From Myxococcales bacterium (GTDB taxonomy: Bacteria > Myxococcota > UBA727 > VGSZ01), in assembly GCA_023248635.1 (NCBI GenBank), contig JAHFED010000010.1:13275-77274 (forward strand): 64,000 nucleotides of DNA. The letters run 5' to 3'. Shown here piece after piece: positions 1-64,000 of this stretch. Within the stretch, counting starts at the first letter, position 1. Each line of letters starts with the position of its first letter. The notes under the pieces were generated by a model. The model searched no databases and was not told the origin of the DNA. It worked only from the letters and a program-made list of their open reading frames with translations. The position numbers were made by a program, and so were the translations under genes.

Positions 1-2468
1 CGCGACAGCGCTGCCGTCGTCGACGCGGTGGGCTTTTCTTCCCAGACGTCGAGGATGCGGCGGAATTCGTCGTTGTCGGGGTCGTAGATGGTCGCCAGCT
101 TGGCGTTCATGCGGGCGGCGCCGATGCGCCCAATGGCGTGGTCTTTTTGGGCCTGCTCGAACAGGTTGCGCGCCTTGCGTCTCATGTCCTCGGTGGGTGG
201 ACGACGGGGCTTGGCGGGACCCTCGGAGGCGGACGGTGCTGCCACCGCTGCCGATGCCGAGACCTCGGAGGGCGCCCGTCGACGGCGCGCACCTTCTTGG
301 CTCTTGGGCAGCGCGGGGAGGTTCATGGTGGCATCGGGATCGACCATGAAGTCGTCGTCGTCGATGGGGGCGATGGGCGGGGGCACGTTGGCGAGGGCCT
401 TGCGCTTGGCTGCCATCCCCAGGGGAAGGGCCTTGGCCGCCGGCCGAATCACCATCGCTGACTCGAGGCTCTCGGCCGAGCTGCCGTGAGAAAGGGGCAG
501 GTCGTTGGTGGCGTCGGCAGCGTCGTCGTCGTCGGCGGAGGGGGGGGCTGTGAGGTCGGCGCTGACCGCGGGGCGGGGGGCCGCAGCGGTGGCCACGGCG
601 GGCGGTGGTGGAGCGCTGCCGCCTGCGCCACCGAGCCGGACGTTGGTGTTGGGCTTCAGCGCCGGTGGGGGCGGCGGGCGAGGTCCACTGGGGGCCGGCG
701 GGGGCCCGCTCTTGCGCACAGGCATCGCCGGCGGCGACGCCACGGCCTCCGCCGCGAAGAGCTCGTGGGTCGAGACGTCGTCGTCGTCGTCGCTGGCGGC
801 GGGAGCTTCGTGTCCCTCGGTCTCGACGTCGAAGGAGCCCTCGTTGGGGAAGAGGTCATCGGCGTCGGCGCGCAGGGCGGCGGCGACTGCGGGGCGAGCA
901 CGCGGGGTCGAGTCCGGCCAGTCTTCGACCGGGAAGGACGTCGACGGCGGATCCGCCACGGGGCCGGGACGAAGCTCGGCGCGGCGGGGCGGCACCACTT
1001 GGACCATCGGAGCAGGCGGGGCGCGGAAGGCCGTGGGCTCGGCGGAGTCCACCCGCACCGCTGGCTTTTTCGCCGGGGCTTCGTCGGAGTCGAGCAGATC
1101 CGAGAGTGACGTCGAGAGCTCCTCCCGCGCTGCCACGTTGGTCTCAGGCAAGCCGGGAGTGGGCGGCTGCGCCGGCGCCGGCGGCCCCGATCCCCACACG
1201 CCCCCGCTCATGGCCGCCCTCTCCTCATCATCGAGGGAGACACCCAACTGGGACGCCGACGGGCCCGAGAGCGAGGGCAGGGCGGGAGGGGCGCTGCGTG
1301 CCAGCCGCCCCGCCGACGGCGACGGCGCTGGCAGCATCGGTCGCGGCTCCACACGGCTGTCGGCCAGGTCTCCCAGAACGGGAGCATCGAAGTCTTCGAG
1401 CTCGCTCAGGTTGGAGATGCTCGCGCGCAGAGCCACGTCGACCTCAGGGCGGGCCGCGGGCAGGCTGTCGTCGGAGATCGAGGGGACGTCGACCACGGCG
1501 GTGGCGAGGTTCGAGGGATCGCCGAAGTCGTCGAAGCCGTCGGAGGCGTCGACGTCCGCCACGCCGACGCGGGGTCCGGTGGTCCGTTTGGCATCACGCG
1601 GATTGTTGGTGGCGCCTTTCTGCGCCGAGGGTCGCGCCTGCTTGGACGATGACGATGCGCGCACCGGGGGAACATCGGCGGCGGCGCGGTCGTCGAAGCT
1701 GTCGACCTTGTCGAAGTCGACGGATCCCGCCGTCGGCATGCCCTCGCCAGACGATGAGAACACGCCGTCGCCGTCGTCGTCGTCGTCGGGGTCATCCAGG
1801 CGCGGCGCCTCGGCCCGCACCTGGGTCCGGAAGGCGTCGTCGATGGCCTGGTCCGCGGCGTCGCCAACCACAACGACGGCCCCGACCAGGGTCCCGCGCA
1901 TGCGTCGGGGTGGCGCTTTCTTGTTGGCCGCGCCGGGGGCGGTGTCGACGTCGAAGTCGGCGGCGTCGGCTAGGGCCCGCCCCACCACCTTGACCACGCC
2001 CTTGTCGGCGAGGTTGGCCAGCGCGGTCTTGACTTCGGCTTCGTCGAGACCTGCTTGGCGGCGGATGGTCTCGACCGGACGACGCCCGTCGATGAAGCGC
2101 AGCACGTGCTTCTCGAAGGGCGTCAAGCGCACCTGCTCGCTGGAGTCGATGCGACCGATGACGGCGTCAGGGGACATGACGGCCTGGCTGCGACCCGAGA
2201 CGTACAGGCGCGCGGCCTGCAGGTCCTTCTTCAGGTGAAAGCCCGAGTCGGAGGTCTCGAAGGACGACGAATCATCGCCGATGTTTCCAAGGATGACGGC
2301 ATCGGCGAGGTTGAAGACCGCGGGGTCGACGCCGCCCTGGCCGGGCCGCAGCTGGTGCTCCTCGTCGAGGATGTCGCCGCCGAGGAAGGCGGTGTCGAGG
2401 ATGAAATCGCAGCCTCGACAAATCACGGCGTTTTCTTCGACGGGCCGCCCGCATTTCGGGCAAATCAC
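1..2468 (-). CDS. Zn-ribbon domain protein, partial (C-terminus lies beyond the window start). N-terminal CxxC-x14-CxxC ribbon, a long acidic/Pro-rich low-complexity middle, and a C-terminal degenerate J-domain-like helix (YDPD in place of HPD).
   Basis: Reverse-strand frame with GC3-rich codons (gcc/gac/ctg/aag) open from a GTG at 2468 (MICPKCGRPVEENAVICRGCDF...) to position 1. It is absent from the ORF track because no stop lies inside the window. The 577-aa plus-strand ORF 505..2238 is its antisense shadow and has the A/S/G/R-rich composition typical of a wrong frame. Confidence 0.6.
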   Translation of the reverse strand, partial: MICPKCGRPVEENAVICRGCDFILDTAFLGGDILDEEHQLRPGQGGVDPAVFNLADAVILGNIGDDSSSFETSDSGFHLKKDLQAARLYVSGRSQAVMSPDAVIGRIDSSEQVRLTPFEKHVLRFIDGRRPVETIRRQAGLDEAEVKTALANLADKGVVKVVGRALADAADFDVDTAPGAANKKAPPRRMRGTLVGAVVVVGDAADQAIDDAFRTQVRAEAPRLDDPDDDDDGDGVFSSSGEGMPTAGSVDFDKVDSFDDRAAADVPPVRASSSSKQARPSAQKGATNNPRDAKRTTGPRVGVADVDASDGFDDFGDPSNLATAVVDVPSISDDSLPAARPEVDVALRASISNLSELEDFDAPVLGDLADSRVEPRPMLPAPSPSAGRLARSAPPALPSLSGPSASQLGVSLDDEERAAMSGGVWGSGPPAPAQPPTPGLPETNVAAREELSTSLSDLLDSDEAPAKKPAVRVDSAEPTAFRAPPAPMVQVVPPRRAELRPGPVADPPSTSFPVEDWPDSTPRARPAVAAALRADADDLFPNEGSFDVETEGHEAPAASDDDDDVSTHELFAAEAVASPPAMPVRKSGPPPAPSGPRPPPPPALKPNTNVRLGGAGGSAPPPPAVATAAAPRPAVSADLTAPPSADDDDAADATNDLPLSHGSSAESLESAMVIRPAAKALPLGMAAKRKALANVPPPIAPIDDDDFMVDPDATMNLPALPKSQEGARRRRAPSEVSASAAVAAPSASEGPAKPRRPPTEDMRRKARNLFEQAQKDHAIGRIGAARMNAKLATIYDPDNDEFRRILDVWEEKPTASTTAALS

Positions 2469-2561
2469 GCCGCACCTGGGCCGGCCGCATGCGACGACGA
2501 CGCCGCCCGGTCGCAGCGCGATCGACCAACGCGCTTGTCGGGCAAAAGACCGTGGGACAAC

Positions 2562-3095
2562 TCAGCCTCGGAACAAGATGAACTTCGACATGTCGACCCC
2601 GAGCTGTTTGTTCTCCTCGTCGACGTATTCATTGTGCTCGTCGGCGCGCGACTTGATGTAGTCGCTCCACACCTGGACCATCAGCGAGATGCTCTGAAAG
2701 TGCGTGCGCTCGAGCACATCCATGGCCTTGTTGTAGAGGCCAAGACCGTCGCCGGCGTGGTCGCGGAATTTCTCCTGGATCAACGGCCGCACCACCGCGA
2801 GGATCAGCAGGTGTTTGTGCAGGACGTCGCCGAGCTTGAAGCTCTGGCTCACACGCAGCTTGGCGAGGAATTTGAAGTAGGTCTTCTGGCTGTCGTCGTC
2901 GCCGGTGACGAGCAAATCGGTGTAGGCCTCGATGAGGTAGTCGAGGCTCTGCTTGAGGTCGTTGCGCGCCACGCGCCCGTAGGCCGGCAGGTCCTTGGGG
3001 ATGCGGGTCAAGAGCGCGGTAACGATCTGCGGGCGGTTGTTCTCGAGGAAATTGTAGAGCTCGATCACTGCTGCACCCCTCTGAAAGCCCGCCAC
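2562..3095 (-). CDS. Hypothetical cytoplasmic protein, 177 aa.
   Basis: Clean ORF with excellent GC3 codon bias and a balanced amino-acid composition (MAGFQRGAAVIELYNFLENNRPQIV...). I do not recognise a family. Confidence 0.6.
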   Translation of the reverse strand: MAGFQRGAAVIELYNFLENNRPQIVTALLTRIPKDLPAYGRVARNDLKQSLDYLIEAYTDLLVTGDDDSQKTYFKFLAKLRVSQSFKLGDVLHKHLLILAVVRPLIQEKFRDHAGDGLGLYNKAMDVLERTHFQSISLMVQVWSDYIKSRADEHNEYVDEENKQLGVDMSKFILFRG

Positions 3096-3274
3096 AGCAA
3101 GTCCGATTGCGCGTTCGGTACGACGACAGCGACTTCAACTGCTACCACTCTCGACGACGTCGCCGCAAACGTGCCATCTCCCGGCACAGACAGCCTTGAG
3201 CCGTGCCGACGGCCCGAAGCTGGAACTACTTCTCGCTCCCACGGCGCCGCGCCGATCCGCAGAGGGACCCGCAG

Positions 3275-3823
3275 GTGCAAGACGCTCCCGTGAAAGCCGT
3301 GCTCTCGCGCCGCGGAATCTTGAAGCTCGGTGGCGGGGTCGTCGCCGCCGTCGTCGTCGCCGCGGCCTTGGGCCTTCGTACCCTGTTCGCCGACCGCCCA
3401 CCCAGCAGCCAGCGCGCGGTGTTCGACGACGACGAAGCCCGCACACTCGTGTCGATCGCCGACGCTTATTTTCCGGTCGGCAACGTGTTTCGGATCAGCG
3501 CCCACGACGTCGACATCGTCGGGGCGATCGACGAGTACGCGTCACGACTCTTGCCCCGCGAGCGCCGAATGCTGCGGGTGTTGCTGCGCGCGGTCGAGCA
3601 GTGGCCGCGGCTGAGTCTGACGTCGACAGCGCGCTTCAGTGACCTCGACACCGCCCAGCGTCAGCGCGTGCTGCAGGCCTTCGAGAGATCGACGTTGTCC
3701 GAGCGCCGCTTGCTCGGCACCCTGCTGCGATCGCTGATCGGCATGCCGATGTTCAGCGATCCCCGCCTCCTCGCCGCCGTCGGCCACCGTCACGGCTGCG
3801 GCCTGCCCATCGTGGAGGGATAG
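3275..3823 (+). CDS. Tat-secreted small subunit of a GMC-type (gluconate 2-dehydrogenase-like) dehydrogenase.
   Basis: Twin-arginine motif SRRGILKLGG followed by a hydrophobic h-region (VVAAVVVAAALG). A GTG start sits behind an agaggg Shine-Dalgarno-like element; an alternative GTG lies at 3290. It is immediately followed (TAG then ATG) by the GMC oxidoreductase gene. Confidence 0.6.
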   Translation: MQDAPVKAVLSRRGILKLGGGVVAAVVVAAALGLRTLFADRPPSSQRAVFDDDEARTLVSIADAYFPVGNVFRISAHDVDIVGAIDEYASRLLPRERRMLRVLLRAVEQWPRLSLTSTARFSDLDTAQRQRVLQAFERSTLSERRLLGTLLRSLIGMPMFSDPRLLAAVGHRHGCGLPIVEG

Positions 3824-5368
3824 ATGCTGACGACGGGACCTCTTGCACCTTCCGTCGCCCACACCGAGGGGGTCACCGTCGCCGCGCCAGGCACTGTGTC
3901 GACGGAAGTGCTCGTCATTGGCACCGGGGCCGGGGGCGCGGTTGCTGGCACCGAGCTCGCCAAAGCTGGCAAGAGAGTCCTCTTCCTCGAGGCCGGCGGC
4001 GCCTACGATCGTCGCGACTTTCGCCGGCGCTCGTTGTCGTGGGCGACCACGCACATGTTCGCCGGACGGGGCGCTCAAACCGCCAACGGCGATCCGATGA
4101 TGGTGGTGACGTCGGGGCGGGTGGTGGGTGGTTCGACCGTCTTGAACTCGGGCATCTGCTTTCGACCGCCCCAAGCGCGCCTGCGCGAGTGGGCCGAGCT
4201 CAGCGGCAGCGACCTCTGGCAGCCGGTCAATTTCGACCCCCTCGTCGACGAAATCTGGACGCGCATCGGTGTTACCCCCACCCACGCCGGCATCGGCCGC
4301 CGCAACAACCAGCTCTTTCTCGACGGGCTGCGAAAGCTCGGCGTCGACGCCCACTGGATGGACCGAAACGCCCCAGGCTGCGTCGGCTGCGGCATCTGTC
4401 ACCTCGGTTGTCCGTCAGGGGGCAAGGCCAGCGTCGACAAATCGATCCTGCCCGAGGCCCTCAACCACGGCGCCACGATCCTCACCCGCGCGCGGGCTCA
4501 ATCGATCATCGTCGAAGGAGGGCGGGTCACGGGCGTCCACGCCGTCGTCGTCGACGAGGTCGATGAGAGGCCCACCGGCTCGCTGAAGATCAAGGCCGAC
4601 GTCGTCGTCGTCGCCGGATCGGCCTTGGGTTCGCCGCTCATTCTGCAGAACAGCGGCCTGGGTGGGACAGAGGTTGGCCGACACCTCTCCCTGCACCCCG
4701 GCTTCGGCGTGCTGGGCGAATTCGCCGAGCCCGTGGTGATGTGGGACGGCGTGCCGCAGGGGGCTTGGGCCGACTGTCCCGACGACGATCGGGCCCTGCT
4801 CGAGGTCGCCAATGTCGGACCCGGCGAGCTCTTCGCCATGTTCGGCCGCGCGGGCGATCTCTCGAGCGTGCAACGCCTCGCCCATTTCGCCATGGCGGGG
4901 GCGATGATCAGAGACACCGGCGAAGGCAGCGTGGTCATTGACGACGACGACACCGATCATTTGCGACCCCGCTTGCGGGTCAAGCTCTCGCCGCGCGATC
5001 TCCAGGCCATGCGGGCGGGGGGCAAGACGCTGGTGCGCGCCTACTTCGCCGCCGGGGCGACCCACGTGATCCCGGCCATCGTGGGAACGCGCTTTTGCGC
5101 GAGTGAGTCCGAAGCGTTGGCCGTCGTCGACGAGCTCACCGAGCCCAATCGTCTCTCGCAGGCCTACGCCAGCCATCCCCACGGCACCTGCCGCATGGGT
5201 CCCACAGAGGGGCCCAACAGGGGCGTCGTCGACGTCGCCGGCGCGGTCCATGGCACCGCGGGTCTGTACGTGATGGACGGGTCGGTCTTTCCGAGCACGC
5301 TGGGCATCAATCCCCAGGTGACGATCATGGCGACGGCGTTGGGCCTCGCGCGCCGCCTCCTGCACTGA
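3824..5368 (+). CDS. GMC-family FAD-dependent oxidoreductase (large subunit).
   Basis: N-terminal Rossmann motif VLVIGTGAGGAVAG...LFLEAGG, about 514 aa, with the conserved C-terminal GMC segment (HPHGTCRMG...). It is translationally coupled to the upstream Tat small-subunit gene. Confidence 0.85.
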   Translation: MLTTGPLAPSVAHTEGVTVAAPGTVSTEVLVIGTGAGGAVAGTELAKAGKRVLFLEAGGAYDRRDFRRRSLSWATTHMFAGRGAQTANGDPMMVVTSGRVVGGSTVLNSGICFRPPQARLREWAELSGSDLWQPVNFDPLVDEIWTRIGVTPTHAGIGRRNNQLFLDGLRKLGVDAHWMDRNAPGCVGCGICHLGCPSGGKASVDKSILPEALNHGATILTRARAQSIIVEGGRVTGVHAVVVDEVDERPTGSLKIKADVVVVAGSALGSPLILQNSGLGGTEVGRHLSLHPGFGVLGEFAEPVVMWDGVPQGAWADCPDDDRALLEVANVGPGELFAMFGRAGDLSSVQRLAHFAMAGAMIRDTGEGSVVIDDDDTDHLRPRLRVKLSPRDLQAMRAGGKTLVRAYFAAGATHVIPAIVGTRFCASESEALAVVDELTEPNRLSQAYASHPHGTCRMGPTEGPNRGVVDVAGAVHGTAGLYVMDGSVFPSTLGINPQVTIMATALGLARRLLH

Positions 5369-5448
5369 TCCGTTCGGGCATCGCGCCCGAGCGCAAGAGG
5401 CCTCGTTGCGCGGCGATGATCGGCTAAACCCGCCGCCCTGAGGTGTTC

Positions 5449-6879
5449 ATGCAGCGACCAACCAGGAAGACCGCGAAGGCCAGCGCGGAGCCTCGCCAGC
5501 GGGTCGCCCACAGGAGCCCATCGACGTCGATGAGCACCGCCAAGAAGAGGCCCGCAGCAGCCAGGGCAACACCGAAGGCTCAGCCTGCTGGGGGTGCAAA
5601 CAAGAGCGCCACAAAGAAGACGACGAAGACGACGAAGACGGCGAAGGCGACGAAAACCAAGGCGAAGAAGGCGACGAAGACGAAGGCGCCGAACCTCCGC
5701 GTGGCCCGCCTCCCCGTCGTCTGGCGTTTCAACACTGGCGTTCAAACCGTGGGCTTGTGGGTCGACGAGCTCGTGTGGGTGGCCAACGACGACGGCAACG
5801 TCTACGCCCTCGACCGCCACGGCGCCTTGGCCAAGCAGATGAAGCTGCCCCAGGGCTCCGCCAGCGTCATCGCCGACGAAGCTTGGAAATACGCGGGCTG
5901 CGAAGATGGCAAGGTCTACGACCTCACCGGTCGGGTCCCGCACGCGATGTACGACGTCGGCCGAGCGAACATCGGTTGGATCGAGGTCTACCGCGGCAAT
6001 CTCTGCGTGGCCGATCTGGCTGGAACCGTGGCGGTCTTCGACGTCGACGGCGACCAACGCTGGAAAAAGAAAGTCAAAGACGGCGGCGAAGGTTGGGTGC
6101 TGCGCGTCGACGGCACGGGCCTGTACCACGGCTGCGAGATCGGGCTGCGCAAGCTCTCGTGGGGGGGCGAGGTGCTGTGGCACAACCGCGGCGTCGACGA
6201 TGTGCGCTTCGCTGTCGACCACGGCGACGCCCTCGCGCTCACCGGTGGCTACGAGAGCGGGGGTGACACCACCCTCTACGTCGTCGAGAAGGCCAGCGGC
6301 AAGACCCGGCAATCGGTGTTGCTGACCAGCGACGGCCCCGGGTTTTGCCCCAACGGAGCCGAAGCGGTGGCCGTGGGCCGCGCCGCCGACGGAGCCACGC
6401 GGCTCTATGTCGCCTGCGGCAACTATCTCTTTGGCTACGACGAAGCGCTGGCGGTCTTGTGGGAGGCCAAGGTCGAAGCTGGACCCATCTGCAACATGCA
6501 GCTCGTCGACGAGACCCTCTTCTACGCCACCTCTGAAGGTGCGGTATGCGCCGTCGACGTCGGCGCGGTGGCCATCGCCCGGGCTTTGACGGGCAAGGTG
6601 AAAAAGGCGCGGGTGAGGCAAGCGCCCAAGGAGCAAGCAGAAGACGGCGGCCTCGAGATCGTCGGTGACGCCGGCGGCGGCGTCGTCGTCGAAGTGATCA
6701 AATTGGGGGGCAAGCTCAAGGTGCGTCCCCTCGGCGGCAAGTTCCGCTCGGACTGGTTTTGCCAGTTCCCCCGCGACCTGCGGGAAGAAGGGGCCCGCTT
6801 CGTCGTCGACGAATTGCGCGAAGCCGCTCAGGGTGGTTTCTACCGCACGCTAGGCGACATCCGTCGATTCCGGCCCTGA
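5449..6879 (+). CDS. PQQ-like beta-propeller repeat protein with a histone-H1-like Lys/Ala/Thr-rich N-terminal tail.
   Basis: About 90 N-terminal residues are KKAT/KTKA-type repeats (AKKATKTKAKKATKTKA). These are followed by repeated G-x-V/L-Y-A-x-D, WxxxG and LYVAxxxG beta-propeller blades. Confidence 0.7.
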   Translation: MQRPTRKTAKASAEPRQRVAHRSPSTSMSTAKKRPAAARATPKAQPAGGANKSATKKTTKTTKTAKATKTKAKKATKTKAPNLRVARLPVVWRFNTGVQTVGLWVDELVWVANDDGNVYALDRHGALAKQMKLPQGSASVIADEAWKYAGCEDGKVYDLTGRVPHAMYDVGRANIGWIEVYRGNLCVADLAGTVAVFDVDGDQRWKKKVKDGGEGWVLRVDGTGLYHGCEIGLRKLSWGGEVLWHNRGVDDVRFAVDHGDALALTGGYESGGDTTLYVVEKASGKTRQSVLLTSDGPGFCPNGAEAVAVGRAADGATRLYVACGNYLFGYDEALAVLWEAKVEAGPICNMQLVDETLFYATSEGAVCAVDVGAVAIARALTGKVKKARVRQAPKEQAEDGGLEIVGDAGGGVVVEVIKLGGKLKVRPLGGKFRSDWFCQFPRDLREEGARFVVDELREAAQGGFYRTLGDIRRFRP

Positions 6880-6890
6880 GCAAAAAAGCC

Positions 6891-8822
6891 TCAGCTCCGA
6901 CGACGACGGCGCAGCAGCCCCGCCAAGAGCGCGAAGGACACCAGGGCGCTGCTCGTGTTGCCGCTGGCACAGGTGGGCCCGCCGGTGGTCTCGAACTCGT
7001 CCTGGAAGGCTTCGCCGTTGCAGACCACCGCCGTGGAGTCGACCTCGCCGTCCTCGAGGATGCCGTTGCCGCCAGTCCCACCGCCGGCGCCGTCGTCGAG
7101 CCCCGACTCCACCACTTGTCCACCTGCGAGACAATCGTCGCCGGCTTCGATGGGTGTCAGCCGCAGCAGTGACGTCAAGCCGCTGCCGCCGGCGGAGCCG
7201 CTGGCGCCGGTGGGTCCCGGTGGCCCCGTTTCGCCCGCGGGTCCGGTGGCGCCGTCCTCGCCGTCATCGCCCGGCGCGCCGTCGTCGCCAGCAGGTCCGG
7301 TGGCGCCGTCGTCTCCGTCGACACCTGGGGCGCCGTCGGCGCCATCGACTCCTGGGGCGCCGTCGTCGCCGTCGACACCCGGGGCGCCGTCGTCTCCGTC
7401 GGCGCCGTTGGAGCCGTTGCTGCCGTTGGTGCCGTTGGAGCCGTTGCTGCCGTTGGTGCCGTTGGTGCCGTTGCTGCCGTTGGTGCCGTCGCAAACGAAG
7501 ACCGTGTCGTCGACCTCGTCGTCGTCGAGCAGGCCGTCGAAGGCCGTGCCGTCGCCGTCGCCGTCGTCGGCGCCGGTGTCGATGGCCTGTCCGCCGGCGG
7601 CGCAATTCGCACCTGGGCCTTCGGTTCGCACGCGTGCGGCAACGGGGGCGCTGATGCCCCCCAGCTCAAAGGAGCCGATGTCGCACCGCTCATCGGCGCG
7701 GAAGCGGCCTCGTTGATCCAGGTCGAAGGCCACGCCAGCGATGTCGTTGCAGCTCCCCGCGTCCACCGCCGGGCTGGCCCCGGGGAGGCGCAAGGTCTGG
7801 GTCGCTCCGCCGTTTTGCGCCAGAGCGCCGAGCTGGGGATCGATCCCCAAGACGTCGCTCGGCAGACCCAGAAAGACCCCCGTTGCCTCGATGAGGTTGA
7901 AGCCCAGGGACACCAGGTCGCGGCCGCCGCCGCCGTCGTCGGGCGTGTCGTTGGCGGCGATGGTGTTCTTCAGGCGAACGTCGGCGGGCCCGCGGCTGAA
8001 GATGCTGCCGCCGCTGACGGCGACGTTGGCGGAGAAGGTGGAGCTGTCGACGTCGGCGGCGTCGCAATTGATGGCTCCGCCCTCGTCGCCGCCGGTGTTT
8101 GCCGAGAAGGTGCTGTTCACCACGTGCAGGGGGGCGACGGTCAAGATCGCGCCGCCGTCAGCAGCGGCGTCGTTGCCGTCGAAGGTGCTGTCGCTCACGA
8201 CGGCAGCTGGCGCCCCGAGCAGAAAGAGGGCCCCACCGTCGTTCGCCGTGTTGTCGCTGAAGGTCGAGCGCACGACGGTCAGCGCGACGTTGGAGCCGCC
8301 GATGGCGCCGCCGTTGTGCGCGTCGTTGTCCTCGAACACGCTGTCAGCGATGACGGCGGTGCCGGAAAGGTTGATGGCGCCGCCGGTGCCACTGCCAGCG
8401 TCGTTGTTGGTGTTGTTGCGAAAAGCGCAGTCCGACACCGTCAGCGATGTCGATGAAATCAGCGCAGCGTCGAGAGCCAGCGAATCCTTCATCTGCAGGG
8501 CCCGAAACGACGTCGCTGGCCCCTGTGCCGACCAGATCGCGTTGGCCCCCTGGCCATCGAGGACGGTCAGCTCCCGGCCGGCGCCCACGACGTCGACGCT
8601 GGTGGTGCTGAGCAGAACGCTGGCGAGCGGGAAGGTGCCGGCAGGCAGCACGATGGTGTCGGTGTCGGGGGCCGCATTGGCGGCGGCGACGGCCTCGCGC
8701 AGCGACAGCACCGCATCATCGGCGACCTCGTCGCTCAGCGTCGTGACCGTGAAGGTCGCGGCCTGGGCCGCCGTGGGGACGACGACGGCAATGCAGACGG
8801 CTCTCAGGACATTGGCGTTCAT
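6891..8822 (-). CDS. Secreted surface protein: signal peptide, CSLREA-type motif, parallel beta-helix repeats, a collagen-like G-X-Y run and a MYXO-CTERM sorting tail.
   Basis: Signal peptide MNANVLRAVCIAVVVPTAAQA. LSLREAV motif near the N-terminus. Many GGA[IL]x / SxFxxN beta-helix repeats. About 34 consecutive Gly-X-Y triplets (GTNGSNG...GAPGVDGDDGAPG...GPPGPTG). C-terminus TCASGNTSSALVSFALLAGLLRRRRRS (Cys, hydrophobic stretch, polybasic tract). Confidence 0.8.
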   Translation of the reverse strand: MNANVLRAVCIAVVVPTAAQAATFTVTTLSDEVADDAVLSLREAVAAANAAPDTDTIVLPAGTFPLASVLLSTTSVDVVGAGRELTVLDGQGANAIWSAQGPATSFRALQMKDSLALDAALISSTSLTVSDCAFRNNTNNDAGSGTGGAINLSGTAVIADSVFEDNDAHNGGAIGGSNVALTVVRSTFSDNTANDGGALFLLGAPAAVVSDSTFDGNDAAADGGAILTVAPLHVVNSTFSANTGGDEGGAINCDAADVDSSTFSANVAVSGGSIFSRGPADVRLKNTIAANDTPDDGGGGRDLVSLGFNLIEATGVFLGLPSDVLGIDPQLGALAQNGGATQTLRLPGASPAVDAGSCNDIAGVAFDLDQRGRFRADERCDIGSFELGGISAPVAARVRTEGPGANCAAGGQAIDTGADDGDGDGTAFDGLLDDDEVDDTVFVCDGTNGSNGTNGTNGSNGSNGTNGSNGSNGADGDDGAPGVDGDDGAPGVDGADGAPGVDGDDGATGPAGDDGAPGDDGEDGATGPAGETGPPGPTGASGSAGGSGLTSLLRLTPIEAGDDCLAGGQVVESGLDDGAGGGTGGNGILEDGEVDSTAVVCNGEAFQDEFETTGGPTCASGNTSSALVSFALLAGLLRRRRRS

Positions 8823-8864
8823 GGGCGCTCCAGACGAATCAAAGAACCAGGCGAGAGGCGACGA

Positions 8865-10538
8865 CTAGGGGAGGTTGATGACGATGATCTCGACCCGGCG
8901 GTTCTGCGCGCGGGCCGCATTCGAGGTGCCGTCGACCAAGGGACGCGCGGCACCGAAGCCGGCGACGTCGAAGCGGTCGACAGCGACGCCGCGGGCCACC
9001 AGGGCATCACGCACCGCCATGGCTCGCCTCAACGAGAGCTTGAGGTTGTAGGCGTGATAGCCGGTGTCGTCGGTGTGTCCTTCGATGCTGATGGCGACGT
9101 CGGACCGCTCGATGAGCTGCGCGGCGATGCGGTCGCACAGAGGGCCTGAGGCCTCGAGCAGTTTGTCGGAGTCGAAGGCAAACTGAAATTTGTCGTCGAT
9201 CTCGAGCCGTTCGCGCGGCGGCGGCGCCACGTGTCCTTCATCGGTGATGAGGGCCGGCAGGCAGCCATCGGCCGTGCCACGGGCGGCGATGGTCGGACAC
9301 TTGTCGAGGTGATCGGGGACGAGATCCTTGTCCTGATCGGGAGGCCGACAACCGCCAAAGGCGGGATCACCGGGACGCCTTGGGCAACGGTCGACGAGAT
9401 CGGGAACGCCGTCGAGGTCGTCGTCGGGATCGGGGCAGCCGTCGCTGTCTTCGAAGCCGTCTTTGTCTTCGGCGACGTCGAAGCACTTGTCGAGGTCGTC
9501 GCGAATCCCGTCTTTGTCCGCGTCGTCTTCGGCGCAGCCATCGAGGTCTGCGCGTCCATCTTTGTCCTCGGGCTGATCTGGGCAGCTGTCGACGTCGTTG
9601 TTGATGCCGTCCCGGTCCCCGTCGGCGAAGTTGGGTGACCAGGAGATGCCAGCGACGACGCGGAAATCGGGCACCGTTGGACCGCCGATGATCCCGGTGC
9701 CACCACCAGCGAAGAGACGGACGTTCTCGCTCACCCTCCAGCGACCACCGAGCATCACCTCGAGCGGCGCGCCGCCGAGCTGGGGAGCGACGCCGAGGGC
9801 GCCTCCGAGACTGAGCTCCAACTCCAGGGGAACGTCCATGCCGACAGTGGCGAGGGGCAGGGCCGCGCCGGCGCGGTAAAAGACCTCGTGCCCGGCGACG
9901 ATGCCCGCAAACTGCGACACGCTGCGCGCCCGATAGCCCGCCCCCCCCGCCAAGCGCACGCCGAAGAGCTCGCGCGACACCAACACCTCTGGTGCGGCCG
10001 TGAAGAACTTCTCTCCCAAGTAGTCGCCCCTCGGGTACGACGTCGGCGCCGTCACCGTCGGCATGAACGCCAGGTCGACGCCGTAATCGGCTTGGCGCAG
10101 CAGCTGGAATTTGGGCGACAAGCGCACATCGCCGAGCCCGCCGATGACCAGGCCGCCGAGGGGGAGGTCCTCGGGCAGCGCGCCCCGGGCCTGAAAGAGC
10201 ACCACGGGCACGTCGACGCCGACCTGCAGCCAGTCGAACAGGCCCAGGGCAAGCACCAGGTTTGCGCCCGCGCGCGGCCCGACGAGGGCACCAGCCCGCT
10301 CCAGGCCTCCATCGACGCGACGGTAGATGGCGATGGGGTTGTGGGCGTAGCCCAGCCACAGCGCGACGTCGCCGTCCAGATGGTCGGGCACGTCGGCGGT
10401 TTCGACGTCGAGGATGCCGTCGCGACCCAGGGCGGGCCGCAAGCGTTCGGCCGAGAAGCGCGCAGGCTCTTCAGCTGCTCCAGCGCTCAAGTGAAAGGCG
10501 AGGAACACGAGCGTGCTGGCGCGCGGACAGAGACGCAT
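8865..10538 (-). CDS. OmpA-family outer-membrane protein with thrombospondin type-3 (TSP3) repeats.
   Basis: Signal peptide, then a beta-barrel-like N-terminal domain. Multiple DxDxDGxxDxxDxC repeats (DKDGIRDDLDKC, DSDGCPDPDDDLDGVPD). C-terminal OmpA peptidoglycan-binding domain ending in NRRVEIIV. Confidence 0.85.
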   Translation of the reverse strand: MRLCPRASTLVFLAFHLSAGAAEEPARFSAERLRPALGRDGILDVETADVPDHLDGDVALWLGYAHNPIAIYRRVDGGLERAGALVGPRAGANLVLALGLFDWLQVGVDVPVVLFQARGALPEDLPLGGLVIGGLGDVRLSPKFQLLRQADYGVDLAFMPTVTAPTSYPRGDYLGEKFFTAAPEVLVSRELFGVRLAGGAGYRARSVSQFAGIVAGHEVFYRAGAALPLATVGMDVPLELELSLGGALGVAPQLGGAPLEVMLGGRWRVSENVRLFAGGGTGIIGGPTVPDFRVVAGISWSPNFADGDRDGINNDVDSCPDQPEDKDGRADLDGCAEDDADKDGIRDDLDKCFDVAEDKDGFEDSDGCPDPDDDLDGVPDLVDRCPRRPGDPAFGGCRPPDQDKDLVPDHLDKCPTIAARGTADGCLPALITDEGHVAPPPRERLEIDDKFQFAFDSDKLLEASGPLCDRIAAQLIERSDVAISIEGHTDDTGYHAYNLKLSLRRAMAVRDALVARGVAVDRFDVAGFGAARPLVDGTSNAARAQNRRVEIIVINLP

Positions 10539-10574
10539 CCCGTGCAGCTAACACACTCGCCTGTGAGACCAACC

Positions 10575-10602
10575 CAAAGTGCCGATGGTTTGCGCCGTTG
10601 GC
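10575..10602. repeat. Single copy of the CAAAGTGC-N6-TTTGCGCCGTTGGC palindromic element; this is the same family as the tandem repeats at 32033..32125.
   Basis: caaagtgccgatggtttgcgccgttggc matches the 35-bp units at 32033..32103 (ggcgcaaagtgcttcctgctttgcgccgttggc). Confidence 0.5.
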
Positions 10603-10632
10603 CCGGCGGGCTGCTTTCGACCTCGGACCTCG

Positions 10633-10700
10633 AATTCATCGCCGCCAGGCGATGAACCTGTAGACAATTCACCGACACGCGAAGCCTGGTCGGTGGACTC
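10633..10700. repeat. Copy (inverted orientation) of the ~65-bp double-hairpin intergenic repeat also found at 16620..16749 and 52636..52706.
   Basis: The reverse complement reads ...caccgaccaggcttcgcgtgtcggtgaattgtctacaggttcatcgcctggcggcgatgaattc. Apart from a few substitutions in the first stem it is the same as the units in the lepA-lepB spacer. It carries two internal inverted repeats (CACCGAC/GTCGGTG and TTCATCGCC/GGCGATGAA). Confidence 0.8.
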
Positions 10701-10822
10701 CGTGTGCGTCTATCATGGTTAACATAATGCACATTATCGAACATCTGGCGCCGTCTGAGGCGCATGGCGACGTTGTCAAAACCATGCTCCTGTTGTCCGC
10801 CGTTCGGCTCCCAGCGGCGGGC

Positions 10823-12127
10823 TCAGCCCGTGGCCCGTCGAACGATGAGAGCCAAAAAGAGGTCGGCGCGCATCGGGTGCAGTTGCAGCGGGATGTACAC
10901 GAGGTTGTGCACCAGGGCGCCGTGGTCCCCCAACCACCTGCCGAGTTCGTCGGCGGTGAAGGCCATCCGCGGCAACGGCTGCAAGCCCAACAATGGACCC
11001 ACCGCCCGACGCAGCACATCGAGATTCTCGAGGTCGACGACGGCGATGCCTTCGTCGAGGCCGATCATGTCGACGACGCGGCGGGTGGCCGCCAACAGGT
11101 CGACAGCACTGGCCACGGTCTCGAGGTGGCCAAAGTGGATGCTGTGCTCGACATGGCCGCCGAGCACGACGCGAATGGGCGGACGCGTGCGCGAGCCGTA
11201 CTCGGTGATGATGGCGGAGCCGCCGTCGGCCAACAGTCCCTCGAGCCTCTCGATCAGAGCGATGGGACCGGTGCCCACGAGCACAGCGTGGGGAGAGCCG
11301 ACCAAGGAAAGTCCATAGCGGCGCACACAGCGGGCCGCTTCGCCAACGTCGACGCCGACGTCGTCGCGATAACAGGGACGCACCGGCAGATCGGCTATGA
11401 CTTCGTTGGAAATGACGAGGTCGAAGGGTTTGTCGGGCTTGAAAGTGAGCAGGTCTTGAAGCACGAAGGAGCAACGTTCGCCGTGGGGTGCGCAGCGCTG
11501 CCGCTGGGATCGTTGCAGCGCCGGCGAGAGGTCGACGAGGGTGTAACGCACGCTTTGGTAGAGGTCGGGACGGGTGGCGTGCAGCCGCGCCAAGAAATCA
11601 TGGGCGAAGCGGCCGGTGCCACAGCCGAGCTCGACGACGGTCAAGGTCTGGCGGCTGCGGTCGACGACGGCATCGCAGAAGGCGGCGCCGAAGGTGCGTC
11701 CCTGCAGCACGGCCGAGGGAAAGGCCAAGAGGTGGGCCAAAGTGGTTTCGACGTCGTCGAATTGGGCGTCGGCGTCGTCGATGACCTCTTGGTGGTAGGC
11801 CTCGGTGTCCAAGCTCTCAGACATCGCCGCCTGGGCGGAGAAGAACTCGAGCGTGAAGCGCCGATCGGCGGCGAAGGCCCGCAGGGTTGCAAGCTCCTCG
11901 GTGAGGGAGTCGTCCCGCACCAGCCCGCGCACCGCCTGCCGCCACCGCGAGGCCACCGCGGCATCGACGTCGCCGACCCCCGTCGCCAGGGCCTTCAGGG
12001 TGGGCAGGTCGTGGGCGTCGACGTCGTGGGCCCGGGGATGCTGATCGAGGCTGTCTGCGGCCTCAAAGAGCAACCCCGTGCCGTCGCGGTCTTCGAGCAG
12101 GATCGCGGAGCGCTTCAAACGGGCCAT
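10823..12127 (-). CDS. Class I SAM-dependent methyltransferase (MidA/DUF185-like architecture).
   Basis: Rossmann SAM motif VVELGCGTGRFAHDFL and acidic motif II (FDLVISNEV). The start was chosen at MARLKRSAILLEDRDG (ATG 12127). The longer ORF-track N-terminus back to 12460 has a wrong-frame-like composition. Confidence 0.7.
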   Translation of the reverse strand: MARLKRSAILLEDRDGTGLLFEAADSLDQHPRAHDVDAHDLPTLKALATGVGDVDAAVASRWRQAVRGLVRDDSLTEELATLRAFAADRRFTLEFFSAQAAMSESLDTEAYHQEVIDDADAQFDDVETTLAHLLAFPSAVLQGRTFGAAFCDAVVDRSRQTLTVVELGCGTGRFAHDFLARLHATRPDLYQSVRYTLVDLSPALQRSQRQRCAPHGERCSFVLQDLLTFKPDKPFDLVISNEVIADLPVRPCYRDDVGVDVGEAARCVRRYGLSLVGSPHAVLVGTGPIALIERLEGLLADGGSAIITEYGSRTRPPIRVVLGGHVEHSIHFGHLETVASAVDLLAATRRVVDMIGLDEGIAVVDLENLDVLRRAVGPLLGLQPLPRMAFTADELGRWLGDHGALVHNLVYIPLQLHPMRADLFLALIVRRATG

Positions 12128-12254
12128 GGCCGAGCTTAGGTCGAGCCGGACGCGGAGGGGACGGGACCCATGAGCGGCCGCCGCAGAGCGTGGTAGTGAC
12201 CCGTCCTTCGAGACGCGCCAGCGTCTCGAACAGATGAATTCGCAGGAGCGCGCC

Positions 12255-13103
12255 ATGGGTTTGTTCACCGGCAAAGTCGTCATCGTCACCGGCTCGGGCA
12301 ACGGCATCGGTAAAGCCACGGCCCTCGCTTTCGCCAAAGCGGGCGCCCTCGTCGTCGTCAACGATGTCGGCGGCACCCGAGATGGGGCGGGCAAAGACCA
12401 AAAGGCCGCCGACGCCGTCGTCGCCGACATCAAAGACGCTGGCGGCGAGGCCGTGGCCACCTACACCTCGGTCAGCGACCTCGACGGCGCCGAGAACATC
12501 GTCTGGACCGCGCTCAACAGATGGAAGCGCGTCGACGTGCTCGTGAACAACGCCGGCATCTTGCGCGATCGCGCCCTGCTGAACATGCAGGTCAGCGAGT
12601 GGGACGCTGTCCTCGACGTGCACCTCAAGGGCTCGTTCTTGATGACCCGCGCTTTCGCCCGCGCGATCAAGGTGCAGGGCACGGGCAGCTACGCCATCGT
12701 CAACACCACCTCGATGAGCGGCCTGCTCGGGAATTTTGGCCAGGCCAATTATTCGTCGGCGAAGGCCGGGCTCTTTGGCCTCACCCGCACCTCGTCGATC
12801 GAGCTTGCGAAGCTGGGCTGCCGCGTCAACGCCATCGCGCCCGTGGCCCTGACGCGCATGACCGAGGACATCGCCATGCTCAAGGACGTCGGCGTCGACC
12901 AGATGGGTCCGCAGCATGTCGCTCCCGTGGTCACCTGGTTGGCCAGCGACGTCGCTGTCGAGGTCAATGGGCGCATTTTCGGCGTGCATGGCAGCAAGAT
13001 TTTCGAATACCGCATGACCCAATCTGAGGGCGTCGAAGGCGTTGCCGGCGTGCCCTGGACGCCCGAGTCGTTGCAGGCCGCCCTCGCCAAGATCGAGAAA
13101 TAA
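12255..13103 (+). CDS. SDR-family short-chain dehydrogenase/reductase (MFE-2/HSD17B4-like N-terminal type).
   Basis: VTGSGNGIGKA glycine-rich NAD(P)-binding motif, NNAG, and the catalytic Y-x3-K (NYSSAKAG). Start taken at MGLFTGKVVIVTG. Confidence 0.85.
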   Translation: MGLFTGKVVIVTGSGNGIGKATALAFAKAGALVVVNDVGGTRDGAGKDQKAADAVVADIKDAGGEAVATYTSVSDLDGAENIVWTALNRWKRVDVLVNNAGILRDRALLNMQVSEWDAVLDVHLKGSFLMTRAFARAIKVQGTGSYAIVNTTSMSGLLGNFGQANYSSAKAGLFGLTRTSSIELAKLGCRVNAIAPVALTRMTEDIAMLKDVGVDQMGPQHVAPVVTWLASDVAVEVNGRIFGVHGSKIFEYRMTQSEGVEGVAGVPWTPESLQAALAKIEK

Positions 13104-13214
13104 ATCGTGTGTGTAATTCTCTGCCCTCAGGCCGGGCGGCCAATTGCGAGCACATCGGCGATCATCGGGCGATCGCCGGAGGCGTGGGCGGCGACGAAGG
13201 GCGACAACCCGGGG

Positions 13215-14576
13215 ATGTCGAGCCGTGCGATCCCCGTCGTCGTTCTCTCGTTGCTCGCTCTGGCTGCCTGCGGCTCCGGCACCGACGACGTCGAGGAATT
13301 CGCTGAGCTCACCGCGGGTCTTTCACGCAGTGAGCACGCGTTGGCAGCCCCAGGCAGCTGGACCCCCGCTGGCGACGTCGTCAGCGTCGGCGACGCTCAA
13401 GAAGTCCAATACGACGGCGCCCCCGCCTACGACGACGGCGCCAACTGCTCCGGCGATGCGACCCCGGGTGCGCGCACTTTGCGCGACGTGTTGGTCAACG
13501 CCTACCCCGACATCGACAGCGTCGGCATCTACAACTGCCGGGTCATCGCCGGCACGAACTCGATGTCCATCCACGGCGTCGGCCGCGCCCTCGACGTCAT
13601 GATTTCGCCCATCGACGGTGAAGCCGACAACGGCGCCGGCGACCCCATTGCTGCCTGGTTGATGACCAACGCCGAAACCCTGGGCCTGCAGGGCATCATC
13701 TTCGATCACACCATTTGGACGACGTCGAGAGCGCCTGGAGCGCGCGTGCGTCCCTACACCGGCGAGAACCCCCACATCGATCACCTGCACGTCGAGATCA
13801 ACGAGCAGGCCGCCGCCCAAGACCTGCCCTGGTACTCAAACCCCGTGGGTCCAGGCCCCGCCCCCGACTGTGAGCCCCTGCCCGCCGGCGGCGGCGTCGT
13901 CGACGACGGACCCTGCCAGCAGCACTTTGGTCCCAGCCAGTTCTGGCGCAGCGAGGCCGCCGGGCACGGTGGCCAGCTCTATTGGACCAACGCCTTCGAA
14001 GGCGACGCCCCCAGCAACTGGGCCCGCACCACCATCAAGGTCGAAGGCGGCGGCAGCTACGACGTCGAAGTCTTTCTCGATCCCGCTTTCGCCCAGTTCG
14101 CCACCACCCGCTACCGCGTGGTCAGTGGCGACGCCGAGCAGGTCGTCGTCGTCGACCAGGCCGCCCGTTCTCTGGAGCGCGAGGGCTGGGCCCTGCTCGG
14201 CACTTTCGATGTGCCAGAAGAGGGCCTGAGCGTCATCGTCGAGGACGACACTTCGACGGCGCCGCCCGCCGAAGCCAAGCGCATCGTCTTCGACGCCGTC
14301 CGCATCTCTGGGCCCGGGGAGGTTCCCCCCGATGAGCCCCCGCCTGACGAGCCCCCGCCTGACGAACCCCCGCCCGATGAGCCCCCGCCCGACGACGTGC
14401 CCCCCATCGACGACGACGGCCCGGTGCTCGACGACGACGACGAAGGCACGGTCGAAGAGTCGCGCATCGTCGTCGTCCACCGCCAACCCTCTTGCGCCAC
14501 CGCGCCGACGCCCGCGCCGCTCTTGCTGCTGCTGGCCGCGCTCTTTTTGGTGCTCACCGGACGCCAGCGGCGCTGA
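13215..14576 (+). CDS. Lipoprotein with a LAS-fold (peptidase M15/hedgehog-type) zinc-binding domain, an (EPPPD)x4 repeat and a MYXO-CTERM tail.
   Basis: Lipobox LLALAAC|GSG. H-x6-D motif (SIHGVGRALD) plus a downstream HIDHLHVE (HxH), as in zinc D-Ala-D-Ala carboxypeptidases. DNA-level 15-bp tandem repeats encode DEPPPDEPPPDEPPPDEPPPD. C-terminal CATAPTPAPLLLLLAALFLVLTGRQRR. Confidence 0.7.
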   Translation: MSSRAIPVVVLSLLALAACGSGTDDVEEFAELTAGLSRSEHALAAPGSWTPAGDVVSVGDAQEVQYDGAPAYDDGANCSGDATPGARTLRDVLVNAYPDIDSVGIYNCRVIAGTNSMSIHGVGRALDVMISPIDGEADNGAGDPIAAWLMTNAETLGLQGIIFDHTIWTTSRAPGARVRPYTGENPHIDHLHVEINEQAAAQDLPWYSNPVGPGPAPDCEPLPAGGGVVDDGPCQQHFGPSQFWRSEAAGHGGQLYWTNAFEGDAPSNWARTTIKVEGGGSYDVEVFLDPAFAQFATTRYRVVSGDAEQVVVVDQAARSLEREGWALLGTFDVPEEGLSVIVEDDTSTAPPAEAKRIVFDAVRISGPGEVPPDEPPPDEPPPDEPPPDEPPPDDVPPIDDDGPVLDDDDEGTVEESRIVVVHRQPSCATAPTPAPLLLLLAALFLVLTGRQRR

Positions 14577-14628
14577 GCCCCGACGACGTCGTTGACGGGA
14601 TGCCAATCAGTCCGCATGACCACGGACA

Positions 14629-16425
14629 ATGGCTTCCGAGCTCATCCGAAATTTCTCCATCATCGCCCACATCGACCACGGTAAGTCGACGCTCGCCGAC
14701 CGCATCCTCGAGGTCACGGGCTCCATCACCGCCCGCGAGATGCAGTCGCAATTCCTGGACAAGATGGACCTTGAGCGCGAGCGCGGCATCACCATCAAGG
14801 CCCAAGCGGTGCGCCTGTTTTACACGGCGAAGGATGGCAAGACCTACAACCTCAACCTCATCGACACCCCTGGCCACGTCGACTTCAACTACGAGGTGAG
14901 CCGCGCGCTCGGAGCATGCGAAGGCGCCCTCCTCGTCGTCGATGCGTCTCAAGGCGTTGAAGCCCAGACCCTGGCCAACGTCTACTTGGCTCTCGACGCC
15001 AACCTCGAGATCGTGCCGGTGCTCAACAAGATCGACCTGCCCTCGGCGGACCCCGAACGGGTGCGTCAGGAGATCGAGGACATCATCGGGCTCGACGCCA
15101 GCCAAGCCGTCTGCGCTTCGGGCAAAGCGGGCATCGGCATCGTCGAAATCCTCGAAGCCATCGTGCAGAAGGTGCCCCCACCCAAGGGCGACGTCGACGG
15201 CCCCTTGGCTTGTTTGATTTTTGACTCCTGGTTCGACTCCTACCGCGGCGTTGTCGTGCTCGTGCGCGTCTTCGAAGGCACGGTGAACCCCGGCATGAAG
15301 GTGCGCCTCATGCACAACGGCAAGGAGTTCGAGGTGCAGGAGCTCGGCGCCTTCACGCCCCACTCGATCAAGCTGCCGCAGCTCGTGGCCGGCGAAACCG
15401 GCTTCATCATCGCCAACATCAAAGACGTGCACGACACCAAGGTCGGCGACACGTTGACGTCGGTGGTGAACCCGCGCCCGGCGCCCCTGCCCGGGTTCAA
15501 GGAGATCCAACCCGTCGTCTACGCCGGCGTCTTTCCCATCGAGGCCGCCGACTACGAAAACCTCAAGGAGAGCCTGGCCAAGCTCAAGCTCAACGACTCG
15601 GCGCTCAAGTTCGAGCCGGAGACGTCGAAGGCGTTGGGCTTTGGTTTCCGGGTCGGTTTCCTCGGTCTGTTGCACATGGAGATCGTGCAGGAGCGCCTCG
15701 AGCGCGAGTTCAACCTCGAGCTCATCACCACCGCTCCGACCGTGGTCTACCAGGCCTACATGACCGACGGCAGCGTCGTCGAAGTCGACAATCCCTCGCG
15801 CCTGCCCGACCCCGCGCGCACCGACCACGTCGAAGAACCCATCATCATCGCCAGCATCCACACGCCCTCGGAGCACGTGGGCGCCATCATCAAGCTCTGT
15901 GAAGATCGACGCGGCACCCAGAAGGACCTCGCGTTCATCACCCAGACCCGCGTGCTCATCAAATACGAGCTGCCCCTGGCCGAGGTCGTCTTCGACTTCT
16001 TCGACAAGCTCAAGACCGTGAGCCGCGGCTACGCCTCCTTCGACTACGACCTCGCCGGCATGCGCGCAGACAAGCTCGTGAAGGTCGACGTCCTCGTCAA
16101 CGGCGAAAACGTCGACGCCCTTTCGATCATCGCCCACCGCGACCGGGCGCAGGCTCGTGGACGCGTGCTCTGCGAGAAGATGAAAGAGCTGATCCCGCAG
16201 CAGCAGTACCAGGTGGCGATCCAGGCCGCGATTGGCGGAAAGATCATCGCGCGCGAGACGTTGAGTGCTTTGCGCAAGGATGTGACGGCCAAGTGCTACG
16301 GCGGGGACATCTCGCGCAAGCGCAAGCTGCTCGAGCGGCAGAAGGAAGGGAAGAAGCGCATGCGACAGGTCGGCAGCGTCGACATCCCGCAGGAAGCCTT
16401 CCTCGCCGTGCTGAAAGTCGATTGA
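14629..16425 (+). CDS. lepA: Translation elongation factor 4 (LepA/EF4).
   Basis: N-terminus [20 protein letters not shown], GTPase motifs G1-G4 and the LepA-specific C-terminal domain; 598 aa. Confidence 0.97.
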
Positions 16426-16458
16426 GCGATGAAGCGGAACACACGCACGGTGCTGATG

Positions 16459-16614
16459 TTCAAGACGCGCCAGCGTCTTGAACATCCAAGCTTCAAGACG
16501 CGCCAGCGTCTTGAACATCCAAGCTTCAAGACGCGCCAGCGTCTTGAACATCCAAGCTTCAAGACGCGCCAGCGTCTTGAACATCCAAGCTTCAAGACGC
16601 TGGCGCGTCTTCAG
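16459..16614. repeat. Tandem array (4 perfect copies and 1 variant) of a 33-bp unit. Each unit holds a perfect 10-bp-stem hairpin, TTCAAGACGC-gcca-GCGTCTTGAA.
   Basis: ttcaagacgcgccagcgtcttgaacatccaagc repeated at 16459, 16492, 16525 and 16558, with a variant at 16591 (loop tggc). The 9-bp spacers are identical, so this is not CRISPR. Confidence 0.9.
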
Positions 16615-16619
16615 TGCCG

Positions 16620-16749
16620 ATTCACCGACAGCGCTTCGCGTGTCGGTGAACTGTCAACAGGTTCATCGCCTGGCGGCGATGAATTCACCAACAGCGCTTC
16701 GCGTGTCGGTGAATTGTCTACAGGTTCATCGCCTGGCGGCGATGAATTG
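16620..16749. repeat. Two tandem copies of the ~65-bp double-hairpin repeat (family shared with 10633..10700 and 52636..52706).
   Basis: ATTCACCGACAgcgcttcgcgTGTCGGTGAATtgtctacaggTTCATCGCCtgGCGGCGATGAAtt occurs twice, with a/t polymorphisms. Conserved pseudo-peptides (ALRVSVNCLQVHRLAAMN) appear in spurious ORFs at all three loci. Confidence 0.85.
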
Positions 16750-16777
16750 GCCGCCCGGCCTGAGGGCAGAGAATTCC

Positions 16778-16800
16778 TCAAGACGCTGGCGCGTCTTGAA
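16778..16800. repeat. Additional solitary hairpin of the TCAAGACGC...GCGTCTTGA type, 12 bp upstream of the lepB start.
   Basis: tcaagacgctggcgcgtcttgaa is the same stem as the 33-bp array units with loop tggc. Confidence 0.8.
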
Positions 16801-16811
16801 AGCGGTGGATC

Positions 16812-18134
16812 ATGAGCTGGGGAAATCGCTTGCGCCGCTTGCTGACCCCTGGTCACGCCGTCGGCTTCGTCGTCGTCGTCACGGCCCTCTATTTTGCCTG
16901 GGGGCGCGTGTTCCAGGAGGGAGGCACCGGCAGCAACGTCGTCCTTGGTCTGCTGCTCGCCGTCGCCGTCTTGTGGGTGGGCACCAACACCCTTGCTCCG
17001 GTCGTCGACGAAGCCCTCGCGTCGGGCGATAAGCGCGCGCTCCTCAAGAAGCAGCGGCTGGCCTTCGAAGGGGCTGTGCACCTCGAGAAAGCGACCAAGC
17101 GCGAGCGCAAGAACAAGAAGACGCCGCTGACCTCCGACGTCTTCGCCGAGCTCAACGCCGTGATCGCGGCCCTCTTTCAGGCCTCCGTCGACGGCAAGGA
17201 CATCGACGCCGTCGCCGAACGGGCCACGGCCATCACCAACCGGGCTTTTCCGCCGGTCAAAGAGGGTGTCTTTGCCCAGGCCCGCTCGTTGGGTGCCGCC
17301 TTCGCCGTCGCCATCGCCCTGCGCACCTTCGCCGTCGCACCCTTCCAGATTCCCTCGGGTTCGATGATCCCGACCCTGCTCATTGGCGACCACCTCTTTG
17401 TGTGGCGCGCGACCTATGGGCTGCAGATCCCGTCGAAGAATGGCCTCGGCATCTTTTCGTTCCTTGGCGCGGTGCTGCCCCAAAAGCCGATCTATTTCGC
17501 GCGGTGGTGCATTCCCGAACCCGGCGATGTCGTCGTCTTCGAGGCTCCCCCCTGGGTCTCGGCGAATGCCGGCGAGGATTGGATCAAGCGTGTGGTCGCG
17601 GGGCCCGGCCAACAGGTGCGCTTCGAAAACACGGTGTTGATCGTCGACGGCCGGCGCTACGAGCAGGTCTCCGCCGATGGAAAAAATGGGGTCGACGACG
17701 ACGGCGACCCCTTGGGCGAGCTCACCACCTACGACGACTTCCGCGGTGACACTGGCCCCTGGGTCAAGTCCCACGCTGGCCACAAGAAAGAGACGCTGCT
17801 GCGTCGCGACGGCACGCCGGTGGTGCACTCCATCTTCAACGACATGCCACCCCGCACCTCGCAGTGGCCCATCCCCGGCGCGGTGCCCACCTTGACCGGA
17901 CTGCGCTGCACCGACGAAGCCTGCACCGTCGCCGACGGCTTCGTCTTCGTCATGGGCGACAACCGCGACAACTCCTCCGACGGGCGCACGTGGGGCGCTG
18001 TGCCCATCGACAACATCAAGGGCAAAGCCATCTTCATCTGGGTGTCCGTCGACGGCAGCGAGAACTCGCTGAAGGTCGGACGCTTCACGCTCCCGCGCTT
18101 TCGCTGGGACCGCCTCGGCGACATCATTCGCTGA
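16812..18134 (+). CDS. lepB: Signal peptidase I (S26 family) with an extended N-terminal TM region and a large insertion.
   Basis: Box B IPSGSMIPTL (catalytic Ser) and box E GDNRDNSSDGR. Conserved synteny with lepA. Confidence 0.9.
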   Translation: MSWGNRLRRLLTPGHAVGFVVVVTALYFAWGRVFQEGGTGSNVVLGLLLAVAVLWVGTNTLAPVVDEALASGDKRALLKKQRLAFEGAVHLEKATKRERKNKKTPLTSDVFAELNAVIAALFQASVDGKDIDAVAERATAITNRAFPPVKEGVFAQARSLGAAFAVAIALRTFAVAPFQIPSGSMIPTLLIGDHLFVWRATYGLQIPSKNGLGIFSFLGAVLPQKPIYFARWCIPEPGDVVVFEAPPWVSANAGEDWIKRVVAGPGQQVRFENTVLIVDGRRYEQVSADGKNGVDDDGDPLGELTTYDDFRGDTGPWVKSHAGHKKETLLRRDGTPVVHSIFNDMPPRTSQWPIPGAVPTLTGLRCTDEACTVADGFVFVMGDNRDNSSDGRTWGAVPIDNIKGKAIFIWVSVDGSENSLKVGRFTLPRFRWDRLGDIIR

Positions 18135-18138
18135 GCGA

Positions 18139-18678
18139 TCAGTCCTTCTGGTTGACGGCGACCGGCGCCGGCGACGTCGCGCGCTTGCGCAGCACTGCGA
18201 GATTCTCCTCGAGCTTGCGGCCCGGCTCTTCGGATTCGGCCACCGCCAGCAGGGCCCGGTGTTGGTCGACGGTGCTCTTGAGCTGCGACAGGAATTGGGC
18301 CCGCTGGCGCTTGAGCTCGCCGATGTCGCGCAGCAGCTCGGTCAGGCGCTCCTGGGCATGATCGAGAATGCGATCGGCCTCGAGCTCGGCACGGCCCAAG
18401 ATGACGTCGGCCTCCTTGTCGGCGGCACGCTTGATCTCTTCGGTCACGCGCTGGGCCGTGATCATGGTCTCTTTCAGAGCTTCTTCGCGGGCGCGGTAAT
18501 CCTCGAGGAGACGCTTGACCACGCGCTGGTCGTCTTTGAGCTCGACGTTTTCGCGAATGACCTTTTCGAACTCCCCGGCCACGAGGTTCAAGAAGGCATC
18601 GACCTCGGTCTTGTCGAGGCCGCCGCCGAAGCGGCTGCGAAAACGTTGCTGCTGGATGTCGAGGGGCGTGAGGGCCAT
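18139..18678 (-). CDS. DivIVA-domain protein.
   Basis: N-terminus MALTPLDIQQQRFRSRFGGGLDKTEVDAFL is the DivIVA signature, followed by coiled-coil-prone sequence. Start taken at the internal ATG (18678), not the ORF-track 18714. Confidence 0.8.
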   Translation of the reverse strand: MALTPLDIQQQRFRSRFGGGLDKTEVDAFLNLVAGEFEKVIRENVELKDDQRVVKRLLEDYRAREEALKETMITAQRVTEEIKRAADKEADVILGRAELEADRILDHAQERLTELLRDIGELKRQRAQFLSQLKSTVDQHRALLAVAESEEPGRKLEENLAVLRKRATSPAPVAVNQKD

Positions 18679-18735
18679 GGCAGAACCATACGGAGCCAGG
18701 TGGCTCCACAACAATTTTTCGACATCGAGCCATGC

Positions 18736-20238
18736 TCAATGCCGCGGCACGTCAAGGGTGTCGGAATCCCAGCGTGCTGGCGACAGCTGCGCGCCGAGCG
18801 CCTCCGGGCTCGACAAGACGGCGAGCACGGCCTCGCCCATCTCTTTGGCGCTGGGGTAGCGGTCGGCGGGGTGTTTGCGCAGACAGCGCAGCACGACCTC
18901 GTCGACGCCAGGTGGTAGGCCGGCGACGAAAAACGACGGCGCGGGAGCCGCCTTTTGCGCGTGGGCGAGCAGCATCGCGGTGAGGGAGTCCTCCAAGAAG
19001 GGCGGGCGCCCGGTCAGGCAGGCAAAGAGCACAGCCCCGAGGGCGTAGACGTCGGTGCGGGCGTCGACGTTTTCCCCCAGGGCTTGCTCCGGCGCCAGGA
19101 ACACCGGGGTGCCCAACACCGAGCCCGTCATCGTCAGCGTCGGCGCCGGCCCCAGGCCCTGCTGTTTGGCGATGCCGAAGTCGATGAGCTTGGCCTGCAC
19201 GCCGCCTTCGGGCCGGGCCACGAGCACGATGTTCTCGGGCTTGATGTCGCGGTGGATGATGCCGTGGGCGTGCACCTCATGCAGAGCGCCGGCGACCTGC
19301 GAGATGACGTCGCCAATCTCCAGAAGCGACAAACCACCCTCGGCCATGCGATCCTTGAGAGATCGACCCTGCAGGAGTTCCATGGTGTAGAAAATAAGAC
19401 CCTCATCGGTCATACCACAGTCGAAAATTTTGACGACGCCGGGATGGGTAATCGCAGTCAGCACCTCGATCTCGCGTTCGAAGCGCTGCAGCTCGGTCGG
19501 TCCGTTGTGGGTGGTGAGCTTCATCGCGACTTCGGTTTTCAACGTCGGGTGGAAGGCCTTCCACACCTCGCCCATCCCGCCCTGGCCAATCTTTTCGATC
19601 AGCCGATACCGCCCGATCAATTGGTTCTGGTGCACCTGGCGCCGCAGATTCCAGGTGGTGTCGCCGGCGATGAGCACCACGACCCAAGCAGCAAAATAGG
19701 CGACGACGTAGGAGACCGATTCTGCTCTCAAGAGCGGGTCGTCAAAGTCGGTGCGCAGCTCCGGCCGCACGACGTAGGACACCACCAGGAAGAGGGGAGG
19801 GAGCACCAGGGTCGGCGCTGTCCGCCAAAGGCCGCGCTGCCAGGGGCTGGGCAGCAGCAAGCCCTGAACGACCAAGACCAGGAAGGTCGAGGTGAAGGTC
19901 GGCGTGCGAAAGCCCTGGGCGATCAGTGCGTCCAAACCAAGCAGGCCACTGCCGCAGGAGAAGGCGATGATCTCCATGGCGGTGACGGCGCCGGGGGACA
20001 CTCCTTTTTTCAGCGCCGCCAAGAAAGCGAGCAAGAGCAGCGGCAGCGCCGCCCGCACCCCGAGCAACGCCGGCAACGACGCGCCTTGTTGGGCAGCCAC
20101 GAGGTCTACCGGCGTGAACAGGGGCCACAGGACGAGGCCGACGAAGAAACAACGCCGCAGACGAATGACGTTTTCCCGCTGGCCGCTCATCGTTGCGCCG
20201 TGAGAAAGCGAGCCCAGGATTTCGCCGCCGTGCATCAC
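18736..20238 (-). CDS. Ser/Thr protein kinase with a polytopic N-terminal membrane domain.
   Basis: About 230 N-terminal residues hold about 6 hydrophobic segments. A Hanks kinase follows (GQGGMGEVWKA, HRDIKPENIV, DFGIAK, GTPVFLAPE). Confidence 0.85.
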   Translation of the reverse strand: MMHGGEILGSLSHGATMSGQRENVIRLRRCFFVGLVLWPLFTPVDLVAAQQGASLPALLGVRAALPLLLLAFLAALKKGVSPGAVTAMEIIAFSCGSGLLGLDALIAQGFRTPTFTSTFLVLVVQGLLLPSPWQRGLWRTAPTLVLPPLFLVVSYVVRPELRTDFDDPLLRAESVSYVVAYFAAWVVVLIAGDTTWNLRRQVHQNQLIGRYRLIEKIGQGGMGEVWKAFHPTLKTEVAMKLTTHNGPTELQRFEREIEVLTAITHPGVVKIFDCGMTDEGLIFYTMELLQGRSLKDRMAEGGLSLLEIGDVISQVAGALHEVHAHGIIHRDIKPENIVLVARPEGGVQAKLIDFGIAKQQGLGPAPTLTMTGSVLGTPVFLAPEQALGENVDARTDVYALGAVLFACLTGRPPFLEDSLTAMLLAHAQKAAPAPSFFVAGLPPGVDEVVLRCLRKHPADRYPSAKEMGEAVLAVLSSPEALGAQLSPARWDSDTLDVPRH

Positions 20239-20355
20239 GCCGCAGAGTACCGGGAAGGCGCTTGGGCCGCGCGATCCCAGCTGCGCGCGCGGGCCGCCGC
20301 CTCAGGGGCCTGCTTTGGCCGTGACGACGTCAACGCGGTGCGCTAGCAGGGGCCC

Positions 20356-21519
20356 ATGTTCAAGCTCAGCGAGACCCACGACGAAATCCGCAAGACCGCC
20401 CGCAAGCTCGCCGATGACCTGCTCGCTCCCCTGGCCGCGCACCACGACCGCGAGCACCTCTATCCGGCGGAGCAGGTCAAAGCGTTGGCCAAGCTGGGCT
20501 TCATGGGCATCGCCGTCAAAGAAGACGAGGGCGGCGCCGGCGTCGACAACCTGGCCTACGCGATCGCCATGGAAGAGGTTTCGCGGGGTTGTGCGTCGAC
20601 GGGTGTGGTCATGAGCGTCAACAATTCGCTCTATTGCGATCCCGTCGCCAAATTCGCCACGGCGGAGCAGAAAAAGACGTGGCTCGCCCCCTTTGCCAGC
20701 GGCGCGCGCTTGGGTTGCTTTGCCCTCTCTGAGCCCGGCAACGGTTCCGACGCCGGCGCCGCCAGCTGCACCGCTTCCGTCGTCGACGACCCCAAGTTGG
20801 GCTCGTGCTGGGAGCTCAACGGCACCAAGGCATGGATCACCAACGGCTGCGAAGCAAACGCGGCTCTCGTCTTTGCGTCGACGGACAAGGCGGCGAAGCA
20901 CAAGGGCATCTCGGCCTTCCTCGTGGCCATGCCCACGCCGGGGCTCTCGCTGGGCAAGAAAGAAGACAAGCTCGGCATTCGGGCGTCGTCGACGTGCAAC
21001 CTGATCTTCGAGGGCTGTCGCATCCCCAAGGGCAACCTCTTGGGCGAGGCCGGCGCTGGTTTCAAGATCGCGATGGGGACTCTCGACGGCGGCCGCATCG
21101 GGATCGCGGCCCAGGCCTTGGGCATCGCGCAGGCCGCTCTCGAGGCGTCGGTGGCCTACAGCAAAGAGCGTCTCGCCTTCGGGGCGCCCATCGAGAAGCT
21201 CCAGGCCATCCAGTTCAAGATCGCAGACATGGCCCTGAGGTTGGAATCCGCGCGCTTGCTCACCTGGCGTGCTGCGACCCTCAAAGATGCGGGCGTCAAA
21301 TACACGAAAGAAGCCGCAATGGCGAAACTGGCGGCGTCGGAGACGGCGACGTTCGTGGCCCATCAAGCCATCCAGATTTTCGGCGGCAATGGCTATGTGA
21401 CTGAGTATCCAGTGGAACGCCACTATCGCGACGCCCGCATCACTGAGATCTACGAAGGAACCAGCGAGATCCAGCGGCTCGTCATCGGCACCAACGTCCT
21501 CAAGGAAATCGGTGGCTGA
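20356..21519 (+). CDS. Acyl-CoA dehydrogenase (short/branched-chain type).
   Basis: 387 aa with an ACAD N-terminal/middle/C-terminal signature, including the catalytic-base region [21 protein letters not shown]. Confidence 0.9.
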
Positions 21520-21549
21520 AATTCCGCTCGGCGACGTGCGGCGCGTCGA

Positions 21550-21738
21550 TCAGCGACCCATCCGGAAACGGAGCAGGGCGCCGCGGTTCTGTTGCCGCGC
21601 TTGTTCGGTCGGCGCGACTGCGTCGACGGCGACGTCGAGCATCTCTAGCGCGGCCTCCTGACGGGCGGCCTGCAACGTGGCCCTCACGGCATCCCGGCGC
21701 GCCTTCAGAGCTGCAAAGGGAAGTCCGGCAGCCGTCAT
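21550..21738 (-). CDS. Small hypothetical protein (62 aa), translationally coupled by an ATGA overlap to the upstream ORF.
   Basis: ATG overlaps the stop of 21735..22175 (ATATGA). Acceptable GC3 bias. No recognisable family. Confidence 0.35.
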   Translation of the reverse strand: MTAAGLPFAALKARRDAVRATLQAARQEAALEMLDVAVDAVAPTEQARQQNRGALLRFRMGR

Positions 21739-22175
21739 ATGAGGCCTCGATCGACGCCGCTGCTGAGCCGACGGATGTCTGCAGGGCTGAGGCCCGGTTG
21801 GATGGACGCCGTGGCCTGTTGATTCTCTGCGACGACCAAGATCTGCATGATTCCCCCGTAGCAGCTTGGCCTTTTTCGGATTTCGGCCCAGCCGGCGTTC
21901 GCGGGGTCGTCGGGATGCTGGATTTGATCGACGACGGCTTGGAGGACGGCATCATTGTTGGTCCAAGGCGCTTTCGTCGCTGGATCGCGGTCGTACTCCT
22001 GCACCAGGGGCTCGCCCCGTTCCGCCAGCTGCGCGAGCGCCTCCTGGATTTTTGCCACGCTGGCCGCCGCTGCGGCCTGCACCTTCGGGTTCCGCATCCC
22101 ATCGAGCAGCACCTGATCCTTGGTTTGCTGCACACCGTTGCGCCTGGCGATCAACTTCCCGAACTGAATGGACAC
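21735..22175 (-). CDS. Hypothetical protein (146 aa, GTG start).
   Basis: Balanced protein-like composition (MSIQFGKLIARRNGVQQTKDQVLLDGMRNPKVQ...). Its codon bias is somewhat weaker than neighbouring genes. The opposite-strand ORF 21798..22319 looks like a shadow ORF. Confidence 0.45.
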   Translation of the reverse strand: MSIQFGKLIARRNGVQQTKDQVLLDGMRNPKVQAAAAASVAKIQEALAQLAERGEPLVQEYDRDPATKAPWTNNDAVLQAVVDQIQHPDDPANAGWAEIRKRPSCYGGIMQILVVAENQQATASIQPGLSPADIRRLSSGVDRGLI

Positions 22176-22293
22176 AGGGGGCCCCCTCGTCCCGCGATTC
22201 TGGGGACGAAGAGGCTAATGCACGCTCGACGCCAAGAGTGCTCCGGCAGTCGAAGGCCACGCGGCGGCGGTGATGCCTGCGGATGCGCAACCG

Positions 22294-22314
22294 TTGCGCA
22301 TGCTGCTCGCGCGG
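22294..22314. promoter_or_regulatory. Perfect 9-bp inverted repeat ATGCGCAAC-cg-GTTGCGCAT in the ~300-bp leader upstream of the NRPS gene; candidate operator for a dimeric regulator.
   Basis: gatgcgcaaccgttgcgcatgc is a seen palindrome. It lies within the region between 22176 and the likely NRPS start at 22474. Confidence 0.35.
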
Positions 22315-22473
22315 ATTGAGAAAGCGGGCGCTGCGGTGCACAGGGCGATGGCGACGGGCTCAAGGCGAGCGACACGTTGGGCGGGCCCCGTCCGCTTCAG
22401 CAGGGCCCCGCTCAGCGCACAGCGCTTCCGGCTTTGCGCCGTACCAGCGACGCGATGTGATAGCCAAGGCTGG

Positions 22474-25400
22474 ATGTCGTCGTCGTCGGTGCCGCCAAAG
22501 TCCTTTCCGCTCACTTCCGTCGAGCGGCGCTTTTGGATGCTCCACAACCTCCATCCCCATTCCCCCGTGGCCAACATCGGGCGTGTGGTCGAGCTGCGGG
22601 GCGAGCTCTATGTCGACGACCTCGCGCGGGCTTTTGCCATCGTTGCCCAAAACCCGGTGCTCCGAATGAGGGTGCGCGAGGAGCGCGGGGAACCACGGGG
22701 CGTGCTCGGCGATCCCCCCCGCCTGACCATCGACGCCGACGTCGCCGACGCCGACGCCGTCGCCCGCGCTGCCGACGAAATCGTCAAGGCTCCCTACGAT
22801 CTGGCGCGCGGGCCGTTGTGTCGCGCGCGCCTGCTGCGCACCGCCGACGACGAGCTCCATGTGTTGGTGCTCGGCGCCCACCATTTGATCCTCGATGGCT
22901 GGGGGCTGTCGCGCTCGCTGCCGCGGGCCATCGCGCGGGCCATGCGCGGCGAGAACATGAGCTTCGGCGACGAAGATGCTCTCGACGACGACACCTGGAT
23001 CGAGGCCCGCTTCGAGCGCGCGCCCGACGACCCCCCGGCAGACGCCCGCGCCATCGACGCCGCCTGGTGGAGCTCGGCACTGAAAGATGCCCAGCCCCTC
23101 ACCTTGCCTCTGGTGCGCCCGCCTCCGCCCCGGTCCACCGGCCGCGCCTGGGACGTCGAGGTCGCGGTTCCGCCGGGGATCTATGCCAAGGCCAAGGCGC
23201 TGGCGACGTCGATCGGTGCTCGCACCGTGCACGTGTTTCTGGCGGCCTTCGTCACCGAGCTCTCGCGCGCCGGTCGCATCCACGACGTGCTCTTGGGGAC
23301 CACGAGCGCGGCGCGGCCGGGCAGCGACCCCGACAACCACGAGATGGGCTGCTTCGTTCGCACCAAGGCCCTGCGCGTCGCCTTCGACGATCACGCGCCT
23401 TTCGTCGACGTCGTGCGGGCCTGCCAGACCGCCGTGCGCCAAAGCCTGGATCACCCCGCGTTCGACGCCGAAGAGCTGCAGCAGATCCAGGCGCCCGCCA
23501 TCGGCGCCCTGTTCAACTTCATCCCCTTCTCGGCCTTCGACGGCGTGTTGCCCGATCTCACGGTCAAGGCGGGGCGCATCATCGCCGGGGGCACCGCGTT
23601 TCCGATCTCCATGACCGTCGACGCCCACGGCGACCCCCGCCTCGTCGTCGAAGTCGACGCCGACCTCTTCGACGAGGGCTTCGCGCTGCGTTTTGCCGAG
23701 CGCATCAACGCCGTGCTGGCCGCGGGGGTCGCAAACCCGGCCCTGCCCTTCACGCGCCTGAGCCGACTCGGCCCCGTCGACGACGACGCGTGCGCCCAGA
23801 ACGCTCCCACCGCCCCTGAGATTGCCCCCGTGGTCGGTGGTGAGGTCACCGCCCTGCTCGAGCGTGATCTCGCCGGTGCTGAGCCGGCGCTGGTGCTCGT
23901 GCGGGATCCCCTCGATCCCGCCAGCGACGTCGCCGTCTCGCGGAAGGCACTGCTCGAGCGGGCCCAGGCCATCGCGGCGTCACTCGTCAAAGACCACGTC
24001 GACGGCGACGACGTTGCTTTCGTGGGGGTGCAGTGCCTCGATCCCCTGCGCACCGTCGAAGCGATCTTGGGCGTGCTCTTCGCCGGCTTTGCCTATGTCC
24101 CCATCGATCCGCGCGCGCCCCCCCTGCGTGCCGCCGCCATCGTCGAACAAGCGAAGGTGAGCACCGTCCTCGACGACGAAGCCGCCACGATCCGCGCCGC
24201 CATCCCCATCACGGCGGGTCGCAAGAGGCGGACGCCGCGGCCCTCCGATCCCGCCTATGCCATCTTCACCTCAGGCAGCACCGGCGCTCCCAAGGGCGTC
24301 GTCATCTCTCACGGCGCCCTGGTGTCGCAGCTGCAGGCCCGCGAGGGCCTCGGCTTTCCCCACGTCAAACGCTCCTGCTTGCTCGCTCCCTTCTTCTTCG
24401 ATGGCTCCATCGAGACGCTGTTTTGGACCCTGACCACCGGCGGCACCCTGCACCTGCTGGGAGAAGACGCGCGCCGCGATCCCCTCGCCATCCGGCGCAC
24501 CCTGGCCCGACGCCGCATCACCTACACCTCGGCGGTGCCCGCGCTGTGGGGCGCGATGTTGGATGCAGCGACGTCGACGGAGGAGTCCCTCGATGCCCTG
24601 GGCTTCGTCATCGTCGGCGGCGAAAAGCTCACGCCCCAGCTCATCGAAAAGCACAACACGCACACCTCGGCGCGGCTGGTGAACGAATACGGACCAACCG
24701 AAACGACGGTGTTTTCCACGGCGTGGACCGCGCCTTCGCCGGGCGAGCCCACACCCGAGCGCGTGCCCATCGGCCGCTCGGCCCCCCATGTGCGCTGCGC
24801 CGTCGTCGACGACAACCTGGAGCCCGTGCCCTGTCTCGAGGCCGGCGAGCTCGTCGTCAGCGGTGCGGGCTTGGCCGATGGGTACTTGAATGCGCCGGAG
24901 CAGACCGCGGCCGCCTTCGTCGTCCACCAAGGCGTGCGTCTGTACAAGACGGGCGATCTGGTGCGCCTGTGGCCTGACGGCGACCTCGAGTGGCTGGCGC
25001 GCAAAGACGAGCAGGTGAAGCTGCGCGGCGTTCGCGTCGAGCCAGGCGAAGTCGAAGCCGCCCTGCTGGCCGAGGGCTGCGACGAAGCCGCCGTCCTCGT
25101 CGACGGACAACATTTGTTGGCCTGGGTCTCACCAGCCTCCTGCGACGAAGCAGAGCTGATTGCGGCCCTCTTGCGGCGGCTGCCCGAGGCCATGGTCCCC
25201 GCGCGCATCATGGCCCTGGCGGTGTTGCCAAAGACCGCCAACGACAAAATCGACAAGCGCAACCTGCCAAAGATCGCCGTCGACGACGTCGTCACGCCCG
25301 CTGCCACCGCTCTCGAGCGCGCCATCGCTGCCATCTGGGAAGACGTGCTCGATCAAAGCCCGATCTCGGTGACCAAGAGCTTCTTTGCCTACGGTGGACA

Positions 25401-26370
25401 CTCCCTGAAGGCAGCCATCGTGGTGCGTCGTCTGAGCGATCACCTCGGCAAAGAGGTGCCGCTCTCGGCCCTGATGTTTGCCCGCACCGTGCGGGAGCTG
25501 GCCCGCAGCCTCGAGCAGCAGGCCCACAGCGGGTCGTCGTCGGCGTCGTCGCTGCTGCTCCCGTTGAGCGCTCGGGCCCAGAGCGCTCCTCGGGTGGTGT
25601 TCCTGCCGGGCATTGGGGGCCACGTCTTCACCTTCGCCGGCATCGCCGATCGCATGACCAACGTCGCCGCTGGCCTGCGCTCTTACGGGAGCGAGCCGGG
25701 GGAGGAGCCCCTGGCCTCGGTCGAAGAGCTGGCCAGCAAGAACCTCGATGAGCTCGACAAGGCTGGGGTCGCCGACGACGTCGTCTTCGCCGGCTACTCT
25801 TTCGGCGGCCTGGTCGCCTACGAGATGGCGTTGCAGCGGACTGCGCTGGGACGTCCTCCTCGTCATCTGGTCATTTTCGACACCTTGGCGCCGGGCTATC
25901 CAAAGAAGCTGCCCTTCTTCCAACGCGCCCGCCTGCACGCCGAGAGCTTGGTGCGCGCGGATTGGGAAGGACGGCGGGCCTACCTTCAGGGCCGCGTCGA
26001 CAGCGTGAAAGAGAAGCTCAACTTCAAGCTGCAGCGCGCCGAGGCCTTCAAGGACGCCTTCGCCCTCGATGACGAAGAGCTGCGGGCGCTAGGCCCTGTG
26101 CAGCGCGCCCAGCTCGAGAAGCTGGCGGGTACCTCGACCTTGGCCCACCACCGCTACTGGCCGCGGGCGTCGACGTCGGTGCCCATGACCCTTTTTGCGG
26201 CAGAGTCGGGTTTTGACTGGGCAGCCACCGTCATGGACGATCCCCTGCTCGGGTGGAGCGCCTGGGGCACGGGGTCGCTGCGGCGCGTGGTGCTCAAAGG
26301 CGACCACCTGCGCCTCTTCGTCGACGAGAACCTGCTCACGGCCGCACGCGGACTCGACGCCATCGCCTGA
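22474..26370 (+). CDS. Non-ribosomal peptide synthetase, single module C-A-T-TE.
   Basis: Condensation-domain motif HHLILDGWG. Adenylation cores A3 (AIFTSGSTGAPKGV), A7 (YKTGDL), A8 (ARKDEQVKLRGVRVEPGEVE) and A10 (KTANDKIDKR). PCP motif FFAYGGHSLKA. Thioesterase motif GYSFGG. The start is set where the C domain begins (MSSSSVPPKSFPLTSVERRFWML); the upstream in-frame ATG at 22270 is possible. Confidence 0.9.
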   Translation: MSSSSVPPKSFPLTSVERRFWMLHNLHPHSPVANIGRVVELRGELYVDDLARAFAIVAQNPVLRMRVREERGEPRGVLGDPPRLTIDADVADADAVARAADEIVKAPYDLARGPLCRARLLRTADDELHVLVLGAHHLILDGWGLSRSLPRAIARAMRGENMSFGDEDALDDDTWIEARFERAPDDPPADARAIDAAWWSSALKDAQPLTLPLVRPPPPRSTGRAWDVEVAVPPGIYAKAKALATSIGARTVHVFLAAFVTELSRAGRIHDVLLGTTSAARPGSDPDNHEMGCFVRTKALRVAFDDHAPFVDVVRACQTAVRQSLDHPAFDAEELQQIQAPAIGALFNFIPFSAFDGVLPDLTVKAGRIIAGGTAFPISMTVDAHGDPRLVVEVDADLFDEGFALRFAERINAVLAAGVANPALPFTRLSRLGPVDDDACAQNAPTAPEIAPVVGGEVTALLERDLAGAEPALVLVRDPLDPASDVAVSRKALLERAQAIAASLVKDHVDGDDVAFVGVQCLDPLRTVEAILGVLFAGFAYVPIDPRAPPLRAAAIVEQAKVSTVLDDEAATIRAAIPITAGRKRRTPRPSDPAYAIFTSGSTGAPKGVVISHGALVSQLQAREGLGFPHVKRSCLLAPFFFDGSIETLFWTLTTGGTLHLLGEDARRDPLAIRRTLARRRITYTSAVPALWGAMLDAATSTEESLDALGFVIVGGEKLTPQLIEKHNTHTSARLVNEYGPTETTVFSTAWTAPSPGEPTPERVPIGRSAPHVRCAVVDDNLEPVPCLEAGELVVSGAGLADGYLNAPEQTAAAFVVHQGVRLYKTGDLVRLWPDGDLEWLARKDEQVKLRGVRVEPGEVEAALLAEGCDEAAVLVDGQHLLAWVSPASCDEAELIAALLRRLPEAMVPARIMALAVLPKTANDKIDKRNLPKIAVDDVVTPAATALERAIAAIWEDVLDQSPISVTKSFFAYGGHSLKAAIVVRRLSDHLGKEVPLSALMFARTVRELARSLEQQAHSGSSSASSLLLPLSARAQSAPRVVFLPGIGGHVFTFAGIADRMTNVAAGLRSYGSEPGEEPLASVEELASKNLDELDKAGVADDVVFAGYSFGGLVAYEMALQRTALGRPPRHLVIFDTLAPGYPKKLPFFQRARLHAESLVRADWEGRRAYLQGRVDSVKEKLNFKLQRAEAFKDAFALDDEELRALGPVQRAQLEKLAGTSTLAHHRYWPRASTSVPMTLFAAESGFDWAATVMDDPLLGWSAWGTGSLRRVVLKGDHLRLFVDENLLTAARGLDAIA

Positions 26371-26389
26371 GGGCATTGGGTGCGGCGCG

Positions 26390-26628
26390 CTACTCGCCCT
26401 CGCCTTCGCCCTCGGCGGCGTCACAGGCGGCGTTGGCGTCGCCTTCGCAGGCTTCGTGCTCGGCCTCGCCCTCTGGGAAGTCCTCGCACTCGTCGCGGAT
26501 CTTCGCCACGCAGGTGGTGCGCGCGTCGCCCTCGCAGCCGGCGCAGTTCACGTTTCTTCTTCGACCGGCGCCGCAGGGCAGGCCGCCAGCACGAGGAGAC
26601 CGAACAGGGCCAGCACGCCGCGCACCAT
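26390..26628 (-). pseudogene. Small Cys-rich acidic lipoprotein gene with an apparent +1 frameshift between the signal peptide and the mature part (or a sequencing error in a gaagaagaaa run).
   Basis: ATG 26628 gives MVRGVLALFGLLVLAAC|PAAPVEEET* (lipobox LAAC, stop after 26 codons). The adjacent frame continues RRNVNCAGCEGDARTTCVAKIRDECEDFPEGEAEHEACEGDANAACDAAEGEGEGE* with excellent GC3 bias; it has 8 Cys in 55 aa. It sits 11 bp downstream of the kinase-FGE gene stop. Confidence 0.4.
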
Positions 26629-26639
26629 GAGCAACTCGA

Positions 26640-29600
26640 TCAGCGCGGGTTGGCGCAACAGCGGTAACCAAGGGTCGACGTCGTCGTCTTCGCCGACACC
26701 AGGTGGCGCGCCGAGCAACGCGACGCGAAATCAGGGTGATCGGCGGAGCCGCCCTTGGCGATTCTCTGGCCGCCGTGGGAGTCGGCGACCCATTCCTCGG
26801 CGTTGCCCGACATCATGTAGAGCTTGAAGCCAGACTTGCACTTCTTGAAATCGACGGGAGCAGCCAGGGGACGGGGTTTGCCGTCGCTGTCTTCGGTGTT
26901 GCAAGTGTCTGCGTCGTAGGTGTTGCCATAGGGGAAGCGCGACGACGACGGCCCCTTGCAGGCTCGCTCCCATTCTTGCTCGGTGCACAAGCGCCGACCC
27001 GCGCGCTCGCAGGCGTTCTTGGCGGCGGTCCACGAGACACCGGTCGTGGGCAGGGTGCTCTTGCCGTTGGGCGCCTCGTAGTGCTCGATGCAGAAGGCTT
27101 TGACCTCGACCGACGTCGCCTCGGCTTCTCCAAAATTGCGCATGGGATCGGACTGCGCGGAGCCGAAGGTGAAGGCGCCGGCTTCGATCTTGACGGTGCC
27201 GCCTGGGCATTCTCCCGACGACAAAGCGAGCTCGGGGGCCTTGGGATCCGGTGTCGGGCCTTTGGGATCCACTTTGGGATCGACTTTGGGATCGACCCTG
27301 GGATCGACCTTGGGATCGACTCTGGGATCGGGCGCCTTGACCAAGGCAGCCTCGCGTTCGCGCCGTTGCATTTCTTCGAGGGCGCGGGCTGCGGCGTCGC
27401 GCGTCTCTTTGGCGTCGTCGACGCGCGGCTGCACGGCCACCGTCCCCGCGTCGACCACAACGGCGACGGCGGGAACCGGGGCGGGCGGCTGCGGCACCAC
27501 CTCCCCCGGTTGCAGGGTCACGCCGGCAACGTCTTCGGCGTCTTCGCCGGATTGCTTCCACAGGTGGCGAAGAGCGAGCAGCAGCAGCAGCACAGCGAAG
27601 CCGACGCCGGCCGCGATCAGCACGGGGTTGGTGCCCTGCTTGGGCCGACGCGGTGGCGTGACCGGACGCAGGGGGACAAAAGGCTGCACCGCCATGACGT
27701 CGTCGTCGTCGCCGCCGCGTGCCCTGGGGCGTCGGGCGCTGGTCAAGGTCTCCTGCACGTCGTCGTCGTCGTTGCTGCGCCTGGGCAGTGCCGGCGGCAG
27801 CTCCTCGGCTTGTCCAGAGCCCGTGCCAGCGGTGCGGGTGAGCGCTTCGCGCAGGGCGACGTCGTCGACGTGGTCGGCCCGCGGATGGAGCTTGAGCGCC
27901 GTCAAGGCATCGTGAATGGCCAGGCCATCGTCGGAGCTCAGGGGCGGTGGCGGCATCGGCAGCGACGCGGGTGGTGGCTCTTCGGAGGTCAAACCGAGCA
28001 CCTCGGCGGCTCGGGGCCCCGCCCCCGCCAGCTCGGCGGTCTCTTCGAGGGAGTCCTCGCTCGACATCGCGGGGGCGTGGGGGCGCGCGACCGCTCGCGG
28101 TGGCGTCGGGAGCCCGGGGTTGTCGCTGGGGGCCGCCGCCGGAGCGCGCGGAGGGTTCGGGTTGGGGCTCAGGCTCCCCGCCGCGATCTGTCGGTTCTCG
28201 ACGGTGTCGTCGTCCCCAGGCAAGGGGAAATGCGAGCGCTCGAGGGGATCGCCTTCGTCGTCGGGCAGCGGCGGCGGGATCAGGTTGTCGTCGACCTCCT
28301 TGGAGTAGAGGGCTTCGAGCAGGGCGTCGCCGCCGGGGGGCCGGGCACCGGAATAGACCAGCCCGGGGCGCTCGCCCTGCATCGGCCGGCCGCCGGGGCT
28401 GGTGTCGACGTCGTCTTCGCCAGAGGCACGGGTGGTTGGATCGTCGGCGGTGTCGTCGGGGTTGAGGCCGCTGACCGACATCAAGCGCCGCGCCGCCAAC
28501 TCCATGTCGGTCTCGGCAGGCGCGGGCGGGCTCGGACGCTTGGTCTGCATCACCGCGCTCTCGAGCAGCATGACCTGGCTCTGCCCAATCTCGAGCAGCG
28601 AGGGATCCTCTTCCTCCGACGACGCCGACAACGGCGGTGCCAGGGCTTGCGCGTTGGTCTGCTGGGGCGGTGGCCCGGGATGGGGAAATGCAGCTGCGAC
28701 GACGACGACCCCTGCTTCTCTGCCCTCGAGTCGCGCCCCGGCCACCGGCTCCACCAGCAGGGCGCCTGGTGGCAGGGGAGAGGACGCCTTCGCGGCCGGC
28801 GTGGGCTTGCCGAGGCTTGGTGGCTCCTTGGTCGCGGCGGGGGGCGGCAGCGGCTGTCCGCCAAGGGCAGCGAGGGCTCCTTCGACCTCCTTGGCCAGGT
28901 CGCCGGCTTTGGTGAAGCGCCCATCGGGGTGCTCGGCGACGGCGCGTCGAATCAAGCCGTCGAGGCGGGTGGGGAGCTGCTCGAGGGCCGCGGTGAAGGC
29001 GCGGGAGAAGTGTCCTTCGAAAACGATGCCCGTCAGCATCTCGGCGAAGATCACCCCCAGCGAGTAGACGTCGACGCGGCCGTCGATGGTCTGTGCTTCC
29101 ACGCGCAACTCGGGGGCGATGTAGGGAAAGGCCTTGCTCCTGCTCTTGGCGATGCCCAGGAAGGGCTTGAGCGGCAGGCCTTTGACGAGGCTGAAGTCCG
29201 TGACCTTGAGCAGGTCAGGCAGGACGACGACGTTTTCTGGCTTGAGGTCGCCGTGCCAGGTCTGTTTGTGGGCGTAGTCGAGAGCAGCACCCAGCTGCTG
29301 GAAGATCGGCGCGAGCTCTTCGGGCGAGAAAGCCTGGCCCTTGTCGTGCCGGAGCCGAATGATCTTCCGCAGCGTGAGCCCCTCGAGGAGCTTCATGGTG
29401 AAGAAGCGGCGGTTGGGCTGCAGGTGCTGCCCTTCGTCGTAGATGCGGACGATGTTGGGATGCTGCAGCTTGCGCGCGGATTTAATGGCCTTGGCGAACT
29501 GCTTTTGCTCTTCGTCGGTCTGCAGCAGGTTGGGCGAGATGCCCTTGAGGGCAATGTCGACGTCGATCTCGGTGTCGCGGGCGCGGTAGACGGCGCCGAC

Positions 29601-29804
29601 CCCGCCCTGGCCGATGAGGTCGAGGACGCGATAGCGGCCCGCGATCAGCTCTCCCGGCGAAAAGATCAGCGCCTGCTGCTGCCCCGTCGTCGGCCGCTTC
29701 TGCGGTCCGATGTTCTTGCCGGCCTTGTCGACGAGCTCTTGCCCGCAGACCGTGCACTTCTGTGCTTCATCGGAGTTGTAGGAGCCGCAGCGGAAGCAAA
29801 GCAT
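26640..29804 (-). CDS. Receptor-like Ser/Thr (pseudo)kinase: Zn-ribbon, then a Hanks kinase with altered catalytic motifs, a Pro-rich linker, one TM helix, a (VDPK)n repeat and an FGE-sulfatase (SUMF1-like) domain.
   Basis: MLCFRCGSYNSDEAQKCTVCG ribbon. Kinase motifs GQGGVGAVYRA and IALKGI, but HGDLKPENV (HRD changed to HGD) and VTDFSLV (DFG changed to DFS). TM helix NPVLIAAGVGFAVLLLLLALRHLW. DPRVDPKVDPRVDPKVDPKVDPKG encoded by 12-bp DNA tandem repeats. C-terminal FGE motifs (GNAEEWV, LGYRCCANPR). Confidence 0.8.
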   Translation of the reverse strand: MLCFRCGSYNSDEAQKCTVCGQELVDKAGKNIGPQKRPTTGQQQALIFSPGELIAGRYRVLDLIGQGGVGAVYRARDTEIDVDIALKGISPNLLQTDEEQKQFAKAIKSARKLQHPNIVRIYDEGQHLQPNRRFFTMKLLEGLTLRKIIRLRHDKGQAFSPEELAPIFQQLGAALDYAHKQTWHGDLKPENVVVLPDLLKVTDFSLVKGLPLKPFLGIAKSRSKAFPYIAPELRVEAQTIDGRVDVYSLGVIFAEMLTGIVFEGHFSRAFTAALEQLPTRLDGLIRRAVAEHPDGRFTKAGDLAKEVEGALAALGGQPLPPPAATKEPPSLGKPTPAAKASSPLPPGALLVEPVAGARLEGREAGVVVVAAAFPHPGPPPQQTNAQALAPPLSASSEEEDPSLLEIGQSQVMLLESAVMQTKRPSPPAPAETDMELAARRLMSVSGLNPDDTADDPTTRASGEDDVDTSPGGRPMQGERPGLVYSGARPPGGDALLEALYSKEVDDNLIPPPLPDDEGDPLERSHFPLPGDDDTVENRQIAAGSLSPNPNPPRAPAAAPSDNPGLPTPPRAVARPHAPAMSSEDSLEETAELAGAGPRAAEVLGLTSEEPPPASLPMPPPPLSSDDGLAIHDALTALKLHPRADHVDDVALREALTRTAGTGSGQAEELPPALPRRSNDDDDVQETLTSARRPRARGGDDDDVMAVQPFVPLRPVTPPRRPKQGTNPVLIAAGVGFAVLLLLLALRHLWKQSGEDAEDVAGVTLQPGEVVPQPPAPVPAVAVVVDAGTVAVQPRVDDAKETRDAAARALEEMQRREREAALVKAPDPRVDPKVDPRVDPKVDPKVDPKGPTPDPKAPELALSSGECPGGTVKIEAGAFTFGSAQSDPMRNFGEAEATSVEVKAFCIEHYEAPNGKSTLPTTGVSWTAAKNACERAGRRLCTEQEWERACKGPSSSRFPYGNTYDADTCNTEDSDGKPRPLAAPVDFKKCKSGFKLYMMSGNAEEWVADSHGGQRIAKGGSADHPDFASRCSARHLVSAKTTTSTLGYRCCANPR
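27262..27330. repeat. Six tandem 12-bp repeats (ttgggatcgacy) inside the kinase-FGE gene, encoding the (VDPK/R)n periplasmic linker.
   Basis: tttgggatccactttgggatcgactttgggatcgaccctgggatcgaccttgggatcgactctgggatcg. Confidence 0.8.
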
Positions 29805-30075
29805 TGACGTCGACGACCCGCGTTGGAGGTGGGGCTGCCATAGCTCAACGATCTGCGATGACAAACGGCCTGTGGCGCACGCCGCGCGCTTTCTTTCGCA
29901 TCAGGATGCGCTTCGCGCAGCTCCTCCGGCCCGGCCTCGGCCCAGATGGGCAGCCCCGGATGGGTTGACAGAAGGTGAGGTCTGTAAACTCGCACGCAGC
30001 GCGCGGACGTCGTGAGCCTTCACGTTCTGCTGTCCAGACGCTGGCGCGTCGCGAAACGTCAGCTGCGGGCCACCG

Positions 30076-31950
30076 TCATTCGGCGGGGCCTTCAGCCAGC
30101 TTCTTGGCGCGCGCATACATGGGGCTGAACTGCTTTCGGTAGACGGCGTCGATGGAGATCAACTTCTCGAAGCAGTCGCGGGCGGTCACCCAGTCTTTGC
30201 TCTGCATCGAGAGCATGGCGAGGCGAATGAGCGCAGGCGGCGCCGTCGGATCGGCAGCGATGGCCTCTTCGAGCGCCTTGCGGGCCTCGACGGGATGGTT
30301 TTCGGCGATGGCGCGGTCGGCGCGTCCGACGGCGGCGTCTCGAGCGAGGGGATCGACCGGCGTGTCGCCGGCCAGAGCCTTTTGCAAGGCGCTGCGATCC
30401 ACTGGGTCCACCGGCGGCGGCACGGGCGCGGCCGCGGGGGCACCGATGACAGCGCCCGAGGTGGCGGGCTGGGCGAGCAGTTTGCCCTGCACGACGAGCA
30501 TGGCGACAAAGACGAAGCCGCCGAGCAACAACAGACCGCCGACGACGACGACGATGGCGGCGACGCTGATGCGGTTGGGAGGTCGTTCGACCTCGACGAT
30601 CTCGGGCTTGCCGGGTCCCGGATTCGTGGTTTGGCGCACCGCCTCGAGTGTCACCACGCGCGCGGCTTTGGGTGCTCCAGCAGGGATCGGAGGCGGCGCG
30701 GCATCGCTCACAGGCGGAGGCTGCAACGGCGGCGGCGGCGGCGCGAGGGGCTGCCTCAGGGCGGGCGCTGGCTGGAGCGGAAGGGCAGCGGGGTTTGACG
30801 AAGCAGGAGCGGCGAAGGCCGGCGCCGGTGGGGCGATCATCAGCGAGGAGGGCGATCCGAAGCGGGTCATCACCGCTTCGGTCGGGGGCGAGATCGACAT
30901 CGACGCCGCCGGCAGGGGCACGGTGTCGTTGCGCATCATGGGGGGGAGGGGGGCAAAGGCCGCCGGCAGCTTGTCGAGGGTCGGCGGCGGCGCCCCCCCG
31001 TCGGCGCCGAGCCCCGGGCGCGCGCGCTGCGGCAGATCCACCACGACGCCATCGGCGAAGGGAGCCAGCGCGTTGGCGAAGCTGGCGGCGTCGGGCCAGC
31101 GCTCCTCTTTGTTCTTGGCCATGCCCCGGCGCAAGACAGACTCGAAGCCGGGAGGCATGAAAACACCCGGGCGCTCCGTCGACGGCGCCTCCTCGGAAAA
31201 GACCTTGAGCAAGGTGTCTCTGACGCTGGTGCCGCGAAAAGGCGAGCGGCCGAGCAGCATGTGCCACAGCACCACGGCGCCCGAGTAGATGTCGCTTCTG
31301 GCGTCGAGGGGATCGCCCCGCGCCTGCTCCGGCGACATGTATTCGGGCGTCCCAAAGATGGTGCCAGGGATGGTCAGGGCCTGCTGGTCGGCGGCGTCGT
31401 TGGTGGTGATCTTGGCGATGCCGAAGTCGACGACCTTCACCATGTCGGGTCGCCCGATCTTCTGGGCCAGCATCACGTTTTGCGGTTTGAGATCGCGGTG
31501 CAGCACGCCGCCGACGTGGGCTGCGTCGAGGGCTTTGAAGAGCTGGATGCCGATGCGCGCGACGCGGGCCGCGGGCATGGCCCCACACGCGCGCAGCTCG
31601 TCGGCCAACCCGCGGCCAGCGACCAGCTCCATGGCGATGTAGAAAGTGCCGTCGCCGTCTTCGCCGAAGTCGTCGACGCTGACGCAGTTTTCGTGTTCCA
31701 GCCGCGAGGCGGCCATGGCTTCGCGGCGGAACCGCGCCACGAGCTTGAGGTCCTTGGAGAGGTGCCCCGCCAGCAGCTTGATCGCGACGCGTTTCTCGGT
31801 GGTGAGATGGGCGGCCTCGTACACCGAACCCATGCCGCCGGTGCCCAGCACGCGCACGATGCGGTAGCGGCCGGCCAGCACCGTGCCGATGCGGTCATCG
31901 ACCTTGTCGCCCTTTGGGGCCGGCGGCGCTTGGCTCACGTCGACGACCAT
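30076..31950 (-). CDS. Ser/Thr protein kinase with a single TM helix and a C-terminal TPR-like periplasmic domain.
   Basis: LGTGGMGSVYEA, HRDLKPQNVML, DFGIAK and GTPEYMSPE. A Pro/Ala-rich linker, then TM VAAIVVVVGGLLLLGGFVFVAMLVV, then a C-terminal helical repeat region. Confidence 0.9.
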   Translation of the reverse strand: MVVDVSQAPPAPKGDKVDDRIGTVLAGRYRIVRVLGTGGMGSVYEAAHLTTEKRVAIKLLAGHLSKDLKLVARFRREAMAASRLEHENCVSVDDFGEDGDGTFYIAMELVAGRGLADELRACGAMPAARVARIGIQLFKALDAAHVGGVLHRDLKPQNVMLAQKIGRPDMVKVVDFGIAKITTNDAADQQALTIPGTIFGTPEYMSPEQARGDPLDARSDIYSGAVVLWHMLLGRSPFRGTSVRDTLLKVFSEEAPSTERPGVFMPPGFESVLRRGMAKNKEERWPDAASFANALAPFADGVVVDLPQRARPGLGADGGAPPPTLDKLPAAFAPLPPMMRNDTVPLPAASMSISPPTEAVMTRFGSPSSLMIAPPAPAFAAPASSNPAALPLQPAPALRQPLAPPPPPLQPPPVSDAAPPPIPAGAPKAARVVTLEAVRQTTNPGPGKPEIVEVERPPNRISVAAIVVVVGGLLLLGGFVFVAMLVVQGKLLAQPATSGAVIGAPAAAPVPPPVDPVDRSALQKALAGDTPVDPLARDAAVGRADRAIAENHPVEARKALEEAIAADPTAPPALIRLAMLSMQSKDWVTARDCFEKLISIDAVYRKQFSPMYARAKKLAEGPAE

Positions 31951-32032
31951 AGACCGGGTCGGCCCCTCGCAGCGAATCAGCGGCCTGATGCCTCAGCCCT
32001 CCAAGGCCGGCACGGCTCTTCCAGGTTGAGCG

Positions 32033-32125
32033 GTTGGCACGGCGCAAAGTGCTTCCTGCTTTGCGCCGTTGGCACGGCTCAAAGTGCTTCCTGTTTTGCG
32101 CCGTTGGCGCCGCGCAAACCCTGCA
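32033..32125. promoter_or_regulatory. Roughly 2.5 tandem 35-bp direct repeats, each containing a 9-bp-stem palindrome (GGCGCAAAG-n9-CTTTGCGCC), in the divergent intergenic region between the STK-TPR gene and the PEGA gene.
   Basis: gttggcacggcgcaaagtgcttcctgctttgcgcc / gttggcacggctcaaagtgcttcctgttttgcgcc / gttggcgccgcgcaaaccctg. A related single copy lies at 10575..10602. Confidence 0.6.
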
Positions 32126-32151
32126 GCCGCTGCAACGCGTTCCAGCGGCAG

Positions 32152-33421
32152 GATGCTCTATGCTGCGCGCGTGACCGACGACGACGTCTCCGATGAAGGC
32201 ACTCCCCTGCCCCACAACCCGGCGCTGCGGGAGGTGGTGCCCGCCCATCCCGGCGACCGCACGGCCCTGATCGACCTTGAAGCCGTCGAAGCCAAGAGGG
32301 CCGCCCGCCGGGTCCAAGAGAGGGAGGCCGCCGGCGCCGTCGACGACGATCCGGAGCTGACGCCGCCGCCCGAGGGAGTAGAAGAGCGCGACCCCGACGT
32401 CACCGGCACCCTGGCGCGCGGCAGCACCAAGAGGAAGAAGGCCGCTGCCGGAGCCCGGCTGGTGCGGGACGAGCAGTCGCGCCCCGAACCCACCGACGGT
32501 GGCGAAGCCACCAACCGTGAGGAGCCCCGGGCCGATCCGCGCAGCCGCACCGACATGAAGAGCCGCGTCGACGTCACCCGCGAGGCCACCCGCGCTCGCG
32601 ACGGCACCCAGCAGCTGCGCCGCCGCAAACGCCGGCCCCTGTCGGCGACGGCGGCGGCTTCCATCGTCGTCATCGCAATTGTGTTGTTGATCGTGGCGGT
32701 CTTCGTCGCCGTGCGCGCCACCGCCGTGCTGACGGTGACGACGGTGCCGCATGGTGCGTTGGTCAACCTCGACGGCGAACCCGTCGGCACGAGCCCTCTG
32801 CAAAAGCGCGTGCGCACGGGTTCTCACGTCATCGAGCTCGCCCTCGACGGCTACGAGCCCTTCCGTGATGTCTTCGACGTCCCCTCCACCGGTTTGCCCT
32901 TCCTGCAGCCGATGAAGGCGCTGCCGCCGCCGCCGCCGCCGCCGCCGTCTCCCGCGGAAATAGCGATGGATCTTGCTGGGCAGGCCAAGCGCTTGTTCGA
33001 GAGTGGCGACCTCGATGGCGCTGTCTCCAAGGTGGACGAGATCGAAAAGCTCGTCGTTGCCCACAAGGATTCTGAGGGGATCCGCAAGCTCATCAAGGAA
33101 GCTGCGGCCAAGCGGGCCGTGGAGCGGCGCAAAGACGCAGCGTCGGCGACGCGGGAGGCCCAGCTGCAGCGATCCCGTCAGCTCACCGAAGAAGGGAGGC
33201 AGCTCTACGATCAGGGCAAGCTCGGTCCGTCGCGCACAGCGCTCTATGAAGCGTTGAAGCTCGACAGCAAGAACCCCGATCCCCACCGCACGCTGGCCAA
33301 GATTTTCAACCGCGAAAACGAGGTCGACAAGGTGCGCTACCACCTCGAGCGCTTCCTCGCGCTCGGCGGCAACGACGCCGATTTCAAGGTGCGCGAGTGG
33401 CTGAAGTCGCACCCGAAGTAG
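32152..33421 (+). CDS. PEGA-domain membrane protein with a C-terminal TPR-like region.
   Basis: A charged N-terminal region, then TM IVVIAIVLLIVAVFVAV. PEGA domain (LTVTTVPHGALVNLDGEPVGTSPLQKRVRTGSHVIELALDGYEPF), a poly-Pro stretch and helical repeats. Start taken at MLYAARV (32152); the ORF-track start 32069 is likely upstream read-through. Confidence 0.7.
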
Positions 33422-35817
33422 GCGCCAGCGCTCTGCTGCTGCCGGCGTTGACCTTTGCGAGCCGCAACGAGTTCGCGAACCTCCAGCGTTTGCGCGGGGT
33501 CGAAGCACTGGTCGACGGGGTGCTGAAAAGGGCCACCGTTGACGACGGCCTGGCTTCGTCTTTGCGTGAAGCTGCCCGCGGCTTCGACGACGTCGACGAC
33601 GGCGCCAAGCGCGCCCGCATCTCGCGCATGATCGCGTTGCTGAAACCCACCCTCCCGGTCGCGCGCCCGGCGCCCCTTGCGCGCCGGGCGCCCACAGCTG
33701 CTCCCAATGACCCTCTGTCGTGGCCGGTCACGCGCTTGAAAGGCACCGGGCCACAGCGCGCGCTCGCCCTGGCCGATCGCGGGCTCAAGACAGTCGGCGA
33801 CGTCGTCTTCACCCTGCCCCGCACCTACGAGGACCGGCGGACCCAGCGCAAGATCAGTGAGCTCGAAGACGGGCTGCTCGCGGTGATCTCGGGAACGGTC
33901 GTGGCCAGCGGCGTCGTCGGTGGCGGACGCGGGCGTCGCTACGAAGCCGTCATCGACGACGGATCGGCGCAGCTGCGGCTGATCTTCTTCCACTTCCGTC
34001 TGCCCGAGCTGCAAAAACGGCTGGCGCGTGGCGAGGTGGTGACGGCGTCGGGCGACGTCAAGCGTCACGGGGGGCGCTTGAGCCTCATTCATCCGCGCTT
34101 GACCAGCGGCGACCTCACCTCATCGGCAGGCCAGGGCCTCGGCGGCGTGAAGCCGGTCTATCCCGAGCTGCAGGGCCTGCACCCCTTGGAGCTGGCGCGG
34201 GTGGCCGCCGCCGCCGTCGACGTCGTCAAACGCGGGGTGCCCGATCCCTTGCCCCCAGACGTCGTCGTCAAAGCGCAGCTGCCCGCGCTGCACGATGCTC
34301 TGGTCGAGCTGCACGCGCCCGCGCCCGACATCACCGTCGAAGAGCTGCGGGCCCTGCTCGACCGCCGATCGAGCGCCCACCGACGCCTCGCCTTCGAGGA
34401 GCTCTTCGTTCTCGGCACCGCGCTCTCGTTGCGCCGACGCAGCCAGGCCGTGGATCCCGCGCCGCCGTTGAGATCTCGCGCAGGCGAAGACGACGCCGTC
34501 TCGCGCTTGCTGCCCTTTGCCCTGACCGCCGCCCAGCGCCGCGCCGTCGACGAAGTGCTCGCCGACCTCGAGAAAGCTGCACCCATGGGACGCTTGCTGC
34601 AGGGCGACGTCGGCTCGGGCAAGACCGCCGTCGCTGCCATTGCGTGTTTGCGGGCGGCTCGCGCGGGCCACCAGGCTGCGTTCATGGCGCCGACGGAGAT
34701 CCTCGCCGAGCAACACGGGCGCACCTTGAAGAAGATCGGCTTCGCCGCCGGATTGCGGGTCGAGGTGCTCACCGGATCCCTCGGCAAAAAGGCCCGCGCG
34801 TTGCTCGAGTCGCGCATCGCCAACCGCGACGTTGACGTCGTCGTCGGCACCCAGGCTTTGCTCTCGGAGGGGGTGCGTTTCTTCAAGCTCGGGCTGTGCA
34901 TCGTCGACGAACAGCACCGCTTCGGCGTCGTGCAACGCGCGCTCCTGCGCACCAAAGGACCCATCGAGGGCGGCGTCTCCCTGACGCCCCATCTCTTGGT
35001 GATGACCGCGACCCCGATTCCGCGATCCCTGACCCTGACCGTCTATGGCGATCTCGCGGTGTCGGTGCTCGACGAGCTGCCCCCCGGTCGCACCGCGGTT
35101 GCGACGAAGCTGGTGGGGGATCTCAACGTCGCCGTCGACGCCATCGAAGCCACCCTGGCCGGAGATGAGCGGGCCTTCGTCGTCTATCCCCTCATCGACG
35201 AGTCCGAGAAGCTCGACTTGCAGGCCGCGAGCGCTGGCTTTCAAGATCTCAAAGCCAAGTTCGGCGACGACGTCGGCCTGCTGCACGGCAAGCTGCCGAC
35301 GTCGGAGAAGGACGCCGCCATGAACGCCTTCGCCCGCGGCGACAAGCGGGTGCTGGTGTCGACGACGGTGGTGGAGGTCGGCGTCGACGTCCCCGCTGCC
35401 ACCCTCATGGTGATCGTGTGTGCGGAGCGCTTCGGTCTTGCCCAGCTGCACCAGCTGCGCGGACGCGTCGGGCGCTCGGCGCGCGCGTCGTCGTGCATCC
35501 TCGTCGCCGCCGATCCCTCGCCCGATGCCCTCGACCGCTTGCGCACCTTGGAACAGACCAACGACGGCTTCGTCATCGCCCAAAAGGACCTCGAGCTGCG
35601 CGGCCCCGGCGACGTCTTGGGCACTCGCCAATCGGGCTTGCCCACCCTGGCCTTCTCCGATCTCGTGCGCCACGCCGCCCTCATCGAGCTCGCGCGCACC
35701 TTGGCCGACGACGTCGTCGCCGACGATCCCCACCTGCAAGAGCCCGAGCACGCTGGCTTGCGCAAGCTCGTGTGGGAGCGCTACGCCGAACGCCTCGCGC
35801 TGACGGCCGCGGGCTGA
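33397..35817 (+). CDS. recG: ATP-dependent DNA helicase RecG.
   Basis: Walker A GDVGSGKT, DEQHRFGV, a helicase C-terminal domain and an N-terminal wedge region. The N-terminal start is uncertain because it overlaps the upstream gene by 25 bp. Confidence 0.9.
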   Translation: MAEVAPEVGASALLLPALTFASRNEFANLQRLRGVEALVDGVLKRATVDDGLASSLREAARGFDDVDDGAKRARISRMIALLKPTLPVARPAPLARRAPTAAPNDPLSWPVTRLKGTGPQRALALADRGLKTVGDVVFTLPRTYEDRRTQRKISELEDGLLAVISGTVVASGVVGGGRGRRYEAVIDDGSAQLRLIFFHFRLPELQKRLARGEVVTASGDVKRHGGRLSLIHPRLTSGDLTSSAGQGLGGVKPVYPELQGLHPLELARVAAAAVDVVKRGVPDPLPPDVVVKAQLPALHDALVELHAPAPDITVEELRALLDRRSSAHRRLAFEELFVLGTALSLRRRSQAVDPAPPLRSRAGEDDAVSRLLPFALTAAQRRAVDEVLADLEKAAPMGRLLQGDVGSGKTAVAAIACLRAARAGHQAAFMAPTEILAEQHGRTLKKIGFAAGLRVEVLTGSLGKKARALLESRIANRDVDVVVGTQALLSEGVRFFKLGLCIVDEQHRFGVVQRALLRTKGPIEGGVSLTPHLLVMTATPIPRSLTLTVYGDLAVSVLDELPPGRTAVATKLVGDLNVAVDAIEATLAGDERAFVVYPLIDESEKLDLQAASAGFQDLKAKFGDDVGLLHGKLPTSEKDAAMNAFARGDKRVLVSTTVVEVGVDVPAATLMVIVCAERFGLAQLHQLRGRVGRSARASSCILVAADPSPDALDRLRTLEQTNDGFVIAQKDLELRGPGDVLGTRQSGLPTLAFSDLVRHAALIELARTLADDVVADDPHLQEPEHAGLRKLVWERYAERLALTAAG

Positions 35818-35880
35818 GACGCCGTCGACGTTCTTGACCGCGGCCCGGCTTTCGCAGGACGGTGCGCCCTTGGAGGCCCC

Positions 35881-36930
35881 ATGTCTTTTCGTCACTTCTT
35901 GTGGTGCGTGCTCGTCGTCGGGATCGTCCCTGCCTGTGCGGAGTTGCAGGGCGTCCTGAAGATCGCGCCCACCGCCGACCAAGGAAAATGGGATCAAGCA
36001 GAGCAGGCCAAGGACTACCGCTACCGCTACGACGTCTGCATCGGGAAGTTGAGGCCGCCGGAGCACTGGAATCAAATCGCGGCCTGCGTGGAGCCCATCG
36101 AGTGGGCGCGGGACGCCGGCGACCTCGCCTTCGTGGACACGGCCTGCAACGAGGTGCGCGCGGCCGCCAAGAACCGCGTCGGTCTCGGCAACGATCCCCG
36201 CGCCAGCTCGAACGACTTCGTCGGGCAGCCCCCCCCCGACCCCGAGCAGACCCTGGCCTGTCGGACGGCCAAGGGCGCTGGGAGCGTCGCCGCCCTCGTG
36301 GCTGACTCCTGCGACGGGATCGGCGACAAGATCTGGGCTGAGGTGGGGCTCGACAAGCCGATGACCGATCGCAACATCAACTTGCTCGCCAAGAAGCTCC
36401 TCGACTGCGGCGACTGGGGGACACTGTTTAACAAGCTGGCCTCTCGTCGATCAATGGATCAAATAGATCGCAGCTCTCAAGGATACAGGGTGCTAAAAAC
36501 ACTCTCGGACGCTGGTGCCGATGTGAAAGGCGGGTTTGCCACCTACTTGAAGACACCGGCGCCGGCGTTTGATCGCAACCTTGGCTTTTGGCTGGTGGAC
36601 ATCAAGGCGAACGATCTCTGCGCCCCCGTGGCAAGGGCGCTCGAGCCAGCCGACAAGAGCACGAAGGCACTGATGCTTCATTACTTCTCGGCCATGGGGT
36701 GCCCGGAAGGCGCGGCCCTGGGCCTCGCGGTCCTCAGCGCTGGGGACCCATTGAATCGCCAGATCGGTTGCTGGAGTCTGTCTACGCTCGGCACCAAGCA
36801 CGAGCTTCCCAATGTGAAAACGGTAGCGAGCTCAGACCCCTATTATATCACGCAAAATGGTGCGGTTGTGTATCCGGTTCGCATCGAGTGTGAGGGTGCG
36901 GCGGGGCAGATTCAGCTGCGCGGCAAGTAG
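35881..36930 (+). CDS. Hypothetical lipoprotein whose 3' half has atypical composition.
   Basis: Lipobox VVGIVPAC|AE. The last ~500 bp (about 36400..36900) is visibly AT-richer, with many A/T-ending codons (caaatagat, ctaaaaaca, ccctattatatcacgcaaaat). Confidence 0.6.
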   Translation: MSFRHFLWCVLVVGIVPACAELQGVLKIAPTADQGKWDQAEQAKDYRYRYDVCIGKLRPPEHWNQIAACVEPIEWARDAGDLAFVDTACNEVRAAAKNRVGLGNDPRASSNDFVGQPPPDPEQTLACRTAKGAGSVAALVADSCDGIGDKIWAEVGLDKPMTDRNINLLAKKLLDCGDWGTLFNKLASRRSMDQIDRSSQGYRVLKTLSDAGADVKGGFATYLKTPAPAFDRNLGFWLVDIKANDLCAPVARALEPADKSTKALMLHYFSAMGCPEGAALGLAVLSAGDPLNRQIGCWSLSTLGTKHELPNVKTVASSDPYYITQNGAVVYPVRIECEGAAGQIQLRGK

Positions 36931-36986
36931 CTTCGTCGTCGATTCGCGATCGACCCCGCTGCCCAGCGCCGGGGTATGCTGGACCG

Positions 36987-38012
36987 ATGCGCCTCGTGCT
37001 CGTCGTCGCAGCCCTCTTTGTCCTGCCTGCGCTCGCGTTCCAAAAAGGCGACGTGTGCGCGCTGAAGGCTCCCCTGCTCGTCACGATCAGCCGCGCGGAG
37101 GGCACGGTCGAAACCACCCTCGACACCGGCACCGACGTCGAGGTGGTCGTCGTCGGCGACGAGGGACGCTCACGCATCGACACCGGCGATGCCAAGGGCG
37201 CCGTCTCCACCCTCGATCTCGAAGCGGCCTGCGCCGGCACCCTGCAACTGTGCCGATTGGCAACGCCACTGACCCTCTTTGAAAGCAACCGCTCCGACAG
37301 CCGCAGCTGGAGGATCAAAGAGGGCGCTTCCATCAGCGTGCTGCGGACCGGCAAGGTCTGGGCCCATGTGCGCTTCGACGATCTGGTGGGCTTCGCCAAA
37401 GCCGATGAGCTCCTGCCCAACTGCACCCTGATGAGCGGCAAGAAGGGCAGCATCCGCGAGACCGAAGAGAGCGCCATCGAAGACGTCGACCGCGGCGAAG
37501 GGCCAGGGGTGTTGCTGCTGCCTCTGCTCGTCGAGGACGGGGCGCCCGCGGGCACCGCCGATGTGTTGCTGGAGTCGTTTTACGACCGGCTGGCCTACTA
37601 CCGCCCCGACGCCGGCCGTCTCCCGCTCGAGGGTGCGCGAGAGCTCGTCTGGAAAAAGCATGTGCAAGACAGCGCGGCCCGCGCCCTCAAGGCCGGCCTC
37701 GCCTACGTCGTCGTCGGCAAGCTCGGGATCGAAGAAGGCGCGAAGCCGGGTTTTCTGCTGAGCATGATGCTCATCGAGACGGCAACGGGAACGACGCTGA
37801 AGGCCGTGCGGGCGCGTCCGACGCTCAACCCCAAAGACACCTGGGCGGAGTCCACCGTCAAAGCCCTGCTGCCCTTTCTGAGGACGGCCCCAGGCGTGCG
37901 CCAACCCCAGGTGCCGAAGCTGCCGCCAGCCAAGGGAGCGCGGGGGACCATGGTGGAGCGCCCCAGCGAAGACGTCGTCTTGGCCTCTGTCGCCATCAGT
38001 CCGGCCGAGTAG
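36987..38012 (+). CDS. Secreted hypothetical protein (signal peptide).
   Basis: Signal peptide MRLVLVVAALFVLPALA|FQ, good codon bias, 341 aa, no recognised domain. Confidence 0.6.
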   Translation: MRLVLVVAALFVLPALAFQKGDVCALKAPLLVTISRAEGTVETTLDTGTDVEVVVVGDEGRSRIDTGDAKGAVSTLDLEAACAGTLQLCRLATPLTLFESNRSDSRSWRIKEGASISVLRTGKVWAHVRFDDLVGFAKADELLPNCTLMSGKKGSIRETEESAIEDVDRGEGPGVLLLPLLVEDGAPAGTADVLLESFYDRLAYYRPDAGRLPLEGARELVWKKHVQDSAARALKAGLAYVVVGKLGIEEGAKPGFLLSMMLIETATGTTLKAVRARPTLNPKDTWAESTVKALLPFLRTAPGVRQPQVPKLPPAKGARGTMVERPSEDVVLASVAISPAE

Positions 38013-40757
38013 GTGACGCGCGTCGGTTTGCGGACCTTCTCACCGGTCAGTGCCCGTCTGCTCGAGGCCTCGCCGGGCTTGGCGCGCTTCCTCGATCGGG
38101 TGCCGGCGGTGAAGGGCCTCGCACGGGTCCCGGAGGCCGCTGCACGTCGCTGCCTCCGGCTCACGCGTAAGCGCGTGCTCGTGCACACCGCCTGGCAGGA
38201 GCTGCAGGGCGCGTCTCCGCTCGTGACCGCCACCTTGTGGTCCGACGTCGCCGACGCCTGCATCGCGCTCGCCGATCGCGCCGCCGTCGCCCACACCGCC
38301 CGCAAGCTCGGGCTCATCGCACCCGCTCGGTCCGTGCTCGCCCTGGGCAAGTTGGGCAGCCGCGAGCTCAACCCCTCCTCCGACGTCGACCTCGTCTGCG
38401 TCTACGGCTCCGACGACGCCGCCTCCGATCGCGGCATCTCGGCCCACGAGTGGTTCACCGCCTGGGCCCAGCGCCTGCGGGCCATCTTGGCCGACGTCGA
38501 CGATGACGGCTTCTGCTTTCGCGTGGACTTCGATCTGCGTCCCGAGGGGACCCAGGGGCCCCTGGTCAACAGCGTCGACGCCGTCGAAAGCTATTACGAG
38601 CGCTTTGGCCGCACCTGGGAGCGGGCTGCCCTGCTGCGGCTGCGACCCGTGGTCGACGTCGACGGCGCGGGCTCGATGCTGGTGAAGCGACTCTCGCCTT
38701 TCGTGTTCAACAAGAGCCCCGATGCCCGCGTCGTTGATGAGCTCTTCGCCATGAAATCGCAGGTGACGCAGGCCGCTTCCACGCGGAACCTCGTCGACGG
38801 ACCGGCAGCTTGGGACGTCAAGCGCGGCGTCGGCGGCATACGCGAGGTCGAATTCGTCGCCCAGTCGCTCCAACTTTTGCACGGCGGCCGTCTCAAGGGC
38901 CTGCAGGGACCCAAAGACACCGCGTCGACGTTGCTGACTTTGGGCGAGCTCGGCCTGCTGCCGCACACGACGACGAAGAAGCTGCTGGCTGCCTACGAGC
39001 TCTTGCGTCGCGTCGAGCATGGCCTGCAGCTGGGTGAAGATCGACAGACCCAGCTCTTGCCCGCAGGCGGTCCAGAACGGGAGCGCGTCGCCGTCGTGTG
39101 CGCCCGCGCGCTGCACCGACCGGGTCGCCCGGTCCGCTTCGACGAGGCCCTGGCTGCAGCCCAGCAGGATGTGCACGACGCCTTCGTCAGGCATCTCGGC
39201 GAGGAGCGCGCGCAGGCCCCCGTCGCCGTGCGGGCGGCCCTCGATCCCACCGCCGGCGACGGCGTGCGCTGCGCGGCCCTTGCGGAGCTTGGCTTTCCCG
39301 ATGGCCTGCGCAGCCTCGAGCTGCTGCGCTCGGTGGAGCGACGCCGCGGTTCGATGCTGGCGCCGTCGACGTTGCGCGACCTGCCCGCCCGCCTCTTTGT
39401 GGAGCGCCTCCTCGAGCAGCTCGGGCACAGCGTCGATGCCCAGACGGCGCTCGAGCGCCTGCCCGACATCTTCGGCAGCCGCCTGCACCCCGCGGTGCTC
39501 GCCCATCTCGACAGCCGGGCGGTCACCGTGATTGCGCGCGTGATGGCGTTGTCGGCGCCGCTGTCGCGCTCGTTGGCCCGCTTGGCCCGGCGGGGGGGCG
39601 TCGACGACGCTCTGCTCTTTGGCCTGGACGCGCGGCGTCCCTCGCTCCCCGGGCTGGATCAGCTGCTGGCCAGCACCCACGTCGACGACGACGAAGACCG
39701 CTTGGCCTTCTTTGCTCGCACGCAGCAGGAGCTGGTGTTTGGCGCCGCCCTGCCTTTCTTGGCGGGCCGCATCGGGGTTGCCGATGTCCAACACCGTCTC
39801 GCGGTGCTCGCCGACGCGCTGCTCAGAGCGGCCGTCGACGTCGCAGCTGCCCGACTGCGCCGTCGGCATGGGAGCGTGCCTGGGCTGCGTTTCTCGGTGT
39901 GCGCGCTGGGATCGCTGGGCGGGCGGGAGCTCGGCTTCTTTCGTGATCTCGACCTGGCCTTCATCTACGACGCCGCCGCCGACGACGACGCCAGCGACGG
40001 GGTCCGATCGATCCCCGCCAGCGAGTGGGCCGTGCGCATGGCCCAGCAGGTGGTGTGGGTGCTCACCACGCCCACCGACGGCGCGGCGCTCTATCCCGTC
40101 GACACGCGGCTGCGCCCCAGCGGCAACCAGGGAGCGTTGACGACGTCGTTGCGCCGCTTCGCCGCCTATCACGAGCAAGAGAGCGCGCTGTGGGAGCGCC
40201 AGAGCTTGCTGCGACTGCGCCCCGTGGCCGGCGACCGCGATCTCGGCCGTCGGGTCGTCGACGTCGTCCACACCGCGCTGTCGCGGGCGGCGCCGCCAGG
40301 ATTGGGTCTGCGCCTGCTCGACATGCGCGCCCGCATGGTGGAGGAGCGCGCCGCCAAGGATGGTCTCGACATCAAGCTCGGTGAAGGGGGCGCCGCCGAC
40401 GTCGAATTCGCCGTGCAAGGGGCCCAGCTCGACGCAGCCGCCCGCGATCCGGCCGTGCTGCTGACCTCCACGCGACGAGCCCTCGCCCGCTTGTCCCGAC
40501 GGGGACACCTGCGCCCGGTCGAAGCGCTCGCGCTGCGTACGGCCTTCGACCTGCTGCACACCACCCGTGAAGCCCTCACCCTCGTCGACGACGTCCGCGG
40601 GCGCGCCGTCACCCGATCAGACGCGCGCCTGGACAAGCTCGCCCGCAGCGGGGCCCTCAGCGGCGTCGAGGATGGCGACGCGGCCTGGCACCGGCTGGTC
40701 GAGGCCATGGCCATCGTGCGCGACCTCAGCGGCCGGATCCTGATGCGGCTCGCTTGA
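38013..40757 (+). CDS. glnE: Bifunctional glutamine synthetase adenylyltransferase/adenylyl-removing enzyme (GlnE).
   Basis: Two nucleotidyltransferase cores (GKLGSRELNPSSDVDLVCVY and LGSLGGRELGFFRDLDLAFIYD) with GlnE-type linker domains; 914 aa; GTG start. Confidence 0.9.
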   Translation: MTRVGLRTFSPVSARLLEASPGLARFLDRVPAVKGLARVPEAAARRCLRLTRKRVLVHTAWQELQGASPLVTATLWSDVADACIALADRAAVAHTARKLGLIAPARSVLALGKLGSRELNPSSDVDLVCVYGSDDAASDRGISAHEWFTAWAQRLRAILADVDDDGFCFRVDFDLRPEGTQGPLVNSVDAVESYYERFGRTWERAALLRLRPVVDVDGAGSMLVKRLSPFVFNKSPDARVVDELFAMKSQVTQAASTRNLVDGPAAWDVKRGVGGIREVEFVAQSLQLLHGGRLKGLQGPKDTASTLLTLGELGLLPHTTTKKLLAAYELLRRVEHGLQLGEDRQTQLLPAGGPERERVAVVCARALHRPGRPVRFDEALAAAQQDVHDAFVRHLGEERAQAPVAVRAALDPTAGDGVRCAALAELGFPDGLRSLELLRSVERRRGSMLAPSTLRDLPARLFVERLLEQLGHSVDAQTALERLPDIFGSRLHPAVLAHLDSRAVTVIARVMALSAPLSRSLARLARRGGVDDALLFGLDARRPSLPGLDQLLASTHVDDDEDRLAFFARTQQELVFGAALPFLAGRIGVADVQHRLAVLADALLRAAVDVAAARLRRRHGSVPGLRFSVCALGSLGGRELGFFRDLDLAFIYDAAADDDASDGVRSIPASEWAVRMAQQVVWVLTTPTDGAALYPVDTRLRPSGNQGALTTSLRRFAAYHEQESALWERQSLLRLRPVAGDRDLGRRVVDVVHTALSRAAPPGLGLRLLDMRARMVEERAAKDGLDIKLGEGGAADVEFAVQGAQLDAAARDPAVLLTSTRRALARLSRRGHLRPVEALALRTAFDLLHTTREALTLVDDVRGRAVTRSDARLDKLARSGALSGVEDGDAAWHRLVEAMAIVRDLSGRILMRLA

Positions 40758-40835
40758 GCAGCAAGCGCGGGACCGTTGACGTCGTCATGTGCGGGTGCGA
40801 CGAGCCCCTTCCCCTCCCAAAAGAAGAACAAGCCG

Positions 40836-42989
40836 ATGTCTGACACCCCCGAGCAGAACGACACCCCCTCCACCCCCGAGACGCCCGAAGGCAGCGAGGC
40901 CGTGGCGTCGTCGTCGTCGGCCCCGGCAGCTTCGTCGGCGGGCGCGGTGGATACCGGTCGGCGCATCGATCCTGCTCTGCTGACGCGTGGCCAGGGCCCC
41001 ATGAAAACGGGCAACCAACGCCCCCTGCGCCGCGGTCGCGAAGCCCCGCCCGAGTCGGCCATTCGCGCTCCCGAAGGCGTCGACGTCACCAGCGGAGCCG
41101 TTCGCGTCGTCGAGCCGGCCGCGGCCTTTGCGCGCGGTCGCCCCGATGCCCGCGATCGAAACCAAGAGCGCGGCCCCGTCGTCGACGCCGCCACCATCGC
41201 CGAACGCGCGGCCCGTAATGAGCCCGCGCCCCGCAACGATGGTGATCGTCCCCGCGGACCCCGCGGCGACGGTCCTCCCCGCGGCGACGGACCACCCCGT
41301 GGTGATGGACCGCCCCGTGGCGATCGCGGCGATCGCTCGGCCCGGCCTCAGGGTCGCGACGGCAAGAAACCCCGCCCCGGTGATCGCAAGGTCGAGCGCG
41401 GCCCCCCGCAGCCCCGCGGCCCCGACTACTCCGACGTCGCCCCCATCGTGGTGCAACACGACGACGACGTCGGCGATTTCGCGGCCATGCTCGCCGCCGA
41501 GGGTGCCGTGCAACGACGCGATGTGCGCATCGGTGACAAGGTGCACGCCCTCTGTGTGCACGTCGGCAGTGACGCCGTGTTCTTCGAGCTGAGCAAGACC
41601 CAGCAGGCCCACGCCGCCCGCGCCGAATTCCTCGACGAGAAAAGCGGTGAGATGACCATCCGCGTCGGCGACGGCATCGACCTCTTCGTCGTCGCCTTCA
41701 AAGATGGGGTGCTGCTCTCGCCCAAGATTGGCCGCGATCAGATCGACGTCGGCATGCTCGAGCAGGCGCGCATCTCGTGCATCCCCATCGACGGCACCGT
41801 CACCGGCGTGAACAAGGGCGGATTCGAGATCTCCATCTCCGGAAATTCACGCGGCTTTTGCCCCCTGGGCCAGATCGACATTCACTTCGTCGACGACCCG
41901 CAAACCTTGATTGGCAAGACCCTCGCCTTCCTCGTGAAAGAGGTGAAAGAGGGCGGCAAGAACGTCGTGCTCTCGCGCCGCGCCCTGCTCGAGAAAGAGC
42001 GCGCCGAGAAGGCCTCTAAGCTGCGTGAGACCCTCGCCGTCGGCCTGGTCCTCGACGGCGTCGTCACCCGCATCCAGCCCTTCGGCGCCTTCGTCGACCT
42101 CGGCGGCATCGACGGCTTGGTTCCCGTCTCCGAGCTGGCCTACGGCCGCGTCACCGACCCCAACGAGATCGTCAAGGTCGGCGAGATGGTCAAGGTCGAG
42201 ATCACCCGCATCGAAGACGACCCCCATCCCAAGCGCCAGGGCCAGCTGCGCATCGGCTTGTCGATGAAGGCCATGCAACAGGACCCCTTGGTCGAGCGCA
42301 TGAACGAGCTCTCCCCCGGCGCCCAGTTCGTCGGCCGCGTGATGCGGCTCGAGCCCTTCGGCGCCTTCGTCGAAGTGTTCCCCGGCGTCGAAGGCCTGGT
42401 GCACGTGTCTGAGATCAGCGATCGACGCATTCGCCATCCCGAAGATGTGCTGAAGGTCGACGAGCACGTGCAGGTGCGCGTCAAAGACGTCGACCTCGCC
42501 CGCCGCCGCGTCAGCCTCTCCATGCGCGAGGCCCACAGTGACGAAGGTGGTGGGCACGAGCCCGTGGTGCAGACCTTCCCCGACCGCGATGAGCGCCAGC
42601 AGCAGGCTTCGTCGAAGCCGAAGCTCGGACGTGGCACCCGCGTCGTCGGCGTCGTCGACCGCATCGAGCGCTATGGGGTGTTCATCAACTGCTACCCCGA
42701 GGGCAGCGATCCCGGCAGCGCCGAGAAGCTCGGCACCGCGTTGATGCCGGCCTCAGAGACCGGCACGCCCCGCGGTGCTGACCTCGCCAAGGCCTTTCCC
42801 ATCGGCAGCCAGGTGAGCGCCCTCATCATCGACGTCGACGAGCGCGGGCGCCTGAAGGCCTCAAAGACCGCACGCGAGCAGGCCGAAGAGCGCGCCCTCG
42901 TCGACGAATACAAGAAAGACAAAGGCCAGGTCGGCGCCGGCCTCGGCACCTTCGGCGATCTGTTGAAGCAGAAGCTCAACTCGAAGTGA
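40836..42989 (+). CDS. S1 RNA-binding domain protein (ribosomal protein S1-like, four S1 repeats) with an Arg/Gly/Asp/Pro-rich disordered N-terminus.
   Basis: Repeated S1 folds (GxVxG...GFGAFV...GLVHVSE). N-terminal RGDGPPRGDGPPRGDGPPRGD repeat. Start at MSDTPEQ. Confidence 0.85.
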   Translation: MSDTPEQNDTPSTPETPEGSEAVASSSSAPAASSAGAVDTGRRIDPALLTRGQGPMKTGNQRPLRRGREAPPESAIRAPEGVDVTSGAVRVVEPAAAFARGRPDARDRNQERGPVVDAATIAERAARNEPAPRNDGDRPRGPRGDGPPRGDGPPRGDGPPRGDRGDRSARPQGRDGKKPRPGDRKVERGPPQPRGPDYSDVAPIVVQHDDDVGDFAAMLAAEGAVQRRDVRIGDKVHALCVHVGSDAVFFELSKTQQAHAARAEFLDEKSGEMTIRVGDGIDLFVVAFKDGVLLSPKIGRDQIDVGMLEQARISCIPIDGTVTGVNKGGFEISISGNSRGFCPLGQIDIHFVDDPQTLIGKTLAFLVKEVKEGGKNVVLSRRALLEKERAEKASKLRETLAVGLVLDGVVTRIQPFGAFVDLGGIDGLVPVSELAYGRVTDPNEIVKVGEMVKVEITRIEDDPHPKRQGQLRIGLSMKAMQQDPLVERMNELSPGAQFVGRVMRLEPFGAFVEVFPGVEGLVHVSEISDRRIRHPEDVLKVDEHVQVRVKDVDLARRRVSLSMREAHSDEGGGHEPVVQTFPDRDERQQQASSKPKLGRGTRVVGVVDRIERYGVFINCYPEGSDPGSAEKLGTALMPASETGTPRGADLAKAFPIGSQVSALIIDVDERGRLKASKTAREQAEERALVDEYKKDKGQVGAGLGTFGDLLKQKLNSK

Positions 42990-42993
42990 CGCG

Positions 42994-43392
42994 GTGAAGG
43001 CCGTGCGCAACCCAGCGGATCGTGCCGCCGCCCACGCGTTGGCGCAGGTCGACGAGACGGCGGCGACCCAGCTGCGCGCACTCGCCGCCCTGCAAAGCGT
43101 CGTCGACGGCGCCGACGACGACGGCCTGGTCCGCGCTTTGGTGGCGCGCTTCCGGGAGGAGAGGTTGGCGGCCTTCGTGCGATCTCATGAGCGGGCTGTG
43201 GGCAACGCGCACGGCGAACTCTGGGGGGCCACGCTCGAGCGTGCCTTCGACGAAGCCATCGCCTTCACCGTCGGCGTCGTCGGCGATGGACCCGAGGCTG
43301 CGGTGCTGCGCGAGCGCAAGGCCAGGGCGCTGTCGACAGGGCGCGCGGTTCGGCCTTTTTTTGCCCGCTTCCTCGAGCACCAAAAGCGCTGA
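42994..43392 (+). CDS. Hypothetical protein (132 aa, GTG start).
   Basis: Good GC3 codon bias. It sits immediately downstream of the S1 gene. Confidence 0.5.
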   Translation: MKAVRNPADRAAAHALAQVDETAATQLRALAALQSVVDGADDDGLVRALVARFREERLAAFVRSHERAVGNAHGELWGATLERAFDEAIAFTVGVVGDGPEAAVLRERKARALSTGRAVRPFFARFLEHQKR

Positions 43393-43552
43393 GGCCCGCG
43401 CGACGTCGACGTCTTGGGGCCCCGTTCGCACGTCGGATCTTGTGCTTCGGGCAAGCGGTTGATGACCGGTCGAAAACGCCCCGGAACAAGACCCGATAAC
43501 GGACCCGAAGGTCATCGCTCCGATGTGCTGATCGGCAAGGCAAGGGGTCTCT

Positions 43553-44242
43553 ATGCGCGCAGCGGGCAGCGTTCGTCAGGTCGAAACACCGGCGCGTCAG
43601 CCGGCGGTCCTCCCCGGGGCTCGGCCTGGATTCCTCGACGCGGGACTGCAGACCGTCGCACCGCAACCCGACGCCGCCGCCGGCTCCCCGCTCGATCGTT
43701 TTCTGGTCAAACGCTTCCGCAGCGCAATGCACGACTACGACCCGAGCACGGTGTCGGCGGCGCCGGGCTACGCCGGTCTGATTGAGGAGTCCATGCACTG
43801 GGCCGACCTCCCCGCGGCGCAGCAGCAGGCCGCCGTGAGCGCGCACTTCGAGGGCCTGTTCGGGCGCCTCGGCTGTCGCGTCGGCGCTTGGTTCGCCGAG
43901 CATTTTCCAGCAGCCAGCGCGCGGCTGTGGACGCTGCTCACGCCCATCGGTCTCCACTTCCTCGTGGGCGACATGGCCAGGACGTCGCCGACGACGGTGG
44001 TGATCAAGGACTGCGCGTTTCGCAAGGCCGCCGGCCCCGATGGCTGCAAGATGTGCGAGCTGCGAACGCCCCCCGCCTTTGCCGACAAGCTGAAGCAGCC
44101 CATGTCGCTGTCACCCGCCTCCGACGGCTCGTGCACGGTCCGGTACGGCGCCGCGGCCCCCCGCCTCCCGCCGCAACTGTGCGCCTCGATGTGGACGCGC
44201 GACGACGCCGCGCCGGCGGCAACGCCCCAGAGCCCGCCCTGA
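43553..44242 (+). CDS. Hypothetical protein with a Cys-containing segment (CAFRKAAGPDGCKMC).
   Basis: Coding-type codon bias; no family recognised; 229 aa. Confidence 0.55.
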   Translation: MRAAGSVRQVETPARQPAVLPGARPGFLDAGLQTVAPQPDAAAGSPLDRFLVKRFRSAMHDYDPSTVSAAPGYAGLIEESMHWADLPAAQQQAAVSAHFEGLFGRLGCRVGAWFAEHFPAASARLWTLLTPIGLHFLVGDMARTSPTTVVIKDCAFRKAAGPDGCKMCELRTPPAFADKLKQPMSLSPASDGSCTVRYGAAAPRLPPQLCASMWTRDDAAPAATPQSPP

Positions 44243-44290
44243 GGCCACGCTTGGCTTGCGCCGACGTCGTGGAATGGCTCAAAACACGGG

Positions 44291-46387
44291 ATGAACGACG
44301 CGCCCAGCGACAATGCCCTGCTCTCCTACGCGCAGGACCCTTCCCTTCACGGCGGACTGCCACCCTTCGCCGCCATCGACGCCGAGCAGGTGGTGCCCGC
44401 CATCGACCAGCTCCTCTCCGATCTCAGGGCGCAGCAACAGGGCCTCGAGAAGCAACTTTCGACGACGACGGCGCCCGCTTATGCCGACGTCGTCGAAGCC
44501 GTGGCCGACATCACCGAGCCCCTGGAGCGGGCCTGGGGCGTCGTCGGCCACCTGATGGGCGTCAACAACAGCCCGGCGTTGCGCGAGGCCCAGCAGCAAG
44601 CGCAGCCCAAGGTCGTCTTGGCGCTGATGGCCCTGGCCCAGTCGCCGGCGCTCTTTGCGGCCCTGAGCAAGGTGAAAGCGTCGTCGTCGTTTGCTTCGTT
44701 GACGGCCACCCGGCAGCGCATCGTCGACAAGAAGCTGCTCGAGGCGCGGCTGGCCGGCGTCGCCTTGCAAGGCCCCGAGAAGGAGCGCTTCAACGCTGTT
44801 GAGCAAGAGCTCTCGGAGCTGGGGACGCGTTTTGCGAACAACGTGCTCGACGCCACCAAGGCGTGGTCCTTGACCCTCGATGACGCTGCCGACGTCGACG
44901 GCCTGCCCGCGAGCTGGAAGGCCATGGCCACGACGTCGGGCGACGCCGAAAAAGGTCCGTGGAAGGTGACTCTGGACATGCCGGGGTTCCAGCCATTTTT
45001 ACGCTATGGAACACGCGCAGACCTGCGGGAAAAAATCTATCGCGCTTATCTCGCGCGCGCCTCCGATCTCGACGGAGGACAACATGACAATCGACCGCTG
45101 ATCGCGCGCATTCTTGAGCTGCGACAGGAGAAAGCCCGATTACTGGGCTTCAGTGGCTTTTCGGCATTGTCGCTGGCGACCAAAATGGCTGCGTCGACGG
45201 CGGCGGTGCACCAGCTGCTCGACGAGCTGCGCACGGTCTCCTTGCCAGTCGCGAAAGAAGAGCTGCGCGAGCTCGAGCAGATCGCGGGACGACCGGTGCG
45301 CCACTGGGACGTCGACTTCTACGCCGAGAAACTGAGGCAGGAGCGCTACGACTACTCCGAAGAGGAGCTGCGCAACTACTTCGCGTTCCCCGCAGTGCTC
45401 GAGGGCTTGTTCGCCCTGGTCAAGCGCCTCTTCGGCATCGACGTCGTCGATGACACTGCCAACGCGGCCCGCTGGCACGACGACGTGCGCTTCTTCCGGG
45501 TGTTGCGCGGCGGGCAACCCATCGCGGCCTTCTTCCTCGATCCCTACGCGCGCCCCGCCGACAAACGGGGAGGGGCCTGGATGGACGACTGCGTGGCTCG
45601 GCGAGCGTCGTCGTCGTCCTCGCGCCTGCCGGTGGCCTATCTGGTGTGCAACATGCCCCCGCCTCCGTCGCCAGGCAAAGCGGCGCTCCTGCCCTTCCGC
45701 GACGTCGAAACCCTCTTTCACGAGTTTGGCCACGGCCTGCAGCACATGCTGACGGCCGTGAACGACGTCGACGCCAGCGGCATCCGGGGGGTCGAGTGGG
45801 ACGCCGTCGAGCTGCCCAGCCAATTCATGGAGAACTGGTGCACCGACGACGCCACGCTCCGCGCCTTCGCCCGTCATACGGACACGGGGGCGCCCTTGCC
45901 GAAGGAGCTGCTCACCAAGCTCAAGGCCAGCAAGACCTTCCGCCAAGCCTCGATGATGATGCGGCAGATCCTGTTCGCCACCGTCGACCTCGCCCTGCAC
46001 GAGCGGCCCTTGGCCGCAGGACAGAGCGCCTTCGACGTGCACCGCGCCATTGCCGTCGACAACGCGGTGCTGCCGGTGCTCGCCGAGGATCGCTTTCTCG
46101 CAGCGTTCAGCCACATCTTCGCCGGCGGCTACGCGGCTGGGTACTACAGTTACAAATGGGCCGAGGTGCTCTCGGCCGACGCCTTCGCCGCCTTCGAAGA
46201 AGCCGGCGTCGACGACGACACCCAGGTTCGCGAGGTCGGTGCGCGCTTCAGGGACACGGTGTTGGCCCTGGGCGGTGGTATGCATCCCCTCGAGGTGTTT
46301 CAACGCTTCCGCGGTCGGCCGCCGTCGACGAAGGCGTTGCTGCGGCATGCTGGCCTCCTCAAGGCTGATGCCGTCTTGCGTCAGTAG
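44291..46387 (+). CDS. M3-family zinc metallopeptidase (oligopeptidase A / peptidyl-dipeptidase Dcp type).
   Basis: HEFGHGLQH zinc motif and a downstream Glu region; 698 aa; typical M3 length. Confidence 0.9.
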   Translation: MNDAPSDNALLSYAQDPSLHGGLPPFAAIDAEQVVPAIDQLLSDLRAQQQGLEKQLSTTTAPAYADVVEAVADITEPLERAWGVVGHLMGVNNSPALREAQQQAQPKVVLALMALAQSPALFAALSKVKASSSFASLTATRQRIVDKKLLEARLAGVALQGPEKERFNAVEQELSELGTRFANNVLDATKAWSLTLDDAADVDGLPASWKAMATTSGDAEKGPWKVTLDMPGFQPFLRYGTRADLREKIYRAYLARASDLDGGQHDNRPLIARILELRQEKARLLGFSGFSALSLATKMAASTAAVHQLLDELRTVSLPVAKEELRELEQIAGRPVRHWDVDFYAEKLRQERYDYSEEELRNYFAFPAVLEGLFALVKRLFGIDVVDDTANAARWHDDVRFFRVLRGGQPIAAFFLDPYARPADKRGGAWMDDCVARRASSSSSRLPVAYLVCNMPPPPSPGKAALLPFRDVETLFHEFGHGLQHMLTAVNDVDASGIRGVEWDAVELPSQFMENWCTDDATLRAFARHTDTGAPLPKELLTKLKASKTFRQASMMMRQILFATVDLALHERPLAAGQSAFDVHRAIAVDNAVLPVLAEDRFLAAFSHIFAGGYAAGYYSYKWAEVLSADAFAAFEEAGVDDDTQVREVGARFRDTVLALGGGMHPLEVFQRFRGRPPSTKALLRHAGLLKADAVLRQ

Positions 46388-46941
46388 GCAAAGAGGGCGT
46401 CGGTGCGTCGACCACCGAGCTTCGCCCGGCCTTTGAGCTCCTGCAGCTCGATGAGGAAAGAGAAGCCCGCCACGACGCCGCCGGTGCGCTCGATCAGGGT
46501 CGCCGTCGCCTGCGCGGTGCCGCCGGTGGCGATGAGGTCGTCGCACACCAACACCCGCTGACCGGGCTTGCAGGCGTCGAGGTGAATCTCGAGCTGATCG
46601 GTGCCGTATTCGAGGCCGTAGCCGATCGACTCGGTCTTGAACGGGAGCTTCCCCTTCTTGCGGATCGGGATGAAGCCCGTGCCGAGGGCCAAAGCGAGGC
46701 CGGTGCCAACGATAAAGCCGCGGCTCTCCATGCCGGCGACGACGTCGACCACTGCTTTGCCGTCAGGCCCGCGCCACACCTCGGCCATGGCCGCGAGCAC
46801 CTCCTTCAAGGCGTCGGCGTCTTGCAGCAGCGGGGTCACGTCGCGAAACAAGATGCCCTTCTTGGGGAAGTCAGGGACATCGCGCACCAGGCCGCGCGCG
46901 CGCAGCAGAGAATCGGAGAGCTTCGTCGGGATCTTCGTCAT
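46381..46941 (-). CDS. apt: Adenine phosphoribosyltransferase.
   Basis: MTKIPTKLSDSLLRARGLVRDVPDFPKKGILFRDVTPLL N-terminus and PRPP-binding motif VLVCDDLIATGGT; 186 aa. The long ORF-track N-terminal extension to 47781 is in the same frame but is really the upstream M23 gene's shadow region. Confidence 0.9.
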   Translation of the reverse strand: MTKIPTKLSDSLLRARGLVRDVPDFPKKGILFRDVTPLLQDADALKEVLAAMAEVWRGPDGKAVVDVVAGMESRGFIVGTGLALALGTGFIPIRKKGKLPFKTESIGYGLEYGTDQLEIHLDACKPGQRVLVCDDLIATGGTAQATATLIERTGGVVAGFSFLIELQELKGRAKLGGRRTDALFAY

Positions 46942-46949
46942 GACAGACC

Positions 46950-47666
46950 TCAGGGTGGCAAGAGCGGCAGCGGATCGACGGGCGCCTTGCGCCGCCGCAC
47001 CTGGAACTGCAACCGAGGGGAGACGCCAGACAAGCCCGAAGCCCCGATCACGCCGACGACGTCGCCTGCCTGTAGCTGCTGCCCCACGCTGACGCTGGTG
47101 CTCTTCAGGTGGGCATAGACCGTCACCAGGTCGCCTGGATGATTGACAACGACGAAGACGCCGGTTCTCGTGTCCTGCGTGCCGGCGAAGGCCACCTGTC
47201 CGGCGGCGGCCGCGCACACGGGGGTTCCTGCTGGCGCAGCGATGAGCACGCCGTCGTAGCCGCCGCGGTCCTTCGCGCTGCCCGCCGAAAAATCCCGCAA
47301 CACGATGCCGTCGACGGGCCACAGCAGCGAAGGGCCCCCCCCCGACGGTGCGGGGGGCACCGGGGCCGGACTTGACCGCACGCCGAGCGCAGGCGCCCCA
47401 GCCGGAATGAAGAGCACCTGGCCGGCGGCGACTTCGTCGGCAGACTGCAGGCCATTGACCTCGACGATCTCCTCGACCGGAAGCCCGGCCTCCGCAGCGA
47501 TGTCCCAAGCGTTCTGCCCCGGCCGCACGGCGACCAGGTACCCCGGCGGGAGCGGCGGCTCCGACGGCGGGGAAACGGTGGCGCAGGCTGCGACGACGGC
47601 GACCAACGCGGCGCACAGCGTCGACAGCAGCGCTCCGGCGGGCAAGTGCTCGAGGGGCGCGATCAC
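46950..47666 (-). CDS. LysM-domain M23 peptidoglycan metalloendopeptidase (lipoprotein).
   Basis: Signal/lipobox LVAVVAAC|A. LysM (YLVAVRPGQNAWDIAAEAGLPVEEIVEVNGL). M23 core (VVNHPGDLVTVYAHL ... GDVVGVIGASGLSGVSPRLQFQV). GTG start at 47666 chosen because ATG 47777 would lie 13 bp from the tRNA. Confidence 0.75.
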   Translation of the reverse strand: MIAPLEHLPAGALLSTLCAALVAVVAACATVSPPSEPPLPPGYLVAVRPGQNAWDIAAEAGLPVEEIVEVNGLQSADEVAAGQVLFIPAGAPALGVRSSPAPVPPAPSGGGPSLLWPVDGIVLRDFSAGSAKDRGGYDGVLIAAPAGTPVCAAAAGQVAFAGTQDTRTGVFVVVNHPGDLVTVYAHLKSTSVSVGQQLQAGDVVGVIGASGLSGVSPRLQFQVRRRKAPVDPLPLLPP

Positions 47667-47789
47667 CAAGGGCAGCCGTGTTTCGGGAAGAGGTGCCAAA
47701 GGGGCCCTGCGCGGAGGTCGTACCAAAGACAAAAGAAAGCGGGACGCCAACGCGTCCCGTTTCCCACCCACTGTCAAACAACAGAAGAT

Positions 47790-47866
47790 TGGTCGGAGCG
47801 ACAGGATTTGAACCTGCGACCCCTAGACCCCCAGTCTAGTGCGCTACCAAACTGCGCCACGCTCCG
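47790..47866 (-). tRNA. tRNA-Pro (anticodon GGG), CCA encoded.
   Basis: Cloverleaf folded by hand: acceptor CGGAGCG/CGCTCCG with C1:G72 (the Pro hallmark), D-stem GCGC/GCGC, anticodon stem CTAGA/TCTAG, loop CTGGGGG (U33, GGG, G37), T-loop TTCAAAT, discriminator A, CCA. Confidence 0.85.
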
Positions 47867-47887
47867 TCTGATGAGTCTGGTATCCGG

Positions 47888-48367
47888 GTGGAACCCACGA
47901 TGTCAACGACTCCGAGAGAGAGACCCATGCCCGCGCCTTCCCGAACCCACGTCGCCGAAGGCAACCTCGCCAAAGTCATTTACGCCGTCGTGATCTTCGT
48001 GGTCGTGGTGGCCGTCGGCACCTTCATGAAGCCGTGGCTGGACGAATATGAGGTGAAAACCGCGGCGCGCATCGCGTGCAACGAAATCATCAAGGGCACG
48101 CGCTACAAGCTCCCCGAGCAAGTCAAGAACGCCGAGAACACGTTCGAGCGCAAGGCCCTGATGGCGGGCGTCCACCTGAAGACGGGGCAGTCCTACGTCT
48201 TCGAAGTGAGCGACATCAGCAACGAAGACCTTTGGCGCTGCCACTTCAAGGCTGCCTGGAAGAGCAGCACGCCGCTGTTGATCGTGAGCGCTCTCTACCC
48301 GGAGGCGCCGCCGATCCAGCGCGTGCACCGCCTCGACAACACCTACGACACCAAGAACTCGTTCTGA
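47888..48367 (+). CDS. Hypothetical single-pass membrane protein.
   Basis: TM VIYAVVIFVVVVAVGTF, good codon bias. The start may be the internal ATG (MPAPSRTH) at about 47927. Confidence 0.55.
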   Translation: MEPTMSTTPRERPMPAPSRTHVAEGNLAKVIYAVVIFVVVVAVGTFMKPWLDEYEVKTAARIACNEIIKGTRYKLPEQVKNAENTFERKALMAGVHLKTGQSYVFEVSDISNEDLWRCHFKAAWKSSTPLLIVSALYPEAPPIQRVHRLDNTYDTKNSF

Positions 48368-48369
48368 GC

Positions 48370-49782
48370 ATGCTCTTGGACCCAGGACTGTTGTCGCGGC
48401 TGGTCGGTCGCGCCCTGGGCCGGGGCGGCGCCTTCGCCGAGATTTACGTCCAGCGTCGCAAGAGCGCTGGCTTCGCCTTCGACGATGGCGAATTGCGCGA
48501 TGCCCAGGCCAGCTGCGACTTCGGCGTCGGCATCCGCGTCATCAAGGGCGCCGCCGTCACCTACGCCTGGTCCGACGACACCTCCGATGCCGCCCTGCTC
48601 GCCTGCGCCGACGCCGCTGCCCGCATCGACGGCGGCGACGAACCCGTGGTGATCGCGCGTCCCCTCGCCCCCCGCCAACGCCCCAGCCATGCCGACCCCC
48701 AACGGGCCCCAGGCGATATTCCCCTCGAGCGGCGCGCCACCCTGGTGCGCCGCGCCGACGCCGCCGCCCGGGCCGCCATCGCGGCCTTTGGAGCCACCTT
48801 GGTGCAGGTGGCCTGCAGCTACGCCGACGTCGACGAAGAGGTCTTGATCGTCAACTCCGAAGGCCTGGTGCTGAGCGACCGGCGCGCCCTGTGCCGGCTG
48901 GGCGTCGAGGTCGTCGTCGACGACGGGGGGCAGCGGCGCACGGGCACCGGTGGCGGCGGATCCCGCATCGGCCTCGATCATTTCGACGCCCGCTCCCAGT
49001 CCCCCGAGGCCCACGCCGAAGAAGCGGCGCGTATGGCGGTGGCGCAAATCGGCGCCCGCGCCACACCCCGCGGAGACAGCGTCGTCGTCTTGGGTCCAGC
49101 GTCGTCGGGGGTGCTGCTGCACGAGGCGGTCGGGCACGGGCTCGAGGCCGATTTCATTCGCAAAAAGACGTCGCTGTTTACCGCGCGCATCGGCCAGAAG
49201 GTGGCCAGCGAGCTCTGCTCCGTCGTCGACGACGGTACCCTGCCCGGCAAGCGGGGCTCCCTGAACGTCGACGACGAAGGCACACCGACCGAACGCACCC
49301 TGCTCATCGAGCGCGGCGTGTTGAAGGCCTATCTCTCTGACCGCCACAACGCCGATCTGCTGGGCATGGAGCGCACCGGCAATGGTCGACGGCAGAGCTT
49401 TCGTCATCCGCCCCTGCCCCGCATGACCAACACTTTCTTGCTGCCCGGCCACGACGACCCCGGCGACATCCTGAAAGGCGTGAAGGTCGGGCTCTACTGC
49501 CGCGCTTTCGGAGGAGGTCAGGTGGACATCGCCAACGGCTCCTTCGTCTTCGAGGTGCGCGAGGGCTATCTCATCGAAGACGGCAAGCTCACGGCGCCCG
49601 TGAAGGGGGCGACGCTCGTCGGCAACGGTCCCGAGACCTTGGCGCGCATCACCCGCGTAGGACACGACGCCGAGCTCGACCCCGGCGTCTACACCTGCGG
49701 CAAGGATGGCCAAAGCGTCCCCGTCGGCGTCGGCCTGCCCACCGTGCGCATCGACGGCATCACCATTGGGGGCACGGGATGA
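48370..49782 (+). CDS. tldD: Metalloprotease TldD.
   Basis: HEAVGHGLEAD motif, GxC...GG TldD/PmbA fold signatures, and a C-terminal GITIGG. ATG 48370 directly follows the upstream stop. Confidence 0.9.
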   Translation: MLLDPGLLSRLVGRALGRGGAFAEIYVQRRKSAGFAFDDGELRDAQASCDFGVGIRVIKGAAVTYAWSDDTSDAALLACADAAARIDGGDEPVVIARPLAPRQRPSHADPQRAPGDIPLERRATLVRRADAAARAAIAAFGATLVQVACSYADVDEEVLIVNSEGLVLSDRRALCRLGVEVVVDDGGQRRTGTGGGGSRIGLDHFDARSQSPEAHAEEAARMAVAQIGARATPRGDSVVVLGPASSGVLLHEAVGHGLEADFIRKKTSLFTARIGQKVASELCSVVDDGTLPGKRGSLNVDDEGTPTERTLLIERGVLKAYLSDRHNADLLGMERTGNGRRQSFRHPPLPRMTNTFLLPGHDDPGDILKGVKVGLYCRAFGGGQVDIANGSFVFEVREGYLIEDGKLTAPVKGATLVGNGPETLARITRVGHDAELDPGVYTCGKDGQSVPVGVGLPTVRIDGITIGGTG

Positions 49783-51179
49783 GCGGGCGCGCCGATCAGT
49801 GGGTCGCGGATCAGCTCTGGGCTGAAGATTTGGCCATGGCCCTCGTCGACGCCGCTCGGAAGGTGGGGGCCGCGGCTTGCGATGCGACGGTGGGCCTGTC
49901 TGCCAGCTTGCAAGCGTCTGCACGCGACGGCGCGGTCGAAGACGTCACCCGCAGCCAAAGTCGCTCCGCAGCGTTGCGCGTGATCGTCGACGGCAAGCTG
50001 GGCTTGGCGACGTCGTCGGACGCTCCCACCACCGCCGCTGACATTGAAGAGCTGGCCCGGACGGCGGTGGGAATCGCGGCGTTGTCGTCGTCGTCGCCGC
50101 ACAATGTCGTGTTGCCGGGTGCCCAAATGACGGCCAACGAGGTGCGCGAAGCCGGCGAGGCCCTGCGCACCTGGGACGACGACACGGCTCTGCTCGACCC
50201 CGCCTGGCCCGTGGAGCGGGCGTTGCTCACCGAGCGGGTGGTACGGGGTCACGAGGGCGTCTCTGGCGTGCGCGACGTTTCAGCGGGCGTGCGGCGCGGG
50301 CTCTTCGCCTTGGCGACGTCGACGGGCTTTCTGGGCTCGATGCGGGGCACCACCGCCCAGCTCAGCTGCTCCGCCGTCGTCGAAGATGGCAGCAAGAAGC
50401 AGATCGAGTCCTGGTGGTCCCAAGCCCGCGCGATGAAGGGGGTGCAAGACGCCGTCGTCGTCGCCGACCTTGCTGCGCGCCGGGCCTTGGCGCGCCGGGG
50501 AGCGCGTCGGGTGCCCTCGCAGTCGATGCCGGTCATCTTCGATCCCAACATGACCCGCGCCTTCTTTGGCGGCGTGTTGGCGGTGGTGAGCGGCGAGGCC
50601 GTGGCCCGCAAGCAATCCTGGCTCGCCGACGCCGTGGGCGCAAAGGTGATGCCCGCGGGTCTGGTGCTCGTCGACGATCCCCTGCTGCGGGGCGGCTTTG
50701 GCTCTCGGGTGTTCGACGGCGAAGGCCAGGCGGCCGAGAAACGCGTCATCGTCGACGACGGCGGCCGCCTCACGGGCTTCTTGCTCGACGGCCGCTCGGC
50801 CGCTCGTCTCGGCTTGCCCAACACAGGACAGGCCGCGCGGGGGTCGACGTCGCTGCCCCACCCCGCCCCGACCAACACGACGCTGATGGGGGGGAGTGGC
50901 GATCTCGCTGCGATTGTGGGCGACACCGCCAACGGTCTGTTGGTGACCAAGCTGCTCGGGCGCGGCGCCGACGCCACCACCGGCGACCTCTCGCGCGGCG
51001 CGGCCGGTTTCTTCGTCAAAGACGGCGCCATCGCCTTTCCCGTCGAAGACCTCACCATCGCGGGCAATGCGCGAGAGATGTTGCTGGCCCTCGATCGGGT
51101 AGGCGCCGACGTCGACGAACGCTCCTCGTTGCGGGTGCCGAGCGTGCGCTTTGCGGCTCTGTCGGTGGGGGGCACATGA
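49779..51179 (+). CDS. pmbA: Metalloprotease PmbA/TldE.
   Basis: TldD/PmbA-family paralog without HExxH. ATGA overlap with tldD. Confidence 0.85.
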   Translation: MSGRADQWVADQLWAEDLAMALVDAARKVGAAACDATVGLSASLQASARDGAVEDVTRSQSRSAALRVIVDGKLGLATSSDAPTTAADIEELARTAVGIAALSSSSPHNVVLPGAQMTANEVREAGEALRTWDDDTALLDPAWPVERALLTERVVRGHEGVSGVRDVSAGVRRGLFALATSTGFLGSMRGTTAQLSCSAVVEDGSKKQIESWWSQARAMKGVQDAVVVADLAARRALARRGARRVPSQSMPVIFDPNMTRAFFGGVLAVVSGEAVARKQSWLADAVGAKVMPAGLVLVDDPLLRGGFGSRVFDGEGQAAEKRVIVDDGGRLTGFLLDGRSAARLGLPNTGQAARGSTSLPHPAPTNTTLMGGSGDLAAIVGDTANGLLVTKLLGRGADATTGDLSRGAAGFFVKDGAIAFPVEDLTIAGNAREMLLALDRVGADVDERSSLRVPSVRFAALSVGGT

Positions 51180-52639
51180 GCGCGCCCTTGGGCCGAGCCG
51201 TCGTTGCGGTGTGCCTGTTGCTGGGGGCCTGTCGCGGCGAACGCAGCACCACCGCCAGCTTCGCCCCCCTGGGCGACCCGTCCCGCCCGGCACCGGGAGC
51301 ACCCGATTTGAGCAGCGAGCCCGACGTGTCGGCCCTGGGCTCTGACGTCAGCAACCTGCCTCGCCTCTATCCTCACGGCGATTGGCTGCCCATCGAAGCT
51401 CCGCTGCTGTCGATGCAGGTGCTGACCCATGTGTCGGTCAACGGCCGGCAAGCGGTGGCGGTGCTCGACACCGGCGCCATGGGCACGACGATGTCGCAAC
51501 CAATGGCCGCGCGCTTGGGCATCCTCGACGACAACACACCGCGGGGCGCCCCAGTGCGGGCCGTCGACGCCCACGGCGACGTCATCTTTGGCGAGAAGCT
51601 CGAGCTCGGGGAGCTGACCATCGGTCGACATCGTTTTCGCCGTGTCTCTGTGACCGTGCTGGGAGATTCGCCGGATCTCTTCCTCATCGGCGCCGACGTC
51701 TTGCAGGATCTCGATCTCTATCTGGCCGCCGACGAAGGCCTGGTCGGCGTCTTCGAGGCTGGGCAGGCCCCGCGCCAACACGGTGAGCTGGTGGTGTCCC
51801 TGCAGAAAGAGGAGCGACAGCTCTTCTTGCGCGCCGCCGCCGATGGCCGACCGCCGGGTGGCAACGGCACGTCGGGACGCTCGCGCTTCGGTCTGCTCAT
51901 CGACACGGGCGCCTGGAACACCTCAGTGCCGGCGTCGATCGGCATCAACGGCGGCATTCCCGCCGACCTATCTTACTCGGCCACCACCGTCGGCGTCGCC
52001 GGCGAACAGGAGGCCCGCGGCCGCTTCATCATGAACCCGCTCTATCTCGGCACCAGAGATCTCGGCGTCGGTCGCGTGTTAGCGGTGTCGTCGACCATCG
52101 ACAACGGCGACGGTTTCGGCTTGCTCGGCAACGACGTCTTCATGCGCTTTCATACGGTGGTCTCTTTTCACGACGGCGAGCTGCGCCTGCGCGCCCTACC
52201 GGTCCGTCCCGCCGAACGCAGCCGCGGGCCTGCGGGCGTGTCTTGCAAGAGCGATGGCCACACCGTGCCCTGCGTGCAGGTGGGTCTGGCGCCGCACGTC
52301 GCCGACGTTGCCGACGACGACCTCCCGGGCATCTGCCTGCAGATCGACGTCGACGCCGCCTACAGCGGGCAGACCGTCGAGCTCGCGATCACGGCCGAAG
52401 ATCCAAAGGCCATCTCTTTGTTCAACGGCGGCGCCATCCGCGCCTTTCTCTCGGTCGATCAGACGGGCTCGCACCACTGCTTCGCGATCTGGCGCCAACT
52501 CGAGAAGCTCGGCCTCACGCAGACGACACGGTTGACCCTGCGCTGGGTCCGCACCGAAGGCGTCATCTGGCCCTGCGATCCCATGAAGACCCGGTGTATT
52601 ACGTTTACGGGTCCTCTGGCGCACCTCGCCATCAAATGA
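51176..52639 (+). CDS. Lipoprotein with two tandem retropepsin-like aspartic protease domains (pseudo-dimeric, pepsin-like).
   Basis: Lipobox LLLGAC|RG. Two Asp-Thr-Gly-Ala signatures, each followed later by a hydrophobic-Gly flap-like region (AVLDTGAMGTTM...LIGADVL and LLIDTGAWNTSV...LLGNDVF). ATGA overlap with the pmbA stop. Confidence 0.7.
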   Translation: MSAPLGRAVVAVCLLLGACRGERSTTASFAPLGDPSRPAPGAPDLSSEPDVSALGSDVSNLPRLYPHGDWLPIEAPLLSMQVLTHVSVNGRQAVAVLDTGAMGTTMSQPMAARLGILDDNTPRGAPVRAVDAHGDVIFGEKLELGELTIGRHRFRRVSVTVLGDSPDLFLIGADVLQDLDLYLAADEGLVGVFEAGQAPRQHGELVVSLQKEERQLFLRAAADGRPPGGNGTSGRSRFGLLIDTGAWNTSVPASIGINGGIPADLSYSATTVGVAGEQEARGRFIMNPLYLGTRDLGVGRVLAVSSTIDNGDGFGLLGNDVFMRFHTVVSFHDGELRLRALPVRPAERSRGPAGVSCKSDGHTVPCVQVGLAPHVADVADDDLPGICLQIDVDAAYSGQTVELAITAEDPKAISLFNGGAIRAFLSVDQTGSHHCFAIWRQLEKLGLTQTTRLTLRWVRTEGVIWPCDPMKTRCITFTGPLAHLAIK

Positions 52640-52706
52640 ATTCACGGACAGCGCTTCGCGTGTCGGTGAATTGTCTACCGGTCCATCGCCTCGCAGTCAT
52701 GAATTT
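52636..52706. repeat. Copy of the ~65-bp double-hairpin intergenic repeat, followed by an AT-rich (about 30% GC) 40-bp tract.
   Basis: atgaattcacggacagcgcttcgcgtgtcggtgaattgtctaccggtccatcgcctcgcagtcatgaatt, then ctagtttgagcgtatgtaattatattatgaattggtcgaaatg. Confidence 0.8.
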
Positions 52707-52743
52707 GCCTGCCTAGTTTGAGCGTATGTAATTATATTATGAA

Positions 52744-53232
52744 TTGGTCGAAATGAGCAGATTTAGTCTTGTTGTCGACGCCATCGGACCTGCCCGCGCG
52801 GTCAAGCTGATGAGCCTCTACCCGCCTTACCTGGGCGCTGGCGTCCGCGTCGACGACGTCGACCCGCAGCTTCGCTCCGTCTCCGTCTCCATGCGCCTCA
52901 CGCGTTGGAACAAGAACGCGGTGGGAACCCATTTCGGCGGCTCCTTGTATTCGCTCTGCGATCCCTGGTTCATGCTCTTGTTGATGGCGCGGCTTGGCCC
53001 CGATTTCATCGTTTGGGACAAGCGCGCCGTGATCGAGTTCCGCAGCCCGGGCCGCGGCAGGGTGAAGGCCCACTTCGTCGTCGACGATGCCTGGCTGGCC
53101 GAGCTGCGCGCCGAAGTGGAGCGCAGCGGCCGGGCCGAGCCGGTGCTGCACGCCGAAGTCACCAACGACGACGGCGGCGTGGTCTGTCGCGTGGAGAAGG
53201 TCATCTCGGTGCGCAAGAAGCCACCGCGGTGA
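52744..53232 (+). CDS. DUF4442-type hotdog-fold protein (YiiD C-terminal domain-like thioesterase).
   Basis: N-terminal LMSLYPPYLGAGVRV motif and the size (162 aa) match DUF4442. The first codons are AT-rich, so the start could be at 52753. Confidence 0.6.
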   Translation: MVEMSRFSLVVDAIGPARAVKLMSLYPPYLGAGVRVDDVDPQLRSVSVSMRLTRWNKNAVGTHFGGSLYSLCDPWFMLLLMARLGPDFIVWDKRAVIEFRSPGRGRVKAHFVVDDAWLAELRAEVERSGRAEPVLHAEVTNDDGGVVCRVEKVISVRKKPPR

Positions 53233-53331
53233 GACGAGATCGTCTGCGCGGGCTTGCTGTGGCCGGCGCCGCGGTCTAACGACGCCCTGTTCTTACAATC
53301 GTGCTCGACGGGAGTCGGGCTGGAGGCTTTC

Positions 53332-53460
53332 ATGGGCAAAGGTGACCTGCGTTCTCGTCGTGGCAAGATCTACCGGGGCACCAACGGCAAGACGCGCCCC
53401 CAAAACGGCAAGAAGCGCGATCACACCGCCGAGGCGCGTTCGACCACCACCGGCAAGTGA
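53332..53460 (+). CDS. Small ribosomal protein bTHX (THX/PSRP4-like), 42 aa.
   Basis: MGKGDLRSRRGKIYRGTNGKTRPQNGKKRDH... closely parallels Thermus THX ([25 protein letters not shown]). A ggagg Shine-Dalgarno lies 7 nt upstream and a strong terminator hairpin downstream. The ORF track fused it to an in-frame upstream extension (53254). Confidence 0.75.
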   Translation: MGKGDLRSRRGKIYRGTNGKTRPQNGKKRDHTAEARSTTTGK

Positions 53461-53482
53461 CGCCGAGCTTCTCCGTCTGACA

Positions 53483-53520
53483 AAGCGCGCCCTCGAGGCG
53501 CGCTTTGCATTTGTTTGGGA
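53483..53520 (+). terminator. Rho-independent terminator after the THX gene.
   Basis: AAAGCGCGCC-ctcga-GGCGCGCTTT is a perfect 10-bp stem, followed by gcatttgttt. Confidence 0.6.
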
Positions 53521-53605
53521 AGCGGGCTCGCCCTGCTCCCAAGCAGGGATGTCACGCCAAGGACCCAGCGACGTGGCTTTTGCGGCCTCGTGCTAAGGCG
53601 GGGGC

Positions 53606-55756
53606 ATGAGCTCTAAGGCGTGCAGCACCCGCGTCACCAAGGTCATCGTCCATGGCAATGGCGCGCTCGTCACCCGACGGGGCGTCGTCGCTGGCGGCAG
53701 TCGTGAGGTCTTGATCGAGGGACTGCCGCTGCTCTTTTCGAGCGACACCCTGCGCGTGCGCCCCGTCGGCGAGGGAGGATGCACCGTCGGCGTCGTCGAC
53801 GAAGTGTGCCGCATCGGCGTGACCAGCGCTGCGCCCATCGCGGGGGCTGCCGCCTTGGTCGAGGCCCGGCTCGCCGTCGCCGCCAACGATCAGCGCCGGC
53901 GGGTGATGAAAACCCTGCTGCAACACGCCGACGCGGGGATCGAGCTGCCTCCGGCCGACGTCGAAGGCCTGCCGGACACGGCCTTGCTGCTGCGCCTTTC
54001 CACCGTGAATGCCAAGCGTCGTCGACAGCTGGTGAGCGAAGTGCGCGTGCTCGATGAACAGGCACGGGAGCTCGCCCGCGTCGAGAAACGCGCGGCCCTC
54101 GACGTACGCCCCGACGAAACGCCGCCCCGGATCCTGCGGGGATTGCGGGTCGGTGTCGACGCCAGCGCCGATGCCGAGATCGCGGTCGAGTACTTCGTCG
54201 CCGCCGCCCGCTGGGTCCCTTCCTATGCGCTGCACCTGAGCTCGACTGAGCAAGGCACGCGGGCCCGGCTGGTGTTGGGAGCGTTGGTCGCCCAGGCCAG
54301 TGGCGAAGATTGGGACGACGTCGAGCTGCGGGTGTCGACGGCGGATCTGCGACGAGAGACCACCCTGCCCGTGCTGCACTCCTGGCGCCTGGGTCGCGCC
54401 CAGCCCGCGCGGGCCAAGGGCTTTCGCCCTCTGCCTTCCGATTTGCCGGGGCTCTTTTCGGGCTGGGATCGCTTTCCCCTCGGGCCCGCCAGCGCTCCAC
54501 CGACGACGACCCAGGCGACCAAAGCCACCGGGCGCCGCGCCAGGACCGAGCGGGCCGAAGTCGAAGAAGAAGGCGTCCTGAGCTTGGATGAGCACACCGA
54601 CGCCGCGCTCGCGAAATACGACACCGGGGCGGCCGCTGAACCCGAGCCCTTGGCGGGGAAAAGGAAGGGCGGGGGCGTCTTGGGCGCGGTGATGGCGGCG
54701 TCGGTGGCTCTGCCATCGCAAGCCCAAGCCTTCAGTTCGGCACCGGGTGGTTCTCCCCTGCGCGCCGCCGCCGCCCCCAGCGCGATGCTCTTCAGCAAAG
54801 ACCAGAGTGCCATGCCGCTGCCGCCGCCCGCGCCCAGACCCGTCGTCGTCGACGAGCTGCCCCCTCGCTTGCGCACCAGCTCGCTGCGCATGGCCGCCGC
54901 CGACGAAGGCACGCACCTGCGGGGACTGCTGCTCCCCCTCGATCCTTTGCAGCGCCTGGAGTGGTTGCTCGACGCCGCCGACGTCGCCGCGGGCGATGCA
55001 ACCAAAGCTGAGTTGCGGCGGGCCATCGCTGCCCTCGAGCAGGCGCGACGTCAGCTGCTGGGACGGCCCCTGCCCCGCGGGACCGCCGCCGTGGGCGGCG
55101 GCGGAGCCGCAGCGATCTTTGGCACGGCGGCACTCACGAAAACGAGCATCCCCGGCGATGGCAACGATCACCGTGTGGAGGTCCACGAAGAAGAGGGCGA
55201 CGCCGCCATCTTGCACCTGGCCGTGCCCCGCGAGTCCCTCGATGTGTGGCGGGCCTGTCGTTTCAAGGCCCAGCAGCCCCTGCCGACCGGACCGGTGCAG
55301 GTCTACGAAGAAGGCGCCTTCGTCGTCGCCGGACGCGTGGAAGGCGGCGGCGGCGGCAAGCCTCTCACCTTCAACCTCGGCGTCGATCCCGATGTGCGCA
55401 TCAAGGCTCGCACTCCCCACACGCACCAAAGCGAGAAGGGGCTCATGGGAGGCACGACGCAGATCGAGCAGAAGGTGCTCGTCGAGGTGCGATCGAGCCG
55501 CAAGGTGCCGGTGCGTCTTTCGCTCTACGAGCGCATGCCCATCGTCGAGGAAAACCAGAAAGACGTCGTCGTCTCAGCCTTGACGTCAAAGCCCCCAGCG
55601 GTGCGCACCGACAAGGGGCCCAACGACGAGGAGCTCAAAGGCGGGCTGCGCTTCGACCTCTCGCTCATGCCCGGCGACCTCGCCGTCGTCGAACACAGCT
55701 ACACCATCACCCTGCCGGCCAAGAGCGAGTTGGTCGGTGGCAACCGGCGGGAGTGA
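53606..55756 (+). CDS. DUF4140/DUF4139 family protein (TIGR02231 / mucoidy-inhibitor MuiA-like), paralog 1.
   Basis: N-terminal DUF4140-like beta region (TRVTKVIVHGNGALVTRRGVV...LIEGLPLLFSSDTLRVRPVG). Long Ala/Pro-rich middle. C-terminal DUF4139-like region ending ...VEHSYTITLPAKSEL. Confidence 0.65.
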   Translation: MSSKACSTRVTKVIVHGNGALVTRRGVVAGGSREVLIEGLPLLFSSDTLRVRPVGEGGCTVGVVDEVCRIGVTSAAPIAGAAALVEARLAVAANDQRRRVMKTLLQHADAGIELPPADVEGLPDTALLLRLSTVNAKRRRQLVSEVRVLDEQARELARVEKRAALDVRPDETPPRILRGLRVGVDASADAEIAVEYFVAAARWVPSYALHLSSTEQGTRARLVLGALVAQASGEDWDDVELRVSTADLRRETTLPVLHSWRLGRAQPARAKGFRPLPSDLPGLFSGWDRFPLGPASAPPTTTQATKATGRRARTERAEVEEEGVLSLDEHTDAALAKYDTGAAAEPEPLAGKRKGGGVLGAVMAASVALPSQAQAFSSAPGGSPLRAAAAPSAMLFSKDQSAMPLPPPAPRPVVVDELPPRLRTSSLRMAAADEGTHLRGLLLPLDPLQRLEWLLDAADVAAGDATKAELRRAIAALEQARRQLLGRPLPRGTAAVGGGGAAAIFGTAALTKTSIPGDGNDHRVEVHEEEGDAAILHLAVPRESLDVWRACRFKAQQPLPTGPVQVYEEGAFVVAGRVEGGGGGKPLTFNLGVDPDVRIKARTPHTHQSEKGLMGGTTQIEQKVLVEVRSSRKVPVRLSLYERMPIVEENQKDVVVSALTSKPPAVRTDKGPNDEELKGGLRFDLSLMPGDLAVVEHSYTITLPAKSELVGGNRRE

Positions 55757-55760
55757 GCCC

Positions 55761-57311
55761 ATGACAACCCTCGATCACCGCTTGGAACAGGTCACCATCT
55801 ACGAAGACCGCGCCGACGTCGTCCGCACGGCCGCGATCACTTTGACGTCGGGAGCGCACCCGCTGCGCTTCACCGCGTTGTCGCCCCTCATCGACGAGGA
55901 TCGGCTGGTGGCCCGACTCGAGGGACCAGGACACATCGACGACGTCGTGATTGTGCGCAAGGTGGTCGACGACGGGCTCGACGAGATCCAGGCCCGCCGC
56001 GCCCAACGATCCCGCGAGCGCCAAGCCTTGCAAGCCGAGCTGCAACGGGCCCAGGACGACGTCGACCTCTCCCTGCACGAGCTGCGCGCCACCGAGCAAT
56101 GCCTGCAGTGGTGGGCCAGCGCCAACGCGCGGCGGCTGGGCAAAGGCGAAGGAGGCGACGACGTCGACACCGGCCTCGATGCTGGTTTTGCCGATTTCCA
56201 GAAAAAGCTGGTGCAGGCCGCTGACGTCGTCGACGCTGCCCACGCTGGCCTGAGCTGCGTGCAAGAAGCCCTCAAACAAATCGACGTCGAAGACGCGCGC
56301 CCCGAGCCCACGCGCAAGCGCCGGGTCTGCGACGTGATCGTGCGGGCCTCGTCGACCGGGGGCGAGTGCCGCGTCGTGCTCTCGACGGTGCTCCCCTGTG
56401 CCGCCTGGCGTCCGACCCACGAAGCCCGCCTCCTGCGCTCGGAGGCCAAGGCCACGAGCGTCCGCTTCCTCACCCACGCCGCGGTGTGGAACCGCACCGG
56501 CGAAGACTGGAAGAACGCCAAGCTGGTTTTGTCGACGGCGCGGCCAGCTTTGGGAGCCGAGTTGCCGCCCCTGTCCGAAGACCGCCTGCACCTGCGCCAA
56601 AAGAGTGCCGAAGAACGCAGGACCATCGTCGTCGAGCACCGCACCGAAGCCGTGCCTCCATCGGCCACCCAAGGAGGCGCCCCAGGCGTCGACGACGGCG
56701 GCGAAGCCCGGGTGTTCTCCGTTGCCGCCGCCGACATCCCCGACGACGGCCGTCCTCACCTCGTCGAGCTGGCCTCGTTCGAAGCCCCCTGCACCCTGGC
56801 TCACGTCGCCATCCCCGAGAAAGCGGCGCAGGTGTTCGTGCGCGCCAGCTTCGTCAACAGCGGGCGCGGCCCCATCCTCGCGGGGCCCGTCAACCTTGTC
56901 GACCAGGGCGCGTGGACGGGGACGGGCGACGTCCTTTACACCGGCGCCGGCGACGACCTCGACCTCTCCTTCGGCTCTGACGATCGCTTCGCGGCCAGCA
57001 TCAACAAGCGCTGCATCGTCGAGAAGAAAACGCTGGGCAAAGACATCGAGCACTGGTTGCAAGAGGTGACCGTGACGTCGACGTCGACGACGCCGCAGCA
57101 GGTGTTGGTGCTCTTGCGTTTGCCGGTGTCTGAGCTGGCGCAGGTGAAGGTGCTGCAGTCCCCCCAACACGGCACCGAAGGAGAGCTCAAGCTCGACAGC
57201 CACGGCCTGGCCCGCGTGACGACGACGATCGAACCGGGACGGGAGCGCCGCATCGCCGCTGCCTTCGCCTTCGACACCTCTGGGGACGTGCGCCTGCCGC
57301 CGCCCTGGTGA
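55761..57311 (+). CDS. DUF4140/DUF4139 family protein, paralog 2.
   Basis: LEQVTIYEDRADVVRTAAITLTSGAHPLRFTALSPLIDEDRLVARLEG at the N-terminus has the same pattern as paralog 1. The C-terminal VVLLRLPVSELAQVKVL...GDVRLPPPW region completes it. It starts 5 bp after the paralog-1 stop. Confidence 0.65.
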   Translation: MTTLDHRLEQVTIYEDRADVVRTAAITLTSGAHPLRFTALSPLIDEDRLVARLEGPGHIDDVVIVRKVVDDGLDEIQARRAQRSRERQALQAELQRAQDDVDLSLHELRATEQCLQWWASANARRLGKGEGGDDVDTGLDAGFADFQKKLVQAADVVDAAHAGLSCVQEALKQIDVEDARPEPTRKRRVCDVIVRASSTGGECRVVLSTVLPCAAWRPTHEARLLRSEAKATSVRFLTHAAVWNRTGEDWKNAKLVLSTARPALGAELPPLSEDRLHLRQKSAEERRTIVVEHRTEAVPPSATQGGAPGVDDGGEARVFSVAAADIPDDGRPHLVELASFEAPCTLAHVAIPEKAAQVFVRASFVNSGRGPILAGPVNLVDQGAWTGTGDVLYTGAGDDLDLSFGSDDRFAASINKRCIVEKKTLGKDIEHWLQEVTVTSTSTTPQQVLVLLRLPVSELAQVKVLQSPQHGTEGELKLDSHGLARVTTTIEPGRERRIAAAFAFDTSGDVRLPPPW

Positions 57312-57314
57312 CCC

Positions 57315-58775
57315 ATGGCGACGACGACGACGACGACGACGGATCGTGATCAGCTGCTGTGCTTGGGGGGGCTGGGCGCGGCCGCCTTCGCTGTCATCAC
57401 CGCGGTCCAGCACCACAGCCCCAGCGCCGTCGTCTTCGTGTCGTCCCTCGCCCTCGTCGTCGTCACCATCGTTTTCTTGACCAGCCTGCGTCGACTGCAG
57501 GTCGCCCGCCGCCGCGCCGAGCAGGAGGCGGCCGAGCTGCGGGGGGTGAAGAACTCCCTCGAGGCCACCCTCGTTCAGGCCCGCGCCGCCGCCGCCGCCG
57601 CCGCCCGGGCCAAGACGGCCTTCCTCGCCAACATGAGCCACGAGCTCCGCACCCCGCTGCACGCGATCGTCGGCATCACGGGCCTCATGCGCGAACGAGA
57701 GCGCCCCGCCGACGAGCGCGAGTGGATCGTCACCATCGAGCGCTCCTCAGATGCCTTGCTCGGCGTGCTCAACGATGTGCTCGATCTCGCGCGCCTCGAA
57801 GCCGGGCACCTTCGCATCGAGCAGGGGCCCTGCGCGCCGCGCGCCCTGCTCGATGAAGTCGCACGCTTGGTGCAACCCCAAGTGGCCCAGGCCGGACTGG
57901 TGCTGGTCGTCGACGTCGACGACAACGTCCCGCGCTGGGTCAGCACCGATGCCTTGCGTCTGCGACAGGTGCTCTTGAACCTCGTCGGCAACGCCGTGAA
58001 ATTCTCGGCCCTGCGTCCGGCCGCTCAGCGCTCGGCCCTGAAAGCGGGCGTGGCAGAGGTGCCCGAGGTGCGCGTGCGCCTGCGGCACCGGGGCGGGGGA
58101 ACGCTGCGCTTCGACGTCGTCGACAGCGGCTGTGGCATCGCTGCCGAGCTGCAGACGCGCCTCTTCCAGCCCTTCGTGCAAGGAGACGCTTCTTCGACGC
58201 GCCGGGTGGGCGGGGCCGGACTGGGCCTGGCGATCTCGCGCGAGCTGGTCCAGCTGCTCGGTGGTGACATCGAGGTCGAGAGCACACCGGGGCAGGGAGC
58301 GCGCTTCACGTTCACCATCGAGGCCGCCGAAACAGCCGCACCGCCGACGACGACGCCGACCAGCTCCGAGGTGCCGCACATTCCAGGTGCGGCGACGCTG
58401 CGGGTGCTCGTTGTCGAGGACAACCCCGTGAACCGCGCCGTGATGGAGCTCATGCTTGCTCGCTTGGGCATCAGACCGGTGTGCGTCGACGGCGGGGCTG
58501 CGGCTCTGGTGCATTTGCGCACCCGGCGCGTCGACGTCGTCCTGCTCGACGTGCAGATGCCCGACATTGATGGACTCGAGGTCGCGCGGCAGGTGCGCGC
58601 CGGTCCCATCCCCCACCCTGCGCTGATCGCTGTGACCGCCAACGCCTTGCCCGAAGAAGAGGCCCGCGCCGCCGCTGGCGTCGACGGCTACCTCACCAAA
58701 CCCGTGCGCCTCGAGGTGCTCGCCCAGGCACTCACGCGCGCGCTGACGACGACGAAGCCGCTCACCCCTTCTTGA
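57315..58775 (+). CDS. Hybrid sensor histidine kinase / response regulator.
   Basis: Two N-terminal TM segments, HisKA H-box MSHELRTPL, HATPase_c (N, G1, G2 boxes: DSGCGI, GGAGLGLAI), and a C-terminal receiver (LVVEDNPVNR...LLDVQMPDIDG...YLTKP). Confidence 0.9.
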   Translation: MATTTTTTTDRDQLLCLGGLGAAAFAVITAVQHHSPSAVVFVSSLALVVVTIVFLTSLRRLQVARRRAEQEAAELRGVKNSLEATLVQARAAAAAAARAKTAFLANMSHELRTPLHAIVGITGLMRERERPADEREWIVTIERSSDALLGVLNDVLDLARLEAGHLRIEQGPCAPRALLDEVARLVQPQVAQAGLVLVVDVDDNVPRWVSTDALRLRQVLLNLVGNAVKFSALRPAAQRSALKAGVAEVPEVRVRLRHRGGGTLRFDVVDSGCGIAAELQTRLFQPFVQGDASSTRRVGGAGLGLAISRELVQLLGGDIEVESTPGQGARFTFTIEAAETAAPPTTTPTSSEVPHIPGAATLRVLVVEDNPVNRAVMELMLARLGIRPVCVDGGAAALVHLRTRRVDVVLLDVQMPDIDGLEVARQVRAGPIPHPALIAVTANALPEEEARAAAGVDGYLTKPVRLEVLAQALTRALTTTKPLTPS

Positions 58776-58782
58776 GGTCCCG

Positions 58783-59982
58783 ATGGATTTTGCCCCGCCG
58801 CCAAAGACCCTGGAGCTCGTGGCCCGCTATCGCGCCTTCGTCGACGAGGAATTGCTCAAGCTCGAGCCCCTGGTGCTCGCGAAGCCCTTTGGATCCTGCC
58901 TGCCCGTGCTGAACCAGGCCCGCACCCAAGCCAAAGTGCGTGGACTGTGGGCGCCGCAGATCCCCCAGGAGCACGGCGGCCTGGGCCTCAGCCTCGTCGA
59001 GCTGGCCTTCGTCGGCGAAGCCCTCGGCGGCTGTCCCCTGGGCCATTGGGCGGTGAATTTTCAGCCGCCCGACGCGGGCAACCTCGAGCTGCTGCACCTC
59101 TTTGGCTCCGCGGATCAAAAAGAACGTTTCCTCAAACCCGTCGTCGACGGCGCCGCTCGATCTTGCTTTGCGATGACCGAGCCCGATCGTCCCGGCAGCA
59201 ACCCGACCTGGCTCGAGACCACTGCGCGCAAAGAAGGATCGCAGTGGGTCATCAACGGCCACAAGTGGTTCACCAGCGGGGCCGACGGCGCCGCCTACGC
59301 CATCGTCATGGCCAGCACCAACGACGAGGGAAAACCCCACGAGCGCGCTTCGATGATCCTCGTGCCCATGAGCACGCCGGGGGTTTCGCTGGTGCGAAAT
59401 CTTCCGGTCATGGGTGAGGCCGGCAGCGATTGGGCGAGCCACAGCGAAGTCACCTTCGTCGACGTCAAAGTGCCCTTGTCCCACCTGCTGGGCCAAGAGG
59501 GGCACGGCTTCACGCTGGCCCAAGAGCGCTTGGGTCCGGGGCGCATTCACCACTGCATGCGTTGGCTGGGGATCTGCCAGCGCGCCTTCGAGCTCATGAT
59601 GAAGCGCGCCGTCGACCGGCCCGTGGCGCCCTTTCGCGCCTTGGGGCAGCAGCAGATGGTGCAGCGCTACGTTGCCGAAAGCGCCATCCAAATCGAAGCG
59701 GCGCGCTGGTTGGTGCTCAAGACAGCCTGGGTCATCGACACGCAGGGCCAAAAGGCCGCCCGCGACGACATCGCCATGATCAAGGTGCTGGTCGCGCGCA
59801 CGCTGCAGGACGTGCTCGACAGGGCCATCCAGGTGCACGGAGGCCTCGGTTTGCTCGACGACCTCCCACTGGCTTGGTTCTTCCGCCACGAGCGAGCAGC
59901 GCGCATCTACGACGGCCCCGACGAGGTGCACCTGGCCTCGCTGGCGAAGCGCCTGTTGGGGGCGCGGGGACTGGCACGCTGA
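58783..59982 (+). CDS. Acyl-CoA dehydrogenase family protein (ACAD10/11-like).
   Basis: ACAD fold motifs (CFAMTEPDRPGSNP, GHKWFTSGA, IYDGPDEVH); 399 aa. Confidence 0.85.
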   Translation: MDFAPPPKTLELVARYRAFVDEELLKLEPLVLAKPFGSCLPVLNQARTQAKVRGLWAPQIPQEHGGLGLSLVELAFVGEALGGCPLGHWAVNFQPPDAGNLELLHLFGSADQKERFLKPVVDGAARSCFAMTEPDRPGSNPTWLETTARKEGSQWVINGHKWFTSGADGAAYAIVMASTNDEGKPHERASMILVPMSTPGVSLVRNLPVMGEAGSDWASHSEVTFVDVKVPLSHLLGQEGHGFTLAQERLGPGRIHHCMRWLGICQRAFELMMKRAVDRPVAPFRALGQQQMVQRYVAESAIQIEAARWLVLKTAWVIDTQGQKAARDDIAMIKVLVARTLQDVLDRAIQVHGGLGLLDDLPLAWFFRHERAARIYDGPDEVHLASLAKRLLGARGLAR

Positions 59983-60035
59983 GCACTTGTCGGAGGGAGC
60001 AGGGCGCGCATGCTAGCCGCGTCTGCGGAGGTTCG

Positions 60036-60260
60036 ATGAAGAAGAAGCTCGCCGTGCTGCTGGGGGCCGCCTCGCTCGTCTACATGGTCGTCCCGGATCC
60101 CACCGACGTCGTCCCGATCATCGGCTGGCTCGACGAAGGTGCGGCGGCGGCGCTGCTGCTGTGGTCGATGCGCACGCTGGGCATCACGCCAGGCGCCCTG
60201 ATGGCCAAGCTGAAATCCATGCCGTCGACGACGACGGAGAAGCAGCTGCCGACGACCTAG
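60036..60260 (+). CDS. DUF1232 (YkvA-like) small membrane protein, 74 aa.
   Basis: Motif VPDPTDVVPIIGWLDEG is characteristic of DUF1232. ggag Shine-Dalgarno 6 nt upstream. Confidence 0.6.
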   Translation: MKKKLAVLLGAASLVYMVVPDPTDVVPIIGWLDEGAAAALLLWSMRTLGITPGALMAKLKSMPSTTTEKQLPTT

Positions 60261-60703
60261 CGCTTCCCGATCTTCGCGGCGCGCATCAACACCGCAGCCT
60301 CTCGTGCTCCCTGGGGTCCAACTGCTGGGTAGTAGCCCGGTCGTCGTCCTACCACGCTGAAGCCATGGTGCTCGTAGAGCGCTCTCGCGGCAGCATTGCC
60401 CTCGCGCACCTCCAACCACAGCGCCGCTGACGACGTCGCCCGATCTTTGGCCGCGCTGATCAAGCCTGAGGCGATGCCCGCGCGGCGGTGATCAGGATGC
60501 GTGGCCAGGTTGAGAATCCACAACTCATCGACAATCCGACGCAAGGAGATGTAACCCACCAAAGCAGGAGCAAAGACGCCGAGCACTTCGCCGTCGACGT
60601 GGGCCAGCTCTTCTCGCAGCGCGGCCGATGTCCAGGGGAGCACTTGCGCTGCGCGCTCCAACTCGAGCAACGCCGGCAGGTCGTCGACGCCCAGCCGCCG
60701 CAT
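60257..60703 (-). CDS. rimI: Ribosomal-protein-alanine N-acetyltransferase (GNAT).
   Basis: GNAT motif A (HPDHRRAGIASGL), 148 aa, coupled to the engB stop. Confidence 0.8.
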   Translation of the reverse strand: MRRLGVDDLPALLELERAAQVLPWTSAALREELAHVDGEVLGVFAPALVGYISLRRIVDELWILNLATHPDHRRAGIASGLISAAKDRATSSAALWLEVREGNAAARALYEHHGFSVVGRRPGYYPAVGPQGAREAAVLMRAAKIGKR

Positions 60704-61428
60704 CAAGGGCTTGGAGGAGCGTCGGCGTCGGCGTCGGCGTCTTCGAGCTTGCCCACCGCGCCCAAGATGCGCCCCCACAAGCGGCTGCGCCCCTCGCGGC
60801 TCTCGGACGAGAAGATGACGACGTCGTCGGTGGCGATGCCCAGGGCCTTGGCCAACACCTTGGCGTGCATCTGCTTCTTCGACGCCGGCACCCGATCGGA
60901 TTTGGTGCCGACGACGACACGCTCGCTGGCCAACGACGACAGCTCGTCCCACACGGTGACGTCTTGGGTCGTCGGGGCGTGGCGCAGGTCGAAGAGGTGC
61001 ACGAGCAGCGAGAGGCCTTGGCGTTGCCCCAGGTAGGCCTCGAGCATCACGCCCAGGCGCGCGTGCTCGACCTTGGACATCTTCGCAAAACCGTAGCCCG
61101 GCAGGTCGACCAGGGTCAGGGCCTGTCGTCGTCGTCGCAGCTGCAGCTCCACCCGAAACTGGTTGAGCAGGCGCGTTTGCCCGGGCGTCTTGCTCGTCTT
61201 GACCAGGTTCTTGCGCATCAAGAGCGCGTTCAGCAGCGAGGACTTGCCGACGTTGCTCTTGCCCAAAAACGCGACCTCGGGCGCCTCCACATCGACCGGA
61301 GGCAACAGCTCGAGGCTCGGCGAAGAACGCAAGAACACCGCGTCGGCGACGGCGGCGTCGACGAAGGCCCTTTTGGCTCTCGGCGGTCGAACGTCTGCCT
61401 TTGGCGCTGTGTCTGCGGCGTCGTTCAC
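60703..61428 (-). CDS. engB: Ribosome biogenesis GTP-binding protein EngB/YihA.
   Basis: G1 GKSNVGKSS, G3 DLPGYG, G4 TKSD. The GTG start overlaps the ccsA stop (GTGA). Confidence 0.85.
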   Translation of the reverse strand: MNDAADTAPKADVRPPRAKRAFVDAAVADAVFLRSSPSLELLPPVDVEAPEVAFLGKSNVGKSSLLNALLMRKNLVKTSKTPGQTRLLNQFRVELQLRRRRQALTLVDLPGYGFAKMSKVEHARLGVMLEAYLGQRQGLSLLVHLFDLRHAPTTQDVTVWDELSSLASERVVVGTKSDRVPASKKQMHAKVLAKALGIATDDVVIFSSESREGRSRLWGRILGAVGKLEDADADADAPPSP

Positions 61429-62846
61429 GAAGAGCCGTAGGAGTGCAGGCCATCGGCGAACCAGCCGAGGTTCACCCCGAGGAAGCCGGCCAGGATGATG
61501 AAGAAGCCCAGCACGCCGATGACGGCCGAGGGAACGCCGACCCATCCGTAGGTCACGCGGGCGTGCAGGTAGAGGGCGTAGACAATCCAGATGACCAGGG
61601 CGCCGGTCTCTTTGGGATCCCAGCCCCAATAACGGCCCCAGGCGTAGTGGGCCCAGAGCGCGCCAGTGACGAGGACGACGGCGACCAAGGCGAAAGCGAT
61701 GAGGATGCAGTAGTAGGCCGCGCGATCGAGGCGGGGAGCATCGGGCAGCAGATCACGCATCTCTTTGGGCTTCAACACCGCAAAGAAGACGATGAGCTGG
61801 GCAACCCAGGTGATGCCAAAGAGCGCGAGATCCCATTGGGCCGACTGCAAGGCAAGGCGCCAGGGACCAGGAGGCATCAGCGTCTTCGCCGTCTCCGCCG
61901 CAATCTGCATGTCGGTCTGCGTGAAGGCGTTGATGACGATGAGGGCCACTGTCGCCGTCGTCGCGCCAAAGGCCATGGCAAGTGCGGCCAGGGCCGGACC
62001 GCGGGGGGTGTCGTGCTCCTTGCGCTTCAAGGCCAGCAGCACGATGGCGACGACGGAGGCGACGATGGTCGAGATCATCAGCGAGCCGACGAAGGGCGAG
62101 GGCACGTAGAAGGGCGCGAAATTCTCGCCGACCATGCGGCCCGCGGGGATGAGCTCGCCGCCCATCTCTTTGAGAAGCTTCACCTTGTAGACGCCGGTGG
62201 TGAAGAGCTTGTCCCAGCGGCCGAGCAGCAAGAAGAGCAAGACATTGACGACGAGGGTGCCCGCCGCCAACGACGACAACGTGATTCGCTCTTTGGCCTT
62301 GAGCAAAAAGAGCAAGCTGAACACCGCGCCCATGGTGCCCGATGCATAACCAATGGCCGAGCTGATCACGTGAATCATGATCCACCAGCTCTGCAGAGCG
62401 GGCACCAGGGGCTTGATGGTGGCGTCGGTGGTCAACGAGGCCAGACCCAATGAGGTCAGGGCCAGCGCGAGAGCCAGCACGCCGGCACCGCGGATGCGGA
62501 ACTTCACTTCGGAGACAAGGAAGACGAAGACGATGCCCCACGCCATGTAGACCAGGATTTCGTAGAGGTTCGACCAGGGCGGGTGCTGCGTGTAGACGAC
62601 GAAGCGCTGGGCTCCGACGAGGGTGAGCCCGGTGGCACGCTCGGCGGCCGCCAGCTCGACGAGCCCGGCTTCGTGCCAGCGCGTGATCATGCCGCCGACC
62701 TGGGTGAGGAAGGCCGCAGCCACCGTCAACGTCGCTGCCTTCCGGATCATCGCCCTCTTGGTCATCAGGTGGAGCAGGAAGAGCCCCAGCCCCGCGAAGT
62801 AGCCCGCGAAGCAGAGGTTGTAGAAGAACGTGCTCGAGAGGGTCAT
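61425..62846 (-). CDS. ccsA: Cytochrome c-type biogenesis protein CcsA (ResC).
   Basis: Polytopic membrane protein with the WWD-domain signature WGRYWGWDPKETGAL. Confidence 0.9.
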   Translation of the reverse strand: MTLSSTFFYNLCFAGYFAGLGLFLLHLMTKRAMIRKAATLTVAAAFLTQVGGMITRWHEAGLVELAAAERATGLTLVGAQRFVVYTQHPPWSNLYEILVYMAWGIVFVFLVSEVKFRIRGAGVLALALALTSLGLASLTTDATIKPLVPALQSWWIMIHVISSAIGYASGTMGAVFSLLFLLKAKERITLSSLAAGTLVVNVLLFLLLGRWDKLFTTGVYKVKLLKEMGGELIPAGRMVGENFAPFYVPSPFVGSLMISTIVASVVAIVLLALKRKEHDTPRGPALAALAMAFGATTATVALIVINAFTQTDMQIAAETAKTLMPPGPWRLALQSAQWDLALFGITWVAQLIVFFAVLKPKEMRDLLPDAPRLDRAAYYCILIAFALVAVVLVTGALWAHYAWGRYWGWDPKETGALVIWIVYALYLHARVTYGWVGVPSAVIGVLGFFIILAGFLGVNLGWFADGLHSYGSS

Positions 62847-64000
62847 GGCGACTCCGTCGTATCTTTGGTGGCCGCTGTATCGGCGGTTTTTTCGGTCTTT
62901 GTGTTGGGCCGTGCCAACGGCTCAACCATCGGCACTTTGATCTGGGCTTTGCGGGCTTCACGCAGCGCTCTGGCCCGGTCGGCGGTGGATTCACCTTTGC
63001 CGAGGCCGGCCTCGAGCACCTCGCGGATCTTGGCGAACTCCTCGTCGAAAGCGTACTGGTGGCGACGGGCGGCGCCGGCGACGACGAGCTCGATGTTGCC
63101 GTCGGCCAGGGTGACGAAGCGGGCCCAATAGCGGCGGTGGCTGAGAAAGAACGCCGTGAACATGCCGGCAAACAAGATGATGAAACCGACGAAAACAAAG
63201 GGGATGAAGGGCACGCGACCAACCTGGATGCCGGTGGCGTAGAGCTGATCGAAGCCGTGGAACTGCACGTCGTAGGCGCCGCGGCGCACTTCACGATCGA
63301 AATCCGGGTAGCTGCGGAACACGATGAACGACGTCGACTTGCTGCCGCCCGGTGCCCTGGGATCGGGGGTCACCTGCTGAACGCGCACCGCGGGTCCGAG
63401 GCCGGCCATCTCGGGAATGGTCTCGATGGCCAAGAACTCGGTGCCGTCTTCCATGGCGACCTTTTCGCCGATGGCGACGTCGTAGGTGCGCCGCTGGCCG
63501 CCGCGGGGGCCGATGTCGAGCTTCACGCGTTGATCGCCTGGAATCGGATTGTACGATGCCTGGTAGAAGGTGTAGCCTTTGTATTCCAGTGGATCGTTGA
63601 CTTGAATGGTCTTTTTCAAGACAGGATTTACCGGGCTGTCGCGATCCCACACCGAGAGGTCGGACTCGAACTCCATGGGAGCGCCGTCGATGAAGGTCTT
63701 GAGCCGGAAATCGTCGCAGCGCACCTCGAAGCCGAGGTCGTGGGTGTAGGGAAGGCGTCCGGGTCCCCACACGCGCACCAGCCGGGCGTTCTTGCCCTCG
63801 CTGATCATCATCATCCCGTCGATCTTGGTGAAATTCACCAGGATTCCACCGCTGAAAATACAGACCAAACCTGCGTGGATGACATATACACCAAATCGAG
63901 CGAAGCGGTGACGTTCCAAGAAGTGATACGTCGTCGTATCGCGCACGTCCTCCATCGCGCGTTTGCCAAAGATGGCCCTGACCACGCGCTGGGCCTTGGG
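62843..64000 (-). CDS. ccsB: Cytochrome c biogenesis protein ResB/CcsB (Ccs1), 5'-partial (the N-terminus lies beyond the window end).
   Basis: ResB-family C-terminal region (KGYTFYQASY...; C-terminal TM FIPFVFVGFIILFAGMF). The reading frame stays open upstream of 63985 to the window edge. Confidence 0.8.
   Translation of the reverse strand, partial: PKAQRVVRAIFGKRAMEDVRDTTTYHFLERHRFARFGVYVIHAGLVCIFSGGILVNFTKIDGMMMISEGKNARLVRVWGPGRLPYTHDLGFEVRCDDFRLKTFIDGAPMEFESDLSVWDRDSPVNPVLKKTIQVNDPLEYKGYTFYQASYNPIPGDQRVKLDIGPRGGQRRTYDVAIGEKVAMEDGTEFLAIETIPEMAGLGPAVRVQQVTPDPRAPGGSKSTSFIVFRSYPDFDREVRRGAYDVQFHGFDQLYATGIQVGRVPFIPFVFVGFIILFAGMFTAFFLSHRRYWARFVTLADGNIELVVAGAARRHQYAFDEEFAKIREVLEAGLGKGESTADRARALREARKAQIKVPMVEPLARPNTKTEKTADTAATKDTTESP

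Follow-up and report, generated by a model that had tools for sequence, protein, structure and literature searches.

A kinase joined to a domain of the formylglycine-generating enzyme (FGE) type is an architecture that is common in Myxococcota and is already annotated there, named examples being WP_164018673.1 and WP_267855706.1 (Pyxidicoccus), and the family is unstudied. In databases its members are called ‘bifunctional serine/threonine-protein kinase/formylglycine-generating enzyme family protein’ or ‘SUMF1/EgtB/PvdO family nonheme iron enzyme’, and the ‘Proteo1’ family of the bSTK atlas preprint (10.1101/2025.01.12.632604) is noted there to include an architecture with FGE-sulfatase.

The PknB/StkP PASTA kinases resemble the protein described here in having an N-in kinase, a single transmembrane (TM) helix and an extracytoplasmic sensor, and they gave its best PDB sequence matches (E 3e-27 to 1e-22), but they are RD kinases with an αC Glu, a DFG motif, an activation-loop Thr and a PASTA ectodomain. 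Mycobacterium tuberculosis PknI (PDB 5M06-5M09, 5XKA) gave the best superposition by rmsd (2.9-3.4 Å, TMt 0.82-0.86), although the identity is 26-28% and PknI has neither a zinc ribbon nor an FGE ectodomain; it reportedly adopts a pseudokinase-like inactive conformation. HER3 (ErbB3) and EFR offer a functional analogy, as single-pass receptors with a nucleotide-binding kinase-like domain and allosteric signalling, but they belong to another kingdom and the homology is limited to the kinase fold. In HER3 the catalytic base and/or the αC Glu are dispensable for signalling, which is allosteric. The same has been described for EFR, a plant non-RD receptor kinase (PMC11259431). The literature on bacterial signalling and conflict proteins interprets FGE/C-type-lectin (CLec) domains as modules that bind a ligand, and two such groups resemble our protein: the cyanobacterial STK-CLec DGR variable proteins, in which an N-terminal kinase is likewise followed by a C-terminal FGE-type CLec ligand binder, and the sensor domains called ‘FGS’ in bacterial conflict systems (PMC7159879, PMC7517822, PMC10907252). 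In cyanobacteria, DGRs most often target proteins that combine a kinase with a CLec/FGE domain.

The gene and the layout of its product

The gene studied here lies in a 64-kb window, that is, the whole stretch of 64,000 nucleotides that was analysed, from the MAG-type genome of an uncultured Myxococcota bacterium. In the ORF list it is one intact ORF of 1054 aa ending in a stop codon at 26640-26642 (Table 1). Starting from the TTG at 29864 gives the longest ORF; the ATG at 29804 was preferred as the start because the resulting N-terminus, MLCFRCGS..., agrees with those of the homologues (consensus MLCxRCGSY). From the N-terminus the product consists of a zinc ribbon, a Hanks-type kinase, a Pro-rich linker, a TM helix, a tandem repeat and an FGE-fold domain, as a preliminary description of this DNA had read it, and this architecture was confirmed, as were the motifs HGD (184-186), DFS (203-205), GNAEEW and LGYRCC. 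The gene is an intact, ordinary member of its kinase + FGE family, sharing with the named members the Pfam architecture, the zinc ribbon, an H(G/S)x catalytic loop and a C-terminal ectodomain with ten Cys; it differs from those of cultured organisms in its kinase domain, to which theirs are only 40-45% identical, and its closest full-length relative (67% identical) is metagenomic. No conserved operon or gene neighbourhood was found among orthologous loci, and the adjoining canonical kinase gene (30076-31950) is not syntenic in them.

Table 1. Features of the gene and its product, as positions in the 64-kb window
Feature	Residues	Position	Strand	Basis
Complete CDS		26640..29804	-	ORF list; full-length alignment at 100% coverage with P0001, P0002, P0008, P0017
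N-terminal Cys4 zinc ribbon (C3, C6, C17, C20)	1-24	29733..29804	-	Pfam, Cys conservation, AF2
Hanks-type non-RD kinase-like domain	51-312	28869..29654	-	Pfam, NCBIfam, PDB alignments, motif census, AF2, Foldseek
Cytoplasmic Pro-rich linker, probably disordered	313-726	27627..28868	-	Composition, block conservation
Single TM helix, PVLIAAGVGFAVLLLLLAL, N-in/C-out	727-745	27570..27626	-	Kyte-Doolittle scan
Extracytoplasmic juxtamembrane spacer	746-824	27333..27569	-	Post-TM segments of 30 homologues
Lys/Pro-rich tandem repeat, xDP(K/R) x6 + tail	825-861	27222..27332	-	Tandem Repeats Finder, DNA read
Shortened FGE-fold (C-type-lectin-like) ectodomain	862-1054	26643..27221	-	Pfam, PDB alignment, AF2, Foldseek, column census

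The zinc ribbon gave a weak match to Zn_Ribbon_1 (E 1e-3, under the cut-off), but its four Cys were all present in each of the 107 homologue rows, out of 121, whose N-terminus is complete, the other 14 rows being gapped, and AF2 modelled it with pLDDT 83-86. This ribbon forms the N-terminus of the protein and no hydrophobic signal sequence was found there; in a Kyte-Doolittle scan of the whole protein the TM helix was the sole segment reaching 1.8. The helix is flanked by RRPK on its N-terminal side and by the acidic EDAEDV on its C-terminal side, charges which favour an N-in orientation, and invariant Cys are confined to the ectodomain, which has ten while the kinase domain and linker have none, consistent with an oxidising compartment beyond the helix. 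The single helix, the flanking charges and the distribution of Cys therefore agree with the cytoplasmic kinase and extracytoplasmic FGE-like domain that had been proposed, and the predicted layout is that of a bitopic N-in/C-out receptor kinase. The linker (17% Pro over the 411 aa of residues 316-726) contains four short islands conserved among 59 homologues when scored per block, at 401-420, 501-520 (IPPPLP), 621-640 (IHDALTAL) and 701-720.

A non-RD kinase domain that keeps its catalytic triad

Pkinase (PF00069) matched the kinase domain over residues 58-260 at E 4e-32, its 112 bits exceeding the cut-off of 31.7, and the AF2 model of the domain (pLDDT 91) found PknA, PknI and PknB in Foldseek. 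NCBIfam PknB_PASTA (NF033483) aligned with the kinase part alone and, at 155 bits, fell short of its cut-off of 450, so the protein does not qualify as a PASTA equivalog. The G-loop (GxGxxG; G65-Q-G-G-V-G70), the β3 (VAIK) Lys (K87) and the APE motif (230-232) are present. The catalytic loop reads HGDLKPEN, with Asp186 and Asn191 kept and the HRD Arg replaced by Gly185, and the DFG motif reads D203-F-S205, with the Mg-binding Asp kept and Gly replaced by Ser. HGD and DFS had been taken as degenerate catalytic motifs, but both catalytic Asp residues are retained, and these motifs therefore mark a non-RD kinase and need not mean a dead one. A pseudokinase, as usually defined, lacks at least one of the VAIK Lys, the HRD Asp and the DFG Asp; as K87, D186 and D203 are all in place the domain is, judged from its sequence, no pseudokinase by that definition and may be active, and non-RD kinases can be constitutively active. 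Two features point the other way. The αC Glu position is occupied by Ala106 (FqrEa of StkP aligned with FakAi in a PDB sequence alignment), and the activation segment, which is highly conserved and is ordered and helical in the AF2 model (pLDDT 94-97), contains no Thr and so no phospho-acceptor Thr.

Loss of the catalytic Asp across the family

Residues were compared across a sample of 194 related kinase domains, with changes counted on a crude neighbour-joining tree. K87 was kept in 193 domains, N191 in 186, D203 in 174 and D186 in 107, while the HRD Arg was present in 3 and the αC Glu in 39, that position being most often Gln (51), then Glu (39), Ala (31) and others. The catalytic Asp was thus lost in 87 of the 194 (45%), the tree requiring no fewer than 34 changes of state at this site compared to 1 for K87 and 3 for D203, and its substitution rate across the family was about the average for the kinase domain. 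A change of this Asp to Asn needs just one nucleotide substitution. An independent sample of 76 sequences seeded with the ectodomain gave HRD in 2, HGD in 22, HGN in 19, HGA in 9, HGG in 5 and other triplets in the rest, and many relatives are pseudokinases by definition (HGN, HGA, HGG; GLA). The kinase domain is more conserved than the ectodomain, at 70-86% identity in 20-residue blocks. The description of this kinase as possibly weakened therefore gains support, through Ala106 and the high lability of the catalytic Asp in the family beside a nearly invariant ATP-binding Lys, although the argument first given for it, from HGD and DFS, does not.

All four of K87, D186, D203 and N191 are kept in the query and in 41 of the 42 relatives closest to it. 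In the query's subclade one Asp change was observed against 3.4 expected (P = 0.15), a number compatible both with constraint and with its absence. A few family members (P0196, P0241) are canonical HRD/DFG kinases that carry the same ectodomain and zinc ribbon.

A proposed receptor with a nucleotide-binding switch or an active kinase

We favour, at a probability of roughly 0.5, a reading of the protein as a bitopic inner-membrane receptor in which the main role of the kinase-like domain is that of a switch or scaffold that binds nucleotide. The ectodomain would sense a ligand, probably a molecule of the envelope or periplasm, and binding would change the oligomeric state or conformation of the protein, a change that would be relayed to the kinase-like domain. 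The conserved job of that domain would be nucleotide-dependent switching and the recruitment of partners, which could bind through conserved surfaces of the kinase, the zinc ribbon and the linker motifs, and phosphotransfer may be weak or dispensable, by analogy with HER3 and the plant non-RD receptor kinases.

A conventional, active non-RD receptor Ser/Thr kinase, in which ligand would drive dimerisation and phosphorylation of substrates as in PknB, is a credible reading to which we give somewhat less weight than an even chance. It is favoured by the strength of the Pkinase match, by K87, D186, N191, D203, the G-loop and APE being held in the query and nearly all of its closest relatives, and by the canonical motifs of P0196 and P0241; the Ala in place of the αC Glu, the activation segment lacking an acceptor Thr, the repeated loss of the catalytic Asp at a rate near the domain average and the PknI entries (reportedly pseudokinase-like) being the best matches by rmsd all count against it.

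The FGE-like ectodomain

The FGE-sulfatase Pfam profile matched residues 915-1050 at E 8e-21, with 75 bits where 23.3 is the cut-off and an alignment limited to profile positions 88-254, and the AF2 model of the ectodomain (pLDDT 93) matched CalU17, FGE, pFGE, ToxD, PvdO and TvpA in Foldseek (TMq 0.71-0.78), human FGE at E 7e-14 with TMq 0.71-0.76. The same ectodomain also occurs three times in tandem in stand-alone proteins, which, together with the rigid-looking Lys/Pro spacer of variable length ahead of the ectodomain and weak NCBIfam and PDB sequence matches to GldK/PorK and GldJ, could suggest a structural envelope tether or assembly factor comparable to the FGE-like GldJ/GldK/PorK lipoproteins of the T9SS ring, without ligand-dependent signalling. 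The FGE-like domain would then form or bind a structure in the periplasm, to which the cytoplasmic part would give an anchor. We consider this improbable, as the NCBIfam scores for GldK (33.6 bits, cut-off 350) and GldJ (21.3 bits, cut-off 458) fall far short, no T9SS or other machinery genes were conserved beside the gene, and a strongly conserved nucleotide-binding kinase fold points to a regulatory role.

With human FGE (SUMF1) and pFGE (SUMF2) the ectodomain shares the fold, the GNAxEW motif and both structural disulfide positions, C218/C365 and C235/C346 of FGE aligning with C932/C1049 and C949/C1030, which are all Cys. It differs from human FGE in that a TM helix links it to a kinase, in six extra conserved Cys and in being some 66 residues shorter, residues 60/61 of the domain bridging positions 50 to 117 of the FGE chain, so that the part of the FGE N-terminal subdomain between the first β-strands and the VSW helix is missing. 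It differs also at the copper-binding catalytic Cys pair, since in a PDB sequence alignment Cys336 is replaced by Asp1022 and Cys341 by Ala1027, and in the family consensus for this region (GGAADRPDxASRC) neither position is Cys; pFGE, the non-catalytic paralogue of human FGE, reportedly lacks the pair as well. As both copper-binding Cys are replaced, neither formylglycine synthesis nor a copper site is expected, and the view that the domain is not a sulfatase maturase was upheld by this check of the Cys pair while the alternative of a redox or copper-binding module fell with it. That the protein really is both a kinase and a formylglycine-generating enzyme, and matures periplasmic sulfatases, as the FGE-sulfatase Pfam match and the database names imply, is hence hardly credible given Asp1022 and Ala1027, their counterparts in the consensus and the missing subdomain residues.

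The most variable stretch of the ectodomain in a column census, residues 1034-1044, lies directly before the conserved LG(F/Y)RCC, the place at which DGR C-type-lectin proteins have their variable region. That this is a DGR variable protein, its C-terminal loop diversified by mutagenic retrohoming, is very improbable in spite of this position and of an architecture that matches the cyanobacterial STK-CLec variable proteins (PMC7517822). Neither seed-extension nor blastn at word size 7 found a template copy of the 3' end of the gene in the 64-kb window, and no stretch of 26600-26900 beyond 21 nt in length recurs elsewhere in it; among orthologues the region can be aligned and shows moderate conservation, not hypervariability. 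From the STK-CLec proteins and the ‘FGS’ domains the query differs, further, in that the window contains no reverse transcriptase and in that its domain is extracytoplasmic, beyond a TM helix, and conserved rather than hypermutated.

Implications for the family

The names ‘bifunctional...’ and ‘nonheme iron enzyme’ thus imply an enzymology which neither the query sequence nor the consensus of its relatives supports. With no catalytic Cys in the ectodomain, and a freely drifting Asp beside a fixed Lys in the kinase, the family may be recast as a likely bacterial class of receptor pseudokinases, for which the prediction is nucleotide binding with no need of phosphotransfer. To extend the receptor reading of this one protein to the whole of the Myxococcota, as HER3-like receptor pseudokinases whose lectin-fold (FGE-type) ectodomain senses a molecule outside the cell or in the envelope, possibly one that comes from prey or kin, and which signal without phosphotransfer, is a tentative step that we rate below an even chance. 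A nucleotide-bound, conformationally locked kinase might then, with the zinc ribbon and linker motifs, recruit or allosterically activate signalling proteins, and, if true, this would be a bacterial counterpart to the non-catalytic receptor-kinase signalling of animals and plants. For this gene alone the result is modest.

The spacer and its tandem repeat

The segment that follows the TM helix contains the motif VVDAG. It also has a charged helix (EEMQRREREAA) that is found again in orthologues. The repeat beyond it had been described as (VDPK)6 encoded by perfect 12-bp repeats, but residues 825-848 read PDPR-VDPK-VDPR-VDPK-VDPK-VDPK, and Tandem Repeats Finder reported 5.9 copies of period 12 at 27260-27330 with 89% matches. 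The units vary at the Lys/Arg codon (AGA/AAG/AGG/AAA) and at the Val codon, and just some 26 nt of the DNA (units 4-5) are perfectly periodic. The suggestion that the repeat would be a site of length variation was supported, as the spacer varies in both length and unit across orthologues, where VVEPK, VDPPK, PKPDV x11, VPEK or VVTPDPK are found in place of xDP(K/R). The Lys/Pro repeat is, on these alignments, a hypervariable, fast-evolving spacer ahead of the ectodomain, and in an 89%-identical relative it already differs in unit and in number.

Gene structure, domains and topology

A single intact open reading frame was found on the minus strand of the interval under study, its longest form starting at TTG 29864. 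Translation from ATG 29804 gives a protein beginning MLCFRCGSYN, an N-terminus common to the homologues (consensus MLCxRCGSY), and so the coordinates first proposed for the gene, 26640-29804 (1054 amino acids plus stop), are right. The combination of Pkinase and FGE-sulfatase (formylglycine-generating enzyme) domains has already been annotated by NCBI and JGI and is mentioned for the Proteo1 family in the bacterial STK (bSTK) atlas preprint (10.1101/2025.01.12.632604). The gene belongs to a known, uncharacterised kinase-FGE kind; experimental work on any family member was not found in the literature searched. The nearest full-length relative shows only 67% identity, and the named relatives are all Myxococcota, mostly freshwater or soil MAGs, with Corallococcus (WP_120606749.1) and Pyxidicoccus (WP_267855706.1) as distant cultured relatives.

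Despite a weak Pfam match (E 1e-3), the predicted N-terminal zinc ribbon is genuine, since C3, C6, C17 and C20 are present in all homologues with a complete N-terminus. The protein has 14 cysteines, four in the zinc ribbon, ten after the transmembrane (TM) helix and none elsewhere. The TM helix is preceded by RRPK and followed by an acidic stretch, and there is no signal peptide, so that the kinase is predicted to be cytoplasmic and the C-terminal domain to lie beyond the membrane.

Domains of the kinase-FGE protein (residues) and features of the window (nucleotides)
Feature	Position	Strand	Remarks
Pkinase domain	residues 58-260		Pfam, E 4e-32
TM helix	residues 727-745		sole TM candidate, single hydrophobic helix
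FGE-sulfatase domain	residues 915-1050		Pfam, E 8e-21
Single-module NRPS (C-A-T-TE)	22270-26370	+	downstream of the kinase-FGE gene, convergent
Canonical RD Ser/Thr kinase	30076-31950	-	271-bp gap upstream of the kinase-FGE gene; HRDLKPQN, DFG, alphaC Glu
PEGA-domain and TPR protein	32069-33421	+	PPPPPPPP run; divergent from both kinases
Dispersed element, ~70 nt	16616-16689, 16679-16752, 52636-52709	+	three of four copies, intergenic
Dispersed element, ~70 nt	10624-10700	inverted	fourth copy, intergenic
33-nt tandem repeat	16459-16623		~five copies, three identical, palindrome in each
27-nt periodic repeat	7255-7429		six units at 70-85% identity, within ORF 6891-8822 (-)
tRNA gene	47793-47866	-	only Rfam match in the window

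The ectodomain

Alignment to wild-type human FGE (1Y1E) showed that Cys336 and Cys341 are replaced by Asp1022 and Ala1027, and hence that the copper-binding catalytic pair is missing. The domain can act neither as an FGE nor as a copper site, which bears out the preliminary description in doubting a sulfatase maturase and goes against its suggestion of a copper-binding module. The structural disulfide cysteines of FGE (C218, C235, C346 and C365) align to C932, C949, C1030 and C1049, and GNAWEW of the human enzyme matches GNAEEW here. The ectodomain lacks about 66 residues that in FGE link the first strands to the VSW helix, which is why the Pfam match is limited to profile positions 88-254. 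Across the family the ectodomain has ten invariant cysteines, the former active site reads GGAADRPDxASRC in consensus, and variability peaks at residues 1034-1044, directly before LG(F/Y)RCC. The AlphaFold model of the ectodomain (pLDDT 93) was matched by Foldseek to CalU17, FGE, pFGE, ToxD, PvdO, TvpA and EgtB (TMq 0.7-0.78), and the domain is a 'mini-FGE' with the C-type-lectin superfold, rich in disulfides and non-catalytic. Membership of EgtB/OvsA, PvdO or GldK was rejected, as scores were far under the cut-offs, and a DinB domain is absent from the protein. In bacterial conflict systems, lectin domains of the FGE type are taken to be ligand sensors (PMC7159879, PMC10907252).

A search of representative proteins gave 294 clusters of ectodomain relatives at E<=1e-30, and in the best 150 of these, which were examined, the domain nearly always forms the very C-terminal end of a protein ~600-2000 amino acids long. 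Nine relatives were sampled, six having an N-terminal kinase and two having three tandem copies of the domain. When the word index was searched with just the ectodomain, the only matches were fragments of this family on short contigs. Six proteins from outside the window (P0147, P0157, P0159, P0162, P0207 and P0254) are stand-alone proteins of 515-756 amino acids; the two that were Pfam-scanned, P0147 and P0159, carry three tandem shortened FGE-like ectodomains and no kinase.

The kinase domain and its family

The preliminary description took HGD and DFS to be degenerate catalytic motifs, a reading that does not hold, as the catalytic loop HGDLKPEN retains the catalytic Asp186 and Asn191, and DFS retains the Mg-binding Asp203; these motifs mark the kinase as non-RD rather than as inactive. 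Its G-loop, Lys87 and APE are likewise in place. A substitution that had been overlooked is that of the alphaC Glu, partner of the beta3 Lys, by Ala106 (FqrEa against FakAi in an alignment to StkP). The confident AlphaFold model of residues 1-340 (pLDDT 91.4) predicts that the activation segment is ordered and includes helices at 206-209 and 212-222. It superposes best on the PknI structures of M. tuberculosis (rmsd 2.9-3.4 A), PknI being reportedly in a pseudokinase-like inactive conformation.

The family was sampled through the 120 best full-length homologues and an independent set for which the ectodomain was the sole query against 1.84 billion representative proteins, giving 194 alignable kinase domains, a total which includes the query and, as outgroup, the neighbouring canonical kinase. 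The beta3 Lys is retained in 193/194, the catalytic-loop Asn in 186 and the DFG Asp in 174, the catalytic Asp in 107 (replaced by N in 44, A in 24, G in nine, S in six, and by others), the alphaC Glu in 39 and the HRD Arg in three. On a neighbour-joining tree the catalytic position changed between Asp and non-Asp at least 34 times, compared to once for the Lys and three times for the DFG Asp; with a total tree length of 30, these 34 changes are about the average rate of the kinase domain. That domain is the best-conserved part of the protein, above the ectodomain, at 70-86% identity per 20-residue block (59 homologues), and LPDLLKVTDFxLxxxLP(L/R)KPF and the remainder of the activation segment are near-invariant and contain no Thr. 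Fixed nucleotide-binding residues, a drifting catalytic base and conserved surfaces are together the pattern that would be expected of a conserved function other than phosphotransfer.

Such drift with an invariant Lys may be a new observation at the level of the family; it rests on a crude tree. It recalls HER3 and the non-catalytic plant receptor kinases (PMC11259431). A comparison with the seven families that the bSTK atlas lists as pseudokinases gave no clear match: in each of them the VAIK Lys is substituted in at least a third of members, whereas here it is kept in 193/194. In the subclade of the query the catalytic Asp is kept in 41/42, with one change seen against 3.4 expected; this deficit is not significant (P = 0.15), and so the query protein itself may or may not be an active enzyme.

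Spacer and cytoplasmic linker

The TM helix is separated from the ectodomain by a VVDAG motif, a charged helix (EEMQRREREAA) which recurs in orthologues, and a Lys/Pro repeat reading PDPR-VDPK-VDPR-VDPK-VDPK-VDPK. The underlying 12-bp DNA repeats had been called perfect; we found a period of 12 and 5.9 copies with 89% matches, the units varying at synonymous and Lys/Arg codon positions. Orthologues carry other units, namely VVEPK x5-6 in P0001, (V/A)DPPK in P0002, PKPDV x11 in P0016, VPEK-type units in P0015 and VVTPDPK x5 in P0121 (an ectodomain fragment), and so the spacer is hypervariable in both its unit and its length, the comparison being one between species (best full-length relative 67%, best ectodomain fragment, P0121, 89% identical). 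The cytoplasmic linker (residues 316-726, 17% Pro) is weakly conserved outside four islands at 401-420, 501-520 (IPPPLP), 621-640 (IHDALTAL) and 701-720, which are plausible candidate docking motifs.

Proposed mechanism and alternatives

The best-supported reading, to which we give a probability of about 0.5, is that of a bitopic receptor. The ectodomain would bind a periplasmic or envelope ligand while held off the membrane by the charged helix and Lys/Pro spacer, and the signal would cross via the single TM helix, probably as the receptor changes its oligomeric state. In the cytoplasmic kinase-like domain the residues that bind nucleotide are conserved; the family pattern suggests that its catalysis may be weak or dispensable, and output would then run via conserved surfaces, the zinc ribbon and linker motifs.

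The main rival, that the protein would be an ordinary active non-RD receptor kinase, is compatible with the intact catalytic triad of the query, and we consider it credible, if less likely than the first reading. A purely structural role as a tether is possible but unsupported, and a bifunctional kinase/FGE enzyme is essentially excluded by an ectodomain that cannot be an FGE. STK-CLec fusions are known targets of diversity-generating retroelements in cyanobacteria (PMC7517822); such a variable protein is essentially excluded here, as no template repeat of the 3' end of the gene was found in the whole window by seed extension or blastn (word size 7), all matches being low-complexity ones of GTCGTC type and <=21 nt.

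A role in anti-phage defence was also rejected, since the PADLOC matches (PD-T4-6, mad6 and MkoA) are confined to the generic kinase domain, with the canonical kinase next door giving stronger ones, and NCBIfam scores for MADS6, PglW and LanL were far under the cut-offs; these matches are generic kinase-domain similarity.

Genomic neighbourhood and other elements

Neighbourhoods were compared for the homologues P0001, P0016 and P0010 and the orthologous loci L001 and L004. The adjacent canonical kinase, which carries periplasmic TPR repeats besides a TM helix, is not syntenic at the orthologous loci compared. The only recurrent neighbour is the convergent NRPS, in the three closest genomes; at the two closest orthologous loci it occupies positions 13224-17081 of L007, beside the orthologue, and 6619-9006 of L001, near the orthologue. 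Neither it nor the canonical kinase is present at the P0016 or P0010/L004 loci. The NRPS may recur simply through synteny or because it is functionally linked, and with only this gene recurring and the adjacent kinase not syntenic, no conserved operon or functional partner could be inferred. Scanning 26200-32200 for promoters and terminators yielded nothing of use.

The window has a G+C content of ~68%. Its dispersed ~70-nt element contains two hairpins, TTCACCGACAGCGCTTCGCGTGTCGGTGAA and TTCATCGCCTGGCGGCGATGAA, its copy pairs are 82-92% identical (mean column identity 83%), and it matches no Rfam family; in appearance it resembles a REP or MITE. Directly upstream of it, between ORF 14629-16425 and a signal-peptidase gene (16812-18134), lies the 33-nt tandem repeat TTCAAGACGCGCCAGCGTCTTGAACATCCAAGC. 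The 27-nt periodicity within ORF 6891-8822 suggests that this frame may encode a protein with a 9-residue repeat.

Follow-up and report, generated by a model that had tools for sequence, protein, structure and literature searches.

The gene that follows tldD and pmbA in a Myxococcales bacterium (GCA_023248635.1 JAHFED010000010.1:13275-77274) encodes a predicted lipoprotein with two fused retropepsin-like lobes. The window, i.e. the whole stretch of DNA analysed, comprises 64,000 nucleotides. The explanation preferred here, with some reserve, is an exported, lipid-tethered aspartic endopeptidase of two lobes, which likely acts independently of TldD/PmbA. Its gene is linked to tldD-pmbA in a single lineage of uncultured Myxococcota. 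This link matters only if it is functional, which is unlikely.

Bacterial single-chain two-lobed retropepsin-like proteases have no known substrate or role, despite thousands of relatives in databases and one crystal structure. The family described here offers a clean case for study, combining strictly conserved motifs, mutually similar lobes, a predicted lipid anchor and an extra disulfide-rich domain. It is relevant to the origin of pepsin from a one-lobe ancestor via duplication and fusion, a scenario discussed in PMC2761423. It also adds to a small set of aspartic proteases in the Gram-negative envelope, e.g. APRc and RloA.

Gene layout of the tldD-pmbA locus

Four open reading frames are arranged in the same direction:

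47888..48367, plus strand, small single-pass membrane protein of 159 aa from a GTG start, with the hydrophobic stretch VIYAVVIFVVVVAVGTF
48370..49782, plus strand, tldD, metalloprotease subunit; first, second and third PmbA_TldD Pfam domains
49779..51179, plus strand, pmbA (tldE), non-catalytic partner subunit; PmbA_TldD Pfam domains
51176..52639, plus strand, aspartic protease lipoprotein of 487 aa with two retropepsin-like lobes; start codon overlapping the end of pmbA

Both junctions between the three larger genes are ATGA overlaps (GGGATGAGC at 49779 and CACATGAGC at 51176), in agreement with a first-pass annotation of this DNA. The overlap with pmbA implies co-transcription, and on this sequence evidence the lipoprotein gene is probably transcribed together with tldD-pmbA. 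The protein length of 488 aa given earlier counted the stop codon; the product has 487 residues. The 159-aa frame ends 2 bp before tldD, has alternative ATG starts at 47900 and 47927, and matched no Pfam family above threshold. It may represent the first gene of the tldD transcription unit. A scan of positions 47200-53400 yielded no promoter-like site, and terminator-like sites occurred at chance level.

TldD carries HEAVGH at residue 251, the HExxxH motif previously noted, which is absent from PmbA. All three PmbA_TldD domains are present in each protein, the pattern of a TldD/PmbA pair. TldD scored 441.6 bits against the NCBIfam TldD model (equivalog cut-off 513) and PmbA 190.3 bits against the PmbA model (cut-off 438), so both are family members rather than proven equivalents of the Escherichia coli proteins. 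Neither N-terminus contains a signal peptide, and E. coli TldD/E is cytoplasmic. TldD/E of E. coli is described as a heterodimeric metalloprotease cleaving the leader peptide of microcin B17 (PMC5810440).

Predicted export, anchoring and domain order of the lipoprotein

The lipoprotein is divided into the following segments and sites:

51176..51232, plus strand, predicted signal peptide with lipobox L16-G17-A18-C19, read from the sequence
51233..51313, plus strand, variable tether, residues 20-46
51314..51421, plus strand, conserved N-terminal segment, residues 47-82
51422..51790, plus strand, lobe 1, retropepsin-like domain
51467-51478, plus strand, catalytic-position D98-T-G-A of lobe 1
51791..52210, plus strand, lobe 2, divergent retropepsin-like domain
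51902-51913, plus strand, catalytic-position D243-T-G-A of lobe 2
52211..52636, plus strand, C-terminal beta-sandwich domain with six conserved cysteines (C357, C366, C387, C435, C467, C474)

The N-terminus (MSAPLGRAVVAVCLLLGAC) places R7 before a hydrophobic core and the lipobox, the typical order of a bacterial lipoprotein, in which the signal peptide ends in the lipobox cysteine. As read from the alignment, 25 of the 27 homologues whose N-terminus is complete have a cysteine here, preceded by a small residue. The signal peptide and Cys19 thus render the earlier assignment probable: the protein is probably exported and lipid-anchored. The tether is unconserved in the alignment and modelled with a pLDDT below 50 at residues 15-45; it is probably disordered. 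A lipid anchor followed by this flexible linker of about 27 residues would fasten the protease to the membrane. The adjoining N-terminal segment contains invariant columns (G55, D57, S59, L61, P62 and W70 in an alignment of 28 sequences), reaches a pLDDT of 91-97 from residue 50, and has no Pfam match. At the other end of the chain, the six cysteines of the beta-sandwich domain probably form three disulfides, and their conservation also speaks for export. Structure searches returned no close relative of this domain, which probably serves in binding the substrate or the envelope.

Lobes and active-site motifs

The lipoprotein contains exactly two D-T-G-A motifs, as the first-pass annotation stated, at residues 98 and 243. 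Their distance is 145 residues, not about 230 as given there. Over residues 85-177, lobe 1 exceeds two Pfam thresholds: PF13975 gave 70.2 bits (threshold 28.2) and PF13650 gave 49.8 bits (threshold 24.3). Profile searches of the PDB matched it to Ddi1 protease domains (E 5.5e-10) and to ApRick (E 1e-3). Lobe 2 alone reached 18.9 bits with PF13975 (E 0.0024), below the cut-off, covering positions 9-91 of the 92 in the profile. A profile alignment of lobe 2 with lobe 1 (hhalign, E 1.4e-4) brings the DTGA and the hydrophobic-hydrophobic-Gly motifs into register. Lobe 2 is regarded as retropepsin-like because of this lobe-to-lobe alignment and the predicted structure.

The flap hairpin of lobe 1 bears a conserved DAHG, that of lobe 2 an invariant RGRF. 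The hydrophobic-hydrophobic-Gly motifs are LFLIGAD in lobe 1 (LIGAD, residues 170-174) and LLGND in lobe 2 (residues 316-320), the pattern of clan AA. In the alignment of 28 sequences, with identities down to 37%, D98, T99, G100, A101, D243, G245, L316, L317, G318, N319 and D320 are invariant, while T244 and A246 are at least 90% conserved. Such conservation of the catalytic-position and hydrophobic-hydrophobic-Gly motifs is expected of a working catalytic centre. In total, 99 homologues share the length and architecture of the lipoprotein.

Predicted fold and proposed catalysis

The AlphaFold model of the lipoprotein has a pLDDT of 88.2 and a pTM of 0.86. As judged by its superpositions, the lobes pack against each other within one chain in the manner of an active dimer. 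Foldseek supports the two-lobed fold, with the best superposition on 9iy9 from Bacteroides fragilis. Superposition of the model with a covalent HIV-1 protease dimer takes in 181 of 192 residues (2.8 A), that with pepsins about 230, at an identity of 10-14%. A single-chain pseudo-dimer of two retropepsin-type lobes, arranged as in pepsin or a retropepsin dimer and already proposed in the first-pass annotation, is therefore well supported by Pfam, the lobe alignment, the predicted structure and the superpositions.

From the superposition statistics, D98 and D243 would lie close to each other. With one aspartate contributed per lobe, a single active site would form where the lobes meet, as it does in pepsin or the retropepsin dimer. 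Both residues would activate a water molecule, and the peptide would be cleaved beneath two flap hairpins, both conserved and different from each other. In renin and HIV protease, an alanine after DTG goes along with activity at near-neutral pH. Both motifs of the lipoprotein are DTGA, which makes a near-neutral optimum plausible.

Gene order across relatives

The order tldD-pmbA-aspartic protease gene was found in the window and in ten relatives, which belong to one clade of uncultured Myxococcota in a neighbour-joining tree. In nine sequenced relatives, the distance between the pmbA stop and the likely start of the lipoprotein gene is -4 to +6 bp; a 3-bp gap separates the genes on the contig of the tenth, known from gene calls only. 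The tight junction is kept in these ten down to 59% identity, while the genes upstream of tldD vary, which could reflect selection for co-expression. The linked clade also retains a DUF4139 pair downstream, which means that conservation of gene order extends beyond the three genes. One member of the clade (L002) forms an exception, with an acetyl-CoA synthetase upstream of the aspartic protease gene. Outside the clade, linkage to tldD-pmbA was absent from 11 distinct loci. The metagenome scan contributed just 9 loci. The anticipated conservation of the three-gene arrangement thus holds within one clade and fails in L002 and the 11 outside loci. The linkage accordingly traces to a single evolutionary event.

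In other clades, the aspartic protease gene has a KamA-like gene before it and a MatE transporter gene after it, or lies among unrelated genes. The upstream proteins of 466-469, 436 and 586 aa were considered as diverged PmbA/TldD, and BLASTP revealed no similarity. Those of 466-469 aa are read as lysine-2,3-aminomutase-like (KamA-like) radical SAM proteins because of a weak Pfam match to LAM_C and a CxxxCxxC motif. The 436- and 586-aa proteins are of low complexity with a hydrophobic, likely membrane-spanning segment. No MatE or KamA-like gene occurs elsewhere in the window.

L014, the closest relative, is the only one with a homologue of the 159-aa membrane protein directly next to tldD (49% identity). 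In L009, a partial match is separated from tldD by about 4.7 kb; no match was obtained in the other loci. The protein, once suggested as a candidate partner, is therefore not a conserved one.

The neighbourhood of tldD-pmbA is of housekeeping character. It comprises GlnE, an S1-domain protein, an M3 peptidase, a phosphoribosyltransferase-like gene, tRNA-Pro, DUF4442, two DUF4139 genes, a histidine kinase and an acyl-CoA dehydrogenase. An M3 oligopeptidase is encoded no more than a few kb away in the window, L004, L009 and the P0035 contig. A search for small precursor-peptide genes nearby had been suggested. Neither a precursor peptide nor a modifying enzyme, and hence no RiPP or microcin cluster, was found within about 12 kb on either side, in a survey with unsystematic coverage of small ORFs.

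Alternative explanations

A three-protease module had been proposed in the first-pass annotation, i.e. the exported aspartic protease and cytoplasmic TldD/PmbA in one pathway. Such a functional module is unlikely. Its task might be the maturation of an exported ribosomal peptide, but no precursor or modifying gene was found within about 12 kb on either side, and the upstream 159-aa frame is not a conserved partner. Alternatively, the lipoprotein would cut envelope or extracellular proteins, with imported fragments being degraded by TldD/PmbA and the nearby M3 oligopeptidase; the recurrent proximity of the latter counts in favour of a module. TldD/E homologues are reported inside some peptide natural-product gene clusters, yet the literature search found no paper that joins TldD/PmbA to an aspartic protease in this way. 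The start/stop overlaps in the window and the close junction in ten relatives, kept amid changing upstream genes, point towards a module. They have to be set against the collinearity of the same clade for the DUF4139 genes and against a linkage that arose in one clade, was lost in L002 and is missing from the 11 loci outside. Furthermore, the lipoprotein and TldD/PmbA are predicted in different compartments. A compartment-spanning proteolytic unit selected as such in this lineage would explain the maintained junction, and is judged quite unlikely. Most likely, the targets of the lipoprotein are proteins of the envelope or the extracellular space, cut independently of the cytoplasmic TldD/PmbA, and the placement directly behind pmbA in one lineage would at most co-regulate proteolysis and peptide turnover.

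Pepsin-like folds may also bind a partner without cutting it, as inhibitor or receptor; the wheat xylanase inhibitor, soybean basic 7S globulin and Bla g 2 are examples. Inactive aspartic protease homologues are typically substituted in the catalytic motifs, whereas the D98-T-G-A, D243/G245 and hydrophobic-hydrophobic-Gly motifs are preserved throughout the 28 sequences. A non-catalytic role is thus distinctly improbable. Alternatively, the two lobes could pair between chains, each joining the equivalent lobe of another molecule, so that the dimer would contain two active sites. This possibility is very remote: the characterised bacterial retropepsin-like enzymes APRc (PMC4140852) and RloA (PMC11957051) are indeed homodimeric, but the monomer model is confident and fits both the covalent HIV-1 protease dimer and the pepsins, and the strongly different flap sequences of the lobes are expected for fixed, non-equivalent partners. 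The preferred reading remains the single-chain endopeptidase with one active site.

Known relatives

The likeness of the lipoprotein to the pepsin family (MEROPS A1: pepsin, renin, plasmepsins and the bacterial shewasins) is structural only, as no pepsin-family Pfam model was among its matches at E<=1. Its lobes are shorter than those of pepsins, and their likeness to each other and to single-lobe retropepsins can still be recognised. Two flap hairpins, where pepsins have one, a predicted lipid anchor and an additional C-terminal domain are further differences. Rickettsia APRc/ApRick and Pseudomonas RloA/RimB are one-lobe, obligate homodimers (PMC4140852, PMC11957051), in contrast to the two-lobed lipoprotein; APRc is described as membrane-embedded, whereas the lipoprotein is lipid-anchored by prediction. 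The APRc-type model TIGR02281 (clan AA, DTGA) scored 40.7 bits, below its cut-off of 57.95. RapL, the Rickettsia autotransporter peptidase lipoprotein, was discarded as a precedent. It is described merely as a lipoprotein peptidase, and 'retropepsin-like' is reserved for APRc. In eukaryotes, Ddi1 forms a homodimer in the cytosol and carries ubiquitin-like and UBA domains. The Pfam search detected neither domain in the lipoprotein, and the Ddi1-type PF09668 gave 14.6 bits (cut-off 26); the earlier label 'Ddi1-type' does not apply as a family membership.

The tandem exported retropepsin-like design is already known. It is abundant in databases, the NCBI name for the lipoprotein family is 'retropepsin-like aspartic protease', and a two-lobed relative has been crystallised: 9iy9, a Bacteroides fragilis 'exported protein / putative endopeptidase' released in 2025. 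The literature search found no paper describing this structure. Full-length members are few: 1.84 billion representatives yielded 54 clusters at E<=1e-30. Short bacterial tandem proteins of about 300 aa resemble the lipoprotein in having two D[TS]G motifs per chain, and a signal peptide or lipobox is frequent among them; they lack its conserved N-terminal segment and cysteine-rich C-terminal domain. In a comparison meant to show whether they share its duplication, the lobe 1 profile matched either half of these short proteins with inconsistent orientation, while the profile of lobe 2 gave too weak a signal. Of 56 such proteins with a length of 250-360 aa, 52 contain two or more D[TS]G motifs, and the N-terminus of 22 is lipobox-like.

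Predicted structure of the aspartic protease

The gene behind pmbA encodes a 487-aa protein. It is best read as an aspartic endopeptidase of two lobes that is exported, tethered by lipid and directed at an envelope or extracellular substrate of its own. The N-terminus holds a signal peptide followed by the lipobox L-G-A-C (Cys19). The first-pass annotation had given a length of 488 aa and had placed two DTGA signatures about 230 residues apart. Exactly two are present, at residues 98 and 243, and their spacing is 145.

Lobe 1 (residues 85-177) exceeds the Pfam cut-offs of PF13975 (70.2 bits) and PF13650 (49.8 bits), whereas lobe 2 alone stays under the cut-off with 18.9 bits, covering profile positions 9-91 of 92. 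Profile-profile alignment of the two lobes extends over 106 columns (E 1.4e-4, probability 53%), with DTGA and LIGAD/LLGND in register. Among solved sequences, Ddi1 protease domains come nearest to lobe 1 (E 5.5e-10); 9iy9 and the ApRick protease of Rickettsia rank next.

The AlphaFold model predicted from the alignment is confident (pLDDT 88.2, pTM 0.86), and pLDDT values below 50 are limited to residues 1-3 and 15-45. Its superpositions on solved structures are listed below; Foldseek agrees with them.

Superposition of the model (structure; score; residues superposed)
9iy9, putative endopeptidase of B. fragilis; 20.3; 239
enzymes of the pepsin family; about 16; 225-235
HIV-1 protease, covalent dimer; 15.2; 181 of 192, at 2.8 A
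single retropepsin domains; 8-12; about 100

The model supports an intra-chain pairing of lobes 1 and 2, and the superposition would bring D98 and D243 close together. The single-chain pseudo-dimer proposed at first is well supported by the in-register lobes and by the fit to pepsins and the HIV-1 protease dimer; the label "Ddi1-type" was not upheld. A flexible tether would suit residues 20-46, whose sequence varies and whose modelling confidence is low. Conservation is strong in residues 47-82, the model is confident there, and no Pfam family matches; this segment could form part of an inter-lobe sheet or a pro-segment. The Ala of this motif in renin and HIV protease has been discussed in relation to near-neutral activity (PMC2761423). 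By analogy, DTGA in both lobes suggests activity near neutral pH.

Conservation and distribution of the family

Among 5.8 billion proteins searched, 99 homologues were found, most of 430-520 aa. Precomputed Pfam matches to Asp_protease_2 and gag-asp_proteas are present in nearly all of them, and the source records identified are all metagenome-assembled genomes of Myxococcota or "Deltaproteobacteria". Conservation was read from an alignment of 28 sequences with identities down to 37%. In lobe 1, D98, T99, G100 and A101 are invariant, as are the flap residues D131 and G134 and L170 and G172 of the hydrophobic-hydrophobic-Gly motif LIGAD. Lobe 2 has invariant D243 and G245, with T244 and A246 conserved in at least 90%, an invariant flap (R281-G282-R283-F284) and the invariant motif L316-L317-G318-N319-D320. 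Six C-terminal cysteines are conserved, four invariantly (C357, C366, C467, C474) and two in at least 90% (C387, C435). Of the 27 sequences whose N-terminus is complete, 25 have the lipobox cysteine (alignment read by eye).

Searched with a profile, 1.84 billion representative proteins gave 54 clusters at E<=1e-30, which make up the full-length family; at E<=1e-3 the number rises to 3,721. Among the weaker matches, many measure about 300 aa and contain two stretches that match. Two or more D[TS]G motifs occur in 52 of 56 such tandem proteins and a lipobox-like N-terminus in 22; exported tandem retropepsin-like proteins are therefore common. Some homologues already bear the NCBI name "retropepsin-like aspartic protease", and the initial label "undescribed" falls away. 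The two-lobed design is already known as a kind and functionally uncharacterised: the literature search found no paper dealing with a two-lobed retropepsin-like enzyme from bacteria, nor with 9iy9. Characterised bacterial retropepsin-like enzymes of a single lobe are APRc (PMC4140852) and RloA/RimB (PMC11957051), and bacterial pepsin homologues have been described (PMC2761423). One 544-aa database protein (P0160) has four tandem retropepsin-like repeats (VDTGA, VDSGA, LDTGA, LDTGA), indicating larger bacterial arrays of this domain.

Linkage to tldD and pmbA

The annotated coordinates of tldD, pmbA and the lipoprotein gene (48370-52639, +) were borne out, including an ATGA overlap at both junctions.

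Features in the window
40776-42989, S1-domain protein
44291-46387, +, M3-family oligopeptidase (thimet/oligopeptidase A type)
47790-47866, -, tRNA-Pro, anticodon GGG, about 20 bp upstream of the next ORF and divergent
47888-48367, +, 159-aa single-pass membrane protein, stop 2 bp before tldD
48370-49782, +, tldD, HEAVGH at residue 251, three PmbA_TldD Pfam domains
49779-51179, +, pmbA, three PmbA_TldD Pfam domains
51176-52639, +, aspartic protease lipoprotein, 487 aa
53606-55756 and 55737-57311, +, two adjacent DUF4140/DUF4139 proteins, after the protease gene

The TldD-type HEAVGH motif is absent from PmbA. The nearby tRNA gene leaves very little promoter space for the forward-strand unit. 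A 169-aa ORF (53087-53596, +) without Pfam match overlaps the end of a DUF4442 gene; in L014, the closest relative's locus, endonuclease V and Thx ribosomal protein genes fill this interval.

Among 33 loci compared, the window and ten relatives of 59-84% identity (loci L014/L015, L001, L022, L023, L024, L025, L019, L004, L009/L026 and contig P0035; paired handles count as one) have pmbA directly upstream of the protease gene. In all nine linked relatives with DNA, the gene probably starts between -4 and +6 bp relative to the pmbA stop; on P0035, gene calls alone give a 3-bp gap. In this lineage the protease gene is very likely co-transcribed with tldD-pmbA. The synteny expected by the first-pass annotation holds for these eleven, which form one clade in a neighbour-joining tree, but not for 11 distinct loci outside it, all without tldD/pmbA, nor for L002 (74% identity). 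The latter falls inside the clade with an acetyl-CoA synthetase gene upstream instead of pmbA, reflecting either a true rearrangement or an assembly artefact. L002 and L013 belong to the same metagenome-assembled genome, JANNAY01, with the protease gene split over two contigs.

These overlaps had suggested a three-protease module. Its probability is low: the order arose once and reaches further downstream, and the genes of the window neighbourhood are housekeeping genes, with no peptide-modifying enzymes found there. The DUF4140/DUF4139 pair is kept downstream in L004, L009, L014, L019 and L022, and its first gene stands alone before the contig end in L023. GlnE, the S1-domain gene and the M3 peptidase remain nearby within the clade, with local inversions. 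The conserved order is thus wider than the three protease genes. The 159-aa membrane protein, once a candidate partner, adjoins tldD in L014 only among the relatives compared. TldD/E of E. coli is cytoplasmic, and TldD and PmbA of the window both lack an N-terminal signal peptide; the lipoprotein and TldD/PmbA are predicted to work in different compartments. The E. coli enzyme TldD/E is a heterodimeric metalloprotease removing the microcin B17 leader peptide (PMC5810440). The literature search found no paper linking TldD/PmbA to an aspartic protease in such an arrangement. Functional coupling beyond a gene order that arose once is not supported, and the lipoprotein would rather act as an endopeptidase on a substrate of its own. 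The M3 oligopeptidase and S1-domain genes lie a few kb from tldD-pmbA in L004, L009 and P0035, in varying orientation.

Other gene contexts

At several loci outside the linked clade, a KamA-like radical SAM gene precedes the protease gene and a MatE transporter gene follows it; others have unrelated neighbours. In L020 (6687-7997) and L021 (6238-7998), which are distant members of the family, long low-complexity proteins of 436 and 586 aa end 2-3 bp before the protease gene. Both have a hydrophobic segment, likely membrane-spanning, and show neither a Pfam match nor detectable similarity to each other. A MatE-family transporter gene lies closely downstream of the protease gene in the sister-clade loci L005/L016, L007, L010, L012/L017 and L027, and the same neighbour was seen in L006, L018, L021 and L030. 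These contexts often include a KamA-like radical SAM gene and a small ORF before the protease gene. The MatE linkage may be the older gene context, since it recurs in three separate branches.
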